From a virus (taxonomy: Duplodnaviria; Heunggongvirae; Uroviricota; Caudoviricetes): DNA of 13,650 nucleotides. This document shows, one piece after another, positions 1-13,650 of this stretch (positions within the stretch are counted from its first letter, which is position 1; each line of letters starts with the position of its first letter). Location of the stretch: positions 1 through 13,650 of the IMG/VR virus record IMGVR_UViG_3300029490_000278. One strand, 5' to 3'. Under the pieces are notes generated by a model. The model was not told where the DNA came from. It saw nothing but the letters and a program-made list of their open reading frames with translations, and did not search any database. The position numbers and the translations under genes are program-made.

Positions 1-1053
1 TTATTTCCCCACCAGCTCGTTTATCTCTTTCACTGTCTGGTTAAACCGCTCTGACTCAAGCTCAACACCTAAGGCCCGACGCCCCAGCGCCATTGCTGCT
101 TTTATTGTGGAACCGGATCCCATAAAAAAATCAGCAACCAGATCACCAGGTCGACTACTGGCATTGATTATTTGCCTGAGCATATCCGCCGGTTTCTCAC
201 ACGGATGTTTACCCGGGTAGAACTGAACGGGTTTATGCATCCAGACATCGGTATAAGGCACGGAGACTGATACGGAGAAATAGCGCCGGAGAGATTTAAA
301 CTCATCCAGCAATTCAGAATATTTGCGATTCAGTGAATCATAAGACGCCGCCAGCTGGTGGTGTGGTTGTTCCAGTTGTTGTTCCTGAAACTTCTCTGCC
401 GCTATACGGGAAAACAGTGCCTGTAACTTCCGATAGTCAGCCTCATTCGGCAACTGCCACTGACTGGCACCAAACCAGTGGGAAACCATATTTTTCTTAC
501 CTGTGGCTTCGGCAATTTGTTTTGCCGTTATACCCAGTTCGGCACGAGCATCCCTGAAATACGATATCAGCGGTGCCATTATGTGCTGTTTGAGTTCCCT
601 TTCTTTTGCTGCATAGCCGTCACTTTTGCCGCGATATGGCCCCTGGTAATGTTCAGCAAACAGAACGCGCTCTGTGGCAGGAAAATATGCGCGCAGACTT
701 TCTTTATTACACCCATTCCAACGTCCGGACGGCTTCGCCCAGATGATATGGTTAAGCACGTTGAAACGTTCACGCATCATGATCTCAATATCAGATGCCA
801 GGCGATGCCCACAGAACAGGTAAAGGCTTCCGGCAGGTTTTAACACCCGCCAGAACTGGGCCAGACAGTGGTCCAGCCACTTAAGGTAATCTTCGTCCCC
901 TTTCCACTGATTGTCCCAGCCGTTGGGTTTCACCTTGAAGTACGGCGGATCGGTAACAATCAGGTCAATGGAATCATCAGGCAGGGACTGAATAAAATGC
1001 AGGCAATCAGCGTTGATTAAATCAACACTGTTTATTTTTACAGTATTTTTCAT
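1..1053 (-). CDS. DNA methyltransferase, amino-MTase type (N6-adenine or N4-cytosine), beta-class motif order
   Basis: 350-aa ORF. Motif IV DPPY near the N-terminus (LIVTDPPYF) and motif I FxGxG near the C-terminus (DFFMGSGST). ATG at 1051-1053; stop TAA is complement of bases 1-3, so the gene is complete within the window. No clear SD. Confidence 0.85.
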   Translation of the reverse strand: MKNTVKINSVDLINADCLHFIQSLPDDSIDLIVTDPPYFKVKPNGWDNQWKGDEDYLKWLDHCLAQFWRVLKPAGSLYLFCGHRLASDIEIMMRERFNVLNHIIWAKPSGRWNGCNKESLRAYFPATERVLFAEHYQGPYRGKSDGYAAKERELKQHIMAPLISYFRDARAELGITAKQIAEATGKKNMVSHWFGASQWQLPNEADYRKLQALFSRIAAEKFQEQQLEQPHHQLAASYDSLNRKYSELLDEFKSLRRYFSVSVSVPYTDVWMHKPVQFYPGKHPCEKPADMLRQIINASSRPGDLVADFFMGSGSTIKAAMALGRRALGVELESERFNQTVKEINELVGK

Positions 1054-1203
1054 GGATCAGTAAGCGTAACTCTGGTAGGCTCACTCTGCTTTTGCGCTAA
1101 AGCAGTGGGCCGTGGTTCGCTTGTGACCAGTAAGCATGAGCGAATGGCTGGCAGGTGCTACCAACACCCACCAGCCGCCCATTTTCACAGCAGGAAACCG
1201 CCA

Positions 1204-1407
1204 TTACTGGCAGCGTCTGAATTTATTCCCGTACCCGCCGTTATCCTTCGCCAGACCCGCCAGAACTAACTGAGTCAGTATTAACTGGCACCGGGCTTCG
1301 CTTACTCCGGTAGTTCTCGTCATCATGCGTGGCGTTACCCACTTGTCAGCAGGTAAGAAATGAAGGACTGCGGCGGCGGTTTCTGTCATATCTTGCTGTT
1401 TTAGCAT
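1204..1407 (-). CDS. Small helical protein (67 aa), possible winged-helix DNA-binding regulator
   Basis: SD AAGGGA about 8 nt upstream of the ATG at 1407; the in-frame upstream ATG at 1431 has no SD. Sequence resembles small phage regulators, but no diagnostic motif. Confidence 0.45.
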   Translation of the reverse strand: MLKQQDMTETAAAVLHFLPADKWVTPRMMTRTTGVSEARCQLILTQLVLAGLAKDNGGYGNKFRRCQ

Positions 1408-1452
1408 GTCTTTTTCCCTTCTGGTTAACATGACATACCAATAACTCTTGTC

Positions 1453-1479
1453 TAAAAAGCCAGCAAGATAAAAAGCCAG
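1453..1479. repeat. Two 11-bp direct repeats TAAAAAGCCAG (1453-1463 and 1469-1479)
   Basis: Exact repeat read directly from the sequence, 16-bp periodicity, lying between the candidate terminator at 1529-1551 and the start of the small - strand gene. Role unknown. Confidence 0.6.
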
Positions 1480-1528
1480 TATTCACGACCACCAGCGTGT
1501 TTACTGTACTGCACCAGGTTTACAGGTA

Positions 1529-1551
1529 CAAAAAAACCGCTCAGCGGCGGG
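1529..1551 (-). terminator. Candidate intrinsic terminator on the - strand (short GC stem plus 7-U tract)
   Basis: + strand reads caAAAAAAACCGCTCAGCGGCGGG. On the - strand this is a short CCGC/GCGG stem followed by UUUUUUU (1530-1536). The stem is short, so this is weak. Confidence 0.3.
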
Positions 1552-1599
1552 TTTAAGTTGTGTGGCGAAGTAACCACTCTTAACATAATACAATACTTT

Positions 1600-1653
1600 T
1601 TGCGTACGCGTTAATAATTCTATATTATACAAGAAAAACAAGCTGGAAGACAA
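1600..1653. promoter_or_regulatory. AT-rich intergenic region with candidate divergent sigma70 promoters
   Basis: + strand: TTGCGT (1600-1605), 17-nt spacer, TATTAT (1623-1628), upstream of the OLD-like gene. - strand: TTGTCT (complement of 1648-1653), 18-nt spacer, TATAAT (complement of 1624-1629). Pattern match only. Confidence 0.25.
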
Positions 1654-1658
1654 TTAAA

Positions 1659-3437
1659 GTGAGTGAAATCATAAAGTTAAAAGGGCTAATGAATACAAAT
1701 GCTATTGAGCCGTTCATTCGCCATATACGGTTTCCGTATTTTAAAAATCTTGAAGAATATAGCACTATACATTTTCACTATCCTATTACTGCATTAGTTG
1801 GTCAAAATGGAACCAATAAAAGCTCAGTATTACGTGCATTATATGGTTCTCCAAATAATTATTCCTTAGGAAATCTTTGGTTTTCAACTGATCTAGACGA
1901 GATTAAAGATGGTGGTCGTTCTAGATTTATTTATGGATACTATGATTCCGCATCTAAAGATGTTGTTGAAGTAATAAAAACAAGGATTGTAGACAAGGAG
2001 GATCCTGATTTATGGGAAACTTCGAGACCTCTAACTAAAGATGGTATGAAAAAAATACCAACAGATATTATTTCGCCAAATCAGCAAAAATCACGCTGGA
2101 AACAGATAGACAAAATTGTCACATATATTGATTTTAGAGCTTCGATCAGTGCATTCGATAAATTCTTTTATCATTCGGACTTTGATCTTTATCCAAAGAA
2201 AAATCACCTGAGAAAAAGAAGCCATCTTCTTAAAGAGATAATAGATAAAGGCCTAACATCATACAAGCCCTTTAAAGGTAAAAAAGAAAGGTTGTATAAG
2301 AATGAATTACTTTCTCAAGAGAAGGTAGAAATCATCAGCGATATACTTGGTAGACCTTACAAAACAATTAGACTTATTGAGCATGCCTTATTTACAAACA
2401 ATAAGGCTTCAACCGTTATTTTAGAGTCTCATAGTCTCAACTACTCCGAGGCTTTTGCAGGAAGTGGGGAGTTTGCAGTAACTATTCTCGTAAATCAAAT
2501 TGTTAACGCGCCAACAGCATCATTAATTCTTTTAGATGAACCCGAAGTCTCACTTCATCCAGCAGCACAGTTTAAATTGATGTCTTTTCTAAATAAGATT
2601 TGCTTAAAAAACAAACATCAAATTGTTATTTCAACACACTCATCATCTATAGTTAGCCAACTACCTAAGGAAGCCATAAAACTTTTTAATCTTAATTCAA
2701 ACTCAGGGAAAGTTAGTATAGTTGAAAACGTTAGCCCTGAGGAAGCTTTCTTTACGCTTGGAGACCGACTATCAAAAAAAACTATCTTTGTAGAAGATAA
2801 ACTGGCTAAAAAATTCGTTGAGAAGGCTTTAAAATCAGGAGGTCCTGCCCTAGCCAATACATTTGATGTTATATATTGCCCAGCTGGTGCAAGCACATTA
2901 TTAGGTAATATGATTGTCTCATTATTTTTATCAAGAGTTGATAATGCGGTATTTTTATTGGATGGTGATCAGAAGACAAGCCATGATTTCATTACATCAG
3001 CCTTAATACCAAGCAGTGAAGATAATTCTTTAAATGAAAAAATAAAAAATATTCTTGGGTGTGAAATTAAAATACCAACTGATGGGCATGGTGGAACTCC
3101 AAATAAACAGCAGAAGATTCAACTTCAGCGTGATTTCATTGATTTTTCATATAATTATGTAGGGTATTTACCTATCATTAATCCAGAAACTTTTTTGATT
3201 GACAATCTTCCGGCTTTTTACTCCGATATGATTAAAGATTTAAACTTATCAAAACTATCACCAAAATCAATAATTGCAGAAATATGTAAAAGAGACATAG
3301 AAAATAACGTTATAACTTCTGATGATATTTTCGCAACACAAATCAGGATACTAACCCGAATACCTGAGAATCATGTCGCATTTTCTGAAACGAGAGAAAT
3401 GCTGAAATTTTTCCTTGAACATGGTAAGATAAGATAA
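1659..3437 (+). CDS. OLD-family nuclease: N-terminal ABC-type ATPase plus C-terminal TOPRIM domain
   Basis: 592-aa ORF. Walker A GQNGTNKS (res 48-55), signature-like AGSGE, Walker B LILLDEPEVSLHP (D293/E294), H-loop STHS, TOPRIM glutamate in TIFVEDK (E379) and DxD in FLLDGDQ (D434/D436). Start is GTG at 1659; an in-frame ATG at 1689 is the alternative. Visibly AT-rich relative to flanks. Confidence 0.8.
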   Translation: MSEIIKLKGLMNTNAIEPFIRHIRFPYFKNLEEYSTIHFHYPITALVGQNGTNKSSVLRALYGSPNNYSLGNLWFSTDLDEIKDGGRSRFIYGYYDSASKDVVEVIKTRIVDKEDPDLWETSRPLTKDGMKKIPTDIISPNQQKSRWKQIDKIVTYIDFRASISAFDKFFYHSDFDLYPKKNHLRKRSHLLKEIIDKGLTSYKPFKGKKERLYKNELLSQEKVEIISDILGRPYKTIRLIEHALFTNNKASTVILESHSLNYSEAFAGSGEFAVTILVNQIVNAPTASLILLDEPEVSLHPAAQFKLMSFLNKICLKNKHQIVISTHSSSIVSQLPKEAIKLFNLNSNSGKVSIVENVSPEEAFFTLGDRLSKKTIFVEDKLAKKFVEKALKSGGPALANTFDVIYCPAGASTLLGNMIVSLFLSRVDNAVFLLDGDQKTSHDFITSALIPSSEDNSLNEKIKNILGCEIKIPTDGHGGTPNKQQKIQLQRDFIDFSYNYVGYLPIINPETFLIDNLPAFYSDMIKDLNLSKLSPKSIIAEICKRDIENNVITSDDIFATQIRILTRIPENHVAFSETREMLKFFLEHGKIR

Positions 3438-3463
3438 ATTTTAGATTATTATAGAGACAGATC

Positions 3464-4498
3464 ATGAAGAAAAAAATCAAAGTTTTTGACTTCTTTTCAG
3501 GATGCGGGGGAACAAGCAAAGGCCTTAAAGAGGCTGGGTGCGAAATTTTCTTCGGTCTCGATTATGATTATGACTCTGGTCAAACCTTTCAGGCAAATAA
3601 TCCTGATGCTATATTTTTTAATGAGGATATACGCTCCGTTAAGTTAAATGATTTATTTCAGCTTGTAAAAAAAGCGAAGCAAGACTCACATGTTTTGTTT
3701 TGTGGTTGTGCTCCATGTCAACCGTTCTCAAGGCAAAATAAAAATAAAAGCAAAGAAGATCCTCGAAGAGGATTATTAAACGAATTTGGTCGTTTTATCG
3801 AGTACTATTGTCCTGATTATGTACTGATAGAAAATGTTCCAGGATTACAAAAAGTTGATATTAACGATGGACCATTGCATGATTTTATAACTCTTCTGAA
3901 AAAGAAAGATTATAATTTAGCTTATGGTGTGATTCCCGCTTTATGGTACGGAGTGCCTCAAACCAGAGAGCGTTTTGTTCTTATGGCCTCACTTCATTCC
4001 CCAATCCATCTACCAGAGCGCACGCATAATGGCGAAGATATCCCATTTGCGACGGTAAGAGATTGGATCGGAAATATACCACCAATTGAGGCAGGTGAAT
4101 CACATCCTACATTACGAGATCATGTTAGTGCAAAACTCTCTGCTTTAAATCTTAAAAGAATTAAAGCAACGCCAGAGGGTAAAGGTCGAGAGTTTTGGCC
4201 TAAAGAGTTGTTACTTGAATGTCATAAAAACCATACAGGTCACAGCGATGTATATGGCCGATTAGCATGGGATAAACCTGCTAGTGGATTAACTACAAGA
4301 TGCATTAGTTACTCTAACGGAAGATTTGGCCATCCTGAGCAACACCGGGCAATTTCTGTTCGCGAGGCTGCACTGCTACAAACATTTCCATTGGATTATA
4401 TATTCATCGGTTCAATGCTTTCTAAAGCTAAACAAATTGGTAATGCAGTCCCACCTAAAATGGCGGAGTCTATAGGGCATGTTTTTATGAATATTTAG
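3464..4498 (+). CDS. DNA (cytosine-5)-methyltransferase, Dcm-type
   Basis: 344-aa ORF with the full C5-MTase motif set: I FDFFSGCGG, IV GCAPCQPFS (catalytic Cys), VI IENVPGL, VIII QTRERF, X QIGNAVPP. Starts 26 nt after the OLD-like stop on the same strand; AT-rich. Confidence 0.9.
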   Translation: MKKKIKVFDFFSGCGGTSKGLKEAGCEIFFGLDYDYDSGQTFQANNPDAIFFNEDIRSVKLNDLFQLVKKAKQDSHVLFCGCAPCQPFSRQNKNKSKEDPRRGLLNEFGRFIEYYCPDYVLIENVPGLQKVDINDGPLHDFITLLKKKDYNLAYGVIPALWYGVPQTRERFVLMASLHSPIHLPERTHNGEDIPFATVRDWIGNIPPIEAGESHPTLRDHVSAKLSALNLKRIKATPEGKGREFWPKELLLECHKNHTGHSDVYGRLAWDKPASGLTTRCISYSNGRFGHPEQHRAISVREAALLQTFPLDYIFIGSMLSKAKQIGNAVPPKMAESIGHVFMNI

Positions 4499-4518
4499 CT
4501 GGAGCGTAAGCTCCAGCT
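4497..4518. terminator. Perfect 9-bp inverted repeat with GTAA loop between convergent genes
   Basis: AGCTGGAGC-GTAA-GCTCCAGCT, read directly. It overlaps the C5-MTase stop (4496-4498) and ends 3 nt before the stop of the - strand Q-like gene (4522). No U-tract on either side. Confidence 0.4.
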
Positions 4519-4521
4519 TAC

Positions 4522-4863
4522 CTATAACATTGACATTACTCCCTCAACAAATCCCAAGGCGGATTGCAAATCCTTCCGGATAGTCCCGTCCGAACATTTC
4601 CGCTTCTTTGCAATTGTGCGGAGTGAAATACCTATAACAAAGTGAACAATGAGCAGCTCAAACTCATCTGGTTTATACTTTCGTAACCGAGCCACACAAC
4701 TGTCTACCATAATACCTTCGTCATCATCACACTGAATCCGGGACTTTTTGCCATGAGGTAAAAGCCCCTTAAAGCCAGCGGCTACCTGTTGCCAATCCAC
4801 ACCACTGTTTTCTGCCGCAGCCCATGCCCCCCAGCGGTCCAAAACTTCATACATATCACGCAT
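4522..4863 (-). CDS. Small Q-like late-gene antiterminator (tentative)
   Basis: 113 aa from the ATG at 4863, with SD GGAGAAA 5-6 nt upstream. Family assignment is from recalled similarity to small Q-type antiterminators and from position after the nin-like genes; no motif is diagnostic. Confidence 0.4.
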   Translation of the reverse strand: MRDMYEVLDRWGAWAAAENSGVDWQQVAAGFKGLLPHGKKSRIQCDDDEGIMVDSCVARLRKYKPDEFELLIVHFVIGISLRTIAKKRKCSDGTIRKDLQSALGFVEGVMSML

Positions 4864-4880
4864 CAACTTTCTCCACAAAA

Positions 4881-5876
4881 TCAGGCCAGCACGCCTATTG
4901 CCAGCGCACGATCGATAAAACGAAATATCAGCTCCAACTGGGAGCCATACTTCTCTTCAAATGCCACGGTATCCGCATGTAGTTCGTCGTGATGCTTTCT
5001 GCACAAAGGCAACACAAAGAGGTCATGCGCTTTTGTACCCATTCCCCCCTGACCGTGGCCTATCAGGTGGTGGGGATCATCAGCAGGCTTTCCACAACAT
5101 GCACACGGCTGTGTCTTAACCCAGCGCGTGTACTTTTCATTAACCCAGCGGCGACGTTTTGGGCGTAACATAAAAGACTCCGGCGACTTCGGATCCACTT
5201 TCAGCGCCAGCACTTTTTTCGCTTTATCCTGGATGATGCTGGTGGCAGGAACCGAAGGCACAAGGTCACTTTCCCGGGTAACAGACGGCACAACAGGCTT
5301 CGGTAATCTAAGTGCCTTACGGGCTGCACTTTCCGGTAAGGCATCCGCCAGGTCATTACGAATCAGCCACCAGCACAGTTCCGGCATTGTCACAACGTGA
5401 CTGTCATCAAAACCGAGATCCCGACGCACAACAGACAACACCCAGCGGGCACAGTTATCCGTTGCCATTGATTCCAGCCGTTCTGTGAACTGATCGCGCA
5501 GCTGGTTATCGCAGTGCCAGCACAGACGGATTGCGCCCGGAGCGTGTCGCATTGTGGTCATGTTCTCGCTGTGCCAGTCGGAATGAGGCCACTGGCAGCC
5601 TTTTTCACGAAGTAACCAGCTTTCAAGACATTCCACGCCACCAGCACGACGGATCACTGCCTCATTGCGGAACACGCCCCGAACGGCAGGATCATCCGCC
5701 AGCGGTTGTGATGCCGCGGGAACGGCACCACTGGCGAAAGATGAATAACGCTCCGGCTCAGGCTCCAGCAGGACACGCCCCTGCATAAATAGGGGCATCA
5801 GCTCTGAACCTGGTCTGAACAATACGATCCCCATACGCGGGGCAATTTCAGGGGTCAGTAGTGCTCTCACGGTCAC
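4881..5876 (-). CDS. Phage nin-region protein with C-terminal Cys/His (HNH-like or zinc-binding) motif, DUF968-like (tentative)
   Basis: 331-aa ORF. C-terminus carries CACCGKPADDPHHLIGHG...LPLCRKHHDELH. The GTG at 5876 overlaps the upstream TGA stop (GTGA), suggesting translational coupling; exact start is ambiguous. Confidence 0.6.
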   Translation of the reverse strand: MTVRALLTPEIAPRMGIVLFRPGSELMPLFMQGRVLLEPEPERYSSFASGAVPAASQPLADDPAVRGVFRNEAVIRRAGGVECLESWLLREKGCQWPHSDWHSENMTTMRHAPGAIRLCWHCDNQLRDQFTERLESMATDNCARWVLSVVRRDLGFDDSHVVTMPELCWWLIRNDLADALPESAARKALRLPKPVVPSVTRESDLVPSVPATSIIQDKAKKVLALKVDPKSPESFMLRPKRRRWVNEKYTRWVKTQPCACCGKPADDPHHLIGHGQGGMGTKAHDLFVLPLCRKHHDELHADTVAFEEKYGSQLELIFRFIDRALAIGVLA

Positions 5877-5877
5877 C

Positions 5878-6687
5878 TCAATGTACGGTATCGAGCAGCT
5901 TTAACAGCTCAGGGAATCGGGATTCGAAGAAATGCGGCTGCGTCTCGCGCGGATTTGCGGGACTGGTGATGTTCTTGCCGAACATGCAGCCTTTCGCTGT
6001 CAGTGACCAGAATTTTTTGATGTTGTTAATCGCGGTACGGCTGTATCGTTCGCGCTGCTCGACGATCCCCAGCTTCACCATCTGGTGATATGCCTGATTA
6101 GCTGTCAGGCGGATACCATACTGCTTCAGCAATGCACTCAGTGACAGCGTGGGGCGGCTTGAGCCATCAGGCGCGTCAGCAGGAGCATCAATGGCATAGC
6201 GCGGTGCCAGATTCGGTAAGCCAACAGCCTCCTGGAGTTTCTGACAGGCACCAAGCACTGAAGAGTTAGACAGGTTTAATTCCCGGCGCATAAAGTCCAG
6301 CAGAATCACACCAGCCTGCATCTTGTCAGCAGCCTGTCCGGATAATTTTTCCGGTGCGCTGGTTACCATGTCGAAAGTACGGATCACCTTCAGATGGAAT
6401 GACGGGCTGATCCACATTGCATAGGCATACACCAGTTCTTTGCAGACATACGTCCCCTGGTTATTTCCGCCATTAATGACGCTAACTGGTTGATTTTGTT
6501 CCAGAGGCGGAATTCCACCCTCGGTGAAAAGTTGTTCAATCAATTCACAGGTTTGCTTATTGGAGAGCCAGTATTTCGGGCGGTTTTTTTGTTCTCCCCC
6601 GGCTGCCCTGTGCAGATCGTTCAGGCTGTAACGCCCATAAGCATCACGACGAACTTCAATACCATCAATGACCATCAGATTATTCAT
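5878..6687 (-). CDS. KilA-N domain protein (antirepressor-like)
   Basis: 269 aa from the ATG at 6687, with SD GAGGAG about 8 nt upstream. N-terminal region (MVIDGIEVRRDAYGRYSLNDLHRAAG...YWLSNKQTCELIEQL...GTYVCKELVYAYAMWISPSFHLKVIRTFD) fits the KilA-N fold pattern. Confidence 0.65.
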   Translation of the reverse strand: MNNLMVIDGIEVRRDAYGRYSLNDLHRAAGGEQKNRPKYWLSNKQTCELIEQLFTEGGIPPLEQNQPVSVINGGNNQGTYVCKELVYAYAMWISPSFHLKVIRTFDMVTSAPEKLSGQAADKMQAGVILLDFMRRELNLSNSSVLGACQKLQEAVGLPNLAPRYAIDAPADAPDGSSRPTLSLSALLKQYGIRLTANQAYHQMVKLGIVEQRERYSRTAINNIKKFWSLTAKGCMFGKNITSPANPRETQPHFFESRFPELLKLLDTVH

Positions 6688-6706
6688 ACTTCGTTTCTCC
6701 TCTTGA

Positions 6707-6952
6707 TCAGGCGGCTGCACCCGCCGGTTTCTCGTACTTACTGATAGTGATCTCGACCTTCCCTTCCGGGATAACCGGTCCCCACTCCACCAACATTCTT
6801 TTCACTTGGCTGTCGTCTTCCCACACACCCGCGTGGGTCAGGGCGTCAAACAGCGCCTTGTTATAGTTGTCCAGATCGCGGATCCGGTTACGGGTCTTCG
6901 CGTTTTTCGGTGTACGTGCTGACGGACGGTGATAAGCGCAGGGAAAGCTCAT
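6707..6952 (-). CDS. rusA: RusA-like Holliday-junction resolvase, conserved C-terminal core with short or atypical N-terminus
   Basis: C-terminal 55 residues (RIRDLDNYNKALFDALTHAGVWEDDSQV...GKVEITISKYEK) match the RusA catalytic region, including the DLDN and DD acidic residues. The ORF can be extended to an ATG at 7066 (119 aa), but that N-terminus overlaps the O-like gene in another frame and lacks the usual RusA N-terminal motif. Confidence 0.5.
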   Translation of the reverse strand: MSFPCAYHRPSARTPKNAKTRNRIRDLDNYNKALFDALTHAGVWEDDSQVKRMLVEWGPVIPEGKVEITISKYEKPAGAAA

Positions 6953-7769
6953 CCCATTTTTCCCGCAACTTCGACGGGCTGAGCACGTTACGGCACCAGA
7001 ACGGATCGCGGCTGACGCGGCTGTACATCTCGCAGATTTGTTTGTGAGTACGACCATCCTGTACACACATCAGGCGAATTTCGTTTGCCCAGGCTGTCCA
7101 GTTCGGTTCTTTGGGACGAACCACCTCGCCGTCACATTCGGCGGCTTGCTCGTACAGGGCGATGATTTTTTTCCAGAGCCACTGTGCGCAGGTCAAATCA
7201 TCCTGCGTTCCCCACTGGCGCTTTTTAGGGCTGAATACAACCGCATCAGGATGGCGAGTTAAAAAATCCTGTTCATCCGTCTGCGTGTCCGGTTGCGAAG
7301 CGTCCGGACGAGAAGGTTTTTTATCTGACGGATCATGTTTTGATTTTACTGACGGATCCCCGCCAGATTCTGACGGGTGAAAACCCGCTTTTTTGCCAGA
7401 TTTCGACGCATCAAATTTTGACGGGTCAGATTTTGATGCGTCAGATTTTGACGGGTCAGAATCTGACAGTTGAGAAAATGCCGCTGCCTGAAGCTTCGCA
7501 ACGTTAAGCTGATAAACATTCGACGCATTGCGGTTACCCTGGCGACGCGCCTTACGCGTTAACCAGCCTTCTGCTTCCAGCCGTGCGATAGCCGTTCTGA
7601 CGGTACTCATCCCCGCGCCAATCTGGCGGGCAATGGTTTCAATTGATGGCCAGCACACACCTTCGTCATTACTGAAATCAGCCAAGCGGGCCATAATTGC
7701 CACGCTGGATAATTTCATGCCTGACGCTGCGCAACCATCCCATACATAGCCGGTTAATTTAGTGCTCAT
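6888..7769 (-). CDS. Replication initiator, O-like (N-terminal winged-helix DNA-binding domain, repetitive acidic/Ser-rich linker)
   Basis: 293-aa ORF, ATG at 7769 with SD AGAGGT 6 nt upstream. N-terminal HTH-like region (SVAIMARLADFSNDEGVCWPSIETIARQIGAGMSTVRTAIARLEAEGWL). Linker (SDSDPSKSDASKSDPSKFDASKSG) is encoded by tandem 15-bp repeats. Sits in the O position of a lambdoid early-right operon. Confidence 0.6.
   Translation of the reverse strand: MSTKLTGYVWDGCAASGMKLSSVAIMARLADFSNDEGVCWPSIETIARQIGAGMSTVRTAIARLEAEGWLTRKARRQGNRNASNVYQLNVAKLQAAAFSQLSDSDPSKSDASKSDPSKFDASKSGKKAGFHPSESGGDPSVKSKHDPSDKKPSRPDASQPDTQTDEQDFLTRHPDAVVFSPKKRQWGTQDDLTCAQWLWKKIIALYEQAAECDGEVVRPKEPNWTAWANEIRLMCVQDGRTHKQICEMYSRVSRDPFWCRNVLSPSKLREKWDELSLRLSPSVSTYTEKREDP
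7399..7458. repeat. Four tandem 15-bp iteron-like repeats (consensus GATTTTGACGGGTCA) inside the O-like gene; candidate origin
   Basis: Units at 7399-7413, 7414-7428, 7429-7443 and 7444-7458, with degenerate copies at 7321-7335, 7366-7380 and 7459-7469. Each unit has internal dyad symmetry (TGAC..GTCA). Confidence 0.6.
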
Positions 7770-7778
7770 GACCGACCT

Positions 7779-8117
7779 CTATTTCCCTGAATTTACGACG
7801 AAACTGTTCGAGCGGGCTGAAGCACTCATGCTCATAGCCTTCACGGAGGTAGATAACCCGTTGTGTTTCCGGCTCCCAACGAATGACTCTGACGGGCACT
7901 CCGTAGTGATCTTTGAACCAGCGGTTAACTTGTCGCAAAGGACTGCCTCCTTCTGCCGGTTGAAATCCCCCACAGCCCACTCTGCAAAGCTGTGGGTTAC
8001 AATTTCCCTGTCACCTGGTACATTCACTGCATAGCAATACTCCACCTTCGCTTTTCCACCCGGTACAGGAAGCGCAATCAGTTGCGAGCGACGGTAGTGT
8101 GTTGTTAAACTGTTCAT
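7779..8117 (-). CDS. Hypothetical early protein (112 aa), possibly frameshifted
   Basis: ATG at 8117 overlaps the upstream stop (ATGA). A -1-frame ORF (7759-7980) continues from a C5/G5 homopolymer at 7967-7971 and would end just before the O-like start. Confidence 0.45.
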
Positions 8118-8677
8118 GCGTTAGTTTCTCCACAGTCACGACACGCCACGGCGCCCGGAGCTGCACACTCGCGGGCGTCATTACTTTCTGAAATGCAAAA
8201 AATTTTGTAGACCAGTGCTGCATGCTCCTGCAGCTTCGAAATTGAGAGGTACAACTCGTCGTTAATTGCTGTCTTCTCATGCGGTTCCACTACACCGTCT
8301 TCAATTGCTGAACGAATCTGTTTTGAATAACTGCCGATCTGTTCAATGACCTCCAGCAGGCGTTGGTTGATATCGGCGTTGTCCACATCCTCGACGTCAG
8401 GAAGAGACACAAAGACGCCATTTGCAGACTGCGCCACAGCATCAGCAATGAAGTGAGTGCCACCAGCACGCTGTAAAACCATTGCCCATCCCAGCGGGAA
8501 AATCTGATCGCCATCTGCACGAAGGCGGTTGAATAAAGCGTTTTCTGTTACATCGAGCCAGTCAGCCGCTTCAGCGTAACCACCCGGCAACGCCGCGATA
8601 GTTTTTCTGACAGCTTTCACGTACCACTCAGGCTGTTTTTCTATTTTCCAGTGATGCTTACCCACGATTAGCCTCAT
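8114..8677 (-). CDS. Early regulatory protein in the cII position (function tentative)
   Basis: 187-aa ORF directly downstream of the cro-like gene, ATG at 8677. Assignment is by synteny with lambdoid early-right operons; no diagnostic motif. Confidence 0.5.
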
Positions 8678-8708
8678 CGTTCTGTGGTTAAAAATTGAAA
8701 GTGTTCTG

Positions 8709-8909
8709 CTAATCTTTCGGATAGATATCCGGTCTTAAGTCAGATTTCGTAATTGCACCTGACGTGCATTGCTCAAGTTTTTTAGCCAGCACAAAACTGG
8801 CTTTTTTATAGCCATTGAAAACCAGCCGTAAGTAGCCAGGTGTTGAGCCAACTTTTCCGGCCAACTCGCCCTGCTGTTCTTTGGTTAAAGAGTCCCAATA
8901 CGCTTTCAT
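8709..8909 (-). CDS. Cro-like small HTH repressor
   Basis: 66 aa from the ATG at 8909, with SD GGAGGT 9 nt upstream. HTH-like sequence (LTKEQQGELAGKVGSTPGYLRLVFNG), divergent from the CI-like gene. The longer listed ORF (to 9212) runs antisense through the repressor gene and is rejected. Confidence 0.7.
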   Translation of the reverse strand: MKAYWDSLTKEQQGELAGKVGSTPGYLRLVFNGYKKASFVLAKKLEQCTSGAITKSDLRPDIYPKD

Positions 8910-8915
8910 ACAATA

Positions 8916-8982
8916 TGTACCTCCGGTGTACATATTACATGATTGAAATGAACCTTCAAGATACTTGTACCTTAACGGTACA
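8916..8982. promoter_or_regulatory. Immunity switch region: divergent promoters plus two TGTAC-N7-GTACA operator palindromes
   Basis: Operators at 8916-8932 (TGTAC ctccggt GTACA) and 8966-8982 (TGTAC cttaacg GTACA). - strand promoter: TTGAAG (complement of 8954-8959), 16-nt spacer, TAATAT (complement of 8932-8937). + strand candidate: TTGTAC (8965-8970), 17-nt spacer, TTTAAT (8988-8993). Confidence 0.55.
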
Positions 8983-8999
8983 AGGGTTTTAATTTCGTT

Positions 9000-9674
9000 A
9001 TGAAAACAATCCATGACATCCGGCGGTCTAACGCCAGAAAACTGAGAGATGGTGTTGGCGGGAATTCTTCCTTTGCCACTATGATTGATCGCGAGCCAAC
9101 CCAGACCAGCAGGTTTATGGGAGATGGTGCTACTAAAAATATCGGTGACAGCATGGCACGACACATCGAAAAATGTTTCGACCTGCCTGTCGGATGGCTC
9201 GATCAAGAACACCAGACAACGAACATCACAAAAAAACCTGATGTTTCAATCACTAATAAACAAATCACATTAGTCCCTGTCATATCATGGGTACAGGCCG
9301 GAGCATGGAAAGAAGTTGGATATTCTGAGGTTGATTTGAGCACAGCAGAAACGTATCCCTGCCCTGTACCCTGTGGGGAAATGACTTATATCTTGCGGGT
9401 GATAGGTGATTCAATGATTGATGAGTACCGCCCGGGAGACATGATTTTTGTCGATCCTGAAGTACCTGCCTGCCACGGTGACGACGTTATTGCATTGATG
9501 CACGATACAGGTGAAACCACCTTCAAAAGGTTGATAGAAGATGGGACACAGCGTTATCTCAAAGCGTTAAACCCAAACTGGCCTGAGCCTTACATTAAGA
9601 TCAACGGTAATTGCTCTATAATTGGTACAGTGATTTTCTCAGGAAAACCAAGAAGATACAAAATCAAAGCCTAA
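9000..9674 (+). CDS. CI-like phage repressor with LexA-type S24 peptidase domain
   Basis: 224-aa ORF with an N-terminal XRE-type HTH and a C-terminal S24 domain (Ser in VIGDSM, Lys in TFKRL). No SD before the ATG at 9000. Confidence 0.85.
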   Translation: MKTIHDIRRSNARKLRDGVGGNSSFATMIDREPTQTSRFMGDGATKNIGDSMARHIEKCFDLPVGWLDQEHQTTNITKKPDVSITNKQITLVPVISWVQAGAWKEVGYSEVDLSTAETYPCPVPCGEMTYILRVIGDSMIDEYRPGDMIFVDPEVPACHGDDVIALMHDTGETTFKRLIEDGTQRYLKALNPNWPEPYIKINGNCSIIGTVIFSGKPRRYKIKA

Positions 9675-9686
9675 TCAATGTTTATG

Positions 9687-9709
9687 AACCTGCTTCGGCA
9701 GGTTTTTTT
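9687..9709 (+). terminator. Rho-independent terminator downstream of the repressor gene
   Basis: 7-bp stem AACCTGC/GCAGGTT with a UUCG tetraloop, followed by a 7-T run (9703-9709), 13 nt after the repressor stop. Confidence 0.8.
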
Positions 9710-9713
9710 ATAC

Positions 9714-9758
9714 TTGACAATGTACCTTTGAGATACATAATGTACCCAAGCGAAACAA
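9714..9758 (+). promoter_or_regulatory. pL-like promoter with embedded operator
   Basis: -35 TTGACA (9714-9719), 16-nt spacer, -10 CATAAT (9736-9741). Operator-like TGTAC-N7-aTACA at 9721-9737 sits between the -35 and -10; a weaker copy (TGTAC at 9742-9746) follows. Confidence 0.55.
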
Positions 9759-9908
9759 CGAACAGGCAGGACGCCCACGAAGTAGCCGCCTGGGGCATAT
9801 GAAGTCCAGGATGATTCGTTAGCAACAAAAAAGCGCCCTACAGGACGCTTAGCTCTTTAACAATCTGGTCCCCATCAACAAGTAACTGATAACTTGAGGA
9901 GATGTGAA

Positions 9909-10115
9909 ATGCACAAAACAGAACCCAAAATCGTCGCGCCTGGCTACACAGATGAGGAAATTTATGAGTGGATGACAAAGAAGCTGGCAGCTATAAACCA
10001 GCTTCGTGAAGTGCTGTCTTATCGACAGGAAACAATAGACTCCTTAAAAAAACTGGATCAGGAAATCACGGTTTTATCACAGGATGTTACTTTAGATATT
10101 GTGCAGACAAATTAG
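9909..10115 (+). CDS. Small hypothetical early protein (68 aa, predicted helical)
   Basis: ATG at 9909 with SD GAGGAG 7 nt upstream; first gene after the pL-like promoter. No recognisable domain. Confidence 0.4.
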   Translation: MHKTEPKIVAPGYTDEEIYEWMTKKLAAINQLREVLSYRQETIDSLKKLDQEITVLSQDVTLDIVQTN

Positions 10116-10521
10116 GATCCCATTCATTTTCGTCAAAATCATCAAAATGATGAATTTGTGATCTCCAGTCTCGATAATCTAAAAATTTCTGGGCGGTTAC
10201 GCTTATTTTATCAAGTGTGAGTTCATCCTGAATTGAAAGAAGAAGTTCATCAAATTTCATCTCATTAATCTGTTTTGGCATCCAGTGATGCTTCATCAGA
10301 ATAAGGTGAACCAGAGCCTTTTTCCCATTCAACTGATTATAGGGAGTGCCGAATTTCTTCCGGTGCTCATGTAAGACAAGGTCCAAAAGAGTAAGTAATG
10401 TTGCCCTTGATTCAACTTTGCTTATTTCGACTGATGACACTACCCCACTGATTTCAATGCCCCGATACTTTCCAACATTTTCACAGTGGGATTTGTACAG
10501 CGTATAGATATTACCGGACAT
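10087..10521 (-). CDS. AT-rich hypothetical protein (144 aa) on the opposite strand of the early-left operon; candidate moron
   Basis: ATG at 10521 with SD AAGGAA about 6 nt upstream. Visibly lower GC than its neighbours. 3' end overlaps the convergent 9909-10115 gene by 29 nt. No motif recognised. Confidence 0.5.
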   Translation of the reverse strand: MSGNIYTLYKSHCENVGKYRGIEISGVVSSVEISKVESRATLLTLLDLVLHEHRKKFGTPYNQLNGKKALVHLILMKHHWMPKQINEMKFDELLLSIQDELTLDKISVTAQKFLDYRDWRSQIHHFDDFDENEWDPNLSAQYLK

Positions 10522-10807
10522 TTCTTTTCCTTTTGCGTTGTTGGGGATAACCAGATTAACCGAATCCTTGTTGTTGGGGAATAACTAGGTCCACCTCGCC
10601 TGATGTGGCTAAAAGCAGGCACATAACAGCTAAGTATTTTCAACCAGAGAGAATCCTTAGCGTTGTGGTGAATGCGGCTCAGCGCACGCGGGTTAAGGTT
10701 GAGGCTGACAGTCGACCTTCTGTGGATACCCACCCGCCTGGTGTGCAACCTTCGCCAGGCACCGGGAGGCACCCGGCACCACAACTTTATGCTGTGTGTA
10801 GTCTTGG

Positions 10808-10852
10808 CGGTACCAGCTTGTACCCTTGCTTCCGGCTGGTACCGTCCTTTTT
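10808..10852 (+). terminator. Candidate intrinsic terminator or structured RNA 3' end
   Basis: Perfect 10-bp stem CGGTACCAGC (10808-10817) / GCTGGTACCG (10835-10844) with a 17-nt loop, followed by TCC then TTTTT (10848-10852). Confidence 0.4.
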
Positions 10853-10941
10853 ACAAAACAGAGAAGAGCATCACCGGACGACGGGCTCATAACCCAATCC
10901 ATCCGGGCGGCTGCCACCGCAGGTGTTCTTCTCTGTTTTGT
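10853..10941. repeat. Perfect 15-bp inverted repeat enclosing a 59-nt GC-rich segment
   Basis: ACAAAACAGAGAAGA (10853-10867) and its exact reverse complement TCTTCTCTGTTTTGT (10927-10941). An 11-bp direct repeat ATCACCGGACG also occurs at 10870-10880 and 10996-11006. Confidence 0.6.
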
Positions 10942-11065
10942 GGAGAAACTAACCGCCCCTACGGGGGCATTTATGGAAATGTAATTGACTCAATAATCAC
11001 CGGACGGTGAGGGCTTCCTTTTACCGGAATTCAGCGCGGTGCAGCGCATATACGTGGAGAACAAA

Positions 11066-11602
11066 ATGTCATTTATTAAAACTTTTTCCGGGAAGCATTT
11101 TTATTATGACAGGATAAATAAAGACGACATCGTTATTAACGATATCGCGGTTTCCCTTTCAAATATCTGTCGCTTTGCAGGACATCTTTCACACTTCTAC
11201 AGTGTCGCCCAACATGCGGTGCTTTGCAGCCAGCTGGTGCCGCAGGAATTTGCTTTTGAAGCTTTAATGCATGATGCAACAGAAGCATATTGCCAGGACA
11301 TCCCCGCACCACTGAAACGACTTCTTCCTGACTATAAACGGATGGAAGAAAAAATAGACGCCGTAATCCGTGAGAAATACGGGTTACCTCCTGTTATGAG
11401 CACGCCAGTGAAATATGCCGATCTCATTATGCTGGCAACCGAACGCCGCGATCTCGGGCTTGATGATGGCTCTTTCTGGCCTGTGCTGGAAGGTATCCCG
11501 GCAACAGAGATGTTCAACGTGATTCCACTGGCTCCAGGCCATGCCTACGGGATGTTTATGGAACGCTTTAACGAATTATCGGAGTTACGCAAATGCGCAT
11601 GA
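11066..11602 (+). CDS. HD-domain phosphohydrolase (5'-deoxynucleotidase-like)
   Basis: 178 aa from the ATG at 11066, with SD GGAGA 5 nt upstream. HD-superfamily motifs: H in FYSVAQHAV, HD in ALMHDATEAY, D in DLIMLATERRD. Stop overlaps the next start (ATGCGCATGA). Confidence 0.8.
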   Translation: MSFIKTFSGKHFYYDRINKDDIVINDIAVSLSNICRFAGHLSHFYSVAQHAVLCSQLVPQEFAFEALMHDATEAYCQDIPAPLKRLLPDYKRMEEKIDAVIREKYGLPPVMSTPVKYADLIMLATERRDLGLDDGSFWPVLEGIPATEMFNVIPLAPGHAYGMFMERFNELSELRKCA

Positions 11603-11955
11603 ATGTTTTCGAAATGGAAGGGTTTCTTCGTGGGAGATGTGTACCGCGAGATCTGAAAGTGAATGAAACGGATGCTGAATACCTGGTGCGTAAATTCGAT
11701 GCGCTTGAAGCTAAATGTGCAGCACAGGAAAACAAAGTAATACCAGTGTCAACTGAACTGCCACCAGCAAATGAAAGTGTTTTGTTATTCGATGCTAACG
11801 GAGAAGGCTGGCTAATTGGCTGGCGTTCTCTCTGGTACACCTGGGGACAAAAAGAAACCGGAGAATGGCAGTGGACATTTCAGGTCGGGGACCTTGAAAA
11901 CGTCAATATCACTCACTGGGCAGTAATGCCAAAAGCACCGGAGGCTGGAGCATAA
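11593..11955 (+). CDS. DUF551-like phage protein (tentative)
   Basis: 120-aa ORF translationally coupled on both sides (shares TAATG with the next gene). Domain call is from recalled sequence pattern only. Confidence 0.5.
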   Translation: MRMNVFEMEGFLRGRCVPRDLKVNETDAEYLVRKFDALEAKCAAQENKVIPVSTELPPANESVLLFDANGEGWLIGWRSLWYTWGQKETGEWQWTFQVGDLENVNITHWAVMPKAPEAGA

Positions 11956-12260
11956 TGACCACTTTTACCGACAAAGAACTGATTAAAGAAATTAAAGAGC
12001 GTATCAGCAGCCTTGACGTGCGAGACGATATTGAGCGCCGTGCTTATGAAATCGCACTCCTATCTCTGGAAGTAGAACCAGATGAACGCGAAGCTTATGA
12101 ATTATTCATGGAAAAGCGTTTCGGTGACTTAGTAGATCGTCGGAGAGCAAAAAACGGCGATAACGAATACATGGCATGGGATATGACTCTCGGTTGGATC
12201 GTCTGGCAGCAACGAGCTGGTATCCATTTTTCAACAATGTCACAACAAGAGGTGAAATAA
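11955..12260 (+). CDS. Hypothetical phage protein (101 aa)
   Basis: Start ATG overlaps the upstream stop (TAATG) and its stop overlaps the excisionase start (TAATG), so it is part of a tightly coupled operon. Confidence 0.45.
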   Translation: MTTFTDKELIKEIKERISSLDVRDDIERRAYEIALLSLEVEPDEREAYELFMEKRFGDLVDRRRAKNGDNEYMAWDMTLGWIVWQQRAGIHFSTMSQQEVK

Positions 12261-12610
12261 TGGAGCCATACAGCCTCACACTCGATGAGGCCTGTCATTT
12301 TCTCAAGATATCCAGACCGACTGCCATTAACTGGATACGCACAGGGCGTCTTCAGGCAACACGCAAAGATCCCACTAAGAATAAATCTCCTTACCTCACA
12401 ACACGACAAGCCTGCATTGCGGCTCTTCAGTCTCCGCTGCATACTGTCCAGGTGAGCGCGGGTGATGGCATAACAGAGGAAAGAAAATGTCACTCTTCCG
12501 CAGAGGTGAAATATGGTACGCCAGTTTCACATTGCCGAACGGTAAAAGATTTAAACAGTCTCTTGGAACAAAGGACAAAAGGCAGGCGACAGAACTCCAT
12601 GACAAGCTAA
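12260..12610 (+). CDS. xis: Excisionase-family HTH DNA-binding protein
   Basis: HTH region [26 protein letters not shown] immediately upstream of the integrase. Start taken as the ATG at 12260; the ORF track starts the frame at 12176. The frame runs to 12610, overlapping int by 124 nt. Confidence 0.55.
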
Positions 12611-13650
12611 AGGCTGAAGCATGGCGGGTCAGCAAACTTGGTGAAATACCTGATATAACGTTCGAGGAAGCTTGTGTCAGGTGGCTTGAAGAGAAAGCAC
12701 ATAAAAAATCACTGGACGATGACAAAAGCCGGATCGGATTCTGGCTTCAACATTTCGCAGGAATGCAACTAAGAGACATTACTGAATCAAAAATTTATTC
12801 AGCAATGCAGAAAATGACGAACCGGCGTCATGAGGAAAACTGGAAACTCAGGGCAGAAGCATGCAGAAAAAAAGGGAAACCTGTTCCAGAATACACGCCA
12901 AAACCAGCGTCCGTTGCAACGAAGGCTACGCATCTTTCATTTATAAAGGCCCTACTAAGAGCCGCAGAGCGTGAATGGAAAATGCTGGATAAGGCACCAA
13001 TTATTAAAGTGCCTCAACCAAAGAATAAACGGATCCGCTGGCTGGAGCCCCATGAAGCACAAAGGCTGATTGATGAATGTCCGGAGCCATTAAAGTCTGT
13101 TGTTGAATTTGCACTGGCAACAGGCTTAAGACGCTCGAACATCATCAACCTTGAATGGCAACAAATAGATATGCAGCGCCGGGTGGCATGGATAAACCCG
13201 GAAGAGAGTAAATCAAACCGCGCAATTGGCGTTGCGCTGAATGATACTGCATGTCGCGTATTGAAAAAACAAATCGGGAATCATCACCGTTGGGTATTTG
13301 TGTACAAGGAAAGCTGTACCAAACCAGACGGAACGAAAGCGCCAACAGTAAGGAAGATGCGGTATGACGCAAACACAGCCTGGAAAGCGGCGCTGAGACG
13401 GGCTGGTATTGATGATTTCAGATTTCACGACTTGAGACACACCTGGGCAAGTTGGCTGGTTCAAGCCGGAGTCCCGTTGTCAGTGTTACAGGAAATGGGA
13501 GGCTGGGAGTCTATCGAAATGGTTCGTCGATATGCTCACCTTGCACCTAATCACCTTACCGAACACGCACGGCAAATAGACTCGATCCTGAACCCATCGG
13601 TCCCAAATTTGTCCCAGTCAAAAAATAAGGAAGGTACTAATGATGTGTAA
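12487..13650 (+). CDS. int: Tyrosine recombinase, phage integrase
   Basis: 387-aa ORF with SD GAGGAA 6 nt upstream. Catalytic signature is present: R in [18 protein letters not shown] box, terminal RRYAHL with the Tyr nucleophile. From memory it resembles the e14 IntE family (unverified). Confidence 0.95.

Follow-up and report, generated by a model that had tools for sequence, protein, structure and literature searches.

A predicted Q-dependent late promoter and terminator back-to-back with a defense-like gene cassette in a lambdoid prophage of the Shiga toxin phage type

Late control regions of lambdoid phages

In phage lambda, the constitutive late promoter PR' is found right after the antiterminator gene Q, with no cassette between the two. 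It carries the Q site between its -35 and -10 hexamers and produces a short terminated leader of 194 nt (6S RNA, tR'), with the lysis genes next, and its Q belongs to Pfam family PF03589. Lambdoid phages also carry morons (the Hendrix/Juhala concept), autonomous units with their own promoter and terminator and deviant GC content that are absent from close relatives.

Q21 and Q933W belong to family PF06530, with a sigma-R4-like fold and a QBE located within -40 to -1 of the promoter (Yin et al., 10.1101/651190). The binding site of Q21 consists of two 8-bp subsites in direct repeat (10.1101/651190), and in the Q21 regulatory cassette Q and PR' are adjacent and a pause element is present (Yin, Kaelber & Ebright 2019, 10.1101/651190). 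A second described system is the PR'-tR' region of the Shiga toxin prophages Sp5 and Sp15 (933W type, the source of StxS; Sy, Lan & Tree 2020, PMC7547250), where the PR' start of the Sakai prophage Sp5 was mapped by dRNA-seq. StxS is a 258-nt PR' transcript whose 3' 74 nt are an Hfq-binding regulator (PMC7547250). Phages with divergent Q alleles have been described in published comparisons as lacking PR' (PMC10562709, PMC6266700).

Organization of the locus

We compared these systems with a window (the whole 13,650-nt stretch of DNA analyzed, from IMG/VR virus record IMGVR_UViG_3300029490_000278), the features of which are listed in Table 1. We consider it probable, with a likelihood of roughly 75%, that 1530-1628 contains the late promoter on which Q acts, together with the first terminator, in a lambdoid prophage of the Shiga toxin phage type with a Q of the Q21/Q933W family, and that this promoter is placed back-to-back with the promoter of a gene cassette. 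Such a promoter and terminator are ordinary, being already known for Stx phages, where the same kind of control region governs Shiga toxin release. This unannotated control region of ~100 bp was found in 856 of 5426 complete E. coli genomes.

Table 1. Features of the late control region and its surroundings (window coordinates).
Feature	Position	Strand	Details
Antiterminator Q, Q21/Q933W family	4522-4878	-	Pfam PF06530, E 1.8e-43, whole profile covered
ATPase-Toprim ORF, cassette gene 1	1659-3437	+	
C5 methyltransferase ORF, cassette gene 2	3464-4498	+	
GC-rich hairpin where the Q and methylase genes converge	4497-4518		9 bp; RNAfold -17.2 kcal/mol, z -4.33
Predicted cassette promoter	1600-1628	+	-35 TTGCGT (1600-1605), 17 bp, -10 TATTAT (1623-1628)
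Predicted late promoter PR'	1614-1585	-	-35 TTAACG (1614-1609), 18-bp spacer, -10 TATTAT (1590-1585)
Palindrome GCGTACGC, candidate Q-binding element	1602-1609		8 bp; -31 to -24 of PR'
Predicted 5' hairpin of the PR' transcript	1577-1562	-	+2 to +17, GUGGU/GCCAC
Intrinsic-terminator-like hairpin and U7, candidate first tR'	1548-1530	-	Hairpin 1548-1536, U 1536-1530; ~+31 to +49
Weak second terminator-like site	1496-1465	-	Scan; RNAfold -7.4 kcal/mol, z -0.23
Two TAAAAAGCCAG direct repeats (CTGGCTTTTTA on - strand)	1453-1463, 1469-1479		Exact matches
First late-transcript ORF, 67 aa	1204-1407 (alternatively to 1431)	-	RefSeq WP_000917724.1, hypothetical protein
N6/N4 DNA methyltransferase, second late gene	1-1053	-	PF01555, E 1.4e-42

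The longest ORF of Q encodes 118 aa, while RefSeq annotates 4522-4863 as "antiterminator Q family protein." It matched the Q21 chains 6jnx/6p18 weakly (E 0.0017), gave weak sigma region 4-like matches, and varies in its last ~10 codons across insert classes. PR' is not adjacent to Q but 2.9 kb away, with two oppositely oriented genes between them. The GC content of this cassette is 0.35 versus ~0.5 in its surroundings (0.29-0.43 over 1650-4500 versus 0.46-0.57 in the flanks). On the other side of PR', the 67-aa ORF, with just faint winged-helix matches (MarR_2, E 0.045), precedes the adenine methylase, and beyond the window, as seen in record L001, the downstream late genes include the holin gene essD, lysozyme, terminase, and portal. 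Such downstream late genes and a Q of PF06530 are features of a Q-dependent late regulatory cassette of the Q21/Q933W family. The predicted plan of promoter, Q site between the -35 and -10, short terminated leader, and lysis genes is comparable to that of lambda, although the Q families are unrelated.

The predicted late promoter

The hexamers of PR' scored 9/12 in the promoter scan (a weak match with an 18-bp spacer), and promoter-like matches in 1000-5200 were at chance level (11 found, 11.4 +/- 2.7 expected). The start was predicted at A1578 by alignment to the mapped Sp5 PR' start. The coordinates of PMC7547250 fit NC_002695.2 only after a +142 shift, with which +1 lies 7 nt after TATCAT, +173 is the reported GU/AUU RNase E site, and +258 is the last U of a terminator. 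The Sp5 start then aligns base for base with A1578, and StxS-L nt 1-54 correspond to window positions 1578-1525 (82% identity, E 1e-8), the start-site placement for this prophage resting on this identity across 54 nt.

Homology with Sp5/Sp15 comprises the -10, the start, the first 54 transcribed nt, the 5' hairpin, and the hairpin-U7 element, and both have the same Q family and late genes downstream. However, the Q proteins of Sp5 and the window are just ~46% identical, and in Sp5 no cassette separates Q from PR'. The window, in turn, lacks Sp5 +55 to +258, including the 74-nt StxS regulatory RNA, and keeps the 67-aa ORF as well as a complete adenine methylase gene, which in Sp5 is reduced to a 3' remnant.

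The PR' block was kept next to 16 different cassettes in the Q clade of the window, with conservation stopping just past the -35. In 12 insert-free loci, it begins directly after the Q stop, and in the cassette-less phage 1720a-02 the homologous block is found 3 bp after it. This agrees with the proposal of an earlier reading made from the sequence only (here, the sequence-only reading) that the cassette was inserted between Q and the late promoter. That reading would have been contradicted by relatives with their promoter next to Q and unrelated sequence here; the block next to Q turned out to be the homologous one.

The sequence features listed in the sequence-only reading are all present in the window, and its placement of a late promoter and terminator within 1529-1653 holds in that both are predicted in 1530-1628. 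The promoter that it named was a different one, TTGTCT-18-TATAAT on the - strand at 1653-1624, with a start near 1617 (or 1620) and a terminated RNA of 70-90 nt. This pair exists and scores highest among the hexamer matches of the interval (10/12 in the scan), but it belongs to cassette-specific DNA that is unrelated in the other 15 insert classes of the Q clade, and in cassette-less phages the matching position falls inside the Q coding sequence. Its TATAAT is, moreover, the reverse complement of the conserved + strand -10, and the mapped Sp5 start aligns with 1578, not 1617. We consider this promoter very unlikely, and TTAACG-18-TATTAT, which fits the mapped Sp5 PR', takes its place.

Alternatively, PR' could lie directly after Q as in lambda, here within the 3' end of the methylase gene, with the late transcript running 2.9 kb antisense across the cassette to the terminator at 1530. 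A promoter-like match exists there (TAGAAA-18-TATAAT at 4424-4395, 10/12), but it is cassette coding DNA missing from relatives with other cassettes, a strong hairpin comes after the Q stop, and the conserved, Q-clade-specific promoter block sits at 1585-1614 instead. Such an arrangement seems extremely improbable.

The identical prophage of strain PM4 carries an IS1 that separates the lysozyme gene from the holin-side genes. Because of this insertion in the lysis region, the prophage may be defective, and PR' and its terminator might be decaying relics no longer under selection. This is, however, quite unlikely, as the PR' block shows 100% identity in six genomes and close to that in hundreds more, it matches those of inducible phages (mEp460, SfII, and Stx phages), and the Q, late methylase, and cassette ORFs are intact.

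The candidate Q-binding site

A candidate site for Q binding is the palindrome GCGTACGC, part of which is shared with the -35 of the + strand cassette promoter. Four Q clades were distinguished, each with its own palindrome centered at -27.5/-28, and across the 109 related loci compared the palindrome follows the Q clade; between the -35 and -10, Sp5 has TTTACGATCGTAAA where the window has GCGTACGC. Stx1_499 combines the Q clade and GCGTACGC of the window with an Sp5-type leader, and where the downstream leader has been swapped, as in Stx1_499 and SfII, the palindrome stays with Q. The covariation of Q clade and palindrome could come partly from linkage, and no insert class was common to two Q clades in this sample. 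The clade-specific palindromes suggest that PR' is present even in the phages called PR'-less, only with another Q site.

With the Q21 cassette, the window shares Pfam family PF06530, a DNA element within the promoter that is specific to the Q clade, and a predicted terminator a short way downstream. It differs in that the element is an 8-bp palindrome rather than a direct repeat, and in that Q and PR' are 2.9 kb apart, with no convincing pause element. At the pause-element position (+7 to +12), Sp5 has TACATT and Stx1_499 TACTTT, while the window has TACTTC, without the key final T, and its initially transcribed region showed no clear sigma-dependent pause element.

Predicted leader RNA and terminator

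The 5' hairpin was predicted in the window, in Sp5, and in record L003. Its stem is invariant in 17 distinct sequences and is therefore without covariation; no compensatory changes were found in the leader hairpins. The hairpin-U7 element, the GC stem and 7-U tract already pointed out by the sequence-only reading, was picked up by the terminator scan and folded as predicted (RNAfold), in a region enriched in terminator-like sites (11 found versus 3.5 +/- 1.9 expected). This predicted intrinsic terminator between PR' and the late genes is found in each of the 71 distinct downstream sequences, its stem kept and its loop variable, and in both leader types and all relatives. Homology to the alternative leader type breaks off within it. 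Given the predicted start at 1578, the short RNA would be ~49 nt long and not 70-90.

We have also considered that PR' is correct but that the hairpin-U7 is a pause or Q-loading structure, or leaky, with the block located further down (1496-1465, Rho, or other means). The mapped Sp5 3' end is at +258 despite an equivalent, stronger hairpin-U7 at ~+27 to +50, which means that the Sp5 hairpin near +50 is leaky or that its short product was uncaptured, and in the window the stem has just 5 pairs. On the other hand, the element consists of a canonical stem with 7 U behind it and is the only terminator-like one common to both leader types, type B leaders going from this hairpin to the holin gene. 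The downstream candidates are weak (z -0.23) and not conserved, and an RNA of 50 nt may have been missed in the published libraries. We regard a block further down as unlikely and retain the hairpin-U7 as the candidate tR'.

In the resulting model, the PR' transcript would, without Q, fold its 5' hairpin and stop at the hairpin-U7 as an RNA of ~49 nt, while some polymerases would probably pass on to weaker sites ahead of the 67-aa ORF, the adenine methylase, and the lysis genes. Q, made 2.9 kb away, would bind GCGTACGC and load onto polymerase like Q21, and the terminator would be ignored. The + strand promoter in the same region would drive the two-gene cassette, whose transcript would end at the hairpin before the Q stop.

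The direct repeats noticed by the sequence-only reading are present as two copies (0.01 expected, and two reached in 0/200 shuffles). As a pair they lack conservation, leaders of the 1720a-02 type having a degenerate first copy and Stx2a_1447 having lost one, and they do not make a convincing terminator. Each matches the 3' arm and U tract of the Sp5 tR' across 10-11 nt only. The presence of the StxS small RNA in the window was rejected, as only StxS-L nt 1-54 align. The StxS-S part (the 74-nt regulator) had no window match beyond the 11-nt terminator arm, and an Rfam search gave no relevant match.

The cassette and its predicted promoter

Transcription from the cassette promoter is predicted to begin near 1635, ahead of a GTG start codon at 1659. 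TTGCGT-17-TATTAT scores 8/12 and hence fell below the scan threshold. TTGCGT followed by exactly 17 nt and TAnnnT (at least 4/6 in the -10 hexamer, with a background of ~0.04 per position) was found in 13 of 16 unrelated insert classes of the window's Q clade; 2 more have an 18-nt spacing, bringing the arrangement to 15 of the 16. Beyond the PR' -35, the strongest conservation was found at T1, A2, and T6 of this -10 hexamer and in the adjoining A-tract. The + strand match, named just in passing in the sequence-only reading, is thus better supported as a promoter than the - strand one, and a divergent promoter shared among cassettes is modestly new.

At the other end of the cassette, the hairpin between the converging genes (no equally good fold in 200 RNAfold shuffles) is likely a terminator, marking the end of the cassette and shielding it from transcription of Q. 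In this Q clade, most of the other insert classes listed possess their own GC hairpin directly after the Q stop. With its low GC and its own predicted promoter and terminator, the cassette fits the definition of a moron, and it is missing or replaced in relatives. Lambdoid morons, however, are located within the late operon, while this cassette is upstream of PR' and points away from it.

By sequence and predicted structure, the first cassette gene encodes an OLD-family ATPase-Toprim nuclease. It has an N-terminal ABC ATPase (AAA_21, 4.1e-17; AAA_15, 3.4e-15) with invariant Walker-type motifs, and PADLOC matched it to HEC-04 (2.9e-34), ATPase-Toprim_I-B (1.6e-27), and Old (1.7e-14). Residues 351-592 had no Pfam match; within them, E379 D380 and D435-G-D437, the Toprim catalytic glutamate and DxD, are invariant in 24 homologs, so that both the ABC ATPase and the C-terminal Toprim of the OLD family are present. 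The AF2 model (pLDDT 86.5) found as its best PDB folds GajA (8u7i, 2.5e-13) and Thermus scotoductus OLD (6p74, 3.4e-13), nearly full length (~620-630 columns), with low TM-scores (0.33-0.37) because the domain orientations differ. The second gene encodes a C5 methyltransferase (PF00145, E 6e-55; PADLOC MTase_II, E 6.8e-86; TIGR00675 dcm, E 4.9e-40), and in Microbulbifer a homolog 43% identical to the nuclease likewise has a C5 methylase next to it. Together they look like a restriction-modification-like defense pair. OLD proteins have been classified by context as alone (class 1), with a UvrD-like helicase (class 2), or in a retron (class 3) (PMC10568477). The cassette nuclease fits none of the three, its partner being a C5 methyltransferase, and this pairing falls outside the OLD classes so far reviewed.

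A slot for interchangeable cassettes

The Q-to-PR' gap was empty in 12 of the 109 related loci and held 30 insert classes in the remainder, in line with the hotspot proposed earlier. Besides the window cassette, 8 of 17 other insert classes tested had PADLOC matches, including KwaB (2e-150, Kiwa) and the PADLOC candidate systems PDC-S20 (2e-176) and PDC-S60 (1e-97). The slot thus holds at least 30 different cassettes in related phages, many with anti-phage defense genes by homology. Judged from genes, it has the conserved flanks, interchangeable cassettes, and defense-gene enrichment of a phage-borne defense hotspot, which is modestly new. Conserved flanks and interchangeable low-GC cassettes with many known or candidate defense systems are shared with a system described in 2022 (PMC9122126). 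That one, however, is found in another phage family and at another position, while the present slot lies between an antiterminator gene and its target promoter, and its cassettes share, in one Q clade, a promoter overlapping the late promoter.

A stronger proposal would be that the gap is a dedicated, previously undescribed defense-cassette slot of Q21/Q933W-family lambdoid phages, in which Q binding at induction silences the overlapping cassette promoter. In the window's Q clade, the promoter driving each of the cassettes would then have its -35 (TTGCGT) within the palindrome predicted to bind Q. We regard this as rather unlikely. The cassette promoter start lies ~57 bp from the PR' start, and, if the proposal were true, polymerase at PR', above all with Q, would shut off the cassette promoter and the prophage would disable its own defense on entering late lytic growth. 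About half of the tested cassettes had no PADLOC match, and the slot offers a practical place to search for new defense genes.

Placement of the late promoter

All motifs named in the sequence-only reading were found, including the minus-strand TTGTCT-18-TATAAT (1653-1624, scan score of 10/12) and the plus-strand TTGCGT-17-TATTAT (1600-1628). In this region, promoter-like matches were at chance level (11 versus 11.4 expected) and terminator-like sites were enriched (11 versus 3.5 expected). When six loci were compared on the Q-sense strand, they shared a block that begins near window positions 1613-1624 and extends downstream, and the sequence 5' of this block varied with what separates it from the antiterminator gene Q. 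The gap is empty in phage 1720a-02, where the block begins 3 bp past the Q stop, and is filled with different opposite-strand genes in E. coli strain 3045, mEp460_4F5, and Stx2a_1447. The minus-strand TTGTCT-18-TATAAT, which had been proposed as the late promoter, falls in the variable part, and its lack of conservation led us to reject it; its TATAAT (1629-1624) is the opposite strand of the -10 of a predicted cassette promoter.

The start of the Q-dependent late promoter PR' has been mapped by dRNA-seq in Sp5, the Shiga toxin prophage of E. coli Sakai, where a 258-nt RNA (StxS-L) ends at the terminator tR' and is cut by RNase E at GU|AUU, +173 (Sy, Lan & Tree, PMC7547250). The Sp5 coordinates of that study fit NC_002695.2 (locus L007) only with a shift of +142, which we inferred from three internal checks against the Sp5 sequence. 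Once shifted, +1 corresponds to the A of gataagAgtgg, 7 nt downstream of TATCAT, +173 to the U of the cleavage site, and +258 to the final U of a strong terminator; unshifted, none of the three positions coincides with a feature of this kind. Our shift leans partly on what we take to be the older Sp5 coordinates, and the three checks are what can be read from the sequence. The Sp5 start aligns with A1578 of the window, which places the putative PR' of the window at TTAACG-18-TATTAT, and positions 1578-1525 match nucleotides 1 to 54 of StxS-L with 82% identity (E value of 1e-8). What had been observed here was confirmed, and its interpretation was partly right. Elements like PR' and its terminator are already known.

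Features of the window around the Q-to-PR' interval
Feature	Position	Strand	Remarks
N6/N4 methylase	1-1053	-	
67-aa ORF	1204-1407	-	
TAAAAAGCCAG direct repeats	1453-1463, 1469-1479		2 matches versus 0.01 expected
Second terminator-like site	1496-1465		weak
Hairpin and seven U (U7)	1548-1530	-	scan; about +31 to +49 of the PR' transcript
PR'	-35 TTAACG 1614-1609, 18 bp, -10 TATTAT 1590-1585	-	predicted; aligned to the mapped Sp5 start; scan score 9/12
Palindrome GCGTACGC, candidate Q-binding element	1609-1602		-31 to -24 of PR'
Predicted cassette promoter	TTGCGT 1600-1605, TATTAT 1623-1628	+	predicted start near 1635; GTG at 1659
Two low-GC cassette genes (ORF1, ORF2)	1659-3437, 3464-4498	+	
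GC hairpin after the Q stop	4497-4518		-17.2 kcal/mol, z of -4.3
Early genes, KilA-N gene, DUF968 gene, Q antiterminator	Q 4522-4878	-	Q: PF06530, E value of 1.8e-43

Late leader and terminator

The PR' transcript opens with a predicted 5-bp hairpin at +2 to +17, followed by the hairpin with its U tract, which was found in all 71 distinct downstream sequences with its stem kept and its loop variable. Neither hairpin showed compensatory changes in RNAalifold. Inside the terminator-like hairpin two leader types part: type A, that of the window, continues from U7 into the leader, the 67-aa ORF, and the methylase, and in type B (strain WP4-S18, SfII) UUUUGUCGUUU is followed by a stretch that reaches the holin gene. 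In Sp5 the equivalent hairpin would be leaky, or its product was missed, because it precedes the mapped +258 end.

The direct repeats were discarded as terminators, since the first has a weak stem (z of -0.23), the second lacks a complementary arm and its U run is placed in a loop by RNAfold, and neither copy is conserved among relatives. A 50-aa minus-strand ORF at 1501-1653, which covers the promoter, start site, and terminator, is almost certainly no gene. The whole leader folded no better than shuffled sequences (z of -1.09), and the only Rfam match at an E value of ≤1 in 1000-5000 was a chance one to a Pseudomonas sRNA (3627-3703). Beyond the first 54 nt we found no StxS homologue in the window, and the 74-nt StxS regulator is absent. 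The late adenine methylase, intact in the window, is reduced to its 3' end in Sp5 (L007 1604-1725 versus window 32-102), and by this comparison the StxS-bearing Sp5 leader looks to have arisen from a window-type arrangement by replacement or deletion.

Insert classes between Q and PR'

An exact scan of IMG/VR with the 23-nt initially transcribed motif recovered 120 loci, 109 of them with a complete Q, at Q-to-motif distances of 84 nt to 3790 nt. Twelve of the 109 had no insert, and the remainder fell into 30 insert classes with a GC content of 0.29 to 0.42 and, in about 27 of the 30, main genes directed away from PR'. PADLOC matched both cassette genes of the window and 8 of the 17 other classes tested, with hits to KwaB (2e-150) accompanied by a membrane partner, i.e., Kiwa, to PDC-S20 (2e-176) and PDC-S60 (1e-97), and further to an NsnA-like protein with a Dcm methylase, PDC-M53A, PDC-S42, and an HNH protein. 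Additional cassettes occupy the same site in SfII and Stx1_499. Together, these matches and the diversity of inserts argue that the Q-to-PR' site is a genuine hotspot and that much of its cargo is defence related. We found no published description of a hotspot at this position, which, given incomplete coverage of the literature, is weak evidence of novelty.

The short inserts of three loci with Q clades at 42 to 47% identity (L010, L023, and L031) encode small predicted lipoproteins of 148 and 159 aa or, in one class, a 214-aa protein on the Q-sense strand, and look closer to classical morons than to defence systems.

ORF1 of the window cassette has an ABC ATPase domain. Its C-terminal half gave no Toprim match in Pfam, and the Toprim question was therefore settled by invariant residues (E379/D380 and D435-G-D437) and by fold comparison, in which a confident AlphaFold model (pLDDT of 86.5) had GajA and the T. 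scotoductus OLD as best PDB matches, aligned nearly full length over about 620 to 630 columns. This OLD-family ATPase-Toprim nuclease is paired with ORF2, a C5 methyltransferase, and the pair is kept in a distant homologue on a Microbulbifer chromosome (43% identity), outside any prophage. The 2023 OLD review has no methylase-linked class among its classes 1 to 3. The two proteins may form a restriction-modification-like system with the OLD nuclease as the restriction arm, and we class the cassette as a moron or defence insert at a phage hotspot.

A predicted divergent promoter common to the inserts, and their far end

On the cassette strand, 13 of the 16 insert classes in the window Q clade carry TTGCGT and, at a spacing of exactly 17 nt, a hexamer of the form TAnnnT (at least 4/6), and 2 more have a spacing of 18 nt, against a background of about 0.04 per position. 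The hexamers themselves vary (TAGAAT, TACAAT, TAAACT, TATATT, TAAAAT, TATAAT, and TATTAT). Beyond the -35 of PR', conservation peaked at -45, -46, and -50, the T1, A2, and T6 positions of the cassette-promoter hexamer, and on an A-tract at about -42 to -39. The two predicted starts lie about 57 bp apart, from which we infer that PR' and the cassette promoter cannot both be occupied at once. In the second Q clade (GCGGTCCGC) the shared promoter was not seen, with a correctly spaced -10 in few cassettes and no TTG in several. At the far end, the final ~10 codons of Q differ from one insert class to another, and most of the classes listed have their own GC hairpin just past the Q stop. The parts worth following up are this divergent promoter common to the cassettes and the palindromes specific to each Q clade, described below.

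A candidate Q-binding palindrome

The sequence between the -35 and -10 of PR' tracks the Q clade. Loci with a Q at least 82% identical to that of the window have CGCGTACGCA (42 loci, 16 insert classes), as does SfII, with a Q 70% identical; Q at 48 to 55% identity goes with CGCGGTCCGCA, the Sp5-like clade of 126-aa Q (42 to 47% identity) with TTTAC(A/G)ATCGTAAAAA, and the 128-aa clade with CTTGTGTTATAACAAAAA. All four clade elements include a palindrome, with its centre at -27.5 or -28. Between Q clades, the initially transcribed region shows no difference in this sample, which was selected on that motif, and the downstream leader types cross Q clades. Stx1_499 combines a window-clade Q and GCGTACGC with an Sp5-type StxS leader, indicating that the element goes along with Q rather than with the leader. 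Linkage could contribute to the correlation between Q and palindrome, since no insert class in this sample was common to different Q clades.

Q21 and Q933W belong to the PF06530 family, and the fold of Q21 is sigma-R4-like, with a binding site located within -40 to -1 of the promoter (10.1101/651190). The weak matches of the window Q to ECF sigma region 4 (E values of 8.7e-4 in Pfam and 6e-6 in NCBIfam) and to Q21 chains (0.0017) agree with that fold. We regard GCGTACGC as a candidate Q-binding element, with the caution that the Q21 site is a direct repeat, whereas the window element is a palindrome. If it were the Q site, swapping in GCGGTCCGC or TTTACGATCGTAAA would move specificity to the matching Q allele.

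Prophage context

A lambdoid prophage of E. coli strain PM4 (locus L001) matches the window with 100% identity, and in it holin, lysozyme, terminase, and portal genes follow past the end of the window. Beyond the left end, an IS1A (L001 6369-7066) separates the holin-side genes from the lysozyme gene, so this copy may be lysis defective. Strain EC4 has an IS903B within its match to window 1000-5000. The immunity region (8100-9700) is e14-like (ymfK, ymfT, and ymfL in RefSeq) and its neighbouring genes are CPS-53-like (yfdN, yfdP-R). The make-up of the prophage is mosaic, with modules of cryptic prophages of K-12. The 67-aa first late ORF has only faint winged-helix (MarR/TrmB-like) matches. 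It is always followed by the N6/N4 methylase in type A leaders and could therefore be a small regulator of that methylase.

Follow-up and report, generated by a model that had tools for sequence, protein, structure and literature searches.

A prophage cargo cassette that pairs an OLD-family ATPase/TOPRIM nuclease with a C5-cytosine methyltransferase: a candidate restriction-modification-like exclusion system

We analysed a 13,650-nt stretch of phage DNA (positions 1 to 13,650 of IMG/VR record IMGVR_UViG_3300029490_000278; hereafter the window), which contains a 2.9-kb cassette at positions 1614-4522. The element that hosts the cassette is a lambdoid prophage of E. coli, and the slot that it occupies lies between Q and the late promoter. 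Two genes, encoding an OLD-family nuclease and a C5-cytosine DNA methyltransferase (MTase), are on the + strand and thus inverted relative to the surrounding phage genes on the - strand. These include Q (4522-4878, - strand) on one side and, on the other, a 75-aa ORF (1204-1431, - strand) and an N6/N4 MTase gene (1-1053, - strand), which is the second MTase of this prophage. The GC content across the cassette is low (0.35, compared with 0.49 in the flanks): the nuclease gene has a value of 0.33 and the MTase gene one of 0.39, against 0.49 and 0.48 in the two flanks.

The cassette is exchangeable cargo and behaves as such. In the near-identical EP91B prophage, blastn homology of 98.4% spanned window positions 1-1613 and restarted at position 4523, and two unrelated + strand ORFs occupied the slot in place of the cassette. 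The slot in mEp460 likewise holds alternative genes, while the Q-lysis slot in other E. coli, Hafnia and related prophages holds a 60%-identical version of the nuclease/MTase pair. The pair is rare in E. coli, where it was found in 18 of 5426 complete genomes, with both genes present every time. No close homolog was found among 72,556 plasmids or 50,697 phage records. On the plasmids, tblastn at E <= 1e-5 gave no match above 28% identity, and no IbfA-annotated gene was among the matches. Such an absence from plasmid and phage records is unusual for a restriction-modification (R-M)-like module.

Upstream of the nuclease gene is a cassette-specific leader (1614-1658, + strand), in which a promoter is presumed. 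A sequence scan found two features on the opposite strand: a late-promoter-like site inside the leader (TTGTCT-18-TATAAT, 10/12; 1653-1624, - strand) and a terminator-like hairpin followed by a T-run adjoining it (1548-1536, - strand). Since promoter-like counts were no higher than in shuffled sequences, we treat the promoter-like site as a lead only. In strain EC4, IS903B is located upstream of the nuclease gene, between this gene and a 204-nt hypothetical gene, and the nuclease and MTase genes are both intact despite the insertion. The two genes are separated by a 26-nt spacer (3438-3463, + strand) and are presumed to be co-transcribed. At the far end of the cassette the MTase gene and Q converge, and a hairpin with a 9-bp stem, AGCTGGAGC-GTAA-GCTCCAGCT (4497-4518), fills the interval between their stop codons (4496-4498 and 4522-4524, respectively). 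This hairpin was read from the sequence and is part of the cassette. Without a T-run it is not a canonical terminator, and its function is putative. The alternative cargo of EP91B also closes with a hairpin adjoining the Q stop codon.

The nuclease gene (1659-3437, + strand) has a GTG start and encodes 592 aa, or possibly 582 aa from an alternative start at M11, which is the length of the cluster representative P0001. RefSeq labels the same CDS 'ATP-dependent nuclease'. Pfam, motifs, conservation among 58 sequences and the secondary structure of the model delimit an ABC-type ATPase half (aa 1-360; 1659-2738, + strand). As in the broad OLD family, Walker A (GQNGTNKS, aa 48-55, including K54), Walker B (LLDEPE, aa 291-296, including D293 and E294) and the H-loop (H327) all lie in this N-terminal half, together with a signature-like AGSGE (aa 267-271). 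Inserts in the ATPase half hold family-specific residues that are invariant (W74, F75, D80, E120, M130, R146, D167 and H242, 58/58) or nearly so (T77, 57/58; W119, 56/58). The rest of the protein comprises a TOPRIM core (aa ~372-440) and a helical C-terminal region (together 2772-3434, + strand), recognised by conserved columns, PADLOC profiles and Foldseek. Conserved residues of the core (E379, D380, G410 and D435-G436-D437) include the Glu and DxD of the broad OLD family; there was no Pfam TOPRIM match in the nuclease, even when the C-terminal half was searched separately, so the TOPRIM call rests on the E/DxD residues, the PADLOC profiles and the AlphaFold model. In the helical region K536 is invariant and E510 is kept in 57/58. 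The Walker A and B residues, H327, E379, D435, D437 and K536 are identical in all 58 nucleases, which come from many phyla.

Pfam matched the ATPase part of the nuclease alone (AAA_21, 4e-17; AAA_15, 3e-15). The best PADLOC profile was HEC-04 (2.9e-34), and the ATPase-Toprim profile of retron I-B also matched (1.6e-27), both extending into the TOPRIM region, while no restriction-enzyme profile was among the 25 best PADLOC matches. The AlphaFold model (pLDDT 84.5) shows an OLD-like fold. Its best Foldseek matches in the PDB were the full-length OLD nucleases TsOLD (6p74, 5e-13) and GajA, with GajA and Eco8 structures among the top fold matches. The predicted ABC ATPase head also resembles SMC/Rad50 heads.

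The MTase gene (3464-4498, + strand) encodes 344 aa. Motifs I (FSGCGG, 11-16), IV (PCQ, 84-86), VI (ENV, 123-125), VIII (QxRxR; QTRER, 166-170) and X (GNxVP; GNAVP, 326-330) are all present, so the enzyme is predicted to be catalytically complete. It matched PF00145 in Pfam (6e-55), TIGR00675 (dcm, 4.9e-40) and PADLOC MTase_II (6.8e-86), as well as the DrmMII and DruM profiles, and an 82%-identical Klebsiella homolog is automatically named 'Modification methylase HgiDII'. P84, C85, E123, N124, V125, Q166, R168, R170 and G326 are invariant in 58/58 partner MTases, with Q86 and N327 each kept in 57/58. Judging by these residues, both enzymes look active across the 58 pairs. An earlier sequence-only reading of this DNA had already described a 592-aa ATPase/TOPRIM protein followed by a complete C5-MTase on the same strand after 26 nt; these features and its ORF positions were borne out, as were the AT-richness of the genes (33-39% GC, against 49% in the flanks) and their inversion relative to the phage genes. 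Among the catalytic residues that it named, K54 and E379 were correct, but D434 and D436 were each off by one and are in fact D435 and D437.

We determined how consistently the two genes are linked in 66 loci with nuclease homologs (34-60% identity) from species-representative genomes. A C5-MTase was present in 62 of these loci, which span more than 15 bacterial phyla. In 61 of them a C5-MTase ORF lay within 5.5 kb, and one further locus (L009) was found to have an intact MTase by tblastn; the remaining four are cut by contig ends. The MTase is mostly the immediate same-strand neighbour of the nuclease homolog, in either gene order and often with gaps or overlaps of 1-4 nt; the two genes of these relatives are 1-3 nt apart or overlap by 4 nt or more. 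Conversely, none of 14 control loci (L070-L083), which carry more distant or unrelated ABC ATPases, contained a C5-MTase. When the search was reversed, all four C5-MTases with 59-69% identity to that of the window (from Burkholderia, Hafnia, Herbaspirillum and Stutzerimonas) had the nuclease immediately upstream; in two of these loci (L090 and L091) no mobile-element or nuclease genes were annotated among the immediate neighbours. Pairwise identities of the nucleases and MTases were also correlated (Mantel r = 0.40, p = 0.001). The linkage is near-obligate across phyla, and the nuclease and MTase are very probably one functional pair and not chance neighbours, in agreement with the pairing proposed from the sequence. 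A lack of co-occurrence elsewhere, which that reading had named as a refutation, is decisively contradicted. Searches of the literature and of profiles found neither a published description of the pair nor an existing system name.

The two genes also differ in their decay. The nuclease is degraded next to an intact MTase in four loci (L028, L062, L065 and L068) and both genes are degraded in two, while no intact nuclease without an MTase could be verified among the homolog loci. One-sided decay is the pattern expected with the MTase as antidote, although the 4:0 asymmetry alone is not significant, as the two genes differ 1.7-fold in length, the nuclease gene being the longer.

Most loci (roughly three quarters, including the window) contain the MTase and nuclease only. 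Elsewhere the pair also sits in defence islands, and in about a quarter of the loci it is accompanied by a restriction gene of a conventional type or by DISARM genes. Eight loci have a complete HpaII-type R-M system (MTase and PF09561 endonuclease), to which the nuclease is an extra third gene that is sometimes translationally overlapped. A GHKL protein of the R.HgiDII type was found in five loci, a GHKL/histidine-kinase and receiver pair in four, and DISARM genes abut the pair in two, where DrmA/DrmB or DrmD flank L019 and L014. Vsr accompanies the nuclease in 14 loci, and small HTH genes of the R-M-controller kind accompany the pair in five. Where an R.HpaII-family or GHKL gene lies beside the pair, the OLD nuclease is an additional component. 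In the loci with these extra genes it is not the sole, and perhaps not the primary, restriction component.

Partners can be exchanged within the clade. Nucleases that are 66-68% identical (L051 compared with L050 and L054) pair with MTases that are only ~25% identical, and no discrete hypervariable specificity segment in the nuclease separated such swapped pairs from controls. The loci L058 and L059 differ in another way: their ATPase halves are 80-97% identical and their MTases 94% identical, compared with 17-53% for the TOPRIM halves. The TOPRIM half changes at a much higher rate than either the ATPase half or the MTase.

We compared the cassette with each class of OLD nuclease. Class 1 OLDs, defined in a review as single genes without a conserved partner, were rejected considering the C5-MTase partner in 62 of 66 homolog loci. 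This linkage effectively excludes an orphan MTase lying next to a class 1 OLD, the alternative that the sequence-only reading had kept. The class 1 enzyme TsOLD is the best match to the nuclease among solved structures, also by sequence (1e-10), and the class 1 gene P2 old is likewise prophage-borne. However, sequence similarity to class 1 OLDs is limited to the ATPase motifs, and low global TM-scores (0.32-0.36) indicate that the domain arrangement or the inserts differ. Gabija (class 2) was rejected since no UvrD-like gene is adjacent, the neighbours being the MTase and phage genes; GajA profiles matched only ~74 aa of the ATPase core, and weakly. PARIS (class 4) was rejected as well, because both domains are fused in one polypeptide, a separate AriB is lacking and DUF4435 gave no match; AriA profiles matched the ATPase only (2.4e-17 and 9.6e-16). 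Both systems had been set aside on the same grounds from the sequence, and the profile check proposed at that stage gave OLD-type matches, with HEC-04 best and GajA and AriA weak and confined to the ATPase core. A type I-B retron (class 3) was rejected too, as the annotation of the identical RefSeq locus shows no flanking reverse transcriptase; the ATPase-Toprim_I-B match reflects effector relatedness only. The MTase linkage thus shows that the nuclease is not a class 1 OLD, Gabija, PARIS or retron effector. Gabija, PARIS and retron Eco8 have OLD-type ABC ATPase and TOPRIM chemistry in common with the cassette, and in each the nuclease is controlled by a partner. This partner is a UvrD-like helicase, AriB or a reverse transcriptase with msDNA in those systems, in contrast to the C5-MTase of the cassette.

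The closest characterised relatives are HEC-04 and IbfA. Protection of E. coli by HEC-04 depends on Walker A and on the E/D/D residues of its TOPRIM domain. HEC-04 is toxic if induced and was discovered embedded in the methylase-containing Hma system; IbfA interferes with phages. Although HEC-04 and the cassette nuclease have a two-domain design in common, the HEC-04 profile covers only aa 208-445 of the 592 in the latter. It is a better fit, over almost its whole length, for three MTase-less relatives (L070-L072; ~550 aa, 28-30% identical; 4e-45). Neither HEC-04 nor IbfA needs an MTase of its own to protect, whereas the cassette clade has one. The nuclease is part of a methylase-coupled clade that is probably sister to the stand-alone HEC-04/IbfA defence proteins.

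Among R-M systems, the cassette can be compared with Type II systems such as HpaII and HgiDII, which also have adjacent genes for a nuclease and a complete C5-MTase. Mobility and low GC are further features that the module has in common with these systems. Conversely, the TOPRIM/ATPase fold is absent from the Type II enzyme folds catalogued in a 2008 survey, and the conservation of the ATPase speaks against a classical Type II enzyme, which would not depend on ATP. Type I and III systems do not fit either, as the predicted motor is an ABC ATPase and neither protein has a helicase domain. The DISARM and Druantia genes DrmA, DrmB, DrmC and DruE are absent from the window.

Taking these results together, we suggest that the cassette encodes an ATP-dependent R-M-like exclusion system that spares self by means of methylation or of the MTase, a reading to which we assign a probability of roughly 0.45. 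The MTase would mark resident DNA with 5-methylcytosine, and so protect it, or would neutralise the nuclease in some other way. ATP binding or hydrolysis would let the nuclease engage incoming unmarked DNA as its substrate, which the two-metal TOPRIM site would then cut. Both proteins would be produced from one transcript, and the function of the system would be anti-phage. Since related nucleases use unrelated C5-MTases, target recognition is likelier to come from the MTase or the methylation state than from a domain of the nuclease that reads sequence. This arrangement would by analogy resemble a Type III system. MTase-supplied recognition, or a guard or abortive-infection role, fits at least as well as a classical restriction enzyme that reads its own sequence. 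More tentatively, the clade may constitute a fifth, methyltransferase-coupled class of OLD, and a new kind of ATP-dependent R-M system, in which an ABC-ATPase/TOPRIM motor-nuclease would rely on the C5-MTase for recognising targets and marking self. Such a class would follow Type III logic with entirely different parts, either as a two-gene unit or as a second nuclease bolted on to HpaII-type, GHKL-type or DISARM systems.

The nuclease might instead be a latent toxic DNase or tRNase that is silenced by the C5-MTase or its R-M complex and freed when a phage disables or bypasses it, upon which the cell or its translation is shut down. We regard such a guard or abortive module, similar to PrrC/EcoprrI or PARIS, as possible but the less probable explanation. 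PrrC is an ABC-ATPase-type nuclease in the EcoprrI Type I R-M locus that is silenced until a phage interferes. Its nuclease domain differs, and the Type I system with which it is partnered brings a restriction subunit, whereas most cassette-type loci have no other restriction component. The extra restriction genes and swappable MTases keep a guard model alive: the nuclease has been added to complete restriction systems (HpaII, R.HgiDII-like GHKL and DISARM) in about a quarter of the loci, and an unrelated C5-MTase can take the place of its partner while the nuclease itself changes little. Relatives point in the same direction, as HEC-04 and IbfA are single-gene, toxic defence proteins, other OLD-family members are triggered abortive effectors (some of them tRNases), PARIS and P2 Old have been described as tRNases that a trigger activates, and OLD-ABC/TOPRIM modules inside BREX loci are described as 'backup suicidal effectors'. 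The fast diversification of the TOPRIM half (L058 compared with L059) is typical of arms-race surfaces, and the constant MTase and one-sided decay suit an antitoxin-like partner equally well. However, about three quarters of the loci, including the window, have no restriction component to guard, and two of these loci lie among ordinary genes of the chromosome; it is not obvious what selective value there would be in guarding an MTase on its own. A purely structural silencer would not need perfect MTase catalytic motifs, and we know of no C5-MTase inhibitor that might act as the trigger.

The association is specific to C5-MTases regardless of their sequence family or restriction enzyme, as is the case for Vsr. 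This could also reflect a Vsr-like accessory for damage control, in which the ABC/TOPRIM enzyme processes lesions made by the C5-MTase, either T:G mismatches from 5mC deamination or trapped MTase-DNA adducts in the manner of SbcCD/Mre11-Rad50. As such lesions are specific to C5-MTases, the enzyme would accompany the MTase irrespective of the other genes nearby. The similarity of the ABC head to SMC/Rad50 heads agrees with this, as does the decay of the nuclease while the MTase persists, the reverse of which was never seen. Yet the presence of Vsr in 14 loci means that the mismatch role is already filled there, and the vast majority of C5-MTases do without such a partner. Considering further that every OLD-family relative characterised so far acts in defence or exclusion, that the cassette occupies a prophage cargo slot and its relatives defence islands, and that rapid diversification of the nuclease half is unexpected for a repair enzyme, we find damage control improbable. 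Least probable by far are two independent cargo genes, with a class 1 OLD exclusion gene placed by chance beside an orphan anti-restriction phage MTase. Class 1 OLDs, HEC-04 and IbfA do act alone, and orphan MTases are common in phages, with a second one in this prophage (1-1053). Independence is contradicted by the linkage to C5-MTases in 62/66 homolog loci as opposed to 0/14 control loci, by the nuclease adjoining 4/4 close MTase homologs, by overlapping reading frames in many loci and by the correlated gene trees.

OLD nucleases are now sorted by their partner (none, helicase, retron or AriA), and gating by the partner is the central open question. A C5-MTase as constant partner is a type absent from the OLD classification in the review, and it offers an easy experimental handle because experimenters can choose the methylation state freely. 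Should the R-M-like reading be true, the TOPRIM/ABC enzyme would be added to the few architectures of restriction nucleases and could possibly provide a new ATP-dependent, methylation-sensitive laboratory nuclease. Should the nuclease be a guard, immunity based on C5-MTases would have its first example of a specifically linked back-up effector. In E. coli genomics, the cassette shows that lambdoid prophages have a cargo slot of the defence type between Q and their late promoter, which in other strains is filled by alternative, wholly uncharacterised gene pairs.

The two genes lie on the plus strand, where a 592-aa OLD-family ATPase/TOPRIM protein (hereafter the nuclease, 1659-3437) is followed after 26 nt by a 344-aa C5-cytosine methyltransferase (the MTase, 3464-4498). 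The GC content is 0.33 in the nuclease gene, 0.39 in the MTase gene and 0.49 in the flanks. The nuclease is an intact enzyme with ABC-type ATPase motifs (Walker A K54, a signature-like AGSGE at 267-271, Walker B D293/E294, and H327) and the TOPRIM acidic residues E379 and D435/D437. Pfam matched only its ATPase part (AAA_21 and AAA_15), and a Pfam scan restricted to the C-terminal half gave no match. PADLOC profiles of fused ATPase-TOPRIM proteins did match the nuclease, namely HEC-04 (2.9e-34) and the retron type I-B effector (1.6e-27). An AlphaFold model with 16 homologs as input (mean pLDDT 84.5) had as its top solved-structure match the full-length OLD nuclease of Thermus scotoductus (6p74, E = 5e-13), followed by GajA, Retron-Eco7 PtuA (9kjx) and the retron Eco8 effector (9lp9). 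TM-scores of the model against OLD structures were low, about 0.3, as expected for differing domain orientations. The second protein matches PF00145 at 6e-55 with motifs I, IV (PCQ, 84-86), VI (ENV), VIII (QxRxR) and X (GNAVP) all in place and is, judged from its sequence, a complete and intact C5-cytosine methyltransferase. The ATPase motifs, TOPRIM residues, OLD-like matches and complete MTase confirm the two genes described in the sequence-only reading, which had also placed E379 correctly but had put the paired aspartates one residue too early, at D434/D436.

We determined how widely the two genes are linked by comparing loci across bacteria. Among the 120 best protein-search matches, full-length nuclease homologs occurred down to 43% identity, in Enterobacterales, Pseudomonas, Microbulbifer, Tolumonas and others. 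An exhaustive profile search (E <= 1e-30, clustered at 50% identity) yielded 554 cluster representatives. The best 150 of these were nearly all 580-650 aa long, with few truncated entries, and included no MTase-nuclease fusion proteins, which we had sought as a sign of physical interaction. A scan of one genome per species gave 66 loci with true homologs (L004-L069, 34-44% identity to the nuclease). These belong to Pseudomonadota, Bacillota, Actinomycetota, Bacteroidota, Nitrospirota, Patescibacteria, Planctomycetota, Verrucomicrobiota, Myxococcota, Desulfobacterota, Melainabacteria and others. Fourteen loci from the same scan that contain only distant or unrelated ABC ATPases (L070-L083) served as controls. 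A C5-MTase ORF lay at most 5.5 kb away in 61 of the 66 homolog loci, usually as the immediate same-strand neighbor, in either order and often with a gap of 1-3 nt or an overlap of 4 nt. A 62nd locus (L009) has an intact MTase that was not called as an ORF, and contig ends cut the remaining four short. The 14 control loci contained no C5-MTase. Conversely, four of five C5-MTases 58-69% identical to that of the window had a locus on record (59-69% identity, from Burkholderia, Hafnia, Herbaspirillum and Stutzerimonas), and the nuclease was immediately upstream in all four. In two of these, no mobile-element or nuclease genes were annotated among the immediate neighbors.

The catalytic residues of both proteins are conserved along with the linkage. 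Across 58 pairs, K54, D293/E294, H327, E379, D435/D437 and K536 of the nuclease were invariant, as were P84-C85, ENV, Q166/R168/R170 and G326 of the MTase, while Q86 and N327 were found in 57 of 58. Pairwise identities of nucleases and MTases were correlated (Mantel r = 0.40, p = 0.001). The nuclease and MTase are one module, inherited as a unit, and their pairing is far beyond chance. The neighborhood check thus shows that the pair recurs (62/66 homolog loci) and is not confined to the window. A class 1 OLD protein beside an orphan MTase, the alternative raised from the sequence alone, is effectively excluded by the presence of the MTase at 62/66 homolog and 0/14 control loci and of the nuclease at 4/4 reverse-test loci. 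No members of the clade (at least 34% identity) were found in 72,556 plasmid records or in 50,697 phage records.

We next looked at the other genes at the homolog loci, whose neighbors were clustered and then scanned against Pfam and PADLOC. In roughly three quarters of the loci, the window among them, the pair stands alone. Vsr was found in 14 loci, and in eight an HpaII-family restriction endonuclease (PF09561) separates an HpaII-like MTase from the nuclease. A GHKL-ATPase protein matching REBASE-derived Type II profiles and small R-M-controller-type HTH genes were each found in five loci. DISARM genes adjoin the pair in L019 (DrmA/DrmB, 3-7785) and in L014 (DrmD with a Type III-like N6 MTase, 3246-12724). 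In L014, the MTase and the nuclease are also separated by an R.HgiDII-like GHKL gene. An MTase homolog automatically named M.HgiDII had suggested that the nuclease is R.HgiDII. This was ruled out, as R.HgiDII is described with a GHKL N-terminal domain, and the R.HgiDII-type GHKL protein is a separate gene beside the pair in five loci.

Four Bacteroidota loci (L028, L031, L038 and L042, about 300-7800 in each) contain a GHKL/histidine-kinase protein of about 1000 aa. In L031, this protein has two GHKL ATPase domains and a HEF_HK domain. The genes there form an array of four: the C5-MTase, the ~1000-aa protein, a ~550-aa receiver-domain protein (PF19192) and the OLD-type nuclease. Only L028 and L031 are confirmed to have this receiver-domain protein, and neither of the two additional proteins matched a PADLOC profile at E <= 1e-10. 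These arrays look like a two-component-like signaling layer on the module.

Comparisons between closely related loci revealed how the two halves of the module change. Between L051 and L050/L054, the nucleases are 66-68% identical whereas the MTases are only about 25% identical, and R.HpaII is present in one locus and absent from the other. MTase partners are exchangeable in this way. A sliding comparison gave no clear signal of a discrete nuclease segment diverging specifically with the MTase swap. In two Gastranaerophilales MAGs (L058 and L059, 6001-8929), the MTase is 94% and the ATPase half 80-97% identical, while the TOPRIM and C-terminal half of the nuclease is only 17-53% identical. This divergence suggests that the nuclease half either has been replaced by recombination or evolves very fast. 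As for decay, the nuclease is truncated or frameshifted beside an intact MTase in four loci (L028, L062, L065 and L068), and both genes are degraded in L067 and L073. No verifiable case of an intact nuclease with a lost MTase was found among the loci checked for decay. This direction is what an antidote relationship predicts, although the 4:0 asymmetry does not reach significance, given that the nuclease gene exceeds the MTase gene 1.7-fold in length. An apparent nuclease loss in metagenome locus L092 was a gene-calling artefact, since the ORF is intact and the only base that differs from locus L091 lies outside the gene.

The window belongs to a lambdoid E. coli prophage, which is a mosaic, since the full 13.65 kb has no end-to-end match in any one record. 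Positions 1400-4700 are identical to the chromosome of E. coli PM4 and near-identical (99.7-100%) to nine further complete genomes. The pair sits between the minus-strand genes for the late-gene antiterminator Q (4522-4878, PF06530) and a 75-aa ORF (1204-1431). DUF968, KilA-N and RusA genes, and then replication genes, are also on the minus strand. From the placement of a CI/LexA-like repressor (9000-9674, plus strand, Peptidase_S24) and a tyrosine integrase that runs past the window end (12487-13650, plus strand), the window reaches from the start of the late operon to the attachment-site end of the prophage. The integrase adjoins a tRNA-Thr gene in the related EP91B prophage. The first part of the late operon, directly after the presumed late promoter, holds an N6/N4-type DNA methyltransferase (1-1053, minus strand, PF01555, 1.4e-42), which related prophages keep whether or not they have the cassette. 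The prophage therefore has two methyltransferases of different chemistry. Immediately beyond the start of the nuclease gene, the minus strand has a promoter-like site (1653-1624) and, after it, a hairpin with a T-run (1548-1536). These are positioned as a Q-dependent late promoter and its first terminator would be, but are only a lead, because promoter-scan counts in the window were no higher than in shuffles. The same counts give no support for an internal MTase promoter. In E. coli EC4, IS903B (L084 1699-2667) is inserted between the nuclease gene and a 204-nt hypothetical gene, just upstream of the position corresponding to window 1659. Both cassette genes are intact despite this insertion, which could affect how the nuclease or the late operon is expressed.

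As far as position 1613, the EP91B prophage (L093) is a 98% match to the window, and homology restarts at 4523, with 93.5% across Q and the adjacent genes and 96-99% beyond. Between these points, EP91B has two plus-strand genes unrelated to the pair, encoding proteins of 308 aa (L093 1872-2798) and 182 aa (L093 2785-3333) with no Pfam or PADLOC match. The homology break and these unrelated genes delimit the exchangeable unit as window 1614-4522. Phage mEp460_4F5 carries the same 308-aa gene in that slot (L085 3273-4199). The cassette ends in a hairpin with a 9-bp stem (4497-4518) between the convergent MTase and Q stop codons. The EP91B cargo is likewise inverted and ends in a hairpin beside the Q stop codon. 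A 60%-identical pair occupies the same Q-to-lysis slot of other E. coli prophages (L002 and L003), and a comparably diverged pair that of Hafnia-type prophages. Among 5426 complete E. coli genomes, ten have the window's version and eight the 60%-identical version, with both genes intact in all carriers. The pair is mobile cargo, and the slot between Q and the late promoter behaves like a cargo or defense hotspot, with the 308-aa and 182-aa genes as uncharacterised candidates. In Burkholderia cenocepacia, the pair (L086 2165-7106) is at the edge of an integrated element, beside a tyrosine integrase, DUF4224 and a replication-initiation gene. The latter matches REP_ORF2-G2P, and the element is possibly a filamentous prophage. 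As a mobile carrier, it differs in kind from the lambdoid prophage.

Beyond the intact enzymes, their joint inheritance and their mobility, we infer what the pair does. We rank an ATP-dependent R-M-like system first, with a probability of about 0.45, because most loci have no nuclease other than the OLD protein beside a catalytically perfect MTase, because some loci have controller-type HTH genes and because the direction of decay fits an antidote. Targets would then be recognized via the MTase or its methyl mark and not via a sequence-reading domain of the nuclease, which we consider likelier because the nuclease changes little when its partner is swapped. The main rival is a PrrC/PARIS-like guard in which a latent toxic nuclease would be silenced by the MTase or by an R-M complex built on it, and it would explain those loci where R.HpaII, an R.HgiDII-like gene or DISARM genes are already present. 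Several characterised OLD relatives are trigger-activated and some are tRNases, which fits such a guard. However, this gives no reason for guarding a lone MTase. We regard the guard as less likely than the R-M-like system.

The exclusive link to C5 enzymes would be accounted for if the nuclease acted, like Vsr, in controlling damage from lesions specific to C5-MTases. Yet Vsr itself already co-occurs in 14 loci, the relatives of the nuclease are defense genes and the nuclease half diversifies rapidly, so that this role is improbable. Chance adjacency of the nuclease and MTase is the least credible of all and deserves almost no weight. The central idea of the sequence-only reading, an exclusion unit of linked nuclease and MTase distinct from both Gabija and PARIS, is supported, but not its exact mode of action.

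We found no description of the module in full-text searches on OLD/TOPRIM with cytosine methyltransferase or restriction, although such pairs may already have been mentioned elsewhere, for instance in REBASE or in the classification of ABC ATPases by Krishnan et al. 2020 (NAR). A 2024 paper, citing Krishnan et al. 2020, describes cytosine methylases coupled to a different ABC clade (CxC/Dnd-like). Two other candidates were ruled out: the OLD-family gene of the PluTI paper belongs to a Gabija pair beside an unrelated R-M system, and in a Xanthomonas Tn-seq paper the OLD gene and the essential MTase are at different loci.

The classes of OLD proteins are defined by partner. Class 1 genes occur singly, Gabija with its UvrD-like helicase makes up class 2, class 3 members are linked to retrons, and PARIS forms class 4. 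The nuclease lacks the defining contextual feature of each, and the OLD classification literature covered here does not mention a methyltransferase-linked class. HEC-04, its nearest profile, is itself a single-gene ABC ATPase-TOPRIM defense protein that was discovered embedded in the methylase-containing Hma system. HEC-04 needs the Walker A lysine and TOPRIM E/D/D residues and is toxic upon induction, and IbfA of IncI plasmids has been reported as a homolog. The HEC-04 match on the nuclease is confined to residues 208-445, whereas the MTase-less distant relatives L070-L072 fit this profile better and almost end to end (4e-45). This suggests that the nuclease is part of a sister clade in which an MTase has become an obligate partner. 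We assign the module to the OLD-family nucleases, as a clade coupled to a methyltransferase.

Follow-up and report, generated by a model that had tools for sequence, protein, structure and literature searches.

The analysed window (13,650 nucleotides; all coordinates refer to it unless stated otherwise) is the early region of a lambdoid prophage that resembles SfII and SfIV and is integrated beside proA. A cI-like repressor gene with a Peptidase_S24 domain lies on the plus strand (9000..9674), and a series of minus-strand genes follows towards lower coordinates: a 66-aa Cro-like repressor with a YdaS-like helix-turn-helix (8709..8909), a cII-like regulator of the YmfL/Phage_CP76 type (8114..8665), two overlapping ORFs (7759..8117) that comprise a 112-aa ORF (7779–8117, phrog_1170) and a DUF4222 ORF (7759–7980), a truncated replication initiator gene, O′ (6888..7769), a 3′ remnant of rusA (6707..6889), a KilA-N domain gene (5878..6687, 269 aa), a DUF968/HNH-like gene (4881..5870, 329 aa) and a late antiterminator gene of the Q family (4522..4863). 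The succession of cII-like gene, small ORF, initiator, KilA-N, DUF968 and Q, the integrase and xis side and the integration region beside proA are shared with SfII, SfIV and CPS-53/KpLE1-like E. coli prophages, the initiators of which (SfII_41 in SfII, gp41 in SfIV) are 99% identical to the window protein over residues 1–293. In these elements, unlike the window, the initiator has 313 residues and a ...SQIPAGFRG tail, and it is followed by a PerC-like gene, with or without Dam, a LexA-N-like gene and rusA.

At the boundary between O′ and rusA, the two reading frames overlap. A sequence-only reading had placed the end of the O-like ORF at 6888, the start of an open RusA frame at 7066 and its first plausible ATG at 6952, giving an overlap of 65–179 nt, and these coordinates are confirmed on the minus strand: the RusA-frame ORF runs from 7066 to 6707 (119 aa, GTG start) with its first in-frame ATG at 6952–6950 (residue M39), so that the overlap is 65 nt from the ATG and 179 nt from the GTG. 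That reading had offered two explanations, a deletion that fused the replication and nin-like regions or a phage that uses a single initiator to recruit host factors, and had proposed alignment with intact relatives to look for a junction. Alignment with two intact E. coli prophages (L001 and L002) and phages SfII and SfIV located such a junction at base level. With blastn, the window matched L001 in two blocks, 4817–6890 to L001 4518–6591 and 6889–8693 to L001 7672–9476, and L002 gave the same result. The blocks meet at 6889..6890 with a 2-nt microhomology (TA), corresponding to the loss of L001 6592–7671. The alignment shows that 1,080 bp were deleted by illegitimate recombination across this TA dinucleotide, which bears out the suggested fusion of the replication and nin-like regions. 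Codon 293 of the 313-codon initiator gene is joined to codon 70 of rusA, and the TAA stop of O′ arises at the junction. According to the annotation of L001, L002 and SfII and to family scans, the lost DNA comprises the last 20 codons of the initiator gene, a PerC-like gene, a LexA-N-like gene and rusA codons 1–69. The closest relatives are 97–99% identical on both sides of the junction, and the length of the missing interval is fully accounted for. An insertion of the 1,080 bp in the relatives is unlikely, since the genes on either side of the junction both fall short of their family profiles.

We considered whether the junction could have arisen during assembly or sequencing. The exact junction was not found in 5,426 complete E. 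coli genomes, in species-representative genomes or in the JGI metagenome and IMG/VR collections, as would be expected of an artefact. Its exact 32-mer is nonetheless present in five independently assembled records (L009–L012 and L014; from ENA, two NCBI genomes and Logan), to which an exact-protein look-up of the 293-aa product, found identically in 17 contigs, provided the route. GCA_036611685.1 and GCA_029358885.1 are among the genomes with the junction, and the source contigs stop shortly past the window, so that the analysis covers the early region of this prophage. Recurrence of the identical junction in these records makes an artefact extremely improbable.

The overlap could also be read as a genuine pair of overlapping genes, in which a RusA variant with a novel N terminus is translated from inside the 3′ end of the initiator gene. 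Such an arrangement would fit the 119-codon open frame, its in-frame ATG at 6952 and the presence of the acidic RDLDN and EDDSQ motifs of the RusA active-site region, the acidic residues of which we take to be the catalytic aspartates of E. coli RusA. However, DNA derived from rusA begins only at codon N60 of the 119-aa ORF (6889 downward); upstream of 6889 the frame is out-of-frame initiator DNA, identical to sequence that in the relatives belongs to the initiator gene and lies outside rusA. Both potential start codons, GTG at 7066 and ATG at 6952, fall within this initiator-gene sequence, and the ATG is preceded by only a weak GGGA. The conserved N-terminal 69 residues of the intact 129-aa resolvase are missing together with its translation start, whereas residues 70–129 are retained at 100% identity to those of the relatives. 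Since the Pfam RusA profile is matched only over positions 57–123 of 124 (E = 2.1e-12), the N-terminal half is truly missing and not just hard to recognize. The earlier view that the RusA catalytic core is intact thus holds for the active-site residues and fails for the protein, half of which is gone. The remnant consists of codons 70–129 of the 129-codon gene and the stop codon. Neither a start codon nor a ribosome-binding site belongs to it, the native ATG having been in the deleted DNA, and we classify it as a pseudogene because half the protein is gone and its own start is missing. We regard translation of a functional overlapping RusA as scarcely credible; the comparison shows that the O/RusA overlap is a deletion scar and not a designed two-gene overlap. 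Annotations should mark the 119-codon 'RusA' ORF as truncated, and likewise the 293-aa initiator.

Most of the initiator's architecture is retained: a winged helix at the N terminus, a linker encoded by iterons and a C-terminal domain of the lambda O type. Pfam HTH_36 matches the O-like ORF (E = 3.9e-11), with a weak match to DnaD_N, and the N-terminal domain of an AlphaFold2 model resembles MarR/ArsR winged helices (Foldseek probability 1.00, E about 4e-3). The winged helix dominates Foldseek searches with the full-length model, which are uninformative on the C-terminal domain. A PDB sequence search with the whole initiator likewise returned only MarR-type helix-turn-helix matches, and the tail alone returned none; the C-terminal domain alone matched no Pfam family at E values up to 10. 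Homology of this domain to lambda O was instead established by hhalign with family alignment A4 (probability 100%, E = 6.2e-43, lambda O residues 63–297), and the initiator and lambda O both match phrog_277, phrog_391 and phrog_2357. The globular O-type domain extends to about residue 280 (pLDDT above 90) and is kept in the 293-aa protein, which ends ...EKREDP and lacks the last 20 residues, YFKSSYDNVDYSQIPAGFRG.

Within the initiator gene, a putative origin is formed by an iteron array (7364..7471) of five head-to-tail 15-bp units resembling CAGATTTTGACGGGT. Six matches to the iteron were counted against 0.45 expected, and 0 of 200 shuffles reached six. Degenerate copies extend back to about 7320, A/T-rich runs lie at 7257–7326, and the iterons encode the low-complexity inter-domain linker SDSDPSKSDASKSDPSKFDASKS. 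This arrangement mirrors lambda O and ori-lambda, in which a two-domain initiator likewise carries the origin iterons within its own gene, in the stretch that encodes the linker. The winged-helix origin-binding domain, the iterons within the gene and the homology of the C-terminal domain to its lambda O counterpart together show that the initiator belongs to the lambda O type. It departs from lambda in three respects: its N-terminal domain belongs to the HTH_36 type instead of the N-domain family found in lambda O, there is no P gene behind it, and whereas lambda O ends ...TDWIYGVDL, the intact relatives of the window protein end in a tail resembling that of the host protein DnaT.

The lack of a helicase-loader gene had been noted in the sequence-only reading and is confirmed: between the initiator and Q, the window contains only the rusA remnant, the KilA-N gene and the DUF968/HNH gene; P-, DnaC- and DnaB-like genes are absent there, and PF06992 (Phage_lambda_P) was not found in the window or in its close relatives. 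Because P directly follows O in lambda and close homologues with lambda-like tails have P at this position, one might suppose that a gene for a P- or DnaC-like loader formerly separated the initiator from the nin-like genes and was lost in the deletion. The alignment refutes this, since the closest relatives (97–99% identity) hold only PerC-like, with or without Dam, LexA-like and rusA genes in the missing interval, and we consider the former presence of a loader there very unlikely. Initiator-only modules are found in SfII, SfIV, mEp460 (mEp460_4F5), phiNP, LLS, YeP1 and L017–L019, and in such relatives PerC, methylase, LexA-like and RusA genes come straight after the initiator, the PerC and LexA-like genes being missing from LLS and phiNP. 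The annotation of the whole SfII genome lists no helicase, loader or primase. SfIV has been induced by ultraviolet light and propagated from plaques (PMC3851460), although its rusA is frameshifted. Absence of a loader was thus not caused by the deletion, since it is the normal state of the replication module in functional relatives. Those relatives share the lack of a loader with the window; they do not share the O/RusA overlap.

These properties place the window among lambdoid phages with an O-only module, in which an O homologue is the sole replication gene, without helicase or loader. Such modules occur in 34 of 314 lambdoid phages, or about a tenth of the enterobacterial ones, and their type of replication was described in 2025 as not yet understood (PMC12315714). 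LLS gp44 is likewise an O homologue that stands alone; its N-terminal 177 residues are 74% identical to those of the window protein and it ends ...KIPEGFRG, a tail that the window copy lacks. The globular C-terminal domain of the LLS and phiNP initiators is a different one (phrog_22793/phrog_428). The suggestion of a single initiator that recruits host factors is partly borne out, as the family, including plaque-forming SfIV, has one initiator and no phage loader.

A proposed comparison of the C-terminal half of the O-like protein with DnaT proved informative for the tail. The intact initiator ends ...SQIPAGFRG and host DnaT ends ...SQIPPGFRG, with eight of nine residues identical. Conservation in the initiator family reaches at least 90% at P307, G309 and R311, and 16 enterobacterial DnaT sequences show no variation in the tail residues. 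In profile–profile comparison of the initiator with DnaT, the tails alone align (E = 3e-4), and we rejected homology of the whole C-terminal domain to that of DnaT for this reason; the window initiator does not contain the DnaT DNA-binding domain (PF17948). In intact initiators, as in E. coli DnaT, (S/D)xIPxGFRG stands at the extreme C terminus of a flexible segment, and the comparison shows that a flexible tail with IPxGFRG at its end takes the place of the lambda O tail in intact members. The DnaT-like ...PDxxIPxGFRG tail is present in the intact relatives and deleted in the window. In conservation it ranks second to the globular domain alone, and it recurs on initiators whose C-terminal domains are of at least three unrelated kinds. 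Among 80 near-identical IMG/VR alleles from a C-domain alignment search, a set that is informative on tail retention and not on diversity, 78 keep the tail. Rac YdaU, a phage replication protein that ends ...VNTVSLPDSAIPPGFRG, carries a DnaT-like tail as well. We found no description of the tail in the literature on initiator-solo modules, on DnaT and lambdoid phages, or on YdaU/YdaV.

The type of tail co-varies with the type of loader gene. All four family members with non-DnaT (lambda-like) tails have a PF06992 Phage_lambda_P gene next, and neither of the two DnaT-tail members checked has P; the YeP1 initiator carries a tail of neither type, and no loader is obvious. A scan of viral contigs for IPxGFRG followed by a stop returned 80 loci, and 66 of the matches form the C terminus of an ORF with 120 aa or more. 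Those ORFs that reach 200 aa or more were grouped into 22 tail classes, and HTH_36 was found in 12 of the 22 representatives. No P, DnaC or DnaB family was detected among 43 ORFs downstream of IPxGFRG genes in 20 classes, a count that in most viral contigs covers the next one to three ORFs and leaves room for loaders elsewhere in those genomes. Where DnaC-like genes do accompany the tail, they lie beside it: YdaU (...PDSAIPPGFRG) is followed by the IstB/DnaC-like YdaV, P0112 is followed by a YdaV-like N terminus, and host dnaT adjoins dnaC in the dnaT-dnaC operon. The Rac pair differs from the window family, which has no such gene, in its IstB/DnaC-like ATPase and in the DUF1376 N-terminal domain of YdaU.

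These observations suggest how O-only phages might replicate. The tail would recruit a DnaC-type loader carrying DnaB, this loader being host DnaC in initiator-only phages and the phage DnaC-like protein in Rac-type modules, and a P protein would therefore be unnecessary. The proposal rests on the DnaT-like peptide, the exchange of tails with P and the pairing with DnaC-like genes seen in Rac-type modules and the host dnaT-dnaC operon; it is thus gene co-occurrence that points to binding of DnaC by the tail. The tail contact could instead be PriA, PriB, DnaB or DNA. The DnaT literature examined states no binding partner for residues 154–179, and a 2026 preprimosome paper suggests the N-terminal domain of DnaT, not the tail, as a possible recruiter of DnaB/DnaC. 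A broader form of the proposal, in which (S/D)xIPxGFRG of DnaT, Rac YdaU and O-only initiators is a portable signal for recruiting DnaC-type loaders, the O proteins of SfII, SfIV, LLS and mEp460 mimic the DnaT tail to capture host DnaB–DnaC, and the window allele is a natural helicase-recruitment-dead mutant, is tentative, and we rate it slightly below an even chance. If true, it would connect the initiation of phage replication with the machinery for replication restart in the host and indicate a function for the invariant DnaT tail.

For the window itself, the tail-less initiator would probably still bind the origin and be unable to recruit helicase. Since the deletion removed exactly the tail, the prophage is probably replication-defective and decaying, and lytic replication by the truncated allele is doubtful. 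We hold it highly probable that a single explanation covers the locus: a deletion scar, a loader absence that belongs to the family, a DnaT-like tail that would recruit DnaC-type loaders and a prophage that has probably lost replication. It is unlikely, though less so than the other alternatives weighed above, that the truncated initiator still works, the tail being dispensable or redundant and the prophage replication-competent despite the deletion. The retained winged helix, iterons and whole globular O-type domain are compatible with that possibility, as is the accessory nature of the other lost genes (LLS and phiNP do without PerC and LexA-like genes, and SfIV forms plaques with a frameshifted rusA). 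The conservation of the tail across unrelated C-terminal domains, its covariation with loader type and its retention in close alleles argue against a dispensable tail, and further decay in the lineage argues against a working initiator. The scar itself is ordinary prophage decay, and the lineage of the window shows more of it, as two of the five junction-carrying assemblies have an additional 244-bp deletion within the KilA-N gene, the first intact gene past the scar in the window.

The initiator gene, of lambda-O type and on the minus strand (7769 to 6888; 293 aa), matches Pfam HTH_36 (E 3.9e-11) and, more weakly, the winged-helix profiles GntR, PaaX and DnaD_N. An ORF in another frame of the same strand runs from a GTG at 7066 to 6707 (119 aa; first ATG at 6952) and covers the Pfam RusA profile at positions 57–123 of 124 only. 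The ORF coordinates confirm the 65–179-nt overlap between the two that had been described from the sequence alone, and Pfam annotation of the window recovered no P-, DnaC- or DnaB-like gene, in agreement with that description as regards P and DnaC. On the 3′ side of the RusA-frame ORF, same strand, lie a KilA-N gene, a DUF968/HNH gene and a Q-family antiterminator; 5′ of the initiator lie a DUF4222 ORF overlapping a 112-aa ORF, a cII-like gene and a cro-like gene, all on the minus strand, with a divergent S24 repressor. The overlapping minus-strand pair at 7759–8117 shares 7779–7980 in different frames, and both members have family support: the 112-aa ORF (7779–8117) matches phrog_1170 (E 1e-69), its first 63 residues also matching phrog_20047, and the other (7759–7980) matches DUF4222 (Pfam E 3e-19). 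Public gene calls choose one or the other; the overlap may be genuine, or the pair may reflect a frameshift fusion or alternative annotation.

We searched 5,426 complete E. coli genomes by megablast with window positions 6300–8200 (1,901 bp). At least 80% of this query was found in one joined place in 617 genomes, and the best 30 places listed were all two-piece matches spanning ~2,983 bp (3,310 bp in H2) against the 1,901-bp query. Direct alignment with the intact E. coli prophage L001 (NZ_CP098211) pairs window 4817–6890 with L001 4518–6591 and window 6889–8693 with L001 7672–9476: relative to L001, the window has lost 1,080 bp across a 2-nt microhomology (TA). At the junction (…CCGGTTA/CGGGTC…), the rusA match on the left continues through GGTTA and the initiator-gene match on the right begins at TACGGG. 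The L001 DNA absent from the window comprises the final 20 of the initiator gene's 313 codons, yfdN (PerC family, 164 aa), a gene for a 108-aa LexA-N-domain protein and codons 1–69 of rusA; the matching interval in SfII and in the intact E. coli prophage L002 additionally holds a Dam-type methylase. The initiator's TAA stop arises at the junction, and the protein ends …EKREDP rather than …EKREDPYFKSSYDNVDYSQIPAGFRG. Residues 1–59 of the 119-aa ORF are out-of-frame initiator DNA, and N60 onward corresponds to residues 70–129 of the 129-residue RusA. The apparent overlap is thus the scar of this deletion, since 5′ of the junction the RusA frame passes through initiator DNA; the rusA piece has lost its own start and is a pseudogene rather than a functional RusA. 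Elsewhere, at window 10955, a 1,303-bp segment of L001 (11878–13180) with yfdP and yfdQ has no counterpart; yfdQ is absent from SfII too, so ordinary mosaicism, not decay, may account for this gap.

None of the 5,426 complete E. coli genomes matched a 201-bp junction-spanning query contiguously, and searches of species-representative genomes, JGI metagenomes and IMG/VR for the exact junction string found nothing. Seventeen contigs on record encode the exact 293-aa product; of the six loci fetched, five carry the identical junction and are 99.99–100% identical to the window (L009 and L012 from ENA; L010, GCA_036611685.1, and L011, GCA_029358885.1, from NCBI; L014 from Logan). All three that reach host flank (L009–L011) place the prophage beside crl-phoE-proB-proA. 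The same junction in five loci, together with its absence from large collections, shows that the scar is real, rare and confined to a single lineage. L010 and L011 have lost a further 244 bp within the KilA-N gene (window 6120–6363), consistent with continuing decay.

Another locus, L013 (Logan SRR5936509), holds a different allele, of 97% DNA identity, in which a second deletion arose independently. Its break (8505–8515, corresponding to window 6887–6891) falls within the same GTA of the initiator gene and joins a side-tail-fibre gene, yielding the identical 293-aa product with its …EDP end; a breakpoint hot spot, coincidence among numerous decay events and a chimeric contig are all possible explanations. 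Many initiator variants in the databases (P0011, P0013, P0014, P0023, P0025, P0041, P0042, and those of loci L020 and L072) are shortened, or continue in frame into an unrelated phage protein (DUF968, baseplate, invertase, antiterminator, tail sheath, tail tube), indicating that deletions ending inside this gene are recurrent in enterobacterial prophages. In L020, a deletion also runs from the repressor directly to the KilA-N gene.

The sequence-only reading had weighed a deletion fusing the replication and nin regions against a phage with a single initiator. Each is right in part: a deletion did fuse the genes, and the initiator does belong to a single-initiator family, but the deletion did not remove a loader, since in relatives the initiator runs directly into PerC-like, methylase, LexA-like, RusA, KilA-N, DUF968 and Q genes. 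This loader-less order recurs in intact E. coli prophages, including those sharing the window's Dcm/AAA/methylase cargo, and in SfII, SfIV, mEp460_4F5, phiNP (Citrobacter), LLS (coliphage) and YeP1 (Yersinia). The Shigella phages SfII and SfIV have initiators 99% identical to the window's, and the complete 41.5-kb SfII record annotates no helicase, loader or primase. SfIV has been UV-induced, gave plaques and was grown on lytically (PMC3851460), and SfII was likewise induced, then sequenced as phage (PMC3772137). A 2025 study found the LLS replication module to consist of an O homologue alone, as in 34 of 314 enterobacterial lambdoid phages, and described replication of this type as not yet understood (PMC12315714). 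Functional phages of this family are thus already known to lack a loader. The phage can probably do without the other genes lost from the window, as LLS and phiNP do not have them and rusA of plaque-forming SfIV (L004 6756–7151, unannotated in its record) is split by a frameshift into 33-aa and 71-aa ORFs, which indicates that RusA is not needed for lytic growth.

An AF2 model of the initiator, built from a 32-sequence alignment, has a confidently predicted N-terminal winged helix, matched by Foldseek to MarR/ArsR-type winged helices, a disordered linker (102–159; pLDDT <50), a confident helical C-terminal domain (~161–280) and a low-confidence tail. The coding sequence of the linker is made up of 15-bp repeats in an array (CAGATTTTGACGGGT-like; 7364–7471), with six matches at ≤3 mismatches against 0.45 expected; their position puts the putative origin inside the initiator gene, as in lambda. 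A C-terminal-domain profile from diverse representatives (2,631 clusters at E ≤1e-3) matched lambda O with 100% probability (E 6.2e-43), identifying the initiator as a true O homologue in this domain, the part of lambda O that contacts P.

The deletion deprived the initiator of its tail. In family members the last helix is followed by a variable ~15–20 residues and a conserved end, …VDYSxIPxGFRG, in which P307, G309 and R311 are conserved at ≥90%; lambda O ends instead in …TDWIYGVDL. The tail is kept in 78 of 80 near-identical IMG/VR alleles. E. coli K-12 DnaT ends …VSEPDSQIPPGFRG, and by BLASTP the initiator's SQIPAGFRG and DnaT's SQIPPGFRG, both C-termini, are identical at eight of nine positions. 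DnaT S167, P169, D170, I173, P174, G176, F177, R178 and G179 are invariant in 16 enterobacterial sequences. Profile–profile alignment joined the two proteins through their tails only (E 3e-4), with no detectable relation between the globular domains, and the window's protein, lacking a DnaT domain, falls outside the DnaT family. The tail is also found on initiators whose C-terminal domains differ (LLS, …VDTKIPEGFRG; phiNP, …SGFRS; the 272-aa initiator of the relative L017). A 2017 paper reported DnaT C-domain motifs in O-like DopC proteins (PMC5509034).

We compared tail with loader type among members 58–75% identical to the intact initiator. Four with lambda-like (…DFDNTDWIYG…; P0044, P0066) or …WNxPEGWxxVL (P0117, P0101) tails each have a PF06992 Phage_lambda_P gene directly 3′; two checked with DnaT-like tails (P0073, P0057) are followed by ParB-like or methylase-RusA-DUF968-Q genes. 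Scanning IMG/VR for IPxGFRG plus a stop codon gave 80 loci, with 66 matches ending an ORF of ≥120 aa; those of ≥200 aa fell into 22 tail classes (proteins of 250–364 aa), many resembling DnaT beyond the searched pattern (for example …RDVNAVPEPDSEIPPGFRG). Among the 22 representatives, HTH_36 occurred in 12, DnaD_N in 7, Phg_2220_C in 13 and a true DnaT domain in 2. The next one to three ORFs encode PerC, Dam and other methylases, LexA-N, ParB, RusA and DUF1064, and none of the 43 ORFs 3′ of these tails (20 classes) is P, IstB/DnaC or DnaB. In K-12 Rac, YdaU (DUF1376 N-domain) ends …VNTVSLPDSAIPPGFRG and is followed by YdaV, an IstB/DnaC-like ATPase; in the window's own family, P0112 ends …EPDTEIPPGFRG, followed by a YdaV-like N-terminus; and in the host dnaT lies immediately upstream of dnaC. 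The DnaT-type tail thus occurs with a DnaC-type loader, of phage or host, or with none encoded, and never with lambda P in these samples. The Rac arrangement (L230 2120–3730; YdaU tail …PDSAIPPGFRG, then YdaV) mirrors host dnaT-dnaC (L016 1739–3001), suggesting a modular relationship between the two pairs. YeP1 (L008 3001–4484) is an exception to the pattern: its initiator has the N-terminal 180 residues in common with the others, yet its end, …RVSGEIAA, is of neither tail type, with no recognisable loader 3′.

From this pairing we infer that the tail would be the peptide by which an origin-bound initiator recruits a DnaC-type loader carrying DnaB, and that initiator-only phages would exploit host DnaB–DnaC through DnaT mimicry. 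The tail might instead bind PriA, PriB, DnaB or DNA. None of the accessible papers assigns a partner to DnaT residues 154–179, and one preprimosome paper proposes the DnaT N-domain as the DnaB/DnaC recruiter. If the tail does recruit the loader, the window's 293-aa protein would keep iteron binding and lose helicase recruitment, leaving a replication-defective prophage. The prophage belongs, in decayed form, to the SfII/SfIV/CPS-53-like group and has an O-only module of lambda-O type; group and module type are already described, and 'primosomal protein (I)' is the name that automated annotation gives such initiators. The searchable literature yielded no account of the end peptide as an exchangeable module co-varying with loader type; we regard this idea as a new lead that can be tested, not as something demonstrated. 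As a scar the deletion is unremarkable, but the element it removed may explain O-only lambdoid replication and makes that question directly testable.

Window 1–4498 is a cargo island between Q and the lysis genes, encoding an N6/N4 DNA methylase (1–1053, minus), a 592-aa AAA_21/AAA_15 ATPase of a kind seen in abortive-infection/OLD-like systems (1659–3437, plus) and a C5 cytosine methylase (3464–4498, plus); in L001 the same position is occupied instead by a TIR-domain gene.

Follow-up and report, generated by a model that had tools for sequence, protein, structure and literature searches.

A stretch of 13,650 nucleotides of Caudoviricetes phage DNA (the window) contains at 7320-7469 what is likely to be a cis-acting replication origin of a lambdoid prophage of the SfII/SfIV/CPS-53 type, placed within the linker-coding part of its own initiator gene. 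The 15-bp repeats at the heart of this region are very probably initiator-binding sites (candidate iterons) of a lambda-style phage origin, and sequence comparison shows their DNA to be conserved much more strictly than the encoded protein requires. A preliminary description of this DNA had suggested an analogous origin embedded in its initiator gene, and that suggestion gains support from the conservation of the repeats, from their co-variation with the predicted recognition helix of the initiator, and from a position and order of elements like those of the lambda and P22 origins.

The initiator gene and its product

The initiator gene occupies 6888-7769 on the minus strand, with 293 codons in the window and 313 in intact relatives, and it encodes in turn a winged helix-turn-helix (wHTH) domain, the repeat linker and a lambda-O-like C-terminal domain. 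The product matches PHROG 391, 'replication initiation O-like', over residues 1-291 (E 5.6e-130) and shows 100% amino acid identity across 293 residues to SfII_41 of Shigella phage SfII. The gene is that of the SfII/SfIV-type "O protein", of which a fossil copy lies in the CPS-53 prophage of E. coli K-12; both SfII and SfIV, phages that have this gene, are viable and inducible (PMC3851460). The earlier label of an O-like gene holds for the C-terminal half but not for the N-terminal half. BLASTP against lambda O gives E 7e-26, with convincing alignment confined to the C-terminal half, and in tblastn residues 166-277 are 39% identical to O of lambda and Stx phages (E ~7e-18); the domain at 6939-7226 on the minus strand (residues 182-277) is homologous to the P-binding domain of lambda O. 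A Pfam search found no match to Phage_rep_O (PF04492) in the initiator, and returned instead HTH_36 at residues 23-70 (43 bits, against a cut-off of 25) and GntR at residues 41-76, with a PaaX-type wHTH match as well. The wHTH domain was placed at 7506-7703 on the minus strand (residues 23-88). A search of solved structures gave weak MarR/PaaX wHTH matches only, DnaD_N and 'DnaD-like helicase loader' profiles matched below threshold, and NCBIfam held nothing informative for this protein. AF2, run without an alignment, gave a low-confidence model (mean pLDDT 46.6) that was taken for secondary structure only, with helices at 43-50 and 54-66 and strands at 70-73 and 85-88. The register of the Pfam GntR and HTH_36 matches, together with this model, predicts the recognition helix to be residues 54-66, STVRTAIARLEAE, encoded at 7572-7610 on the minus strand.

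A role for the protein in replication is suggested by the homology of its C-terminal domain to that of lambda O, by the PHROG 391 match, and by a DnaB helicase gene that directly follows the gene of one distant homologue. The module itself contains no gene for a helicase or loader of the P, DnaC or DnaB kinds: the next genes in SfII, KpF5, 733R5, pKqq_SB1124_5 and the loci L010 and L028 encode PerC-like proteins or DNA methylases, and are followed by rusA or a DUF968 gene.

The copy in the window has suffered a deletion. Alignment by blastn to the SfII locus (L001) shows 1728 bp to be missing across the junction at 6889-6890, comprising the last 20 codons of the initiator gene, a perC-like gene, dam, a gene for a lexA-DBD protein and the 5' part of rusA, and a RusA remnant was recovered in the window by profile search. 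None of 5,426 complete E. coli genomes has this junction. Because the initiator gene is truncated at its 3' end, the origin in the window is probably intact in cis while the initiator may be impaired.

The repeat array and its flanking boxes

Four tandem 15-bp units lie on the plus strand at 7399-7458, where the preliminary description had placed them and in agreement with its consensus: GATTTCGACGCATCA (7399-7413), AATTTTGACGGGTCA (7414-7428), GATTTTGATGCGTCA (7429-7443) and GATTTTGACGGGTCA (7444-7458). The TGAC..GTCA dyad that had been ascribed to every unit is exact in two of them, the others having CGAC..ATCA and TGAT..GTCA. Tandem Repeats Finder reports 7397-7460 with a period of 15 (4.3 copies, 81% matches, score 86) or of 30 (2.1 copies, 88%, score 100). 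Read on the coding (minus) strand, the array consists of four head-to-tail iterons at 7446-7460, 7431-7445, 7416-7430 and, in degenerate form, 7401-7415, with the consensus TCTGACnCnTCAAAA and the core dyad TGACG|CGTCA; a family position matrix built from 150 units scores the four at 24.0, 24.9, 24.0 and 18.8 bits, respectively. The motif TGAYGSRTCA occurs five times, always within 7326-7458, when 0.23 occurrences are expected and none of 200 shuffles gave five or more; the 15-mer with up to two mismatches occurs six times against 0.95 expected (0/200 shuffles). Scans with the 15-mer and the matrix revealed no second iteron cluster elsewhere in the window. As had been noted, the minus-strand reading frame turns the repeats into a Ser/Asp/Lys linker, SDPSK SDASK SDPSK FDASK. 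Head-to-tail units every 15 bp, with half-sites so close together, do not obviously suit a classical HTH dimer.

The degenerate flanking copies of the preliminary description were also borne out, in the form of one isolated iteron copy in inverted orientation at 7369-7383 (plus strand; TCTGACGGGTGAAAA, 18.8 bits with the family matrix) and three GAYCCGTCA boxes, at 7371-7379, 7350-7358 and 7326-7334. The inverted copy overlaps box 1 (7371-7379) and the palindrome GCCAGATTCTGAC at 7362-7374; the codons of this area, TTT CAC/GAC CCG TCA GAA TCT, are nearly invariant among 31 relatives. Boxes 2 and 3 both read GATCCGTCA on the minus strand and contain GATC, at 7355-7358 and 7331-7334, and box 3 also matches TGAYGSRTCA. 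In the relatives the codons of box 2 are GAT (31/31), CCG (30/31) and TCA (29/29), and those of box 3 are GAT (28/28), CCA or CCG (30) and TCA (26/26). The upstream edge of the array is marked by a perfect 13-bp palindrome, GTCAGAATCTGAC (7455-7467), whose codons CTG TCA GAT/GAA TCT GAC are invariant at synonymous sites among relatives. GATC is not enriched over the window, the two conserved copies within the boxes being the only notable ones; DnaA boxes are absent from 7000-7800 and number no more than chance predicts over the whole window. A promoter and terminator scan found no promoter-like site in the repeat region. A terminator-like hairpin of 5 bp on the plus strand at 7374-7387 was judged to be due to chance, because its codons are unconserved in relatives.

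Past the iterons, in the direction in which the gene is transcribed, lies an AT-richer patch at 7310-7349 (67.5% AT) that is a candidate unwinding region. The moderately AT-rich stretch previously pointed out at 7314-7350 is thus present, but it is ordinary for this window, in which 14% of 40-mers equal or exceed the AT content of 7310-7349, and composition taken alone is a weak argument for an origin. The least stable 30-mer of the initiator gene (7319-7348) nevertheless falls inside the patch, and the AT content of the gene peaks here, beside the boxes, in 26 of 31 relatives.

Conservation of the repeats at the DNA level

Conservation was assessed in a set of 31 distinct, diverged relatives. 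The repeats, whose presence in related initiator genes the preliminary description had treated as decisive, were found in 31 of 31, and the comparison of repeat number that it had proposed gave a range of three to ten units. Viral contigs sharing an identical N-terminal domain have four to six; a scan of viral contigs with the family alignment recovered only N-termini of 100% identity, and these were used for copy-number polymorphism and not for divergence. Among complete E. coli genomes the repeat region is present in 1,950 of 5,426, and it also occurs in the Shigella serotype-converting phages SfII and SfIV and, in fossil form, in CPS-53 of K-12.

At conserved amino acids of the wHTH domain, codon diversity is 0.40, 0.63 and 0.61 for two-, four- and six-fold codons, against 0.0, 0.22 and 0.04 in the repeat and linker blocks (Mann-Whitney p=1.3e-9 over the 31 relatives). 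Fixed codons there include TCA for serine (31/31), GTA for valine (31/31), GAT for aspartate (31/31) and TTT for phenylalanine (30/30), and lysine is AAA in 200 of 202 cases in the linker, compared with 293 of 459 elsewhere. In pairwise comparison with the window, identity at synonymous sites reaches 0.78-0.96 for the linker but 0.29-0.55 for the wHTH domain. Synonymous sites that are saturated in the DNA-binding domain thus appear almost frozen in the repeat region, which points to selection acting on the DNA. The variable 'x' codon of the unit and the spacer do diverge among relatives, and the conservation is therefore better ascribed to motif-specific selection than to recent transfer.

Repeats and DNA-binding domain: joint inheritance and co-variation

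Exchange of the C-terminal domain, between a lambda-O-C and a Phg_2220_C type, leaves the repeats linked to the N-terminal domain; the swap point lies shortly downstream of the array. Within the N-terminal domain, the residue following STV in the predicted recognition helix co-varies with the type of iteron. An STVR or STIR helix accompanies CTGAYnnnTCR units (TCTGAC..TCA) in 73 of 74 gene versions, representing 29 distinct N-terminal sequences; an STVI helix accompanies CTGRAnnTYCR units (TCTGRACGTYCAGA) in 62 of 63, representing 20 distinct N-terminal sequences. No crossover between the STVR and STVI helix/iteron types was seen in these 74 and 63 gene versions, although the sequences are phylogenetically non-independent and the association could rest on one ancestral split.

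More distant relatives carry different dyad repeats at the same place, in nearly all cases at about nucleotides 240-380 of the gene. Here ERTVQ pairs with CCCCGCAG..TGC, and both ERAVRN (Pseudomonas) and DRAVRN (an Actinomycetaceae MAG) pair with CCGGCAC..TGCC. Boxes of the form GA(A/C/T)CCNT(A/C)A follow the repeats in 34 of 46 distant loci, at 6.7 per kb against 0.05 elsewhere; they form direct 11-bp repeats lacking pairing partners, and occur in each of the three reading frames (59, 33 and 7 times).

The box itself, a 9-10-bp TGA(A/C/T)CC(G/A)TCA, is found in three copies after the array in the window and also forms the core of the 15-mers. It is kept in prophages from Enterobacteria, Pseudomonas, Psychrobacter-like and candidate-phylum MAG sources, irrespective of recognition helix, iteron type and C-terminal domain, and shows 11-12-bp helical phasing in distant relatives. 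We offer only tentatively the idea that it is a second, family-wide origin element separate from the iterons that confer specificity, at which the duplex could be opened, or the helicase admitted, either by the invariant NDEGVCWPS segment of the initiator or by some conserved factor of the host. Were this so, 'initiator-solo' modules such as this one would dispense with a phage loader in loading host DnaB.

Alternative explanations

The array might bind the initiator for regulatory ends, in autoregulation, as a transcription roadblock, in copy-number 'handcuffing' or in the exclusion of related phages, with the true origin elsewhere in the prophage. Co-variation with the helix indeed argues for binding and not for initiation specifically, the AT-rich patch is weak, and lambda iterons placed ectopically are known inhibitors of rep-lambda phages (PMC3349717). 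We regard such a role as the sole function of the sites as unlikely, given that they lie inside the coding region and not at a promoter, that no other iteron cluster is available in the window, that the AT maximum so regularly adjoins the boxes, and that their position and order are those of the proven lambda and P22 origins. We also consider it very unlikely that the region acts as a structured RNA or single-stranded DNA, whether through hairpins that prime synthesis or slow translation between the two domains, or as a site for a nuclease or for regulation. The folding z-score of 7310-7480 is -6.0, the mean over 31 relatives is -4.8, compared with -0.5 for N-terminal-domain controls of equal length, and the array is bracketed by an invariant 10-bp inverted repeat; yet arrays of dyad-symmetric units fold as an automatic by-product of their symmetry. 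RNAalifold gives a covariation term of +1.22, with a compensatory change in only one of 34 pairs, and Rfam yields no match at gathering thresholds. The pairings cannot be conserved, because the number of units varies from three to ten, and the direct 11-bp boxes of distant relatives have nothing to pair with.

That the feature matters for the protein alone, as a flexible linker of Ser/Asp/Lys pentapeptides multiplied by slippage and owing its codon identity to recent duplication or gene conversion, we hold to be very improbable. The peptide is of low complexity and variable length, AF2 predicts (at low confidence) no secondary structure at residues 102-162, and slippage does explain the changes in copy number. 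It does not explain why synonymous sites stay frozen between genera whose neighbouring domain is saturated, why TCT and TCA are each retained at one of the unit's two serine positions, why nucleotides are kept while amino acids change (GAC/CAC; TCA/CCA/GCA), or how distant relatives come to read the same DNA box in three frames. Equally, there is scarcely any likelihood that the conservation reflects an overlapping gene in another frame or strand, or a 'boundary' homology that promotes module exchange. All relatives have alternative open frames over the array, including an antisense one that is never shorter than 51 codons (in the window it is the plus-strand ORF 7340-7507), but a stop-free unit gives open frames automatically, the ends of the frames vary (51-146 codons), the variable x codon would alter the alternative peptides, and the 11-bp-spaced boxes of distant relatives cannot share a frame. 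As for a boundary, the C-terminal swap point does lie nearby, but recent recombination would give blanket identity, whereas the observed conservation is periodic and motif-shaped.

A model for initiation and its implications

The reading of the region as an origin leads to the following proposal. The N-terminal wHTH domain would bind the 15-bp dyad iterons (TCTGAC-nn-GTCARA) through the recognition helix at residues 54-66, and several bound initiators would form an O-some-like nucleoprotein complex on the array and the spaced boxes. This complex would destabilise the neighbouring AT-richer patch at 7310-7349, after which the lambda-O-like C-terminal domain would recruit the helicase machinery of the host; transcription starting at the early rightward promoter would traverse the origin, in the manner of lambda. 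Initiator binding, duplex unwinding and helicase recruitment are steps that we infer.

As a kind of element this is ordinary, but the prophage version is widespread, and the literature searched contained no earlier account of the origin or motif of this family. A probable origin can now be assigned to a very common prophage replication module, one convenient for studying recruitment of host DnaB because it has no helicase or loader gene of its own. The natural pairs, STVR with TCTGACG|CGTCAGA and STVI with TCTGAAC|GTTCAGA, make a specificity code for winged-helix initiators directly testable, using the STVRTA and STVITL helices and the TCTGACGCGTCA and TCTGAACGTTCA units. There is also a warning here for annotation: what would pass for a low-complexity linker is probably a cis-acting DNA element, and its recoding or truncation would therefore not be neutral.

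Comparison with known origins

Iteron plasmid replicons of the RepA, pi and TrfA type share with this module a winged-helix initiator, arrays of repeated sites and a specificity that evolves in step with the initiator. The typical plasmid iteron measures about 17-22 bp, is phased at about 22 bp, and lies outside the rep gene in company with DnaA boxes; here the spacing is 15 bp, the sites are within the gene, and 7000-7800 has no DnaA box. A plasmid database contained no small autonomous plasmid using the module, the matches being prophages or phage-sized circles without a typed replicon. In the Bacillus phage SPP1, the DnaD-like organiser G38P binds direct repeats in its own gene (oriL), with an AT-rich unwinding element adjoining (PMC6316719), but SPP1 belongs to another host clade, shows no significant direct homology and has its own loader gp39 and helicase gp40. 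P22 has an annotated rep_origin inside gene 18, at codons 118-166 of 272, and with the gene 18 origins of P22 and L, as here, each distantly related initiator comes with an iteron sequence of its own (bioRxiv 10.1101/2020.10.05.325894). The initiators of P22 and L are paired with a DnaB-type helicase (gene 12), which the present module lacks. Homology to P22 gp18 was rejected (BLASTP E 4.7), and the analogy concerns origin position only.

The lambda origin, like those of the six-iteron Stx phages P27 and 933W, also lies in the middle of the initiator gene, with several dyad-symmetric initiator sites and, on their transcriptionally downstream side, a tract richer in AT (PMC7466680). It differs in that the N-terminal domain of its initiator is Phage_rep_O and not HTH_36, and in that its iterons are 18 bp long and 20-24 bp apart, unrelated in sequence to the strictly head-to-tail 15-bp units found here. 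Its AT tract is the stronger (73% against 67.5%); the P gene that follows in lambda has no counterpart after the present initiator, which has the conserved GAYCCGTCA boxes in addition. In other respects the two agree: iteron number differs between relatives in both, the C-terminal domains are homologous (39% identity), and in both the module follows cro and cII in the early right operon. Counted in codons, the iterons of lambda span 117-145 and its AT-rich tract 145-162, as against 101-150 for the repeat region and 141-154 for the AT maximum in the present gene.

Structure of the initiator and its repeat array

The tandem repeats in the minus-strand ORF at 6888-7769 are supported, by comparison with related sequences, as a probable lambdoid iteron origin lying inside its own initiator gene. 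Judged by homology, the product of this ORF is a replication initiator: the protein as a whole belongs with PHROG 391, 'replication initiation O-like' (E 5.6e-130), BLASTP against lambda O reaches 7e-26, and residues 166-277 share 39% identity with the C-terminal domain of the O proteins of lambda, 933W, H-19B and other phages. Its N-terminal part is a winged helix-turn-helix (wHTH; Pfam HTH_36, 43 bits where the cut-off is 25). GntR, PaaX and MarR profiles match overlapping stretches, and DnaD_N and RP-C match below threshold; since Pfam finds no Phage_rep_O match in the initiator, this N-terminal domain is not of the lambda type. All 293 residues are shared with SfII_41 of Shigella phage SfII (100% identity), and the homologous proteins of SfIV and several E. 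coli phages are about 99% identical. The genes run in the order cI / cro / cII-like / orf / initiator / ... / rusA / KilA-N / DUF968 / Q, as in the early right operon of lambdoid phages. Between the cII-like gene and the initiator lies an ORF of 112 codons (7779-8117, minus strand; PHROG 1170, function unassigned), whose place is taken in relatives by a small DUF4222 gene.

An AF2 model of the initiator, built without an alignment and of low confidence (mean pLDDT 46.6), was used solely to place the recognition helix. Despite that low confidence, the modelled secondary structure (helices 43-50 and 54-66, a beta hairpin at 70-88, none over 102-162, then a helical C-terminal domain) is as expected, and the recognition helix is predicted at aa 54-66 (STVRTAIARLEAE), where the model and the Pfam register agree.

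Tandem Repeats Finder detects a period-15 array at 7397-7460 (4.3 copies, 81% matches), equally described with period 30 (2.1 copies, 88%), and on direct reading the plus-strand units match the consensus GATTTTGACGGGTCA of the preliminary description. The core motif TGAYGSRTCA occurs five times in the window, always within 7326-7458, against 0.23 expected and with 0/200 shuffles reaching five; the 15-mer with up to two mismatches occurs six times (0.95 expected). Both analyses bear out the tandem 15-bp units originally claimed. The array lies on the non-coding strand of the initiator ORF, and in the coding sense each unit, TCT GAC nCn TCA AAA, specifies the peptide S-D-x-S-K. Scored with a position matrix made from relatives' units only, the minus-strand (coding-sense) units at 7446-7460, 7431-7445, 7416-7430 and, in degenerate form, 7401-7415 reach 24.0, 24.9, 24.0 and 18.8 bits respectively. 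The same matrix recovers the degenerate flanking copies that had been described, namely a lone inverted copy at 7369-7383 (18.8 bits) and weaker ones near 7323-7337. Direct reading also reveals two copies of a 13-bp palindrome, at 7455-7467 (GTCAGAATCTGAC) and 7362-7374 (GCCAGATTCTGAC), which flank the array on both sides, and three boxes G/CAYCCGTCA after it, at 7371-7379, 7350-7358 and 7326-7334, of which the latter two contain GATC (7355-7358 and 7331-7334). Because the palindromes and boxes bracket or trail the array, the extent first proposed for the feature, 7321-7469, is correct and includes them all.

Conservation of the repeats as DNA

A scan of one genome per species, together with two phage records, yielded 31 distinct related genes, from Escherichia, Klebsiella, Enterobacter, Kosakonia, Citrobacter, Buttiauxella, Yersinia, Tatumella, Rosenbergiella, Erwinia, Providencia and other hosts, whose first 97 residues align without gaps. 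The preliminary description had proposed that repeat number be compared across related prophages: all 31 genes carry an S-D-x-S-K array, of 3 to 10 units, and far from being absent or unconserved the repeats have near-frozen codons. In the wHTH domain synonymous sites are saturated: at conserved amino acid columns, two-, four- and six-fold degenerate residues have a mean codon diversity of 0.40, 0.63 and 0.61 respectively. The corresponding values in the repeat and linker regions of these genes are 0.0, 0.22 and 0.04 (medians 0.58 and 0.0; Mann-Whitney p=1.3e-9). In each of 11 diverged relatives, the codon too is identical at a fraction 0.78-0.96 of the identical amino acids of the linker, and at 0.29-0.55 of those of the wHTH domain. 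Linker Ser TCA, Val GTA and Asp GAT are each found in 31/31 genes, Phe TTT in 30/30 and Glu GAA in 28/28, and Lys is AAA in 200/202 linker codons, against 293/459 elsewhere. The two serines of the unit have distinct fixed codons, TCT and TCA, and bases are kept even where residues differ (GAC/CAC, TCA/CCA/GCA). Because the x codon and the array-to-box spacer vary freely among relatives, this conservation follows the motif and does not merely record a recent transfer. On this synonymous-site signature, the repeat is taken to be a cis-acting nucleic-acid element overlaid on a tolerant linker.

The frozen synonymous sites and position-specific codons contradict the view that the repeats serve only as a protein linker. 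Constraint from overlapping ORFs was also considered. Alternative frames are open through the array (7340-7507, plus strand, 55 codons; 7346-7528, minus strand, 60 codons), one antisense frame of at least 51 codons being open in every relative; their ends, however, are not conserved among relatives, and these ORFs are judged to be by-products of a stop-less repeat unit. The region might instead act as a structured RNA or single-stranded DNA element, as it folds far more stably than shuffled sequences (z -6.0 for 7310-7480), and relatives share this property (family mean z -4.8; controls -0.5). Yet folding is inevitable for arrays of dyad units, unit number varies among relatives, the repeat region has no match in Rfam, and RNAalifold on 11 same-length members leaves covariation unsupported (term +1.22; 1/34 pairs compensatory). 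The strong folding of 7310-7480 probably follows from the dyad units themselves, and a cruciform or hairpin at the origin is conceivable. A 38-bp near-palindrome at 7405-7442, within this stretch, is confined to this lineage. That the repeats are binding sites with a regulatory role and no origin function is considered possible but improbable.

Iterons, recognition helices and boxes

Three comparative results point to the iterons as candidate binding sites of the encoded protein. The repeats are co-inherited with the wHTH, while the C-terminal domain varies between lambda-O-like and Phg_2220_C. In a sister subfamily, with a wHTH about 58-67% identical, the helix reads RSTVI(T/S/G)(L/A) and the units TCTG(A/G)ACGTYCAGAA, with the 15-bp spacing retained and the downstream boxes unaltered. 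Among all distinct gene versions collected, the STVR/STIR helix accompanies CTGAYnnnTCR units in 73/74 (29 distinct N-terminal sequences) and the STVI helix CTGRAnnTYCR units in 62/63 (20 distinct N-terminal sequences), and no helix/unit crossover occurs. Both subfamily sites are 14-bp palindromes, TCTGACG|CGTCAGA and TCTGAAC|GTTCAGA; within each half, the two base pairs nearest the centre distinguish them. Nearly all distant relatives (26-40% identity) carry other dyad repeats in the corresponding position, about 240-380 nt into the gene, and these again track the helix: ERTVQxAIKWL pairs with CCCCGCAG-N4-TGC repeats and ERAVRNAxRWL, in a Pseudomonas group, with CCCCGGCAC-N4-TGCC repeats. An Actinomycetaceae MAG protein (DRAVRNQIRSL) shares both helix and CCGGCAC core with the Pseudomonas ERAVRN group, and outside the helix is no nearer to that group than to the ERTVQ group. 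The STVR and STVI sequences being related, their contrast may have one ancestral event as its sole source; the distant cases add several more, the counts taking no account of kinship.

After their lineage-specific dyad repeats, the distant relatives have 3-4 copies of (A/T)GAACC(G/A)T(C/A)A at 11-12-bp spacing. In 34/46 distinct loci the motif GA[ACT]CCNT[AC]A has two or more copies within nt 200-520 of the gene; its density there, 6.7 per kb, is about 130-fold above the 0.05 per kb of the remaining sequence of those loci. Because all three reading frames are used (59, 33 and 7 times), the box is a DNA element and not a peptide motif, and it is held across very distant wHTH initiators irrespective of iteron type (comparison loci L036-L081, nt about 300-480). 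The window boxes (CAC/GAT CCG TCA, 7326-7379) match it and are the same in both subfamilies; the core of the window 15-mers (GACCCGTCA) also fits the motif. It is possible, if rather unlikely, that the box constitutes a second, family-wide origin element beside the iterons. The two GATC sites are kept in 28-31 of 31 relatives. Shortly after the initiator, intact relatives have an adenine methyltransferase gene of Dam, MT-A70 or N6 type (5431-6084 in the SfII locus, L001; 3936-4745 in L082, 3861-4760 in L010, 4014-4589 in L028 and 5047-5937 in L088), and methylation of the origin tied to its firing is conceivable.

State of the window copy and its relatives

Compared with SfII, the window lacks 1,728 bp at a junction, 6889/6890 (with 6707-7066 also concerned), which joins initiator codon 293 to mid-rusA. 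The deletion takes away the last 20 initiator codons, dam, the genes for a PerC-like and a LexA-DBD protein, and the 5' portion of rusA. None of 5,426 complete E. coli genomes has this junction, and 74/78 viral contigs sharing the N-terminus of the window's initiator encode the 313-residue form. The putative origin is probably intact in this copy, and its initiator may be impaired. The repeat region is present in 1,950/5,426 E. coli genomes and is kept, at 99% identity, in the cryptic prophage CPS-53 of K-12 (L085; MG1655 2,476,912-2,477,619), where the gene is annotated as an N-terminally incomplete helix-turn-helix pseudogene beside yfdN (PerC-like) and the truncated methyltransferase gene yfdM. 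In E. coli ECGI0523 and ECDA1023 (L003/L004, L034/L035) the initiator gene is broken near codon 77-79, residues 1-79 lying at about 1.19 Mb, fused to an ORF of 455 residues that is unrelated, and residues 77-293 at about 2.44 Mb, which suggests a large rearrangement between prophages.

Past the Q gene, a cargo block at 1-4498 encodes an N6/N4 DNA methylase on the minus strand (1-1053) and, on the plus strand, an OLD/Gabija-like ABC-ATPase (1659-3437; PADLOC HEC-04 2.9e-34, ATPase-Toprim_I-B 1.6e-27) and a C5 cytosine methylase (3464-4498). The DNA is very AT-rich near 3017, and the block resembles an island for defence or restriction-modification.

Comparison with known phage origins

The reading of the repeats as an origin within the initiator gene, as originally put forward, draws strong support from these comparisons between relatives. 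Lambda's iterons and AT-rich tract lie within O (PMC7466680), the four iterons at codons 117-145 and the tract, 73% AT, at codons 145-162; the annotated origin of P22 occupies codons 118-166 of gene 18, and the window repeats codons 101-150. Lambda, P22 and L are described with their own iterons inside the initiator gene (bioRxiv 10.1101/2020.10.05.325894), and SPP1 G38P likewise binds repeats within gene 38 that adjoin an AT-rich unwinding element (PMC6316719). By analogy, the position of the window repeats agrees with that of proven origins. The AT-richest stretch of the gene, 7310-7349 (67.5% AT), is just downstream of the repeats with respect to transcription, and 7319-7348 is the gene's least stable stretch by nearest-neighbour energy. 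The AT-rich neighbour proposed earlier holds up more in its position, the gene's AT maximum being at the same place in 26/31 relatives, than in compositional strength, as 14% of window 40-mers at least equal it in AT. No DnaA box was found nearby.

The enterobacterial modules (L001, L082, L083, L010, L028 and L088) contain no helicase or loader gene; PerC-like genes and/or DNA methylases follow the initiator, which retains the lambda-O-like (P-binding) C-terminal domain. In a Pseudomonas homologue (L052) a DnaB-type helicase gene follows directly, the order also seen in P22. No published description of this origin was found in the literature searched, and it is not expected to surprise a specialist. 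The candidate origin differs from known lambdoid iteron origins in its DNA-binding domain, its contiguous 15-bp iterons, its extra conserved boxes and its lack of an accompanying loader; what makes it useful is the clean pairing of helices with iterons and a module that has no loader.

Follow-up and report, generated by a model that had tools for sequence, protein, structure and literature searches.

The DNA analyzed here, called the window, is a stretch of 13,650 bp that contains the control region for repressor and Cro from an E. coli prophage of the e14/SfV type. A cro-like gene and a repressor gene are transcribed divergently from a 90-bp intergenic region, and a CII-like gene is next after cro. 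The genes, promoters, terminator and candidate operators are listed by position; the operators carry no strand.

8709..8909, minus strand: cro-like gene (ymfT/croE homologue), 66 aa; Pfam YdaS_toxin/HTH_3, phrog_35 transcriptional repressor, ymfT according to PGAP
8916..8932: OR1, strong operator TGTACCTCCGGTGTACA; exact TGTAC-N7-GTACA match, PWM 25.0
8932..8959, minus strand: pR, predicted promoter toward cro; -35 TTGAAG (8959-8954), 16-nt spacer, -10 TAATAT (8937-8932)
8949..8965: OR2, weak operator TGAACCTTCAAGATACT; weight matrix 10.7-10.8 and positional conservation
8965..8993, plus strand: pRM; -35 TTGTAC (8965-8970), 17-nt spacer, -10 TTTAAT (8988-8993), transcription start site (TSS) at the A of the ATG (9000)
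8966..8982: OR3, strong operator TGTACCTTAACGGTACA; exact TGTAC-N7-GTACA match, PWM 24.3
9000..9674, plus strand: repressor gene (ymfK/cohE homologue), 224 aa; Peptidase_S24 E=1.5e-26, phrog_4, 'ymfK: LexA family protein' according to PGAP
9686..9712, plus strand: intrinsic terminator of the repressor transcript; hairpin 9686-9705 and T-run, from the terminator scan
9714..9741, plus strand: pL; TTGACA (9714-9719), 16-nt spacer, CATAAT (9736-9741), 11/12 consensus positions
9721..9737: OL1, strong operator TGTACCTTTGAGATACA; one mismatch, PWM 26.4-26.5
9741..9757: OL2, weak operator TGTACCCAAGCGAAACA; PWM 10.6-10.7, above all window background

The N-terminal domain of the repressor is homologous to phage repressors, the Peptidase_S24 domain comprises residues 93-212, and the translation shows QAG, GDSM and FKRL motifs. 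The protein is predicted to combine a DNA-binding domain at its N-terminus with a C-terminal S24 autopeptidase and to cleave itself. A PDB sequence search retrieved only a weak relative of the repressor (5d50, 'Repressor', E=6e-4), and a single-sequence AlphaFold2 model was unusable for locating the helix-turn-helix (pLDDT 31). The S24 repressor at 9000-9674, the YdaS/HTH Cro-like protein at 8909-8709 and the CII-like gene bear out the preliminary description, which had read this part of the window as an immunity region.

Only three matches with at most one mismatch to TGTAC-N7-GTACA are present on both strands of the 13,650 bp (0.22 expected), and none of 200 dinucleotide shuffles reached three. 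The motif scan recovered the exact 17-bp palindromes that had been reported at 8916-8932 and 8966-8982, as well as the site at 9721-9737, which has one mismatch and lies between the -35 and -10 elements of the 11/12-consensus promoter following the terminator. Two weaker sites that the preliminary description had missed, 8949-8965 and 9741-9757, were surfaced by the weight matrix. None of the window's 13,438 background positions scores as high as OR2 (maximum 6.8); in the 39.8-kb SfIV genome one background site scores equal to OR2. The two strong OR sites are thus 50 bp apart with the weak site between them, and OL pairs a strong site with a weak one. The 90-bp intergenic region contains no further repeated motif. 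A palindrome TTGAA-N7-TTCAA at 8943-8959 was dropped as a chance occurrence; it is not kept in Hafnia.

All five sites overlap promoter elements. OR1 extends over the 3' end of the pR -10 and over the start predicted for pR (~8925), and its spacer contains the Shine-Dalgarno (SD) sequence of cro, GGAGG. OR2 covers the pR -35 and is centred at -43 relative to the repressor TSS, and OR3, centred at -26, covers the pRM -35 and spacer. Related operators are also found at the leftward early promoter: OL1 sits between the -35 and -10 of pL, and OL2 covers the predicted pL start, 20 bp from OL1. With 8 of 12 consensus positions pR is below the threshold of the consensus scanner; its -10 columns have a mean information content (IC) of 1.67 bits and the CAAG of its -35 is conserved in the alignment described below. 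An alternative pR on the minus strand, TTGTAC-14-TATCTT, was rejected because its spacer of 14 nt is too short. pL is conserved in 22 loci, and the hairpin and T-run of the repressor terminator are conserved in related loci.

Downstream of pL, a hairpin at 9789-9810 in the leader is conserved and co-varying, and an rrn-type boxA is found at 9852-9863; boxA is present in some family members. Rfam searches with gathering thresholds returned nothing for the whole window, and in E-value mode gave only chance-level matches for 9700-9920. It is conceivable, if improbable, that hairpin and boxA serve antitermination in these N-less lambdoid phages.

Phylogenetic footprinting was carried out with 24 distinct diverged OR regions from enterics, Pseudomonas and Vibrio; positional counts refer to 25 loci. 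The ungapped stack contains 19 sequences with a mean pairwise identity of 0.72 (minimum 0.49). Spacers and flanks have drifted in the diverged relatives, but the half-sites, with the consensus TGTACC-N5-GGTACA, have kept their positions. Half-sites in the stack carry 1.8-1.9 bits per column, compared to 0.4-0.6 bits for the OR3 spacer, the stretch from OR3 to the -10 and the 6 nt before the ATG; for OR3 the values are 1.91 bits in the half-sites versus 0.56 in the spacer. OR3 is found at ATG-34/-35 in all 25 loci and OR1 at ATG-84/-85 in 24 of them; 19 of the 25 have an OR2 above threshold, at ATG-50 to -52. In 21 loci OL1 lies 45-77 nt past the stop codon of the repressor gene; one further locus (L030) has it at +140. 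OR1, OR3 and OL1 hold fixed positions in Escherichia, Hafnia, Atlantibacter, Pantoea, Klebsiella, Proteus and Rosenbergiella; the OR sites do so in Pseudomonas as well, and OR3 in Vibrio.

Palindromes of this kind could also be selected as nucleic-acid hairpins, either as a terminator or as RNA structure, and the terminator scan does list 8964-8984 on the plus strand, with a stem CTTGTACC/GGTACAAG followed by GGTTTTAATT. However, the sequence of the arms is invariant over the 24 loci without co-variation, which argues against selection for pairing only, since pairing would permit compensatory changes. The T-run past 8984 is not conserved (locus L014 has GGTACACAATGTCTAATT), and the half-sites recur between the -35 and -10 of pL, where a terminator makes no sense. 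The terminator-like call was rejected on these grounds, and we regard a hairpin function in place of protein binding as extremely unlikely.

The interpretation of the sites as operators is strongly supported by the footprinting over 24 distinct loci and by co-variation with the recognition helix of the repressor. The recognition-helix motif R-E/S-x-T-Q-x-S-R is invariant among the repressors of the TGTAC group; H-19B, RSK1 and Chronis have a different recognition helix and intergenic regions without the TGTAC motif. On these comparisons the repressor and Cro probably recognize the TGTAC-type sites; any assignment of protein and affinity to a single site would be a proposal. A search of the literature found no footprint, EMSA, ChIP or SELEX of YmfK/CohE or CroE on TGTAC sites. 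The Cro homologue is found in all related loci and is co-inherited with the repressor, so sequence comparison cannot tell which of the two imposes the conservation of the operators. Because the CII-like gene is co-inherited as well in the enteric loci, the main reader of the sites might be Cro or a different regulator, for example the CII-like YmfL, with the S24 repressor acting elsewhere. Pseudomonas and Vibrio keep the sites together with repressor and Cro homologues, but the genes after cro differ. OL1 is moreover located in the core of pL, which must be off in a lysogen without Cro synthesis. Differential RNA-seq (dRNA-seq) of a K-12 lysogen lists no TSS at the predicted pR or pL (PMC4681348) while ymfK is expressed; for pR this is as expected if the promoter is repressed. 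Together with the lack of another repeated motif in the intergenic region for a repressor acting elsewhere, this makes it highly unlikely that the repressor is not a main reader of the sites.

For the two weak sites the situation is less clear. Since OR2 overlaps the conserved pR -35 and OL2 the pL start, part of their conservation could stem from the promoters. The right halves of both are poorly conserved, the SfIV genome has its equal-scoring site elsewhere, and OR2 abuts OR3 with an unusual centre-to-centre spacing of 17 bp. It is therefore possible, though rather unlikely, that only OR1, OR3 and OL1 are functional and that OR2 and OL2 are by-products of the promoters, without lambda-like cooperativity or self-activation. 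Against this, the conserved part of OR2, TG(A/T)ACC, is outside the -35 hexamer and matches an operator half-site; in Proteus and Pseudomonas this part is a perfect TGTACC. Of the 22 loci with OL1, 19 retain the left half of OL2, TGTACC, and in 13 the complete site exceeds the threshold at OL1+20. The distances of 33 bp between OR1 and OR2 and of 20 bp between OL1 and OL2 are near whole helical turns, and the OR2 centre at -43 corresponds to -42 for lambda OR2. We infer from the two spacings that cooperative binding at OR1-OR2 and OL1-OL2 may occur; self-activation from OR2 and self-repression from OR3 are likewise inferred.

The repressor was expected to be translated from a leaderless mRNA, based on an ATG without SD and a TTGTAC-17-TTTAAT promoter match. 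Both features are present. No possible start codon precedes the ATG at 9000 in the repressor ORF, and anti-SD pairing in the 20 nt upstream is weak (-4.3 kcal/mol, compared to -10.8 kcal/mol for cro); across the loci the means are -2.3 and -11.3 kcal/mol for repressor and cro, respectively. The repressor start codon is ATG in all 25 loci and no SD is conserved upstream. The last base of the pRM -10 is 7 nt upstream of the A of the ATG. In the conserved T-N-TAAT box of this -10 all 19 sequences have A-9, A-8 and T-7, and 18 of the 19 are without the usual A at -11. The K-12 sequence under the mapped ymfK start is identical to the window, and there dRNA-seq places the TSS at 1202156/7 with the gene start at 1202156 and a leader of 0 (PMC4681348). 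Leaderlessness has thus already been shown, with the start on the ATG. The mRNAs of ymfK, racR and dicA are three of only five leaderless mRNAs found in K-12 (PMC4681348).

The presence of a CII-like activator gene makes an establishment promoter through cro antisense plausible during infection, and the repressor could then be made mainly from a longer, leadered transcript of the pRE type, the start at the ATG being minor or a processing product. This is very unlikely, given that the ymfK start was classified as a class I primary TSS by differential (TEX) RNA-seq and no further start is listed on the same strand between it and 1203043-1203046 (PMC4681348). Besides the missing SD, the operator-to-ATG distance of 34-35 nt in 25 of 25 loci speaks against a leader, as such constancy would not be expected unless promoter and start codon were coupled.

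A -10 without A(-11) and a strong operator at -26, yet a strong start in the lysogen, suggest that the repressor might be an obligate activator of its own pRM. The weak site at -43, or even the one at -26, might then serve for activation, in place of a circuit dominated by self-repression. Combined with a pL-leader hairpin/boxA element as an N-independent antitermination module, such a non-lambda logic appears improbable to us.

We consider it very probable that the region is a bistable immunity switch of lambda type, belonging to the e14/SfV family of prophages. In this switch the YmfK/CohE-type repressor and the YmfT/CroE-type Cro would recognize 17-bp operators of the type TGTACC-N5-GGTACA. 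Occupation of OR1 would cover the -10 end, start site and ribosome-binding site of the cro promoter pR, and the weak OR2, at the position held by lambda OR2, would cover the pR -35. OR3 would cover -35 and spacer of pRM, from which the repressor itself is transcribed, and OL1 and the weak OL2 the core and start site of the strong pL. In the lysogen the repressor would shut pR and pL, and its own mRNA would start exactly at the AUG and end at the terminator. SOS-driven self-cleavage of the repressor would release both early operons. The YmfT iModulon groups genes of the pL operon (ymfJ, ymfH, xisE, intE) and of the pR operon with sulA and recN (PMC12132413), showing that both early operons of e14 are co-induced with SOS genes.

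The immunity region is 100% identical to the ymfK (cohE)/ymfT (croE) region of e14 in K-12 from the cro start through OR and at OL1; the terminator, pL and some 200 nt at the start of the repressor gene are identical as well, and the single SNP is in OL2. Beyond about 9795-9830 the window resembles phage SfIV and not e14: the first pL gene differs, and the window has the boxA element. The prophage is more complete than e14, SfIV-like, with a Q gene and an integrase. The immunity regions of SfV, SfIV, cdtI, Ayreon and Stx2c-converting phages are 96-99% identical to the window, with about 98% for SfV and SfIV, and among them the spacer bases of OR1, OR3, OL1 and OL2 vary while the half-sites are constant. 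The DNA-binding domain of the repressor is 98.8-100% identical to those of SfIV, SfV, Ayreon, 2H10 and Stx2c phages. With near-identical repressor, Cro and operators the window fits the e14/SfV homoimmune set, for which cross-immunity is predicted from these comparisons. It had been proposed that the operators define the immunity specificity of this prophage. Immunity region and operators are supported, but the half-site motif is common to a wide family, so that the motif alone does not define a unique specificity.

The immunity region is carried by 1324 of 5426 complete E. coli genomes. This very common immunity type includes e14 of K-12, Shigella serotype-converting phages and Stx2c and CDT toxin phages, so that superinfection immunity and SOS induction of many medically relevant prophages depend on its operators. 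In the SfV record U82619 a "putative operator region" maps to 8915-8983 of the window and a terminator is annotated after cI; the record of phage Ayreon has pL annotated as 'promoter' and also a terminator. As operators and leaderless repressor mRNA have already been published or annotated, the finding is correct rather than new, and it opens no new question for specialists. What is gained is a sequence-level model of five operators with the consensus TGTACC-N5-GGTACA, and a link between the window and existing K-12 data.

The region had been described as mirroring lambda, and this is true for the general layout and the geometry of pRM. As in lambda, cI and cro are divergent, the operators lie over pR, pRM and pL, the repressor is of the self-cleaving S24 type, and pL follows the cI transcription unit in the same direction. 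Both pRM promoters have a -10 hexamer followed by 6 nt and the ATG, with the TSS on the A. The match is not complete, since site spacing, OR3 strength and the number of OL sites differ. The operator sequences are unrelated to those of lambda, and their centres are at -26/-43/-76 compared to -19/-42/-66 in lambda. Unlike in lambda, OR2 abuts OR3 and OR1 is 33 bp away from OR2. Where lambda has three operator repeats over pR/pRM, the window has two certain strong sites and a candidate weak site, 8949-8965, supported by weight matrix and position. OR3 scores like OR1 (24.3 vs. 25.0), whereas in lambda it is the weakest repressor site, and OL has two sites instead of three. Cro is of the YdaS type, and rexAB is missing between cI and pL. 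The N/nut antitermination of a lambda-type early region was not found: no N homologue has been reported for SfIV/SfV (PMC3851460), and the first pL ORF (9909-10115) belongs to phrog_1744, a family of unknown function, and is not arginine-rich. The likeness to lambda therefore holds for the switch and not for the early region as a whole.

A further known system with similar organization is the PaaR2/YdaS/YdaT region of CP-933P from E. coli O157:H7, whose repressor mRNA is leaderless according to 5' RACE (PMC8630535). In both systems the repressor gene diverges from a gene for a YdaS-type Cro, behind which a CII-like gene lies, and operators are found at OR and at a pL-like promoter; in CP-933P these operators are bound by both proteins (PMC8630535). 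They differ in the operator, which in CP-933P has the consensus GTTTAGTAA in four inverted repeats, and in the repressor, since PaaR2 is without an S24 domain and heads a toxin-antitoxin operon (PMC8630535). RacR of Rac and DicA of Qin in K-12 are likewise encoded by leaderless mRNAs, as ymfK is, but their repressors and operators are unrelated.

The genes around the putative operators fit an immunity region. In the following list, OR1 to OR3 lie in the cro-repressor intergenic region and OL1 and OL2 lie at pL; pR and pRM are the promoters of the cro-like gene (ymfT/croE type) and of the repressor gene (ymfK/cohE type), respectively.

8677-8114, minus strand: CII-like gene, encoding a CII-like protein
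8909-8709, minus strand: Cro-like gene, 66 aa, YdaS/HTH-type
8916-8932: OR1, TGTACCTCCGGTGTACA, matching TGTAC-N7-GTACA
8932-8959, minus strand: predicted pR, TTGAAG, 16 nt, TAATAT; start predicted near 8925
8949-8965: OR2, weak candidate, TGAACCTTCAAGATACT, matrix score 10.6-10.8
8966-8982: OR3, TGTACCTTAACGGTACA, matching TGTAC-N7-GTACA
TTGTAC (8965-8970), 17 nt, TTTAAT (8988-8993), plus strand: pRM, the hexamer ending 7 nt before the A of the ATG
9000-9674, plus strand: repressor gene, 224 aa, C-terminal Peptidase_S24 domain (E=1.5e-26)
9686-9705: hairpin and T-run, terminator 3' of the repressor gene
9714-9741: pL, TTGACA-16-CATAAT, 11/12 consensus positions, directly after the terminator
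9721-9737: OL1, TGTACCTTTGAGATACA, matching TGTAC-N7-GTACA with at most one mismatch
9741-9757: OL2, weak candidate, TGTACCCAAGCGAAACA, matrix score 10.6-10.8

The repressor translation carries QAG, GDSM and FKRL motifs. The sites reported in the preliminary description at 8916-8932, 8966-8982 and 9721-9737 are all present. A pattern search of the whole 13,650-bp window for TGTAC-N7-GTACA with at most one mismatch gave these three matches only, where 0.22 are expected by chance, and none of 200 shuffles gave three. OR3 is a perfect palindrome with a weight-matrix score as high as that of OR1.

Across 8600-10200 the window shares 98.7% identity with Shigella phage SfIV, and the left part of this stretch shows 96-99% identity to SfV, cdtI, Ayreon, 2H10, PhiR29/49 and Stx2c-converting phages. 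It was found in 1324 of 5426 complete E. coli genomes, with its genes named ymfK and ymfT by PGAP; in the cryptic prophage e14 of K-12, ymfK (cohE) is the repressor gene and ymfT (croE) the cro gene. Direct alignment with MG1655 showed 100% identity from the cro start through the entire intergenic region and ~200 nt into the repressor gene, likewise for the terminator, pL and OL1; divergence from e14 starts only at ~9795-9830. Judged by sequence, the region belongs to the e14/SfV immunity group, and the immunity module (cro to OL2) is swapped as one unit. The SfV record already annotates a "putative operator region" (window 8915-8983) and, behind cI, a terminator; the Ayreon record annotates the post-terminator promoter.

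Homologues were identified by tblastn using the first 81 residues of the repressor, yielding Hafnia phage yong2 (74%), Pseudomonas phages (55-59%), a Vibrio phage (55%) and, at about 41%, the remoter H-19B, Ralstonia RSK1 and Klebsiella Chronis. A further 20 loci came from a scan restricted to a single genome for each bacterial species; they belong to Atlantibacter, Leclercia, Pantoea, Enterobacter, Pseudocitrobacter, Klebsiella, Trabulsiella, Kluyvera, Limnobaculum, Entomohabitans, Proteus, Rosenbergiella and Pseudomonas. A strong site was present 34-35 nt 5' of the repressor ATG (OR3 position) in 25/25 loci and 84-85 nt 5' of it (OR1 position) in 24/25, the Vibrio copy being degenerate. At the OL1 position, a strong site followed the repressor stop codon by 45-77 nt in 21 loci and by 140 nt in one Pseudomonas locus. 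Information content was taken from 19 distinct sequences stacked without gaps, whose pairwise identity averages 0.72 and is 0.49 at the lowest: half-sites carried 1.8-1.9 bits per column, the OR3 spacer 0.56, the stretch from OR3 to the -10 box 0.57 and the 6 nt directly 5' of the ATG 0.40. The sixth arm position was conserved though it lies outside the search pattern, so that the consensus becomes TGTACC-N5-GGTACA. The arms are invariant across loci, without co-variation, which points to recognition by a protein rather than to a hairpin.

The TGTAC-group repressors share a segment, R-E/S-x-T-Q-x-S-R, which we infer to be the recognition helix. The repressors of H-19B, RSK1 and Chronis differ in this presumed helix, and TGTAC sites were absent from their intergenic regions, which contain other repeats. 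Conservation supports the proposed reading of the sites as operators. The further proposal that they define the immunity specificity of this prophage did not stand for the half-site alone: since the motif is common to relatives as remote as Pseudomonas and Vibrio phages, it does not define a unique specificity.

As had been described for the site at 9721-9737, OL1 occupies the spacer between -35 and -10 of pL; OL2 overlaps the predicted pL start near 9748. The pR reading rests on the conserved columns CAAG (8956-8959) and ATATTA (8932-8937); this promoter has only 8/12 consensus positions and is absent from the promoter scanner's list. Since GGAGG forms the OR1 spacer and pR is predicted to start at ~8925, OR1 would cover the -10 end, the start site and the cro Shine-Dalgarno sequence. 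OR2 and OL2 were scored with a weight matrix that was derived from 56 different strong sites and symmetrised, and both exceed the background maximum of 6.8 (13,438 window positions). An above-threshold site lies 50-52 nt 5' of the ATG (OR2 position) in 19/25 loci and 20 bp past OL1 (OL2 position) in 13/22, the left half being TGTACC in 19/22. Because one unrelated position in the 39.8-kb SfIV genome scores equally, OR2 and OL2 are probable, not certain, sites. Centre-to-centre distances are 33 bp for OR1-OR2 and 20 bp for OL1-OL2, each near whole helical turns, and 17 bp for OR2-OR3. A perfect palindrome, TTGAA-N7-TTCAA (8943-8959), overlaps OR2 and the pR -35 box; it is not kept in Hafnia and therefore probably incidental. 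An extra operator-like site in SfIV (22905-22921, TGTGCGGCATAGATACA, score 10.8), within the gtrA-like flippase gene of the serotype-conversion operon, is probably due to chance.

The repressor mRNA had been predicted to be leaderless, from an ATG at 9000 without Shine-Dalgarno sequence and a TTGTAC-17-TTTAAT promoter placing the start at or near it. Both promoter elements were found. No other start codon of the ORF precedes this ATG, the N-terminus MKT... is kept in all homologues, and all 25 repressor loci start with ATG. Mean upstream anti-SD pairing is -2.3 kcal/mol, versus -11.3 for cro. The operator-to-ATG distance stays at 34-35 nt even where the repressor DNA-binding domains are only 55-59% identical to the window's, a constancy that only a coupling of the promoter to the start codon would lead one to expect. 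Primary 5' ends of MG1655 were determined by differential RNA-seq, giving only five leaderless mRNAs, ymfK of e14 among them (Romero et al., 2014; PMC4681348). Table S3 of that study lists TSS RVS_(I)-1202156 with gene start 1202156 and leader 0, and its TSS list gives the ymfK start as 1202157, i.e. 0-1 nt. Since the window is identical to MG1655 there, the leaderless prediction is confirmed and already in the literature.

Neither the predicted pR nor the predicted pL has a start in the same list, consistent with repression of both in the lysogen. In the YmfT iModulon (PMC12132413), sulA and recN are grouped with genes from the two early operons, which fits SOS-linked derepression. The searchable literature yielded no footprint, gel-shift, ChIP or SELEX result on binding of these proteins to the sites, and a 2020 preprint on e14 ymfM still gives control by a CI-like repressor as likely only. 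Taken together, the preliminary observation is confirmed and its interpretation supported; it was already known in essentials, as the literature contains the leaderless transcript and the operator region has been annotated.

Downstream of OL2, mosaic boundaries were observed at ~9757, where similarity to the cdtI, Ayreon and Stx2c phages ends, and at ~9820, where that to SfV ends. The pL leader contains a conserved ~70-nt element (window 9758-9815) in about 11 enteric loci, with a 5-bp stem (9789-9793 with 9806-9810) around a conserved 12-nt loop, GGCRTATGAAKR, and compensatory changes in 3/5 pairs (CCTGG/CCAGG, CCCGG/CCGGG, CCGGT/ACCGG, CCCCA/TGGGG); no matching family was found in Rfam. An rrn-type boxA, GCTCTTTAACAA, lies within 9852-9868, some 105 nt past the predicted pL start, and is identical at 12/13 positions to the E. 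coli rrn boxA, TGCTCTTTAACAA. It recurs at 5253 of locus L003, 1961 of L025 and 2423 of the Pseudomonas locus L030, and a Pseudomonas sp. prophage carries the identical 17-mer, GCTCTTTAACAATCTGG, directly behind its OL. The presence of boxA, with an N gene unreported (PMC3851460), suggests Nus-factor/boxA antitermination of the left operon. An unannotated 68-aa ORF at 9909-10115 (+), with SD GAGGAG and matching phrog_1744 (E=6e-35), is probably the first pL-operon gene of this prophage; it is also unannotated in the SfIV record. A good minus-strand intrinsic terminator (9831-9850, AAGCGTCCTGTAGGGCGCTT and T-run) closes a leftward gene pair opposing pL, 10087-10521 (-) and 10440-10784 (-); these genes (phrog_5286, no assigned function) look like morons inserted against the early left operon. 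On the far side of the Q antiterminator gene (4878-4522, -), positions 1-4498 hold defence-like cargo: a 592-aa AAA ATPase (PADLOC HEC-04/ATPase-Toprim/GajA-, PtuA- and Old-like), a C-5 cytosine methyltransferase (3464-4498) and an N6/N4 methyltransferase (1-1053, -).

The region would work like lambda OR/OL with its leaderless pRM transcript, as had been proposed. The lambda sequence was checked and shows the same -10/N6/ATG arrangement (TAGATT, TAACGT, ATG) as pRM here. Relative to the repressor start, the centres of OR3, OR2 and OR1 lie at -19, -42 and -66 in lambda versus -26, -43 and -76 here. The likeness does not extend to operator sequence, site spacing, apparent OR3 strength, number of OL sites or Cro family, and unlike in lambda, no N gene is reported (PMC3851460). 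The -10 box of the repressor promoter reads T-N-T-A-A-T, with A at -11 in only 1/19 sequences; together with the strong OR3 this does not fit the lambda model neatly, and the promoter may depend on an activator or the switch may differ in logic in some other way. Among systems dissected by experiment, the closest analogue is PaaR2/YdaS/YdaT of CP-933P, which also combines a Cro of the YdaS type with a CII-like gene and a leaderless repressor; its repeats differ from the TGTAC operators found here (PMC8630535).

Follow-up and report, generated by a model that had tools for sequence, protein, structure and literature searches.

An ECs1072-family gene antisense to the early-left operon of an SfIV/SfV-like prophage forms a convergent cassette with a YdfC-family gene

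Analysis of a 13,650-nucleotide stretch of tailed-phage DNA, referred to here as the window, identified a 144-codon gene on the minus strand as a member of the ECs1072 family of phage-associated proteins. Together with a YdfC-family gene that is transcribed towards it, this gene makes up a new, orientation-locked convergent cassette, which is found across four operon contexts: the small YdfC-family gene shares the direction of the lytic operon, and the larger ECs1072-type gene is opposed to it.

Results

Location of the gene within the early-left operon

An SfIV/SfV-like lambdoid prophage is the source of the window, which corresponds to its immunity and early region; the features discussed below are collected in Table 1. 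Furthermore, its minus strand carries DUF968 and RusA genes, and its plus strand HD hydrolase, DUF551 and xis genes. All genes from cI (9000) to int (13650) are on the plus strand with the exception of the ECs1072-family gene, which runs opposite. The operator found at PL occurs without mismatch otherwise only in the cro-cI intergenic region (8916 and 8966); when up to one mismatch was allowed, nine matches were obtained where 1.2 were expected, a count not attained in any of 200 shuffles. Since PL and OL were mapped at 9714-9757, the gene lies inside the early-left operon, antisense to it. Downstream of PL, the leader contains an exact copy of GCTCTTTAACAA, which we take to be the rrn-type boxA core and which, by its consensus, presumably has a nut-like role. 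A weak DicF-like stretch is present in the GC-rich structured region, which follows in the direction of PL transcription and lies outside the gene.

The original prediction, made from the letters of the window, had described a 144-residue ORF with a good Shine-Dalgarno sequence, embedded in an early-left operon on the strand opposite to its neighbors, lower in GC and overlapping the 3' end of the upstream gene by 29 nt, and each of these points agrees with the coordinates obtained here. The GC content of the gene is 37.7% (GC3 37.2%) versus 44-53% around it: 44.7% in cI, 46.3% in the HD hydrolase gene, 46.5% in int and 52.6% in the adjoining intergenic region. The encoded protein has a pI of 6.4 and, according to its computed properties, is soluble and without a hydrophobic segment.

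Table 1. Positions and strands of the features of the window
Feature	Position	Strand	Remarks
Q	4522-4878	-	
KilA-N gene	5878-6720	-	
O-like replication gene	6888-7769	-	
CP76-type cII	8114-8677	-	
cro	about 8709-8909	-	
cI repressor (S24 peptidase)	9000-9674	+	terminator at 9686-9705; defines the immunity region
PL promoter	9714-9741	+	TTGACA-16-CATAAT, near-consensus; just after the cI terminator; promoter and operators span 9714-9757
OL1 and OL2	9721-9737 and 9741-9757	+	17-bp operator TGTACC-N6-RNACA, two copies overlapping PL
Variable slot (cassette) relative to SfV/SfII	9821-10590		blastn segments: homology ends at about 9820 and resumes at 10591
Second, stronger intrinsic terminator	9831-9850	-	predicted; AAGCGTCC-TGTA-GGGCGCTT then TTTTTGTT
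boxA-like site	9852-9863	+	in the PL leader; single exact match in the window
YdfC-family small protein gene	9909-10115	+	68 aa from ATG, GAGGAG Shine-Dalgarno; ORF opens with TTG at 9894; first gene of the PL operon
Terminator-like hairpin of the minus-strand gene	9980-10005	-	predicted; within the partner CDS; 9-bp stem, -10.7 kcal/mol, tail TCTTTGTCA
Antisense overlap of the two 3' ends	10087-10115	both	29 nt, from coordinates; ECs1072-family gene and plus-strand ORF 9894/9909-10115
ECs1072-family gene	10087-10521	-	ATG start, 144 aa, 16.9 kDa; from the ORF list and translation
Shine-Dalgarno AAGGA	10528-10532	-	6 nt 5' of the ATG; read as ...GCAAAAGGAAAAGAA-ATG
Leader with 33-nt tandem duplication	10537-10585	-	direct repeat, GTTAT(T)CCCCAACAAC...AAGGA twice; the Shine-Dalgarno is included in the duplication
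31-nt junction element	10591-10621		CCACCTCGCCTGATGTGGCTAAAAGCAGGCAC; common to phages without the cassette; also beside family genes in distant loci
STnc100-like structured RNA region	10632-10855	+ (PL sense)	Rfam RF02076, 43.4 bits versus a gathering score of 47, E 3.7e-8
P22-type int	12487-13650	+	

Transcription signals around the gene

A consensus scan of the window found no minus-strand promoter for the gene, and a PWM scan returned a weak sigma-70-like candidate, TTCCCC-17-TAATCT, in the duplicated leader. According to a cross-locus comparison, distant homologues share a conserved extended -10 element, TGnTATCTT, about 40 nt 5' of the ATG, which is degraded in the window copy. The sequence GTGCCTG..CCACC..GGTGG-TATCTT was considered as promoter and operator of the gene and rejected: the window lacks the extended -10, and the hairpin portion lies in backbone sequence common to SfV and SfII, both of which are devoid of the gene, so the promoter reading was dropped.

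Two intrinsic terminators are predicted for the minus strand. The first is located within the coding sequence of the convergent gene, and seven other lineages show an equivalent hairpin with a T-run 50-106 nt past the stop of the family gene, also within the partner coding sequence. The second, read on the minus strand, is predicted to form a clean hairpin followed by TTTTTTGTT and is placed just short of PL; read on the plus strand, the same hairpin is directly 5' of the boxA-like sequence. An inverted repeat at 9862-9881 and 10538-10557 was seen in the E. coli lineage only and was therefore treated as possibly due to chance.

Family membership and conservation

The protein matches the NCBIfam model NF033230, "ECs1072 family phage-associated protein", with 157.8 bits (curated cut-off of 70), residues 4-144 aligning to model positions 2-142 of 142, and PHROG 5286 with an E-value of 1.5e-90 over positions 1-144 of 144. 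The gene is thus already catalogued, and both entries are listed as of unknown function. It is 100% identical in amino acid sequence to SfIV gp36 and to products of the Escherichia phages vB_EcoS-569R4, 689R6 and Kati. At 95% identity or more the gene is present in 421 of 5426 complete E. coli genomes (about 8%), and the exact 144-residue protein was found on at least 1000 contigs. An exhaustive profile search with E-values up to 1e-3 gave 76 representative clusters, nearly all of 143-157 residues; a scan of genome contigs gave three loci only, and a Pantoea-type query showed no match against viral contigs. The gene is conserved in prophages.

All family loci examined are phages or prophages, with relatives in Shigella, Salmonella (ST64B), Klebsiella, Yersinia, Pectobacterium, Proteus and Pantoea prophages, as well as in EHEC Sakai. 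Sequence comparison indicates that the gene is under purifying selection: dN/dS is 0.22 when compared with an allele of 72% identity and 0.25 for a pair of Yersinia/Pectobacterium alleles, and every difference from SfIV is synonymous (pS 0.045). The alignment shows conservation at L50, R54, L64, G66, A69 and H72, and W134 is the sole invariant residue; one family alignment was too diverse for pattern scanning.

Predicted structure and domain searches

AlphaFold (AF2), run on an alignment of 47 sequences, gave a confident, compact, all-alpha model (pLDDT 94.7, pTM 0.89). Neither the protein nor any consistent subset of the 47 aligned relatives matched an entry of Pfam or PADLOC, and a scan of NCBIfam returned nothing beyond NF033230 itself. 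Searches of the PDB by sequence profile gave no match up to E = 10, and comparison of the predicted structure with solved folds found no similarity; the confidently predicted fold, for which no solved relative was found, forms part of the new result. An HD or HDOD phosphohydrolase fold, as judged by an H...HD...D metal-binding motif together with a significant fold match, was also looked for and not found. Pfam scans detected no HTH or other nucleic-acid-binding domain. The maximum Kyte-Doolittle value over 19-residue windows is 0.84, therefore no transmembrane helix is predicted. The original prediction had recognized no domain in the protein, which stands as regards Pfam but overlooked the catalogued family to which it belongs.

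These data also bear on whether the ORF could be spurious, being simply antisense to real PL transcripts. A clear promoter is lacking, and the ORF goes unannotated in some phage records, such as that of ST64B; against this, the family HMM score, the 76 cluster representatives of the same length, a dN/dS close to 0.2 and the confident compact fold leave such an explanation practically no chance, and we regard it as excluded by conservation.

The variable slot

Relative to SfV and SfII, the gene and its convergent neighbor occupy a variable slot. PhiR29_1 has the sequence in common with the window up to 9868 and again from 10537, and ST64B also differs from the window between approximately 9820/9868 and 10537/10591. 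At this site SfV carries orf33 on the plus strand, SfII a 63-residue antisense gene (SfII_36) and PhiR29_1 a 242-residue antisense gene, while nothing is annotated in ST64B. None of this cargo received a Pfam or PADLOC assignment. As close relatives carry other cargo at the same slot, the gene behaves as mobile accessory cargo, a moron slot. Horizontal acquisition, proposed originally together with a check for different cargo in relatives, is supported by the low GC content, by the variability of the slot and by the replacement genes of SfV, SfII and PhiR29_1. The 31-nt junction element belongs to the backbone common to phages without the gene.

Three candidates were set aside. The PhiR29_1 cargo and an antisense ORF located after ydfC in phage 689R5 were rejected as relatives of the family (hhalign probability below 1% in both cases), and the 689R5 antisense "protein" looks like a non-coding GC-rich region. 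The third, svsR, is the sRNA of an SfV-like prophage (PMC12803456); its position is at the 3' end of cI, and it has no relation to the gene studied here.

A convergent YdfC-family partner

The plus-strand ORF that overlaps the 3' end of the gene belongs to PHROG 1744 and shows about 40% identity to the annotated ydfC of Qin-like phages. The original prediction had treated it as a mere neighbor. An iterated profile search, started from the partner and run on all six-frame ORFs from 115 sequences (14,134 ORFs), revealed a YdfC-like ORF next to the family gene, and convergent with it, at 107 of 108 loci and in 14 of 15 clusters defined at 80% identity. Sakai adds a sixteenth lineage, in which the partner is also present (E 6.6e-9 over residues outside the overlap), so that 15 of 16 lineages have the partner, L006 being the exception. 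The only other matches among the 14,134 ORFs were pieces of the same gene and the ydfC of two Qin-like phages, in which it occurs alone. Because ydfC-like genes also occur in Qin-like phages without the family gene, the adjacency could be positional.

The two genes of the pair overlap by 22-196 nt and keep the same relative frame throughout, with the exception of lineages L012 and L019, whose nearest partner ORF is approximately 400-500 nt away. Within the overlap, the palindrome TGGGATCC(C)A often codes for the W-D-P of the family gene and, in the frame of the partner, gives (W/P/Q)-D-P; according to the register analysis, the TAG stop of the window partner sits at the W position of this overlapping (x)-D-P motif, where longer partners have W, P or Q. 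In lineage L021, a 72%-divergent allele is attached to the same YdfC N-terminus, with a recombination breakpoint inside the partner gene, and this joint argues against tight co-evolution of the pair. Co-divergence of the two proteins gave a Spearman coefficient of 0.24 (p = 0.16, with one sequence mis-trimmed).

The pattern of occurrence allows the roles of the two proteins to be read either way. In a rather unlikely reading, it is the YdfC-like protein that acts as effector in the lytic phase, directed to host take-over or toxic, and the ECs1072-type protein its lysogen-phase antidote, with antisense transcription buffering leaky expression from PL, PR, Pe or PR'. The family gene is almost never found without the partner and the partner does occur alone, so the larger gene would depend on the smaller; furthermore, the antisense layout fits repression of leakage, and YdfC-family genes reside in operons known for toxic small products (PMC5069750), those next to ydfC in Qin being DicB, DicF and YdfD. 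However, an orphan antidote would produce the same pattern of occurrence, no toxicity is reported for YdfC, which is described solely as of unknown function, and a protein of 145-155 residues maintained in 76 clusters is much machinery to set against a protein of about 70 residues that is already under repressor control.

Operon contexts across lineages

Distant family members, with 20-60% identity, are antisense to the surrounding operon in every lineage examined, in agreement with a tally of the strands of flanking genes. Four contexts were distinguished. The first is the lambdoid early-left operon beside the repressor, as in Yersinia, Pectobacterium, Proteus, Morganella, Serratia and E. albertii; in the Yersinia lineage L007, a co-oriented SieB gene is beside the cassette. 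The second is a P2-like early operon of Pantoea, with the cassette between cox-proximal genes and DUF2732/A. In the third, found in ST64B and Klebsiella phages (the family ORF being unannotated in both records), the cassette lies between Q and holin, and the family gene opposes the late operon. The partner begins here directly after a terminator-like hairpin, and should therefore need Q. The fourth context is the early-right (PR) operon of Sakai Sp4, where ECs1072 (now ECs_5703) is located between the cII-like ECs_1071 and the O-like ECs_1073. ECs1072 gave a significant array signal in uninduced cultures, which fell more than four-fold (log2 -2.13) on entry into stationary phase (PMC2241611). 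This signal comes from a distant allele in another operon.

Two further explanations turn on these contexts. It is improbable, in our judgment, that the cassette is a device of the lysis-lysogeny switch, that is, a convergent unit firing into PL, the nut region and the first PL gene so as to stabilize lysogeny or delay early-left expression, with the protein as an auxiliary regulator. The predicted minus-strand terminator at 9831-9850 is just short of PL, so an antisense transcript would extend across the boxA-like site and the entire mRNA of the partner, and the cassette is always close behind a lytic promoter or terminator. Nevertheless, the protein is under strong purifying selection and shows no detected HTH or nucleic-acid-binding domain, and in late operons the cassette is unable to steer the early decision.

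The second explanation, of which we are doubtful although less so, is a plain lysogenic-conversion moron directed at the host (physiology, stress or virulence), without functional link to the YdfC-like gene, the adjacency reflecting a preferred recombination joint. The low GC content and the variable slot, the recurrence of the 31-nt junction element at module boundaries, the growth-phase regulation of ECs1072 in Sakai, the L021 breakpoint inside the partner gene and the occurrence of ydfC alone would all be in accordance with it; a passive joint, however, explains poorly why convergent adjacency in the same register recurs in four unrelated operon contexts between proteins of 20-35% identity.

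Discussion

Proposed role of the cassette

A small gene transcribed with the lytic operon and a larger gene against it, common to four contexts, make a state-dependent pair the most economical reading. The interpretation that we prefer, tentatively and at somewhat less than even confidence, is that the ECs1072-type protein is an effector expressed in the lysogen, probably for exclusion or abortive infection, which is switched off by interference from lytic transcription together with the YdfC-like protein. Under this interpretation, the two genes would form a mobile cassette inserted about 100 bp downstream of PL with a fixed orientation, the YdfC-like gene being co-directional with the lytic operon, and the ECs1072-type gene opposing it and having a Shine-Dalgarno sequence and predicted terminators of its own. 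In the lysogen, CI would shut PL, the antisense gene alone would be transcribed and its soluble, all-alpha product of 17 kDa would accumulate. The 144-residue product would act to the benefit of the prophage, most likely by hindering the lytic growth of superinfecting phages. When PL fires, upon induction or infection, convergent transcription would collide with the weak antisense promoter, the two mRNAs may pair over their 3' ends, and the YdfC-like protein, as the first product of PL, would be a self-immunity factor. The timing of expression, the antagonism between the two proteins and the defence function are put forward conditionally, exclusion or defence being plausible.

The exclusion interpretation is supported by the conservation of the gene, by the mapping of PL and OL, and by the recurrence of the antisense placement and of the convergent partner. 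The hairpins past the stop, the antisense slot cargo of relatives, the SieB gene beside the cassette and the Sakai array signal are further hints. Against it are the lack of similarity to defence proteins, Pfam families or solved folds, the lack of a convincing promoter in the window, orphan ydfC, the L021 joint, the partnerless L006 lineage and the origin of the array signal in a distant allele.

A wider and more speculative version, which we consider unlikely, is that the ECs1072/YdfC pair is an undescribed, orientation-locked cassette of convergent overlapping genes that reports the state of lysogeny or lysis: the 17-kDa protein, whose fold has no counterpart among solved structures, would be an exclusion or abortive-infection effector made only while the lytic operon is silent, YdfC-family proteins would be its cognate inhibitors, and orphan ydfC genes, including that of K-12 Qin, would be anti-exclusion genes, so that ydfC of K-12 would gain a function.

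Were the exclusion interpretation true, it would add a defence/self-immunity module that current defence-finder libraries miss, give a role to the YdfC family, and provide a simple positional rule for finding further prophage systems, namely antisense cargo of low GC content placed right behind lytic promoters. Should it be wrong, the gene remains an ordinary, already catalogued hypothetical prophage gene. In either case, the invariant architecture leads to a testable hypothesis, that of a lysogen-phase effector with a lytic-phase antagonist.

Comparison with known systems

The logic of the proposed pair is that of prophage defence with self-immunity, as in sieB/esc, BstA/aba and TerI/anti-TerI. 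In lambda and P22, sieB/esc combines superinfection exclusion with an escape factor for self, Esc being an internal in-frame product. Like sieB/esc, the cassette of the window is prophage-borne, is located in the early-left region by the immunity region, and is proposed to join exclusion with a self-protecting product. The systems differ in that SieB is a membrane protein (PF14163) encoded in the same orientation as PL, whereas the 144-residue protein is soluble, bears no sequence relation to SieB and is encoded antisense to PL, and its candidate escape factor is encoded by a separate convergent gene; neither PF14163 nor any other Pfam family matched the protein, and no membrane segment was detected in it.

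RexAB-type systems consist of two co-transcribed genes downstream of cI, one of which encodes a multi-pass membrane channel. The gene studied here is located past PL, on the strand opposite to that of cI, and no PADLOC match was obtained. The likeness to rexAB and sieB drawn in the original prediction thus applies to position and does not extend to homology or to a transmembrane segment. The exclusion systems of P22 are reviewed in PMC10883804.

BstA/aba (PMC8585504) is a prophage defence with self-immunity in the lytic phase, in which BstA is a protein of about 300 residues with a KilA-N domain and the immunity element is a DNA site; TerI/anti-TerI (bioRxiv 10.1101/2025.02.27.640495) is a prophage defence with cognate self-immunity, TerI being from Listeria. 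Both resemble the proposed system in having a single small or medium-sized prophage protein beside the repressor region and self-immunity in their own lytic cycle. There is no homology to either, neither is convergent and overlapping, and defence is a candidate role in the present case. The 144-residue protein shows no KilA-N match, and the KilA-N gene of the window is located elsewhere. The pair also departs from type II toxin-antitoxin systems, which are co-directional bicistronic operons, in the convergence of its genes, and the search for a TA domain was negative.

The Qin dicBF operon comprises ydfA-ydfB-ydfC, a long untranslated region with dicF and then dicB, with YdfC promoter-proximal (PMC5069750). 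It shares with the early-left operon of the window an early promoter, a YdfC-family gene and a long structured untranslated region (STnc100-like and weakly DicF-like in the window). Qin-like phages carry no ECs1072-type gene after ydfC, whereas in the window this gene is wedged antisense between the ydfC-like gene and the structured region.

Finally, the cassette shares several traits with classical morons. It has the distinct composition that marks such genes, it is absent from close relatives (SfV, SfII, ST64B and PhiR29_1 all differ at the site), it has predicted terminators of its own, and it lies between genes of an operon. Lambda bor and lom and HK97 gp15 are classical examples. The arrangement described here differs from these in being a convergent unit of two genes whose orientation is fixed in relation to the host operon.

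Distribution of the ECs1072-type cassette

The family namesake, ECs1072 (now ECs_5703), is found in E. coli O157:H7 Sakai (locus L115, NC_002695.2, 14117-14852), antisense in the early-right operon and flanked by a cII-like gene on one side and an O-like gene on the other. Its convergent partner is a YdfC-like ORF (14117-14677, + strand) which lacks annotation. Furthermore, ST64B and Klebsiella phage KPP5665-2 each contain an intact family ORF, also unannotated, in the Q-holin interval; these ORFs are antisense relative to the late operon and convergent with the YdfC-like sb50 and GP45, respectively. In the Yersinia prophage L007, the cassette is immediately followed by a SieB-domain gene (5827-6321). 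This gene points the same way as the ECs1072-type gene and so, like it, runs against the early-left operon.

Features of the window and of two other phages
Feature	Source	Position	Strand	Remarks
Two-gene island	window	1659-4498	+	low GC (29-38%)
Hairpin, then exact GCTCTTTAACAA	window	9831-9863	+	PL leader
Leader motif AATCTGGT..CCCCA.CAACAA	window	9862-9881 and 10538-10557		inverted repeat
31-nt element CCACCTCGCCTGATGTGGCTAAAAGCAGGCAC with small hairpin	window	10591-10621		right junction of cassette with SfV/SfII backbone
GC-rich structured non-coding region	window	10632-10855 (also 10793-10847)	+	downstream of family gene in PL sense
Inverted repeat, 25 nt	window	10853-10877 / 10917-10941		structured region
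Intact ECs1072-family ORF, unannotated	L024 (ST64B, AY055382)	2345-2779	+
Intact ECs1072-family ORF, unannotated	L025 (Klebsiella phage KPP5665-2)	2318-2791	+

Overlap, leaders and junction of the cassette

The sole invariant residue of the ECs1072 family is W134, within a W-D-P motif. Its codon region (10112-10121 in the window, with an equivalent site in all lineages) is commonly the palindrome TGGGATCC(C)A, and on the other strand the partner gene reads (W/P/Q/stop)-D-P in the same register. This arrangement points to a constraint, either from dual coding or at the DNA/RNA level.

The 5' leaders of both convergent genes share a motif of about 20 nt, arranged as an inverted repeat, and the family gene leader with its Shine-Dalgarno is tandemly duplicated with a 33-nt period (10537-10547 and 10570-10580). 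Both arrangements were seen in the E. coli lineage only. The 31-nt junction element was found again before ydfC in phage PPompW, at 2447-2478 of L023, and upstream of the family gene at comparison loci L005, L007, L010, L012, L019 and L112. The family genes adjoining it elsewhere show just 25-35% protein identity. The element may mark a module boundary, or it may serve in processing or as a promoter.

RNA features of the early-left region

The structured region behind the family gene matched Rfam STnc100 just under threshold (43.4 vs 47 bits, E 3.7e-8) and also contains a weak DicF-like stretch (19.4 bits). SfIV_34, the protein annotated by SfIV over part of this region, looks like a wrong annotation. 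The PL leader carries GCTCTTTAACAA, which we take to be an rrn-type boxA. With no N-like protein evident, antitermination in this phage group is suggested to be rrn-like or RNA-based. SfV has two Rfam RNAs in its early-right region (L002, U82619, 970-1158, - strand): C4 antisense RNA, scoring 82 bits, and isrK, scoring 64 bits. Both are absent from the window.

The island adjacent to Q

The two-gene island lies in the Q-downstream moron slot, antisense relative to the late direction, between Q (4522-4878, - strand) and an N6/N4 methylase (1-1053, - strand). It encodes a C5 cytosine methyltransferase of 344 aa and an AAA_21/AAA_15 ATPase of 592 aa, and together they constitute a candidate defence system. 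The ATPase matches PADLOC HEC-04 (E 2.9e-34), with further matches to ATPase-Toprim, PtuA and GajA-like proteins.
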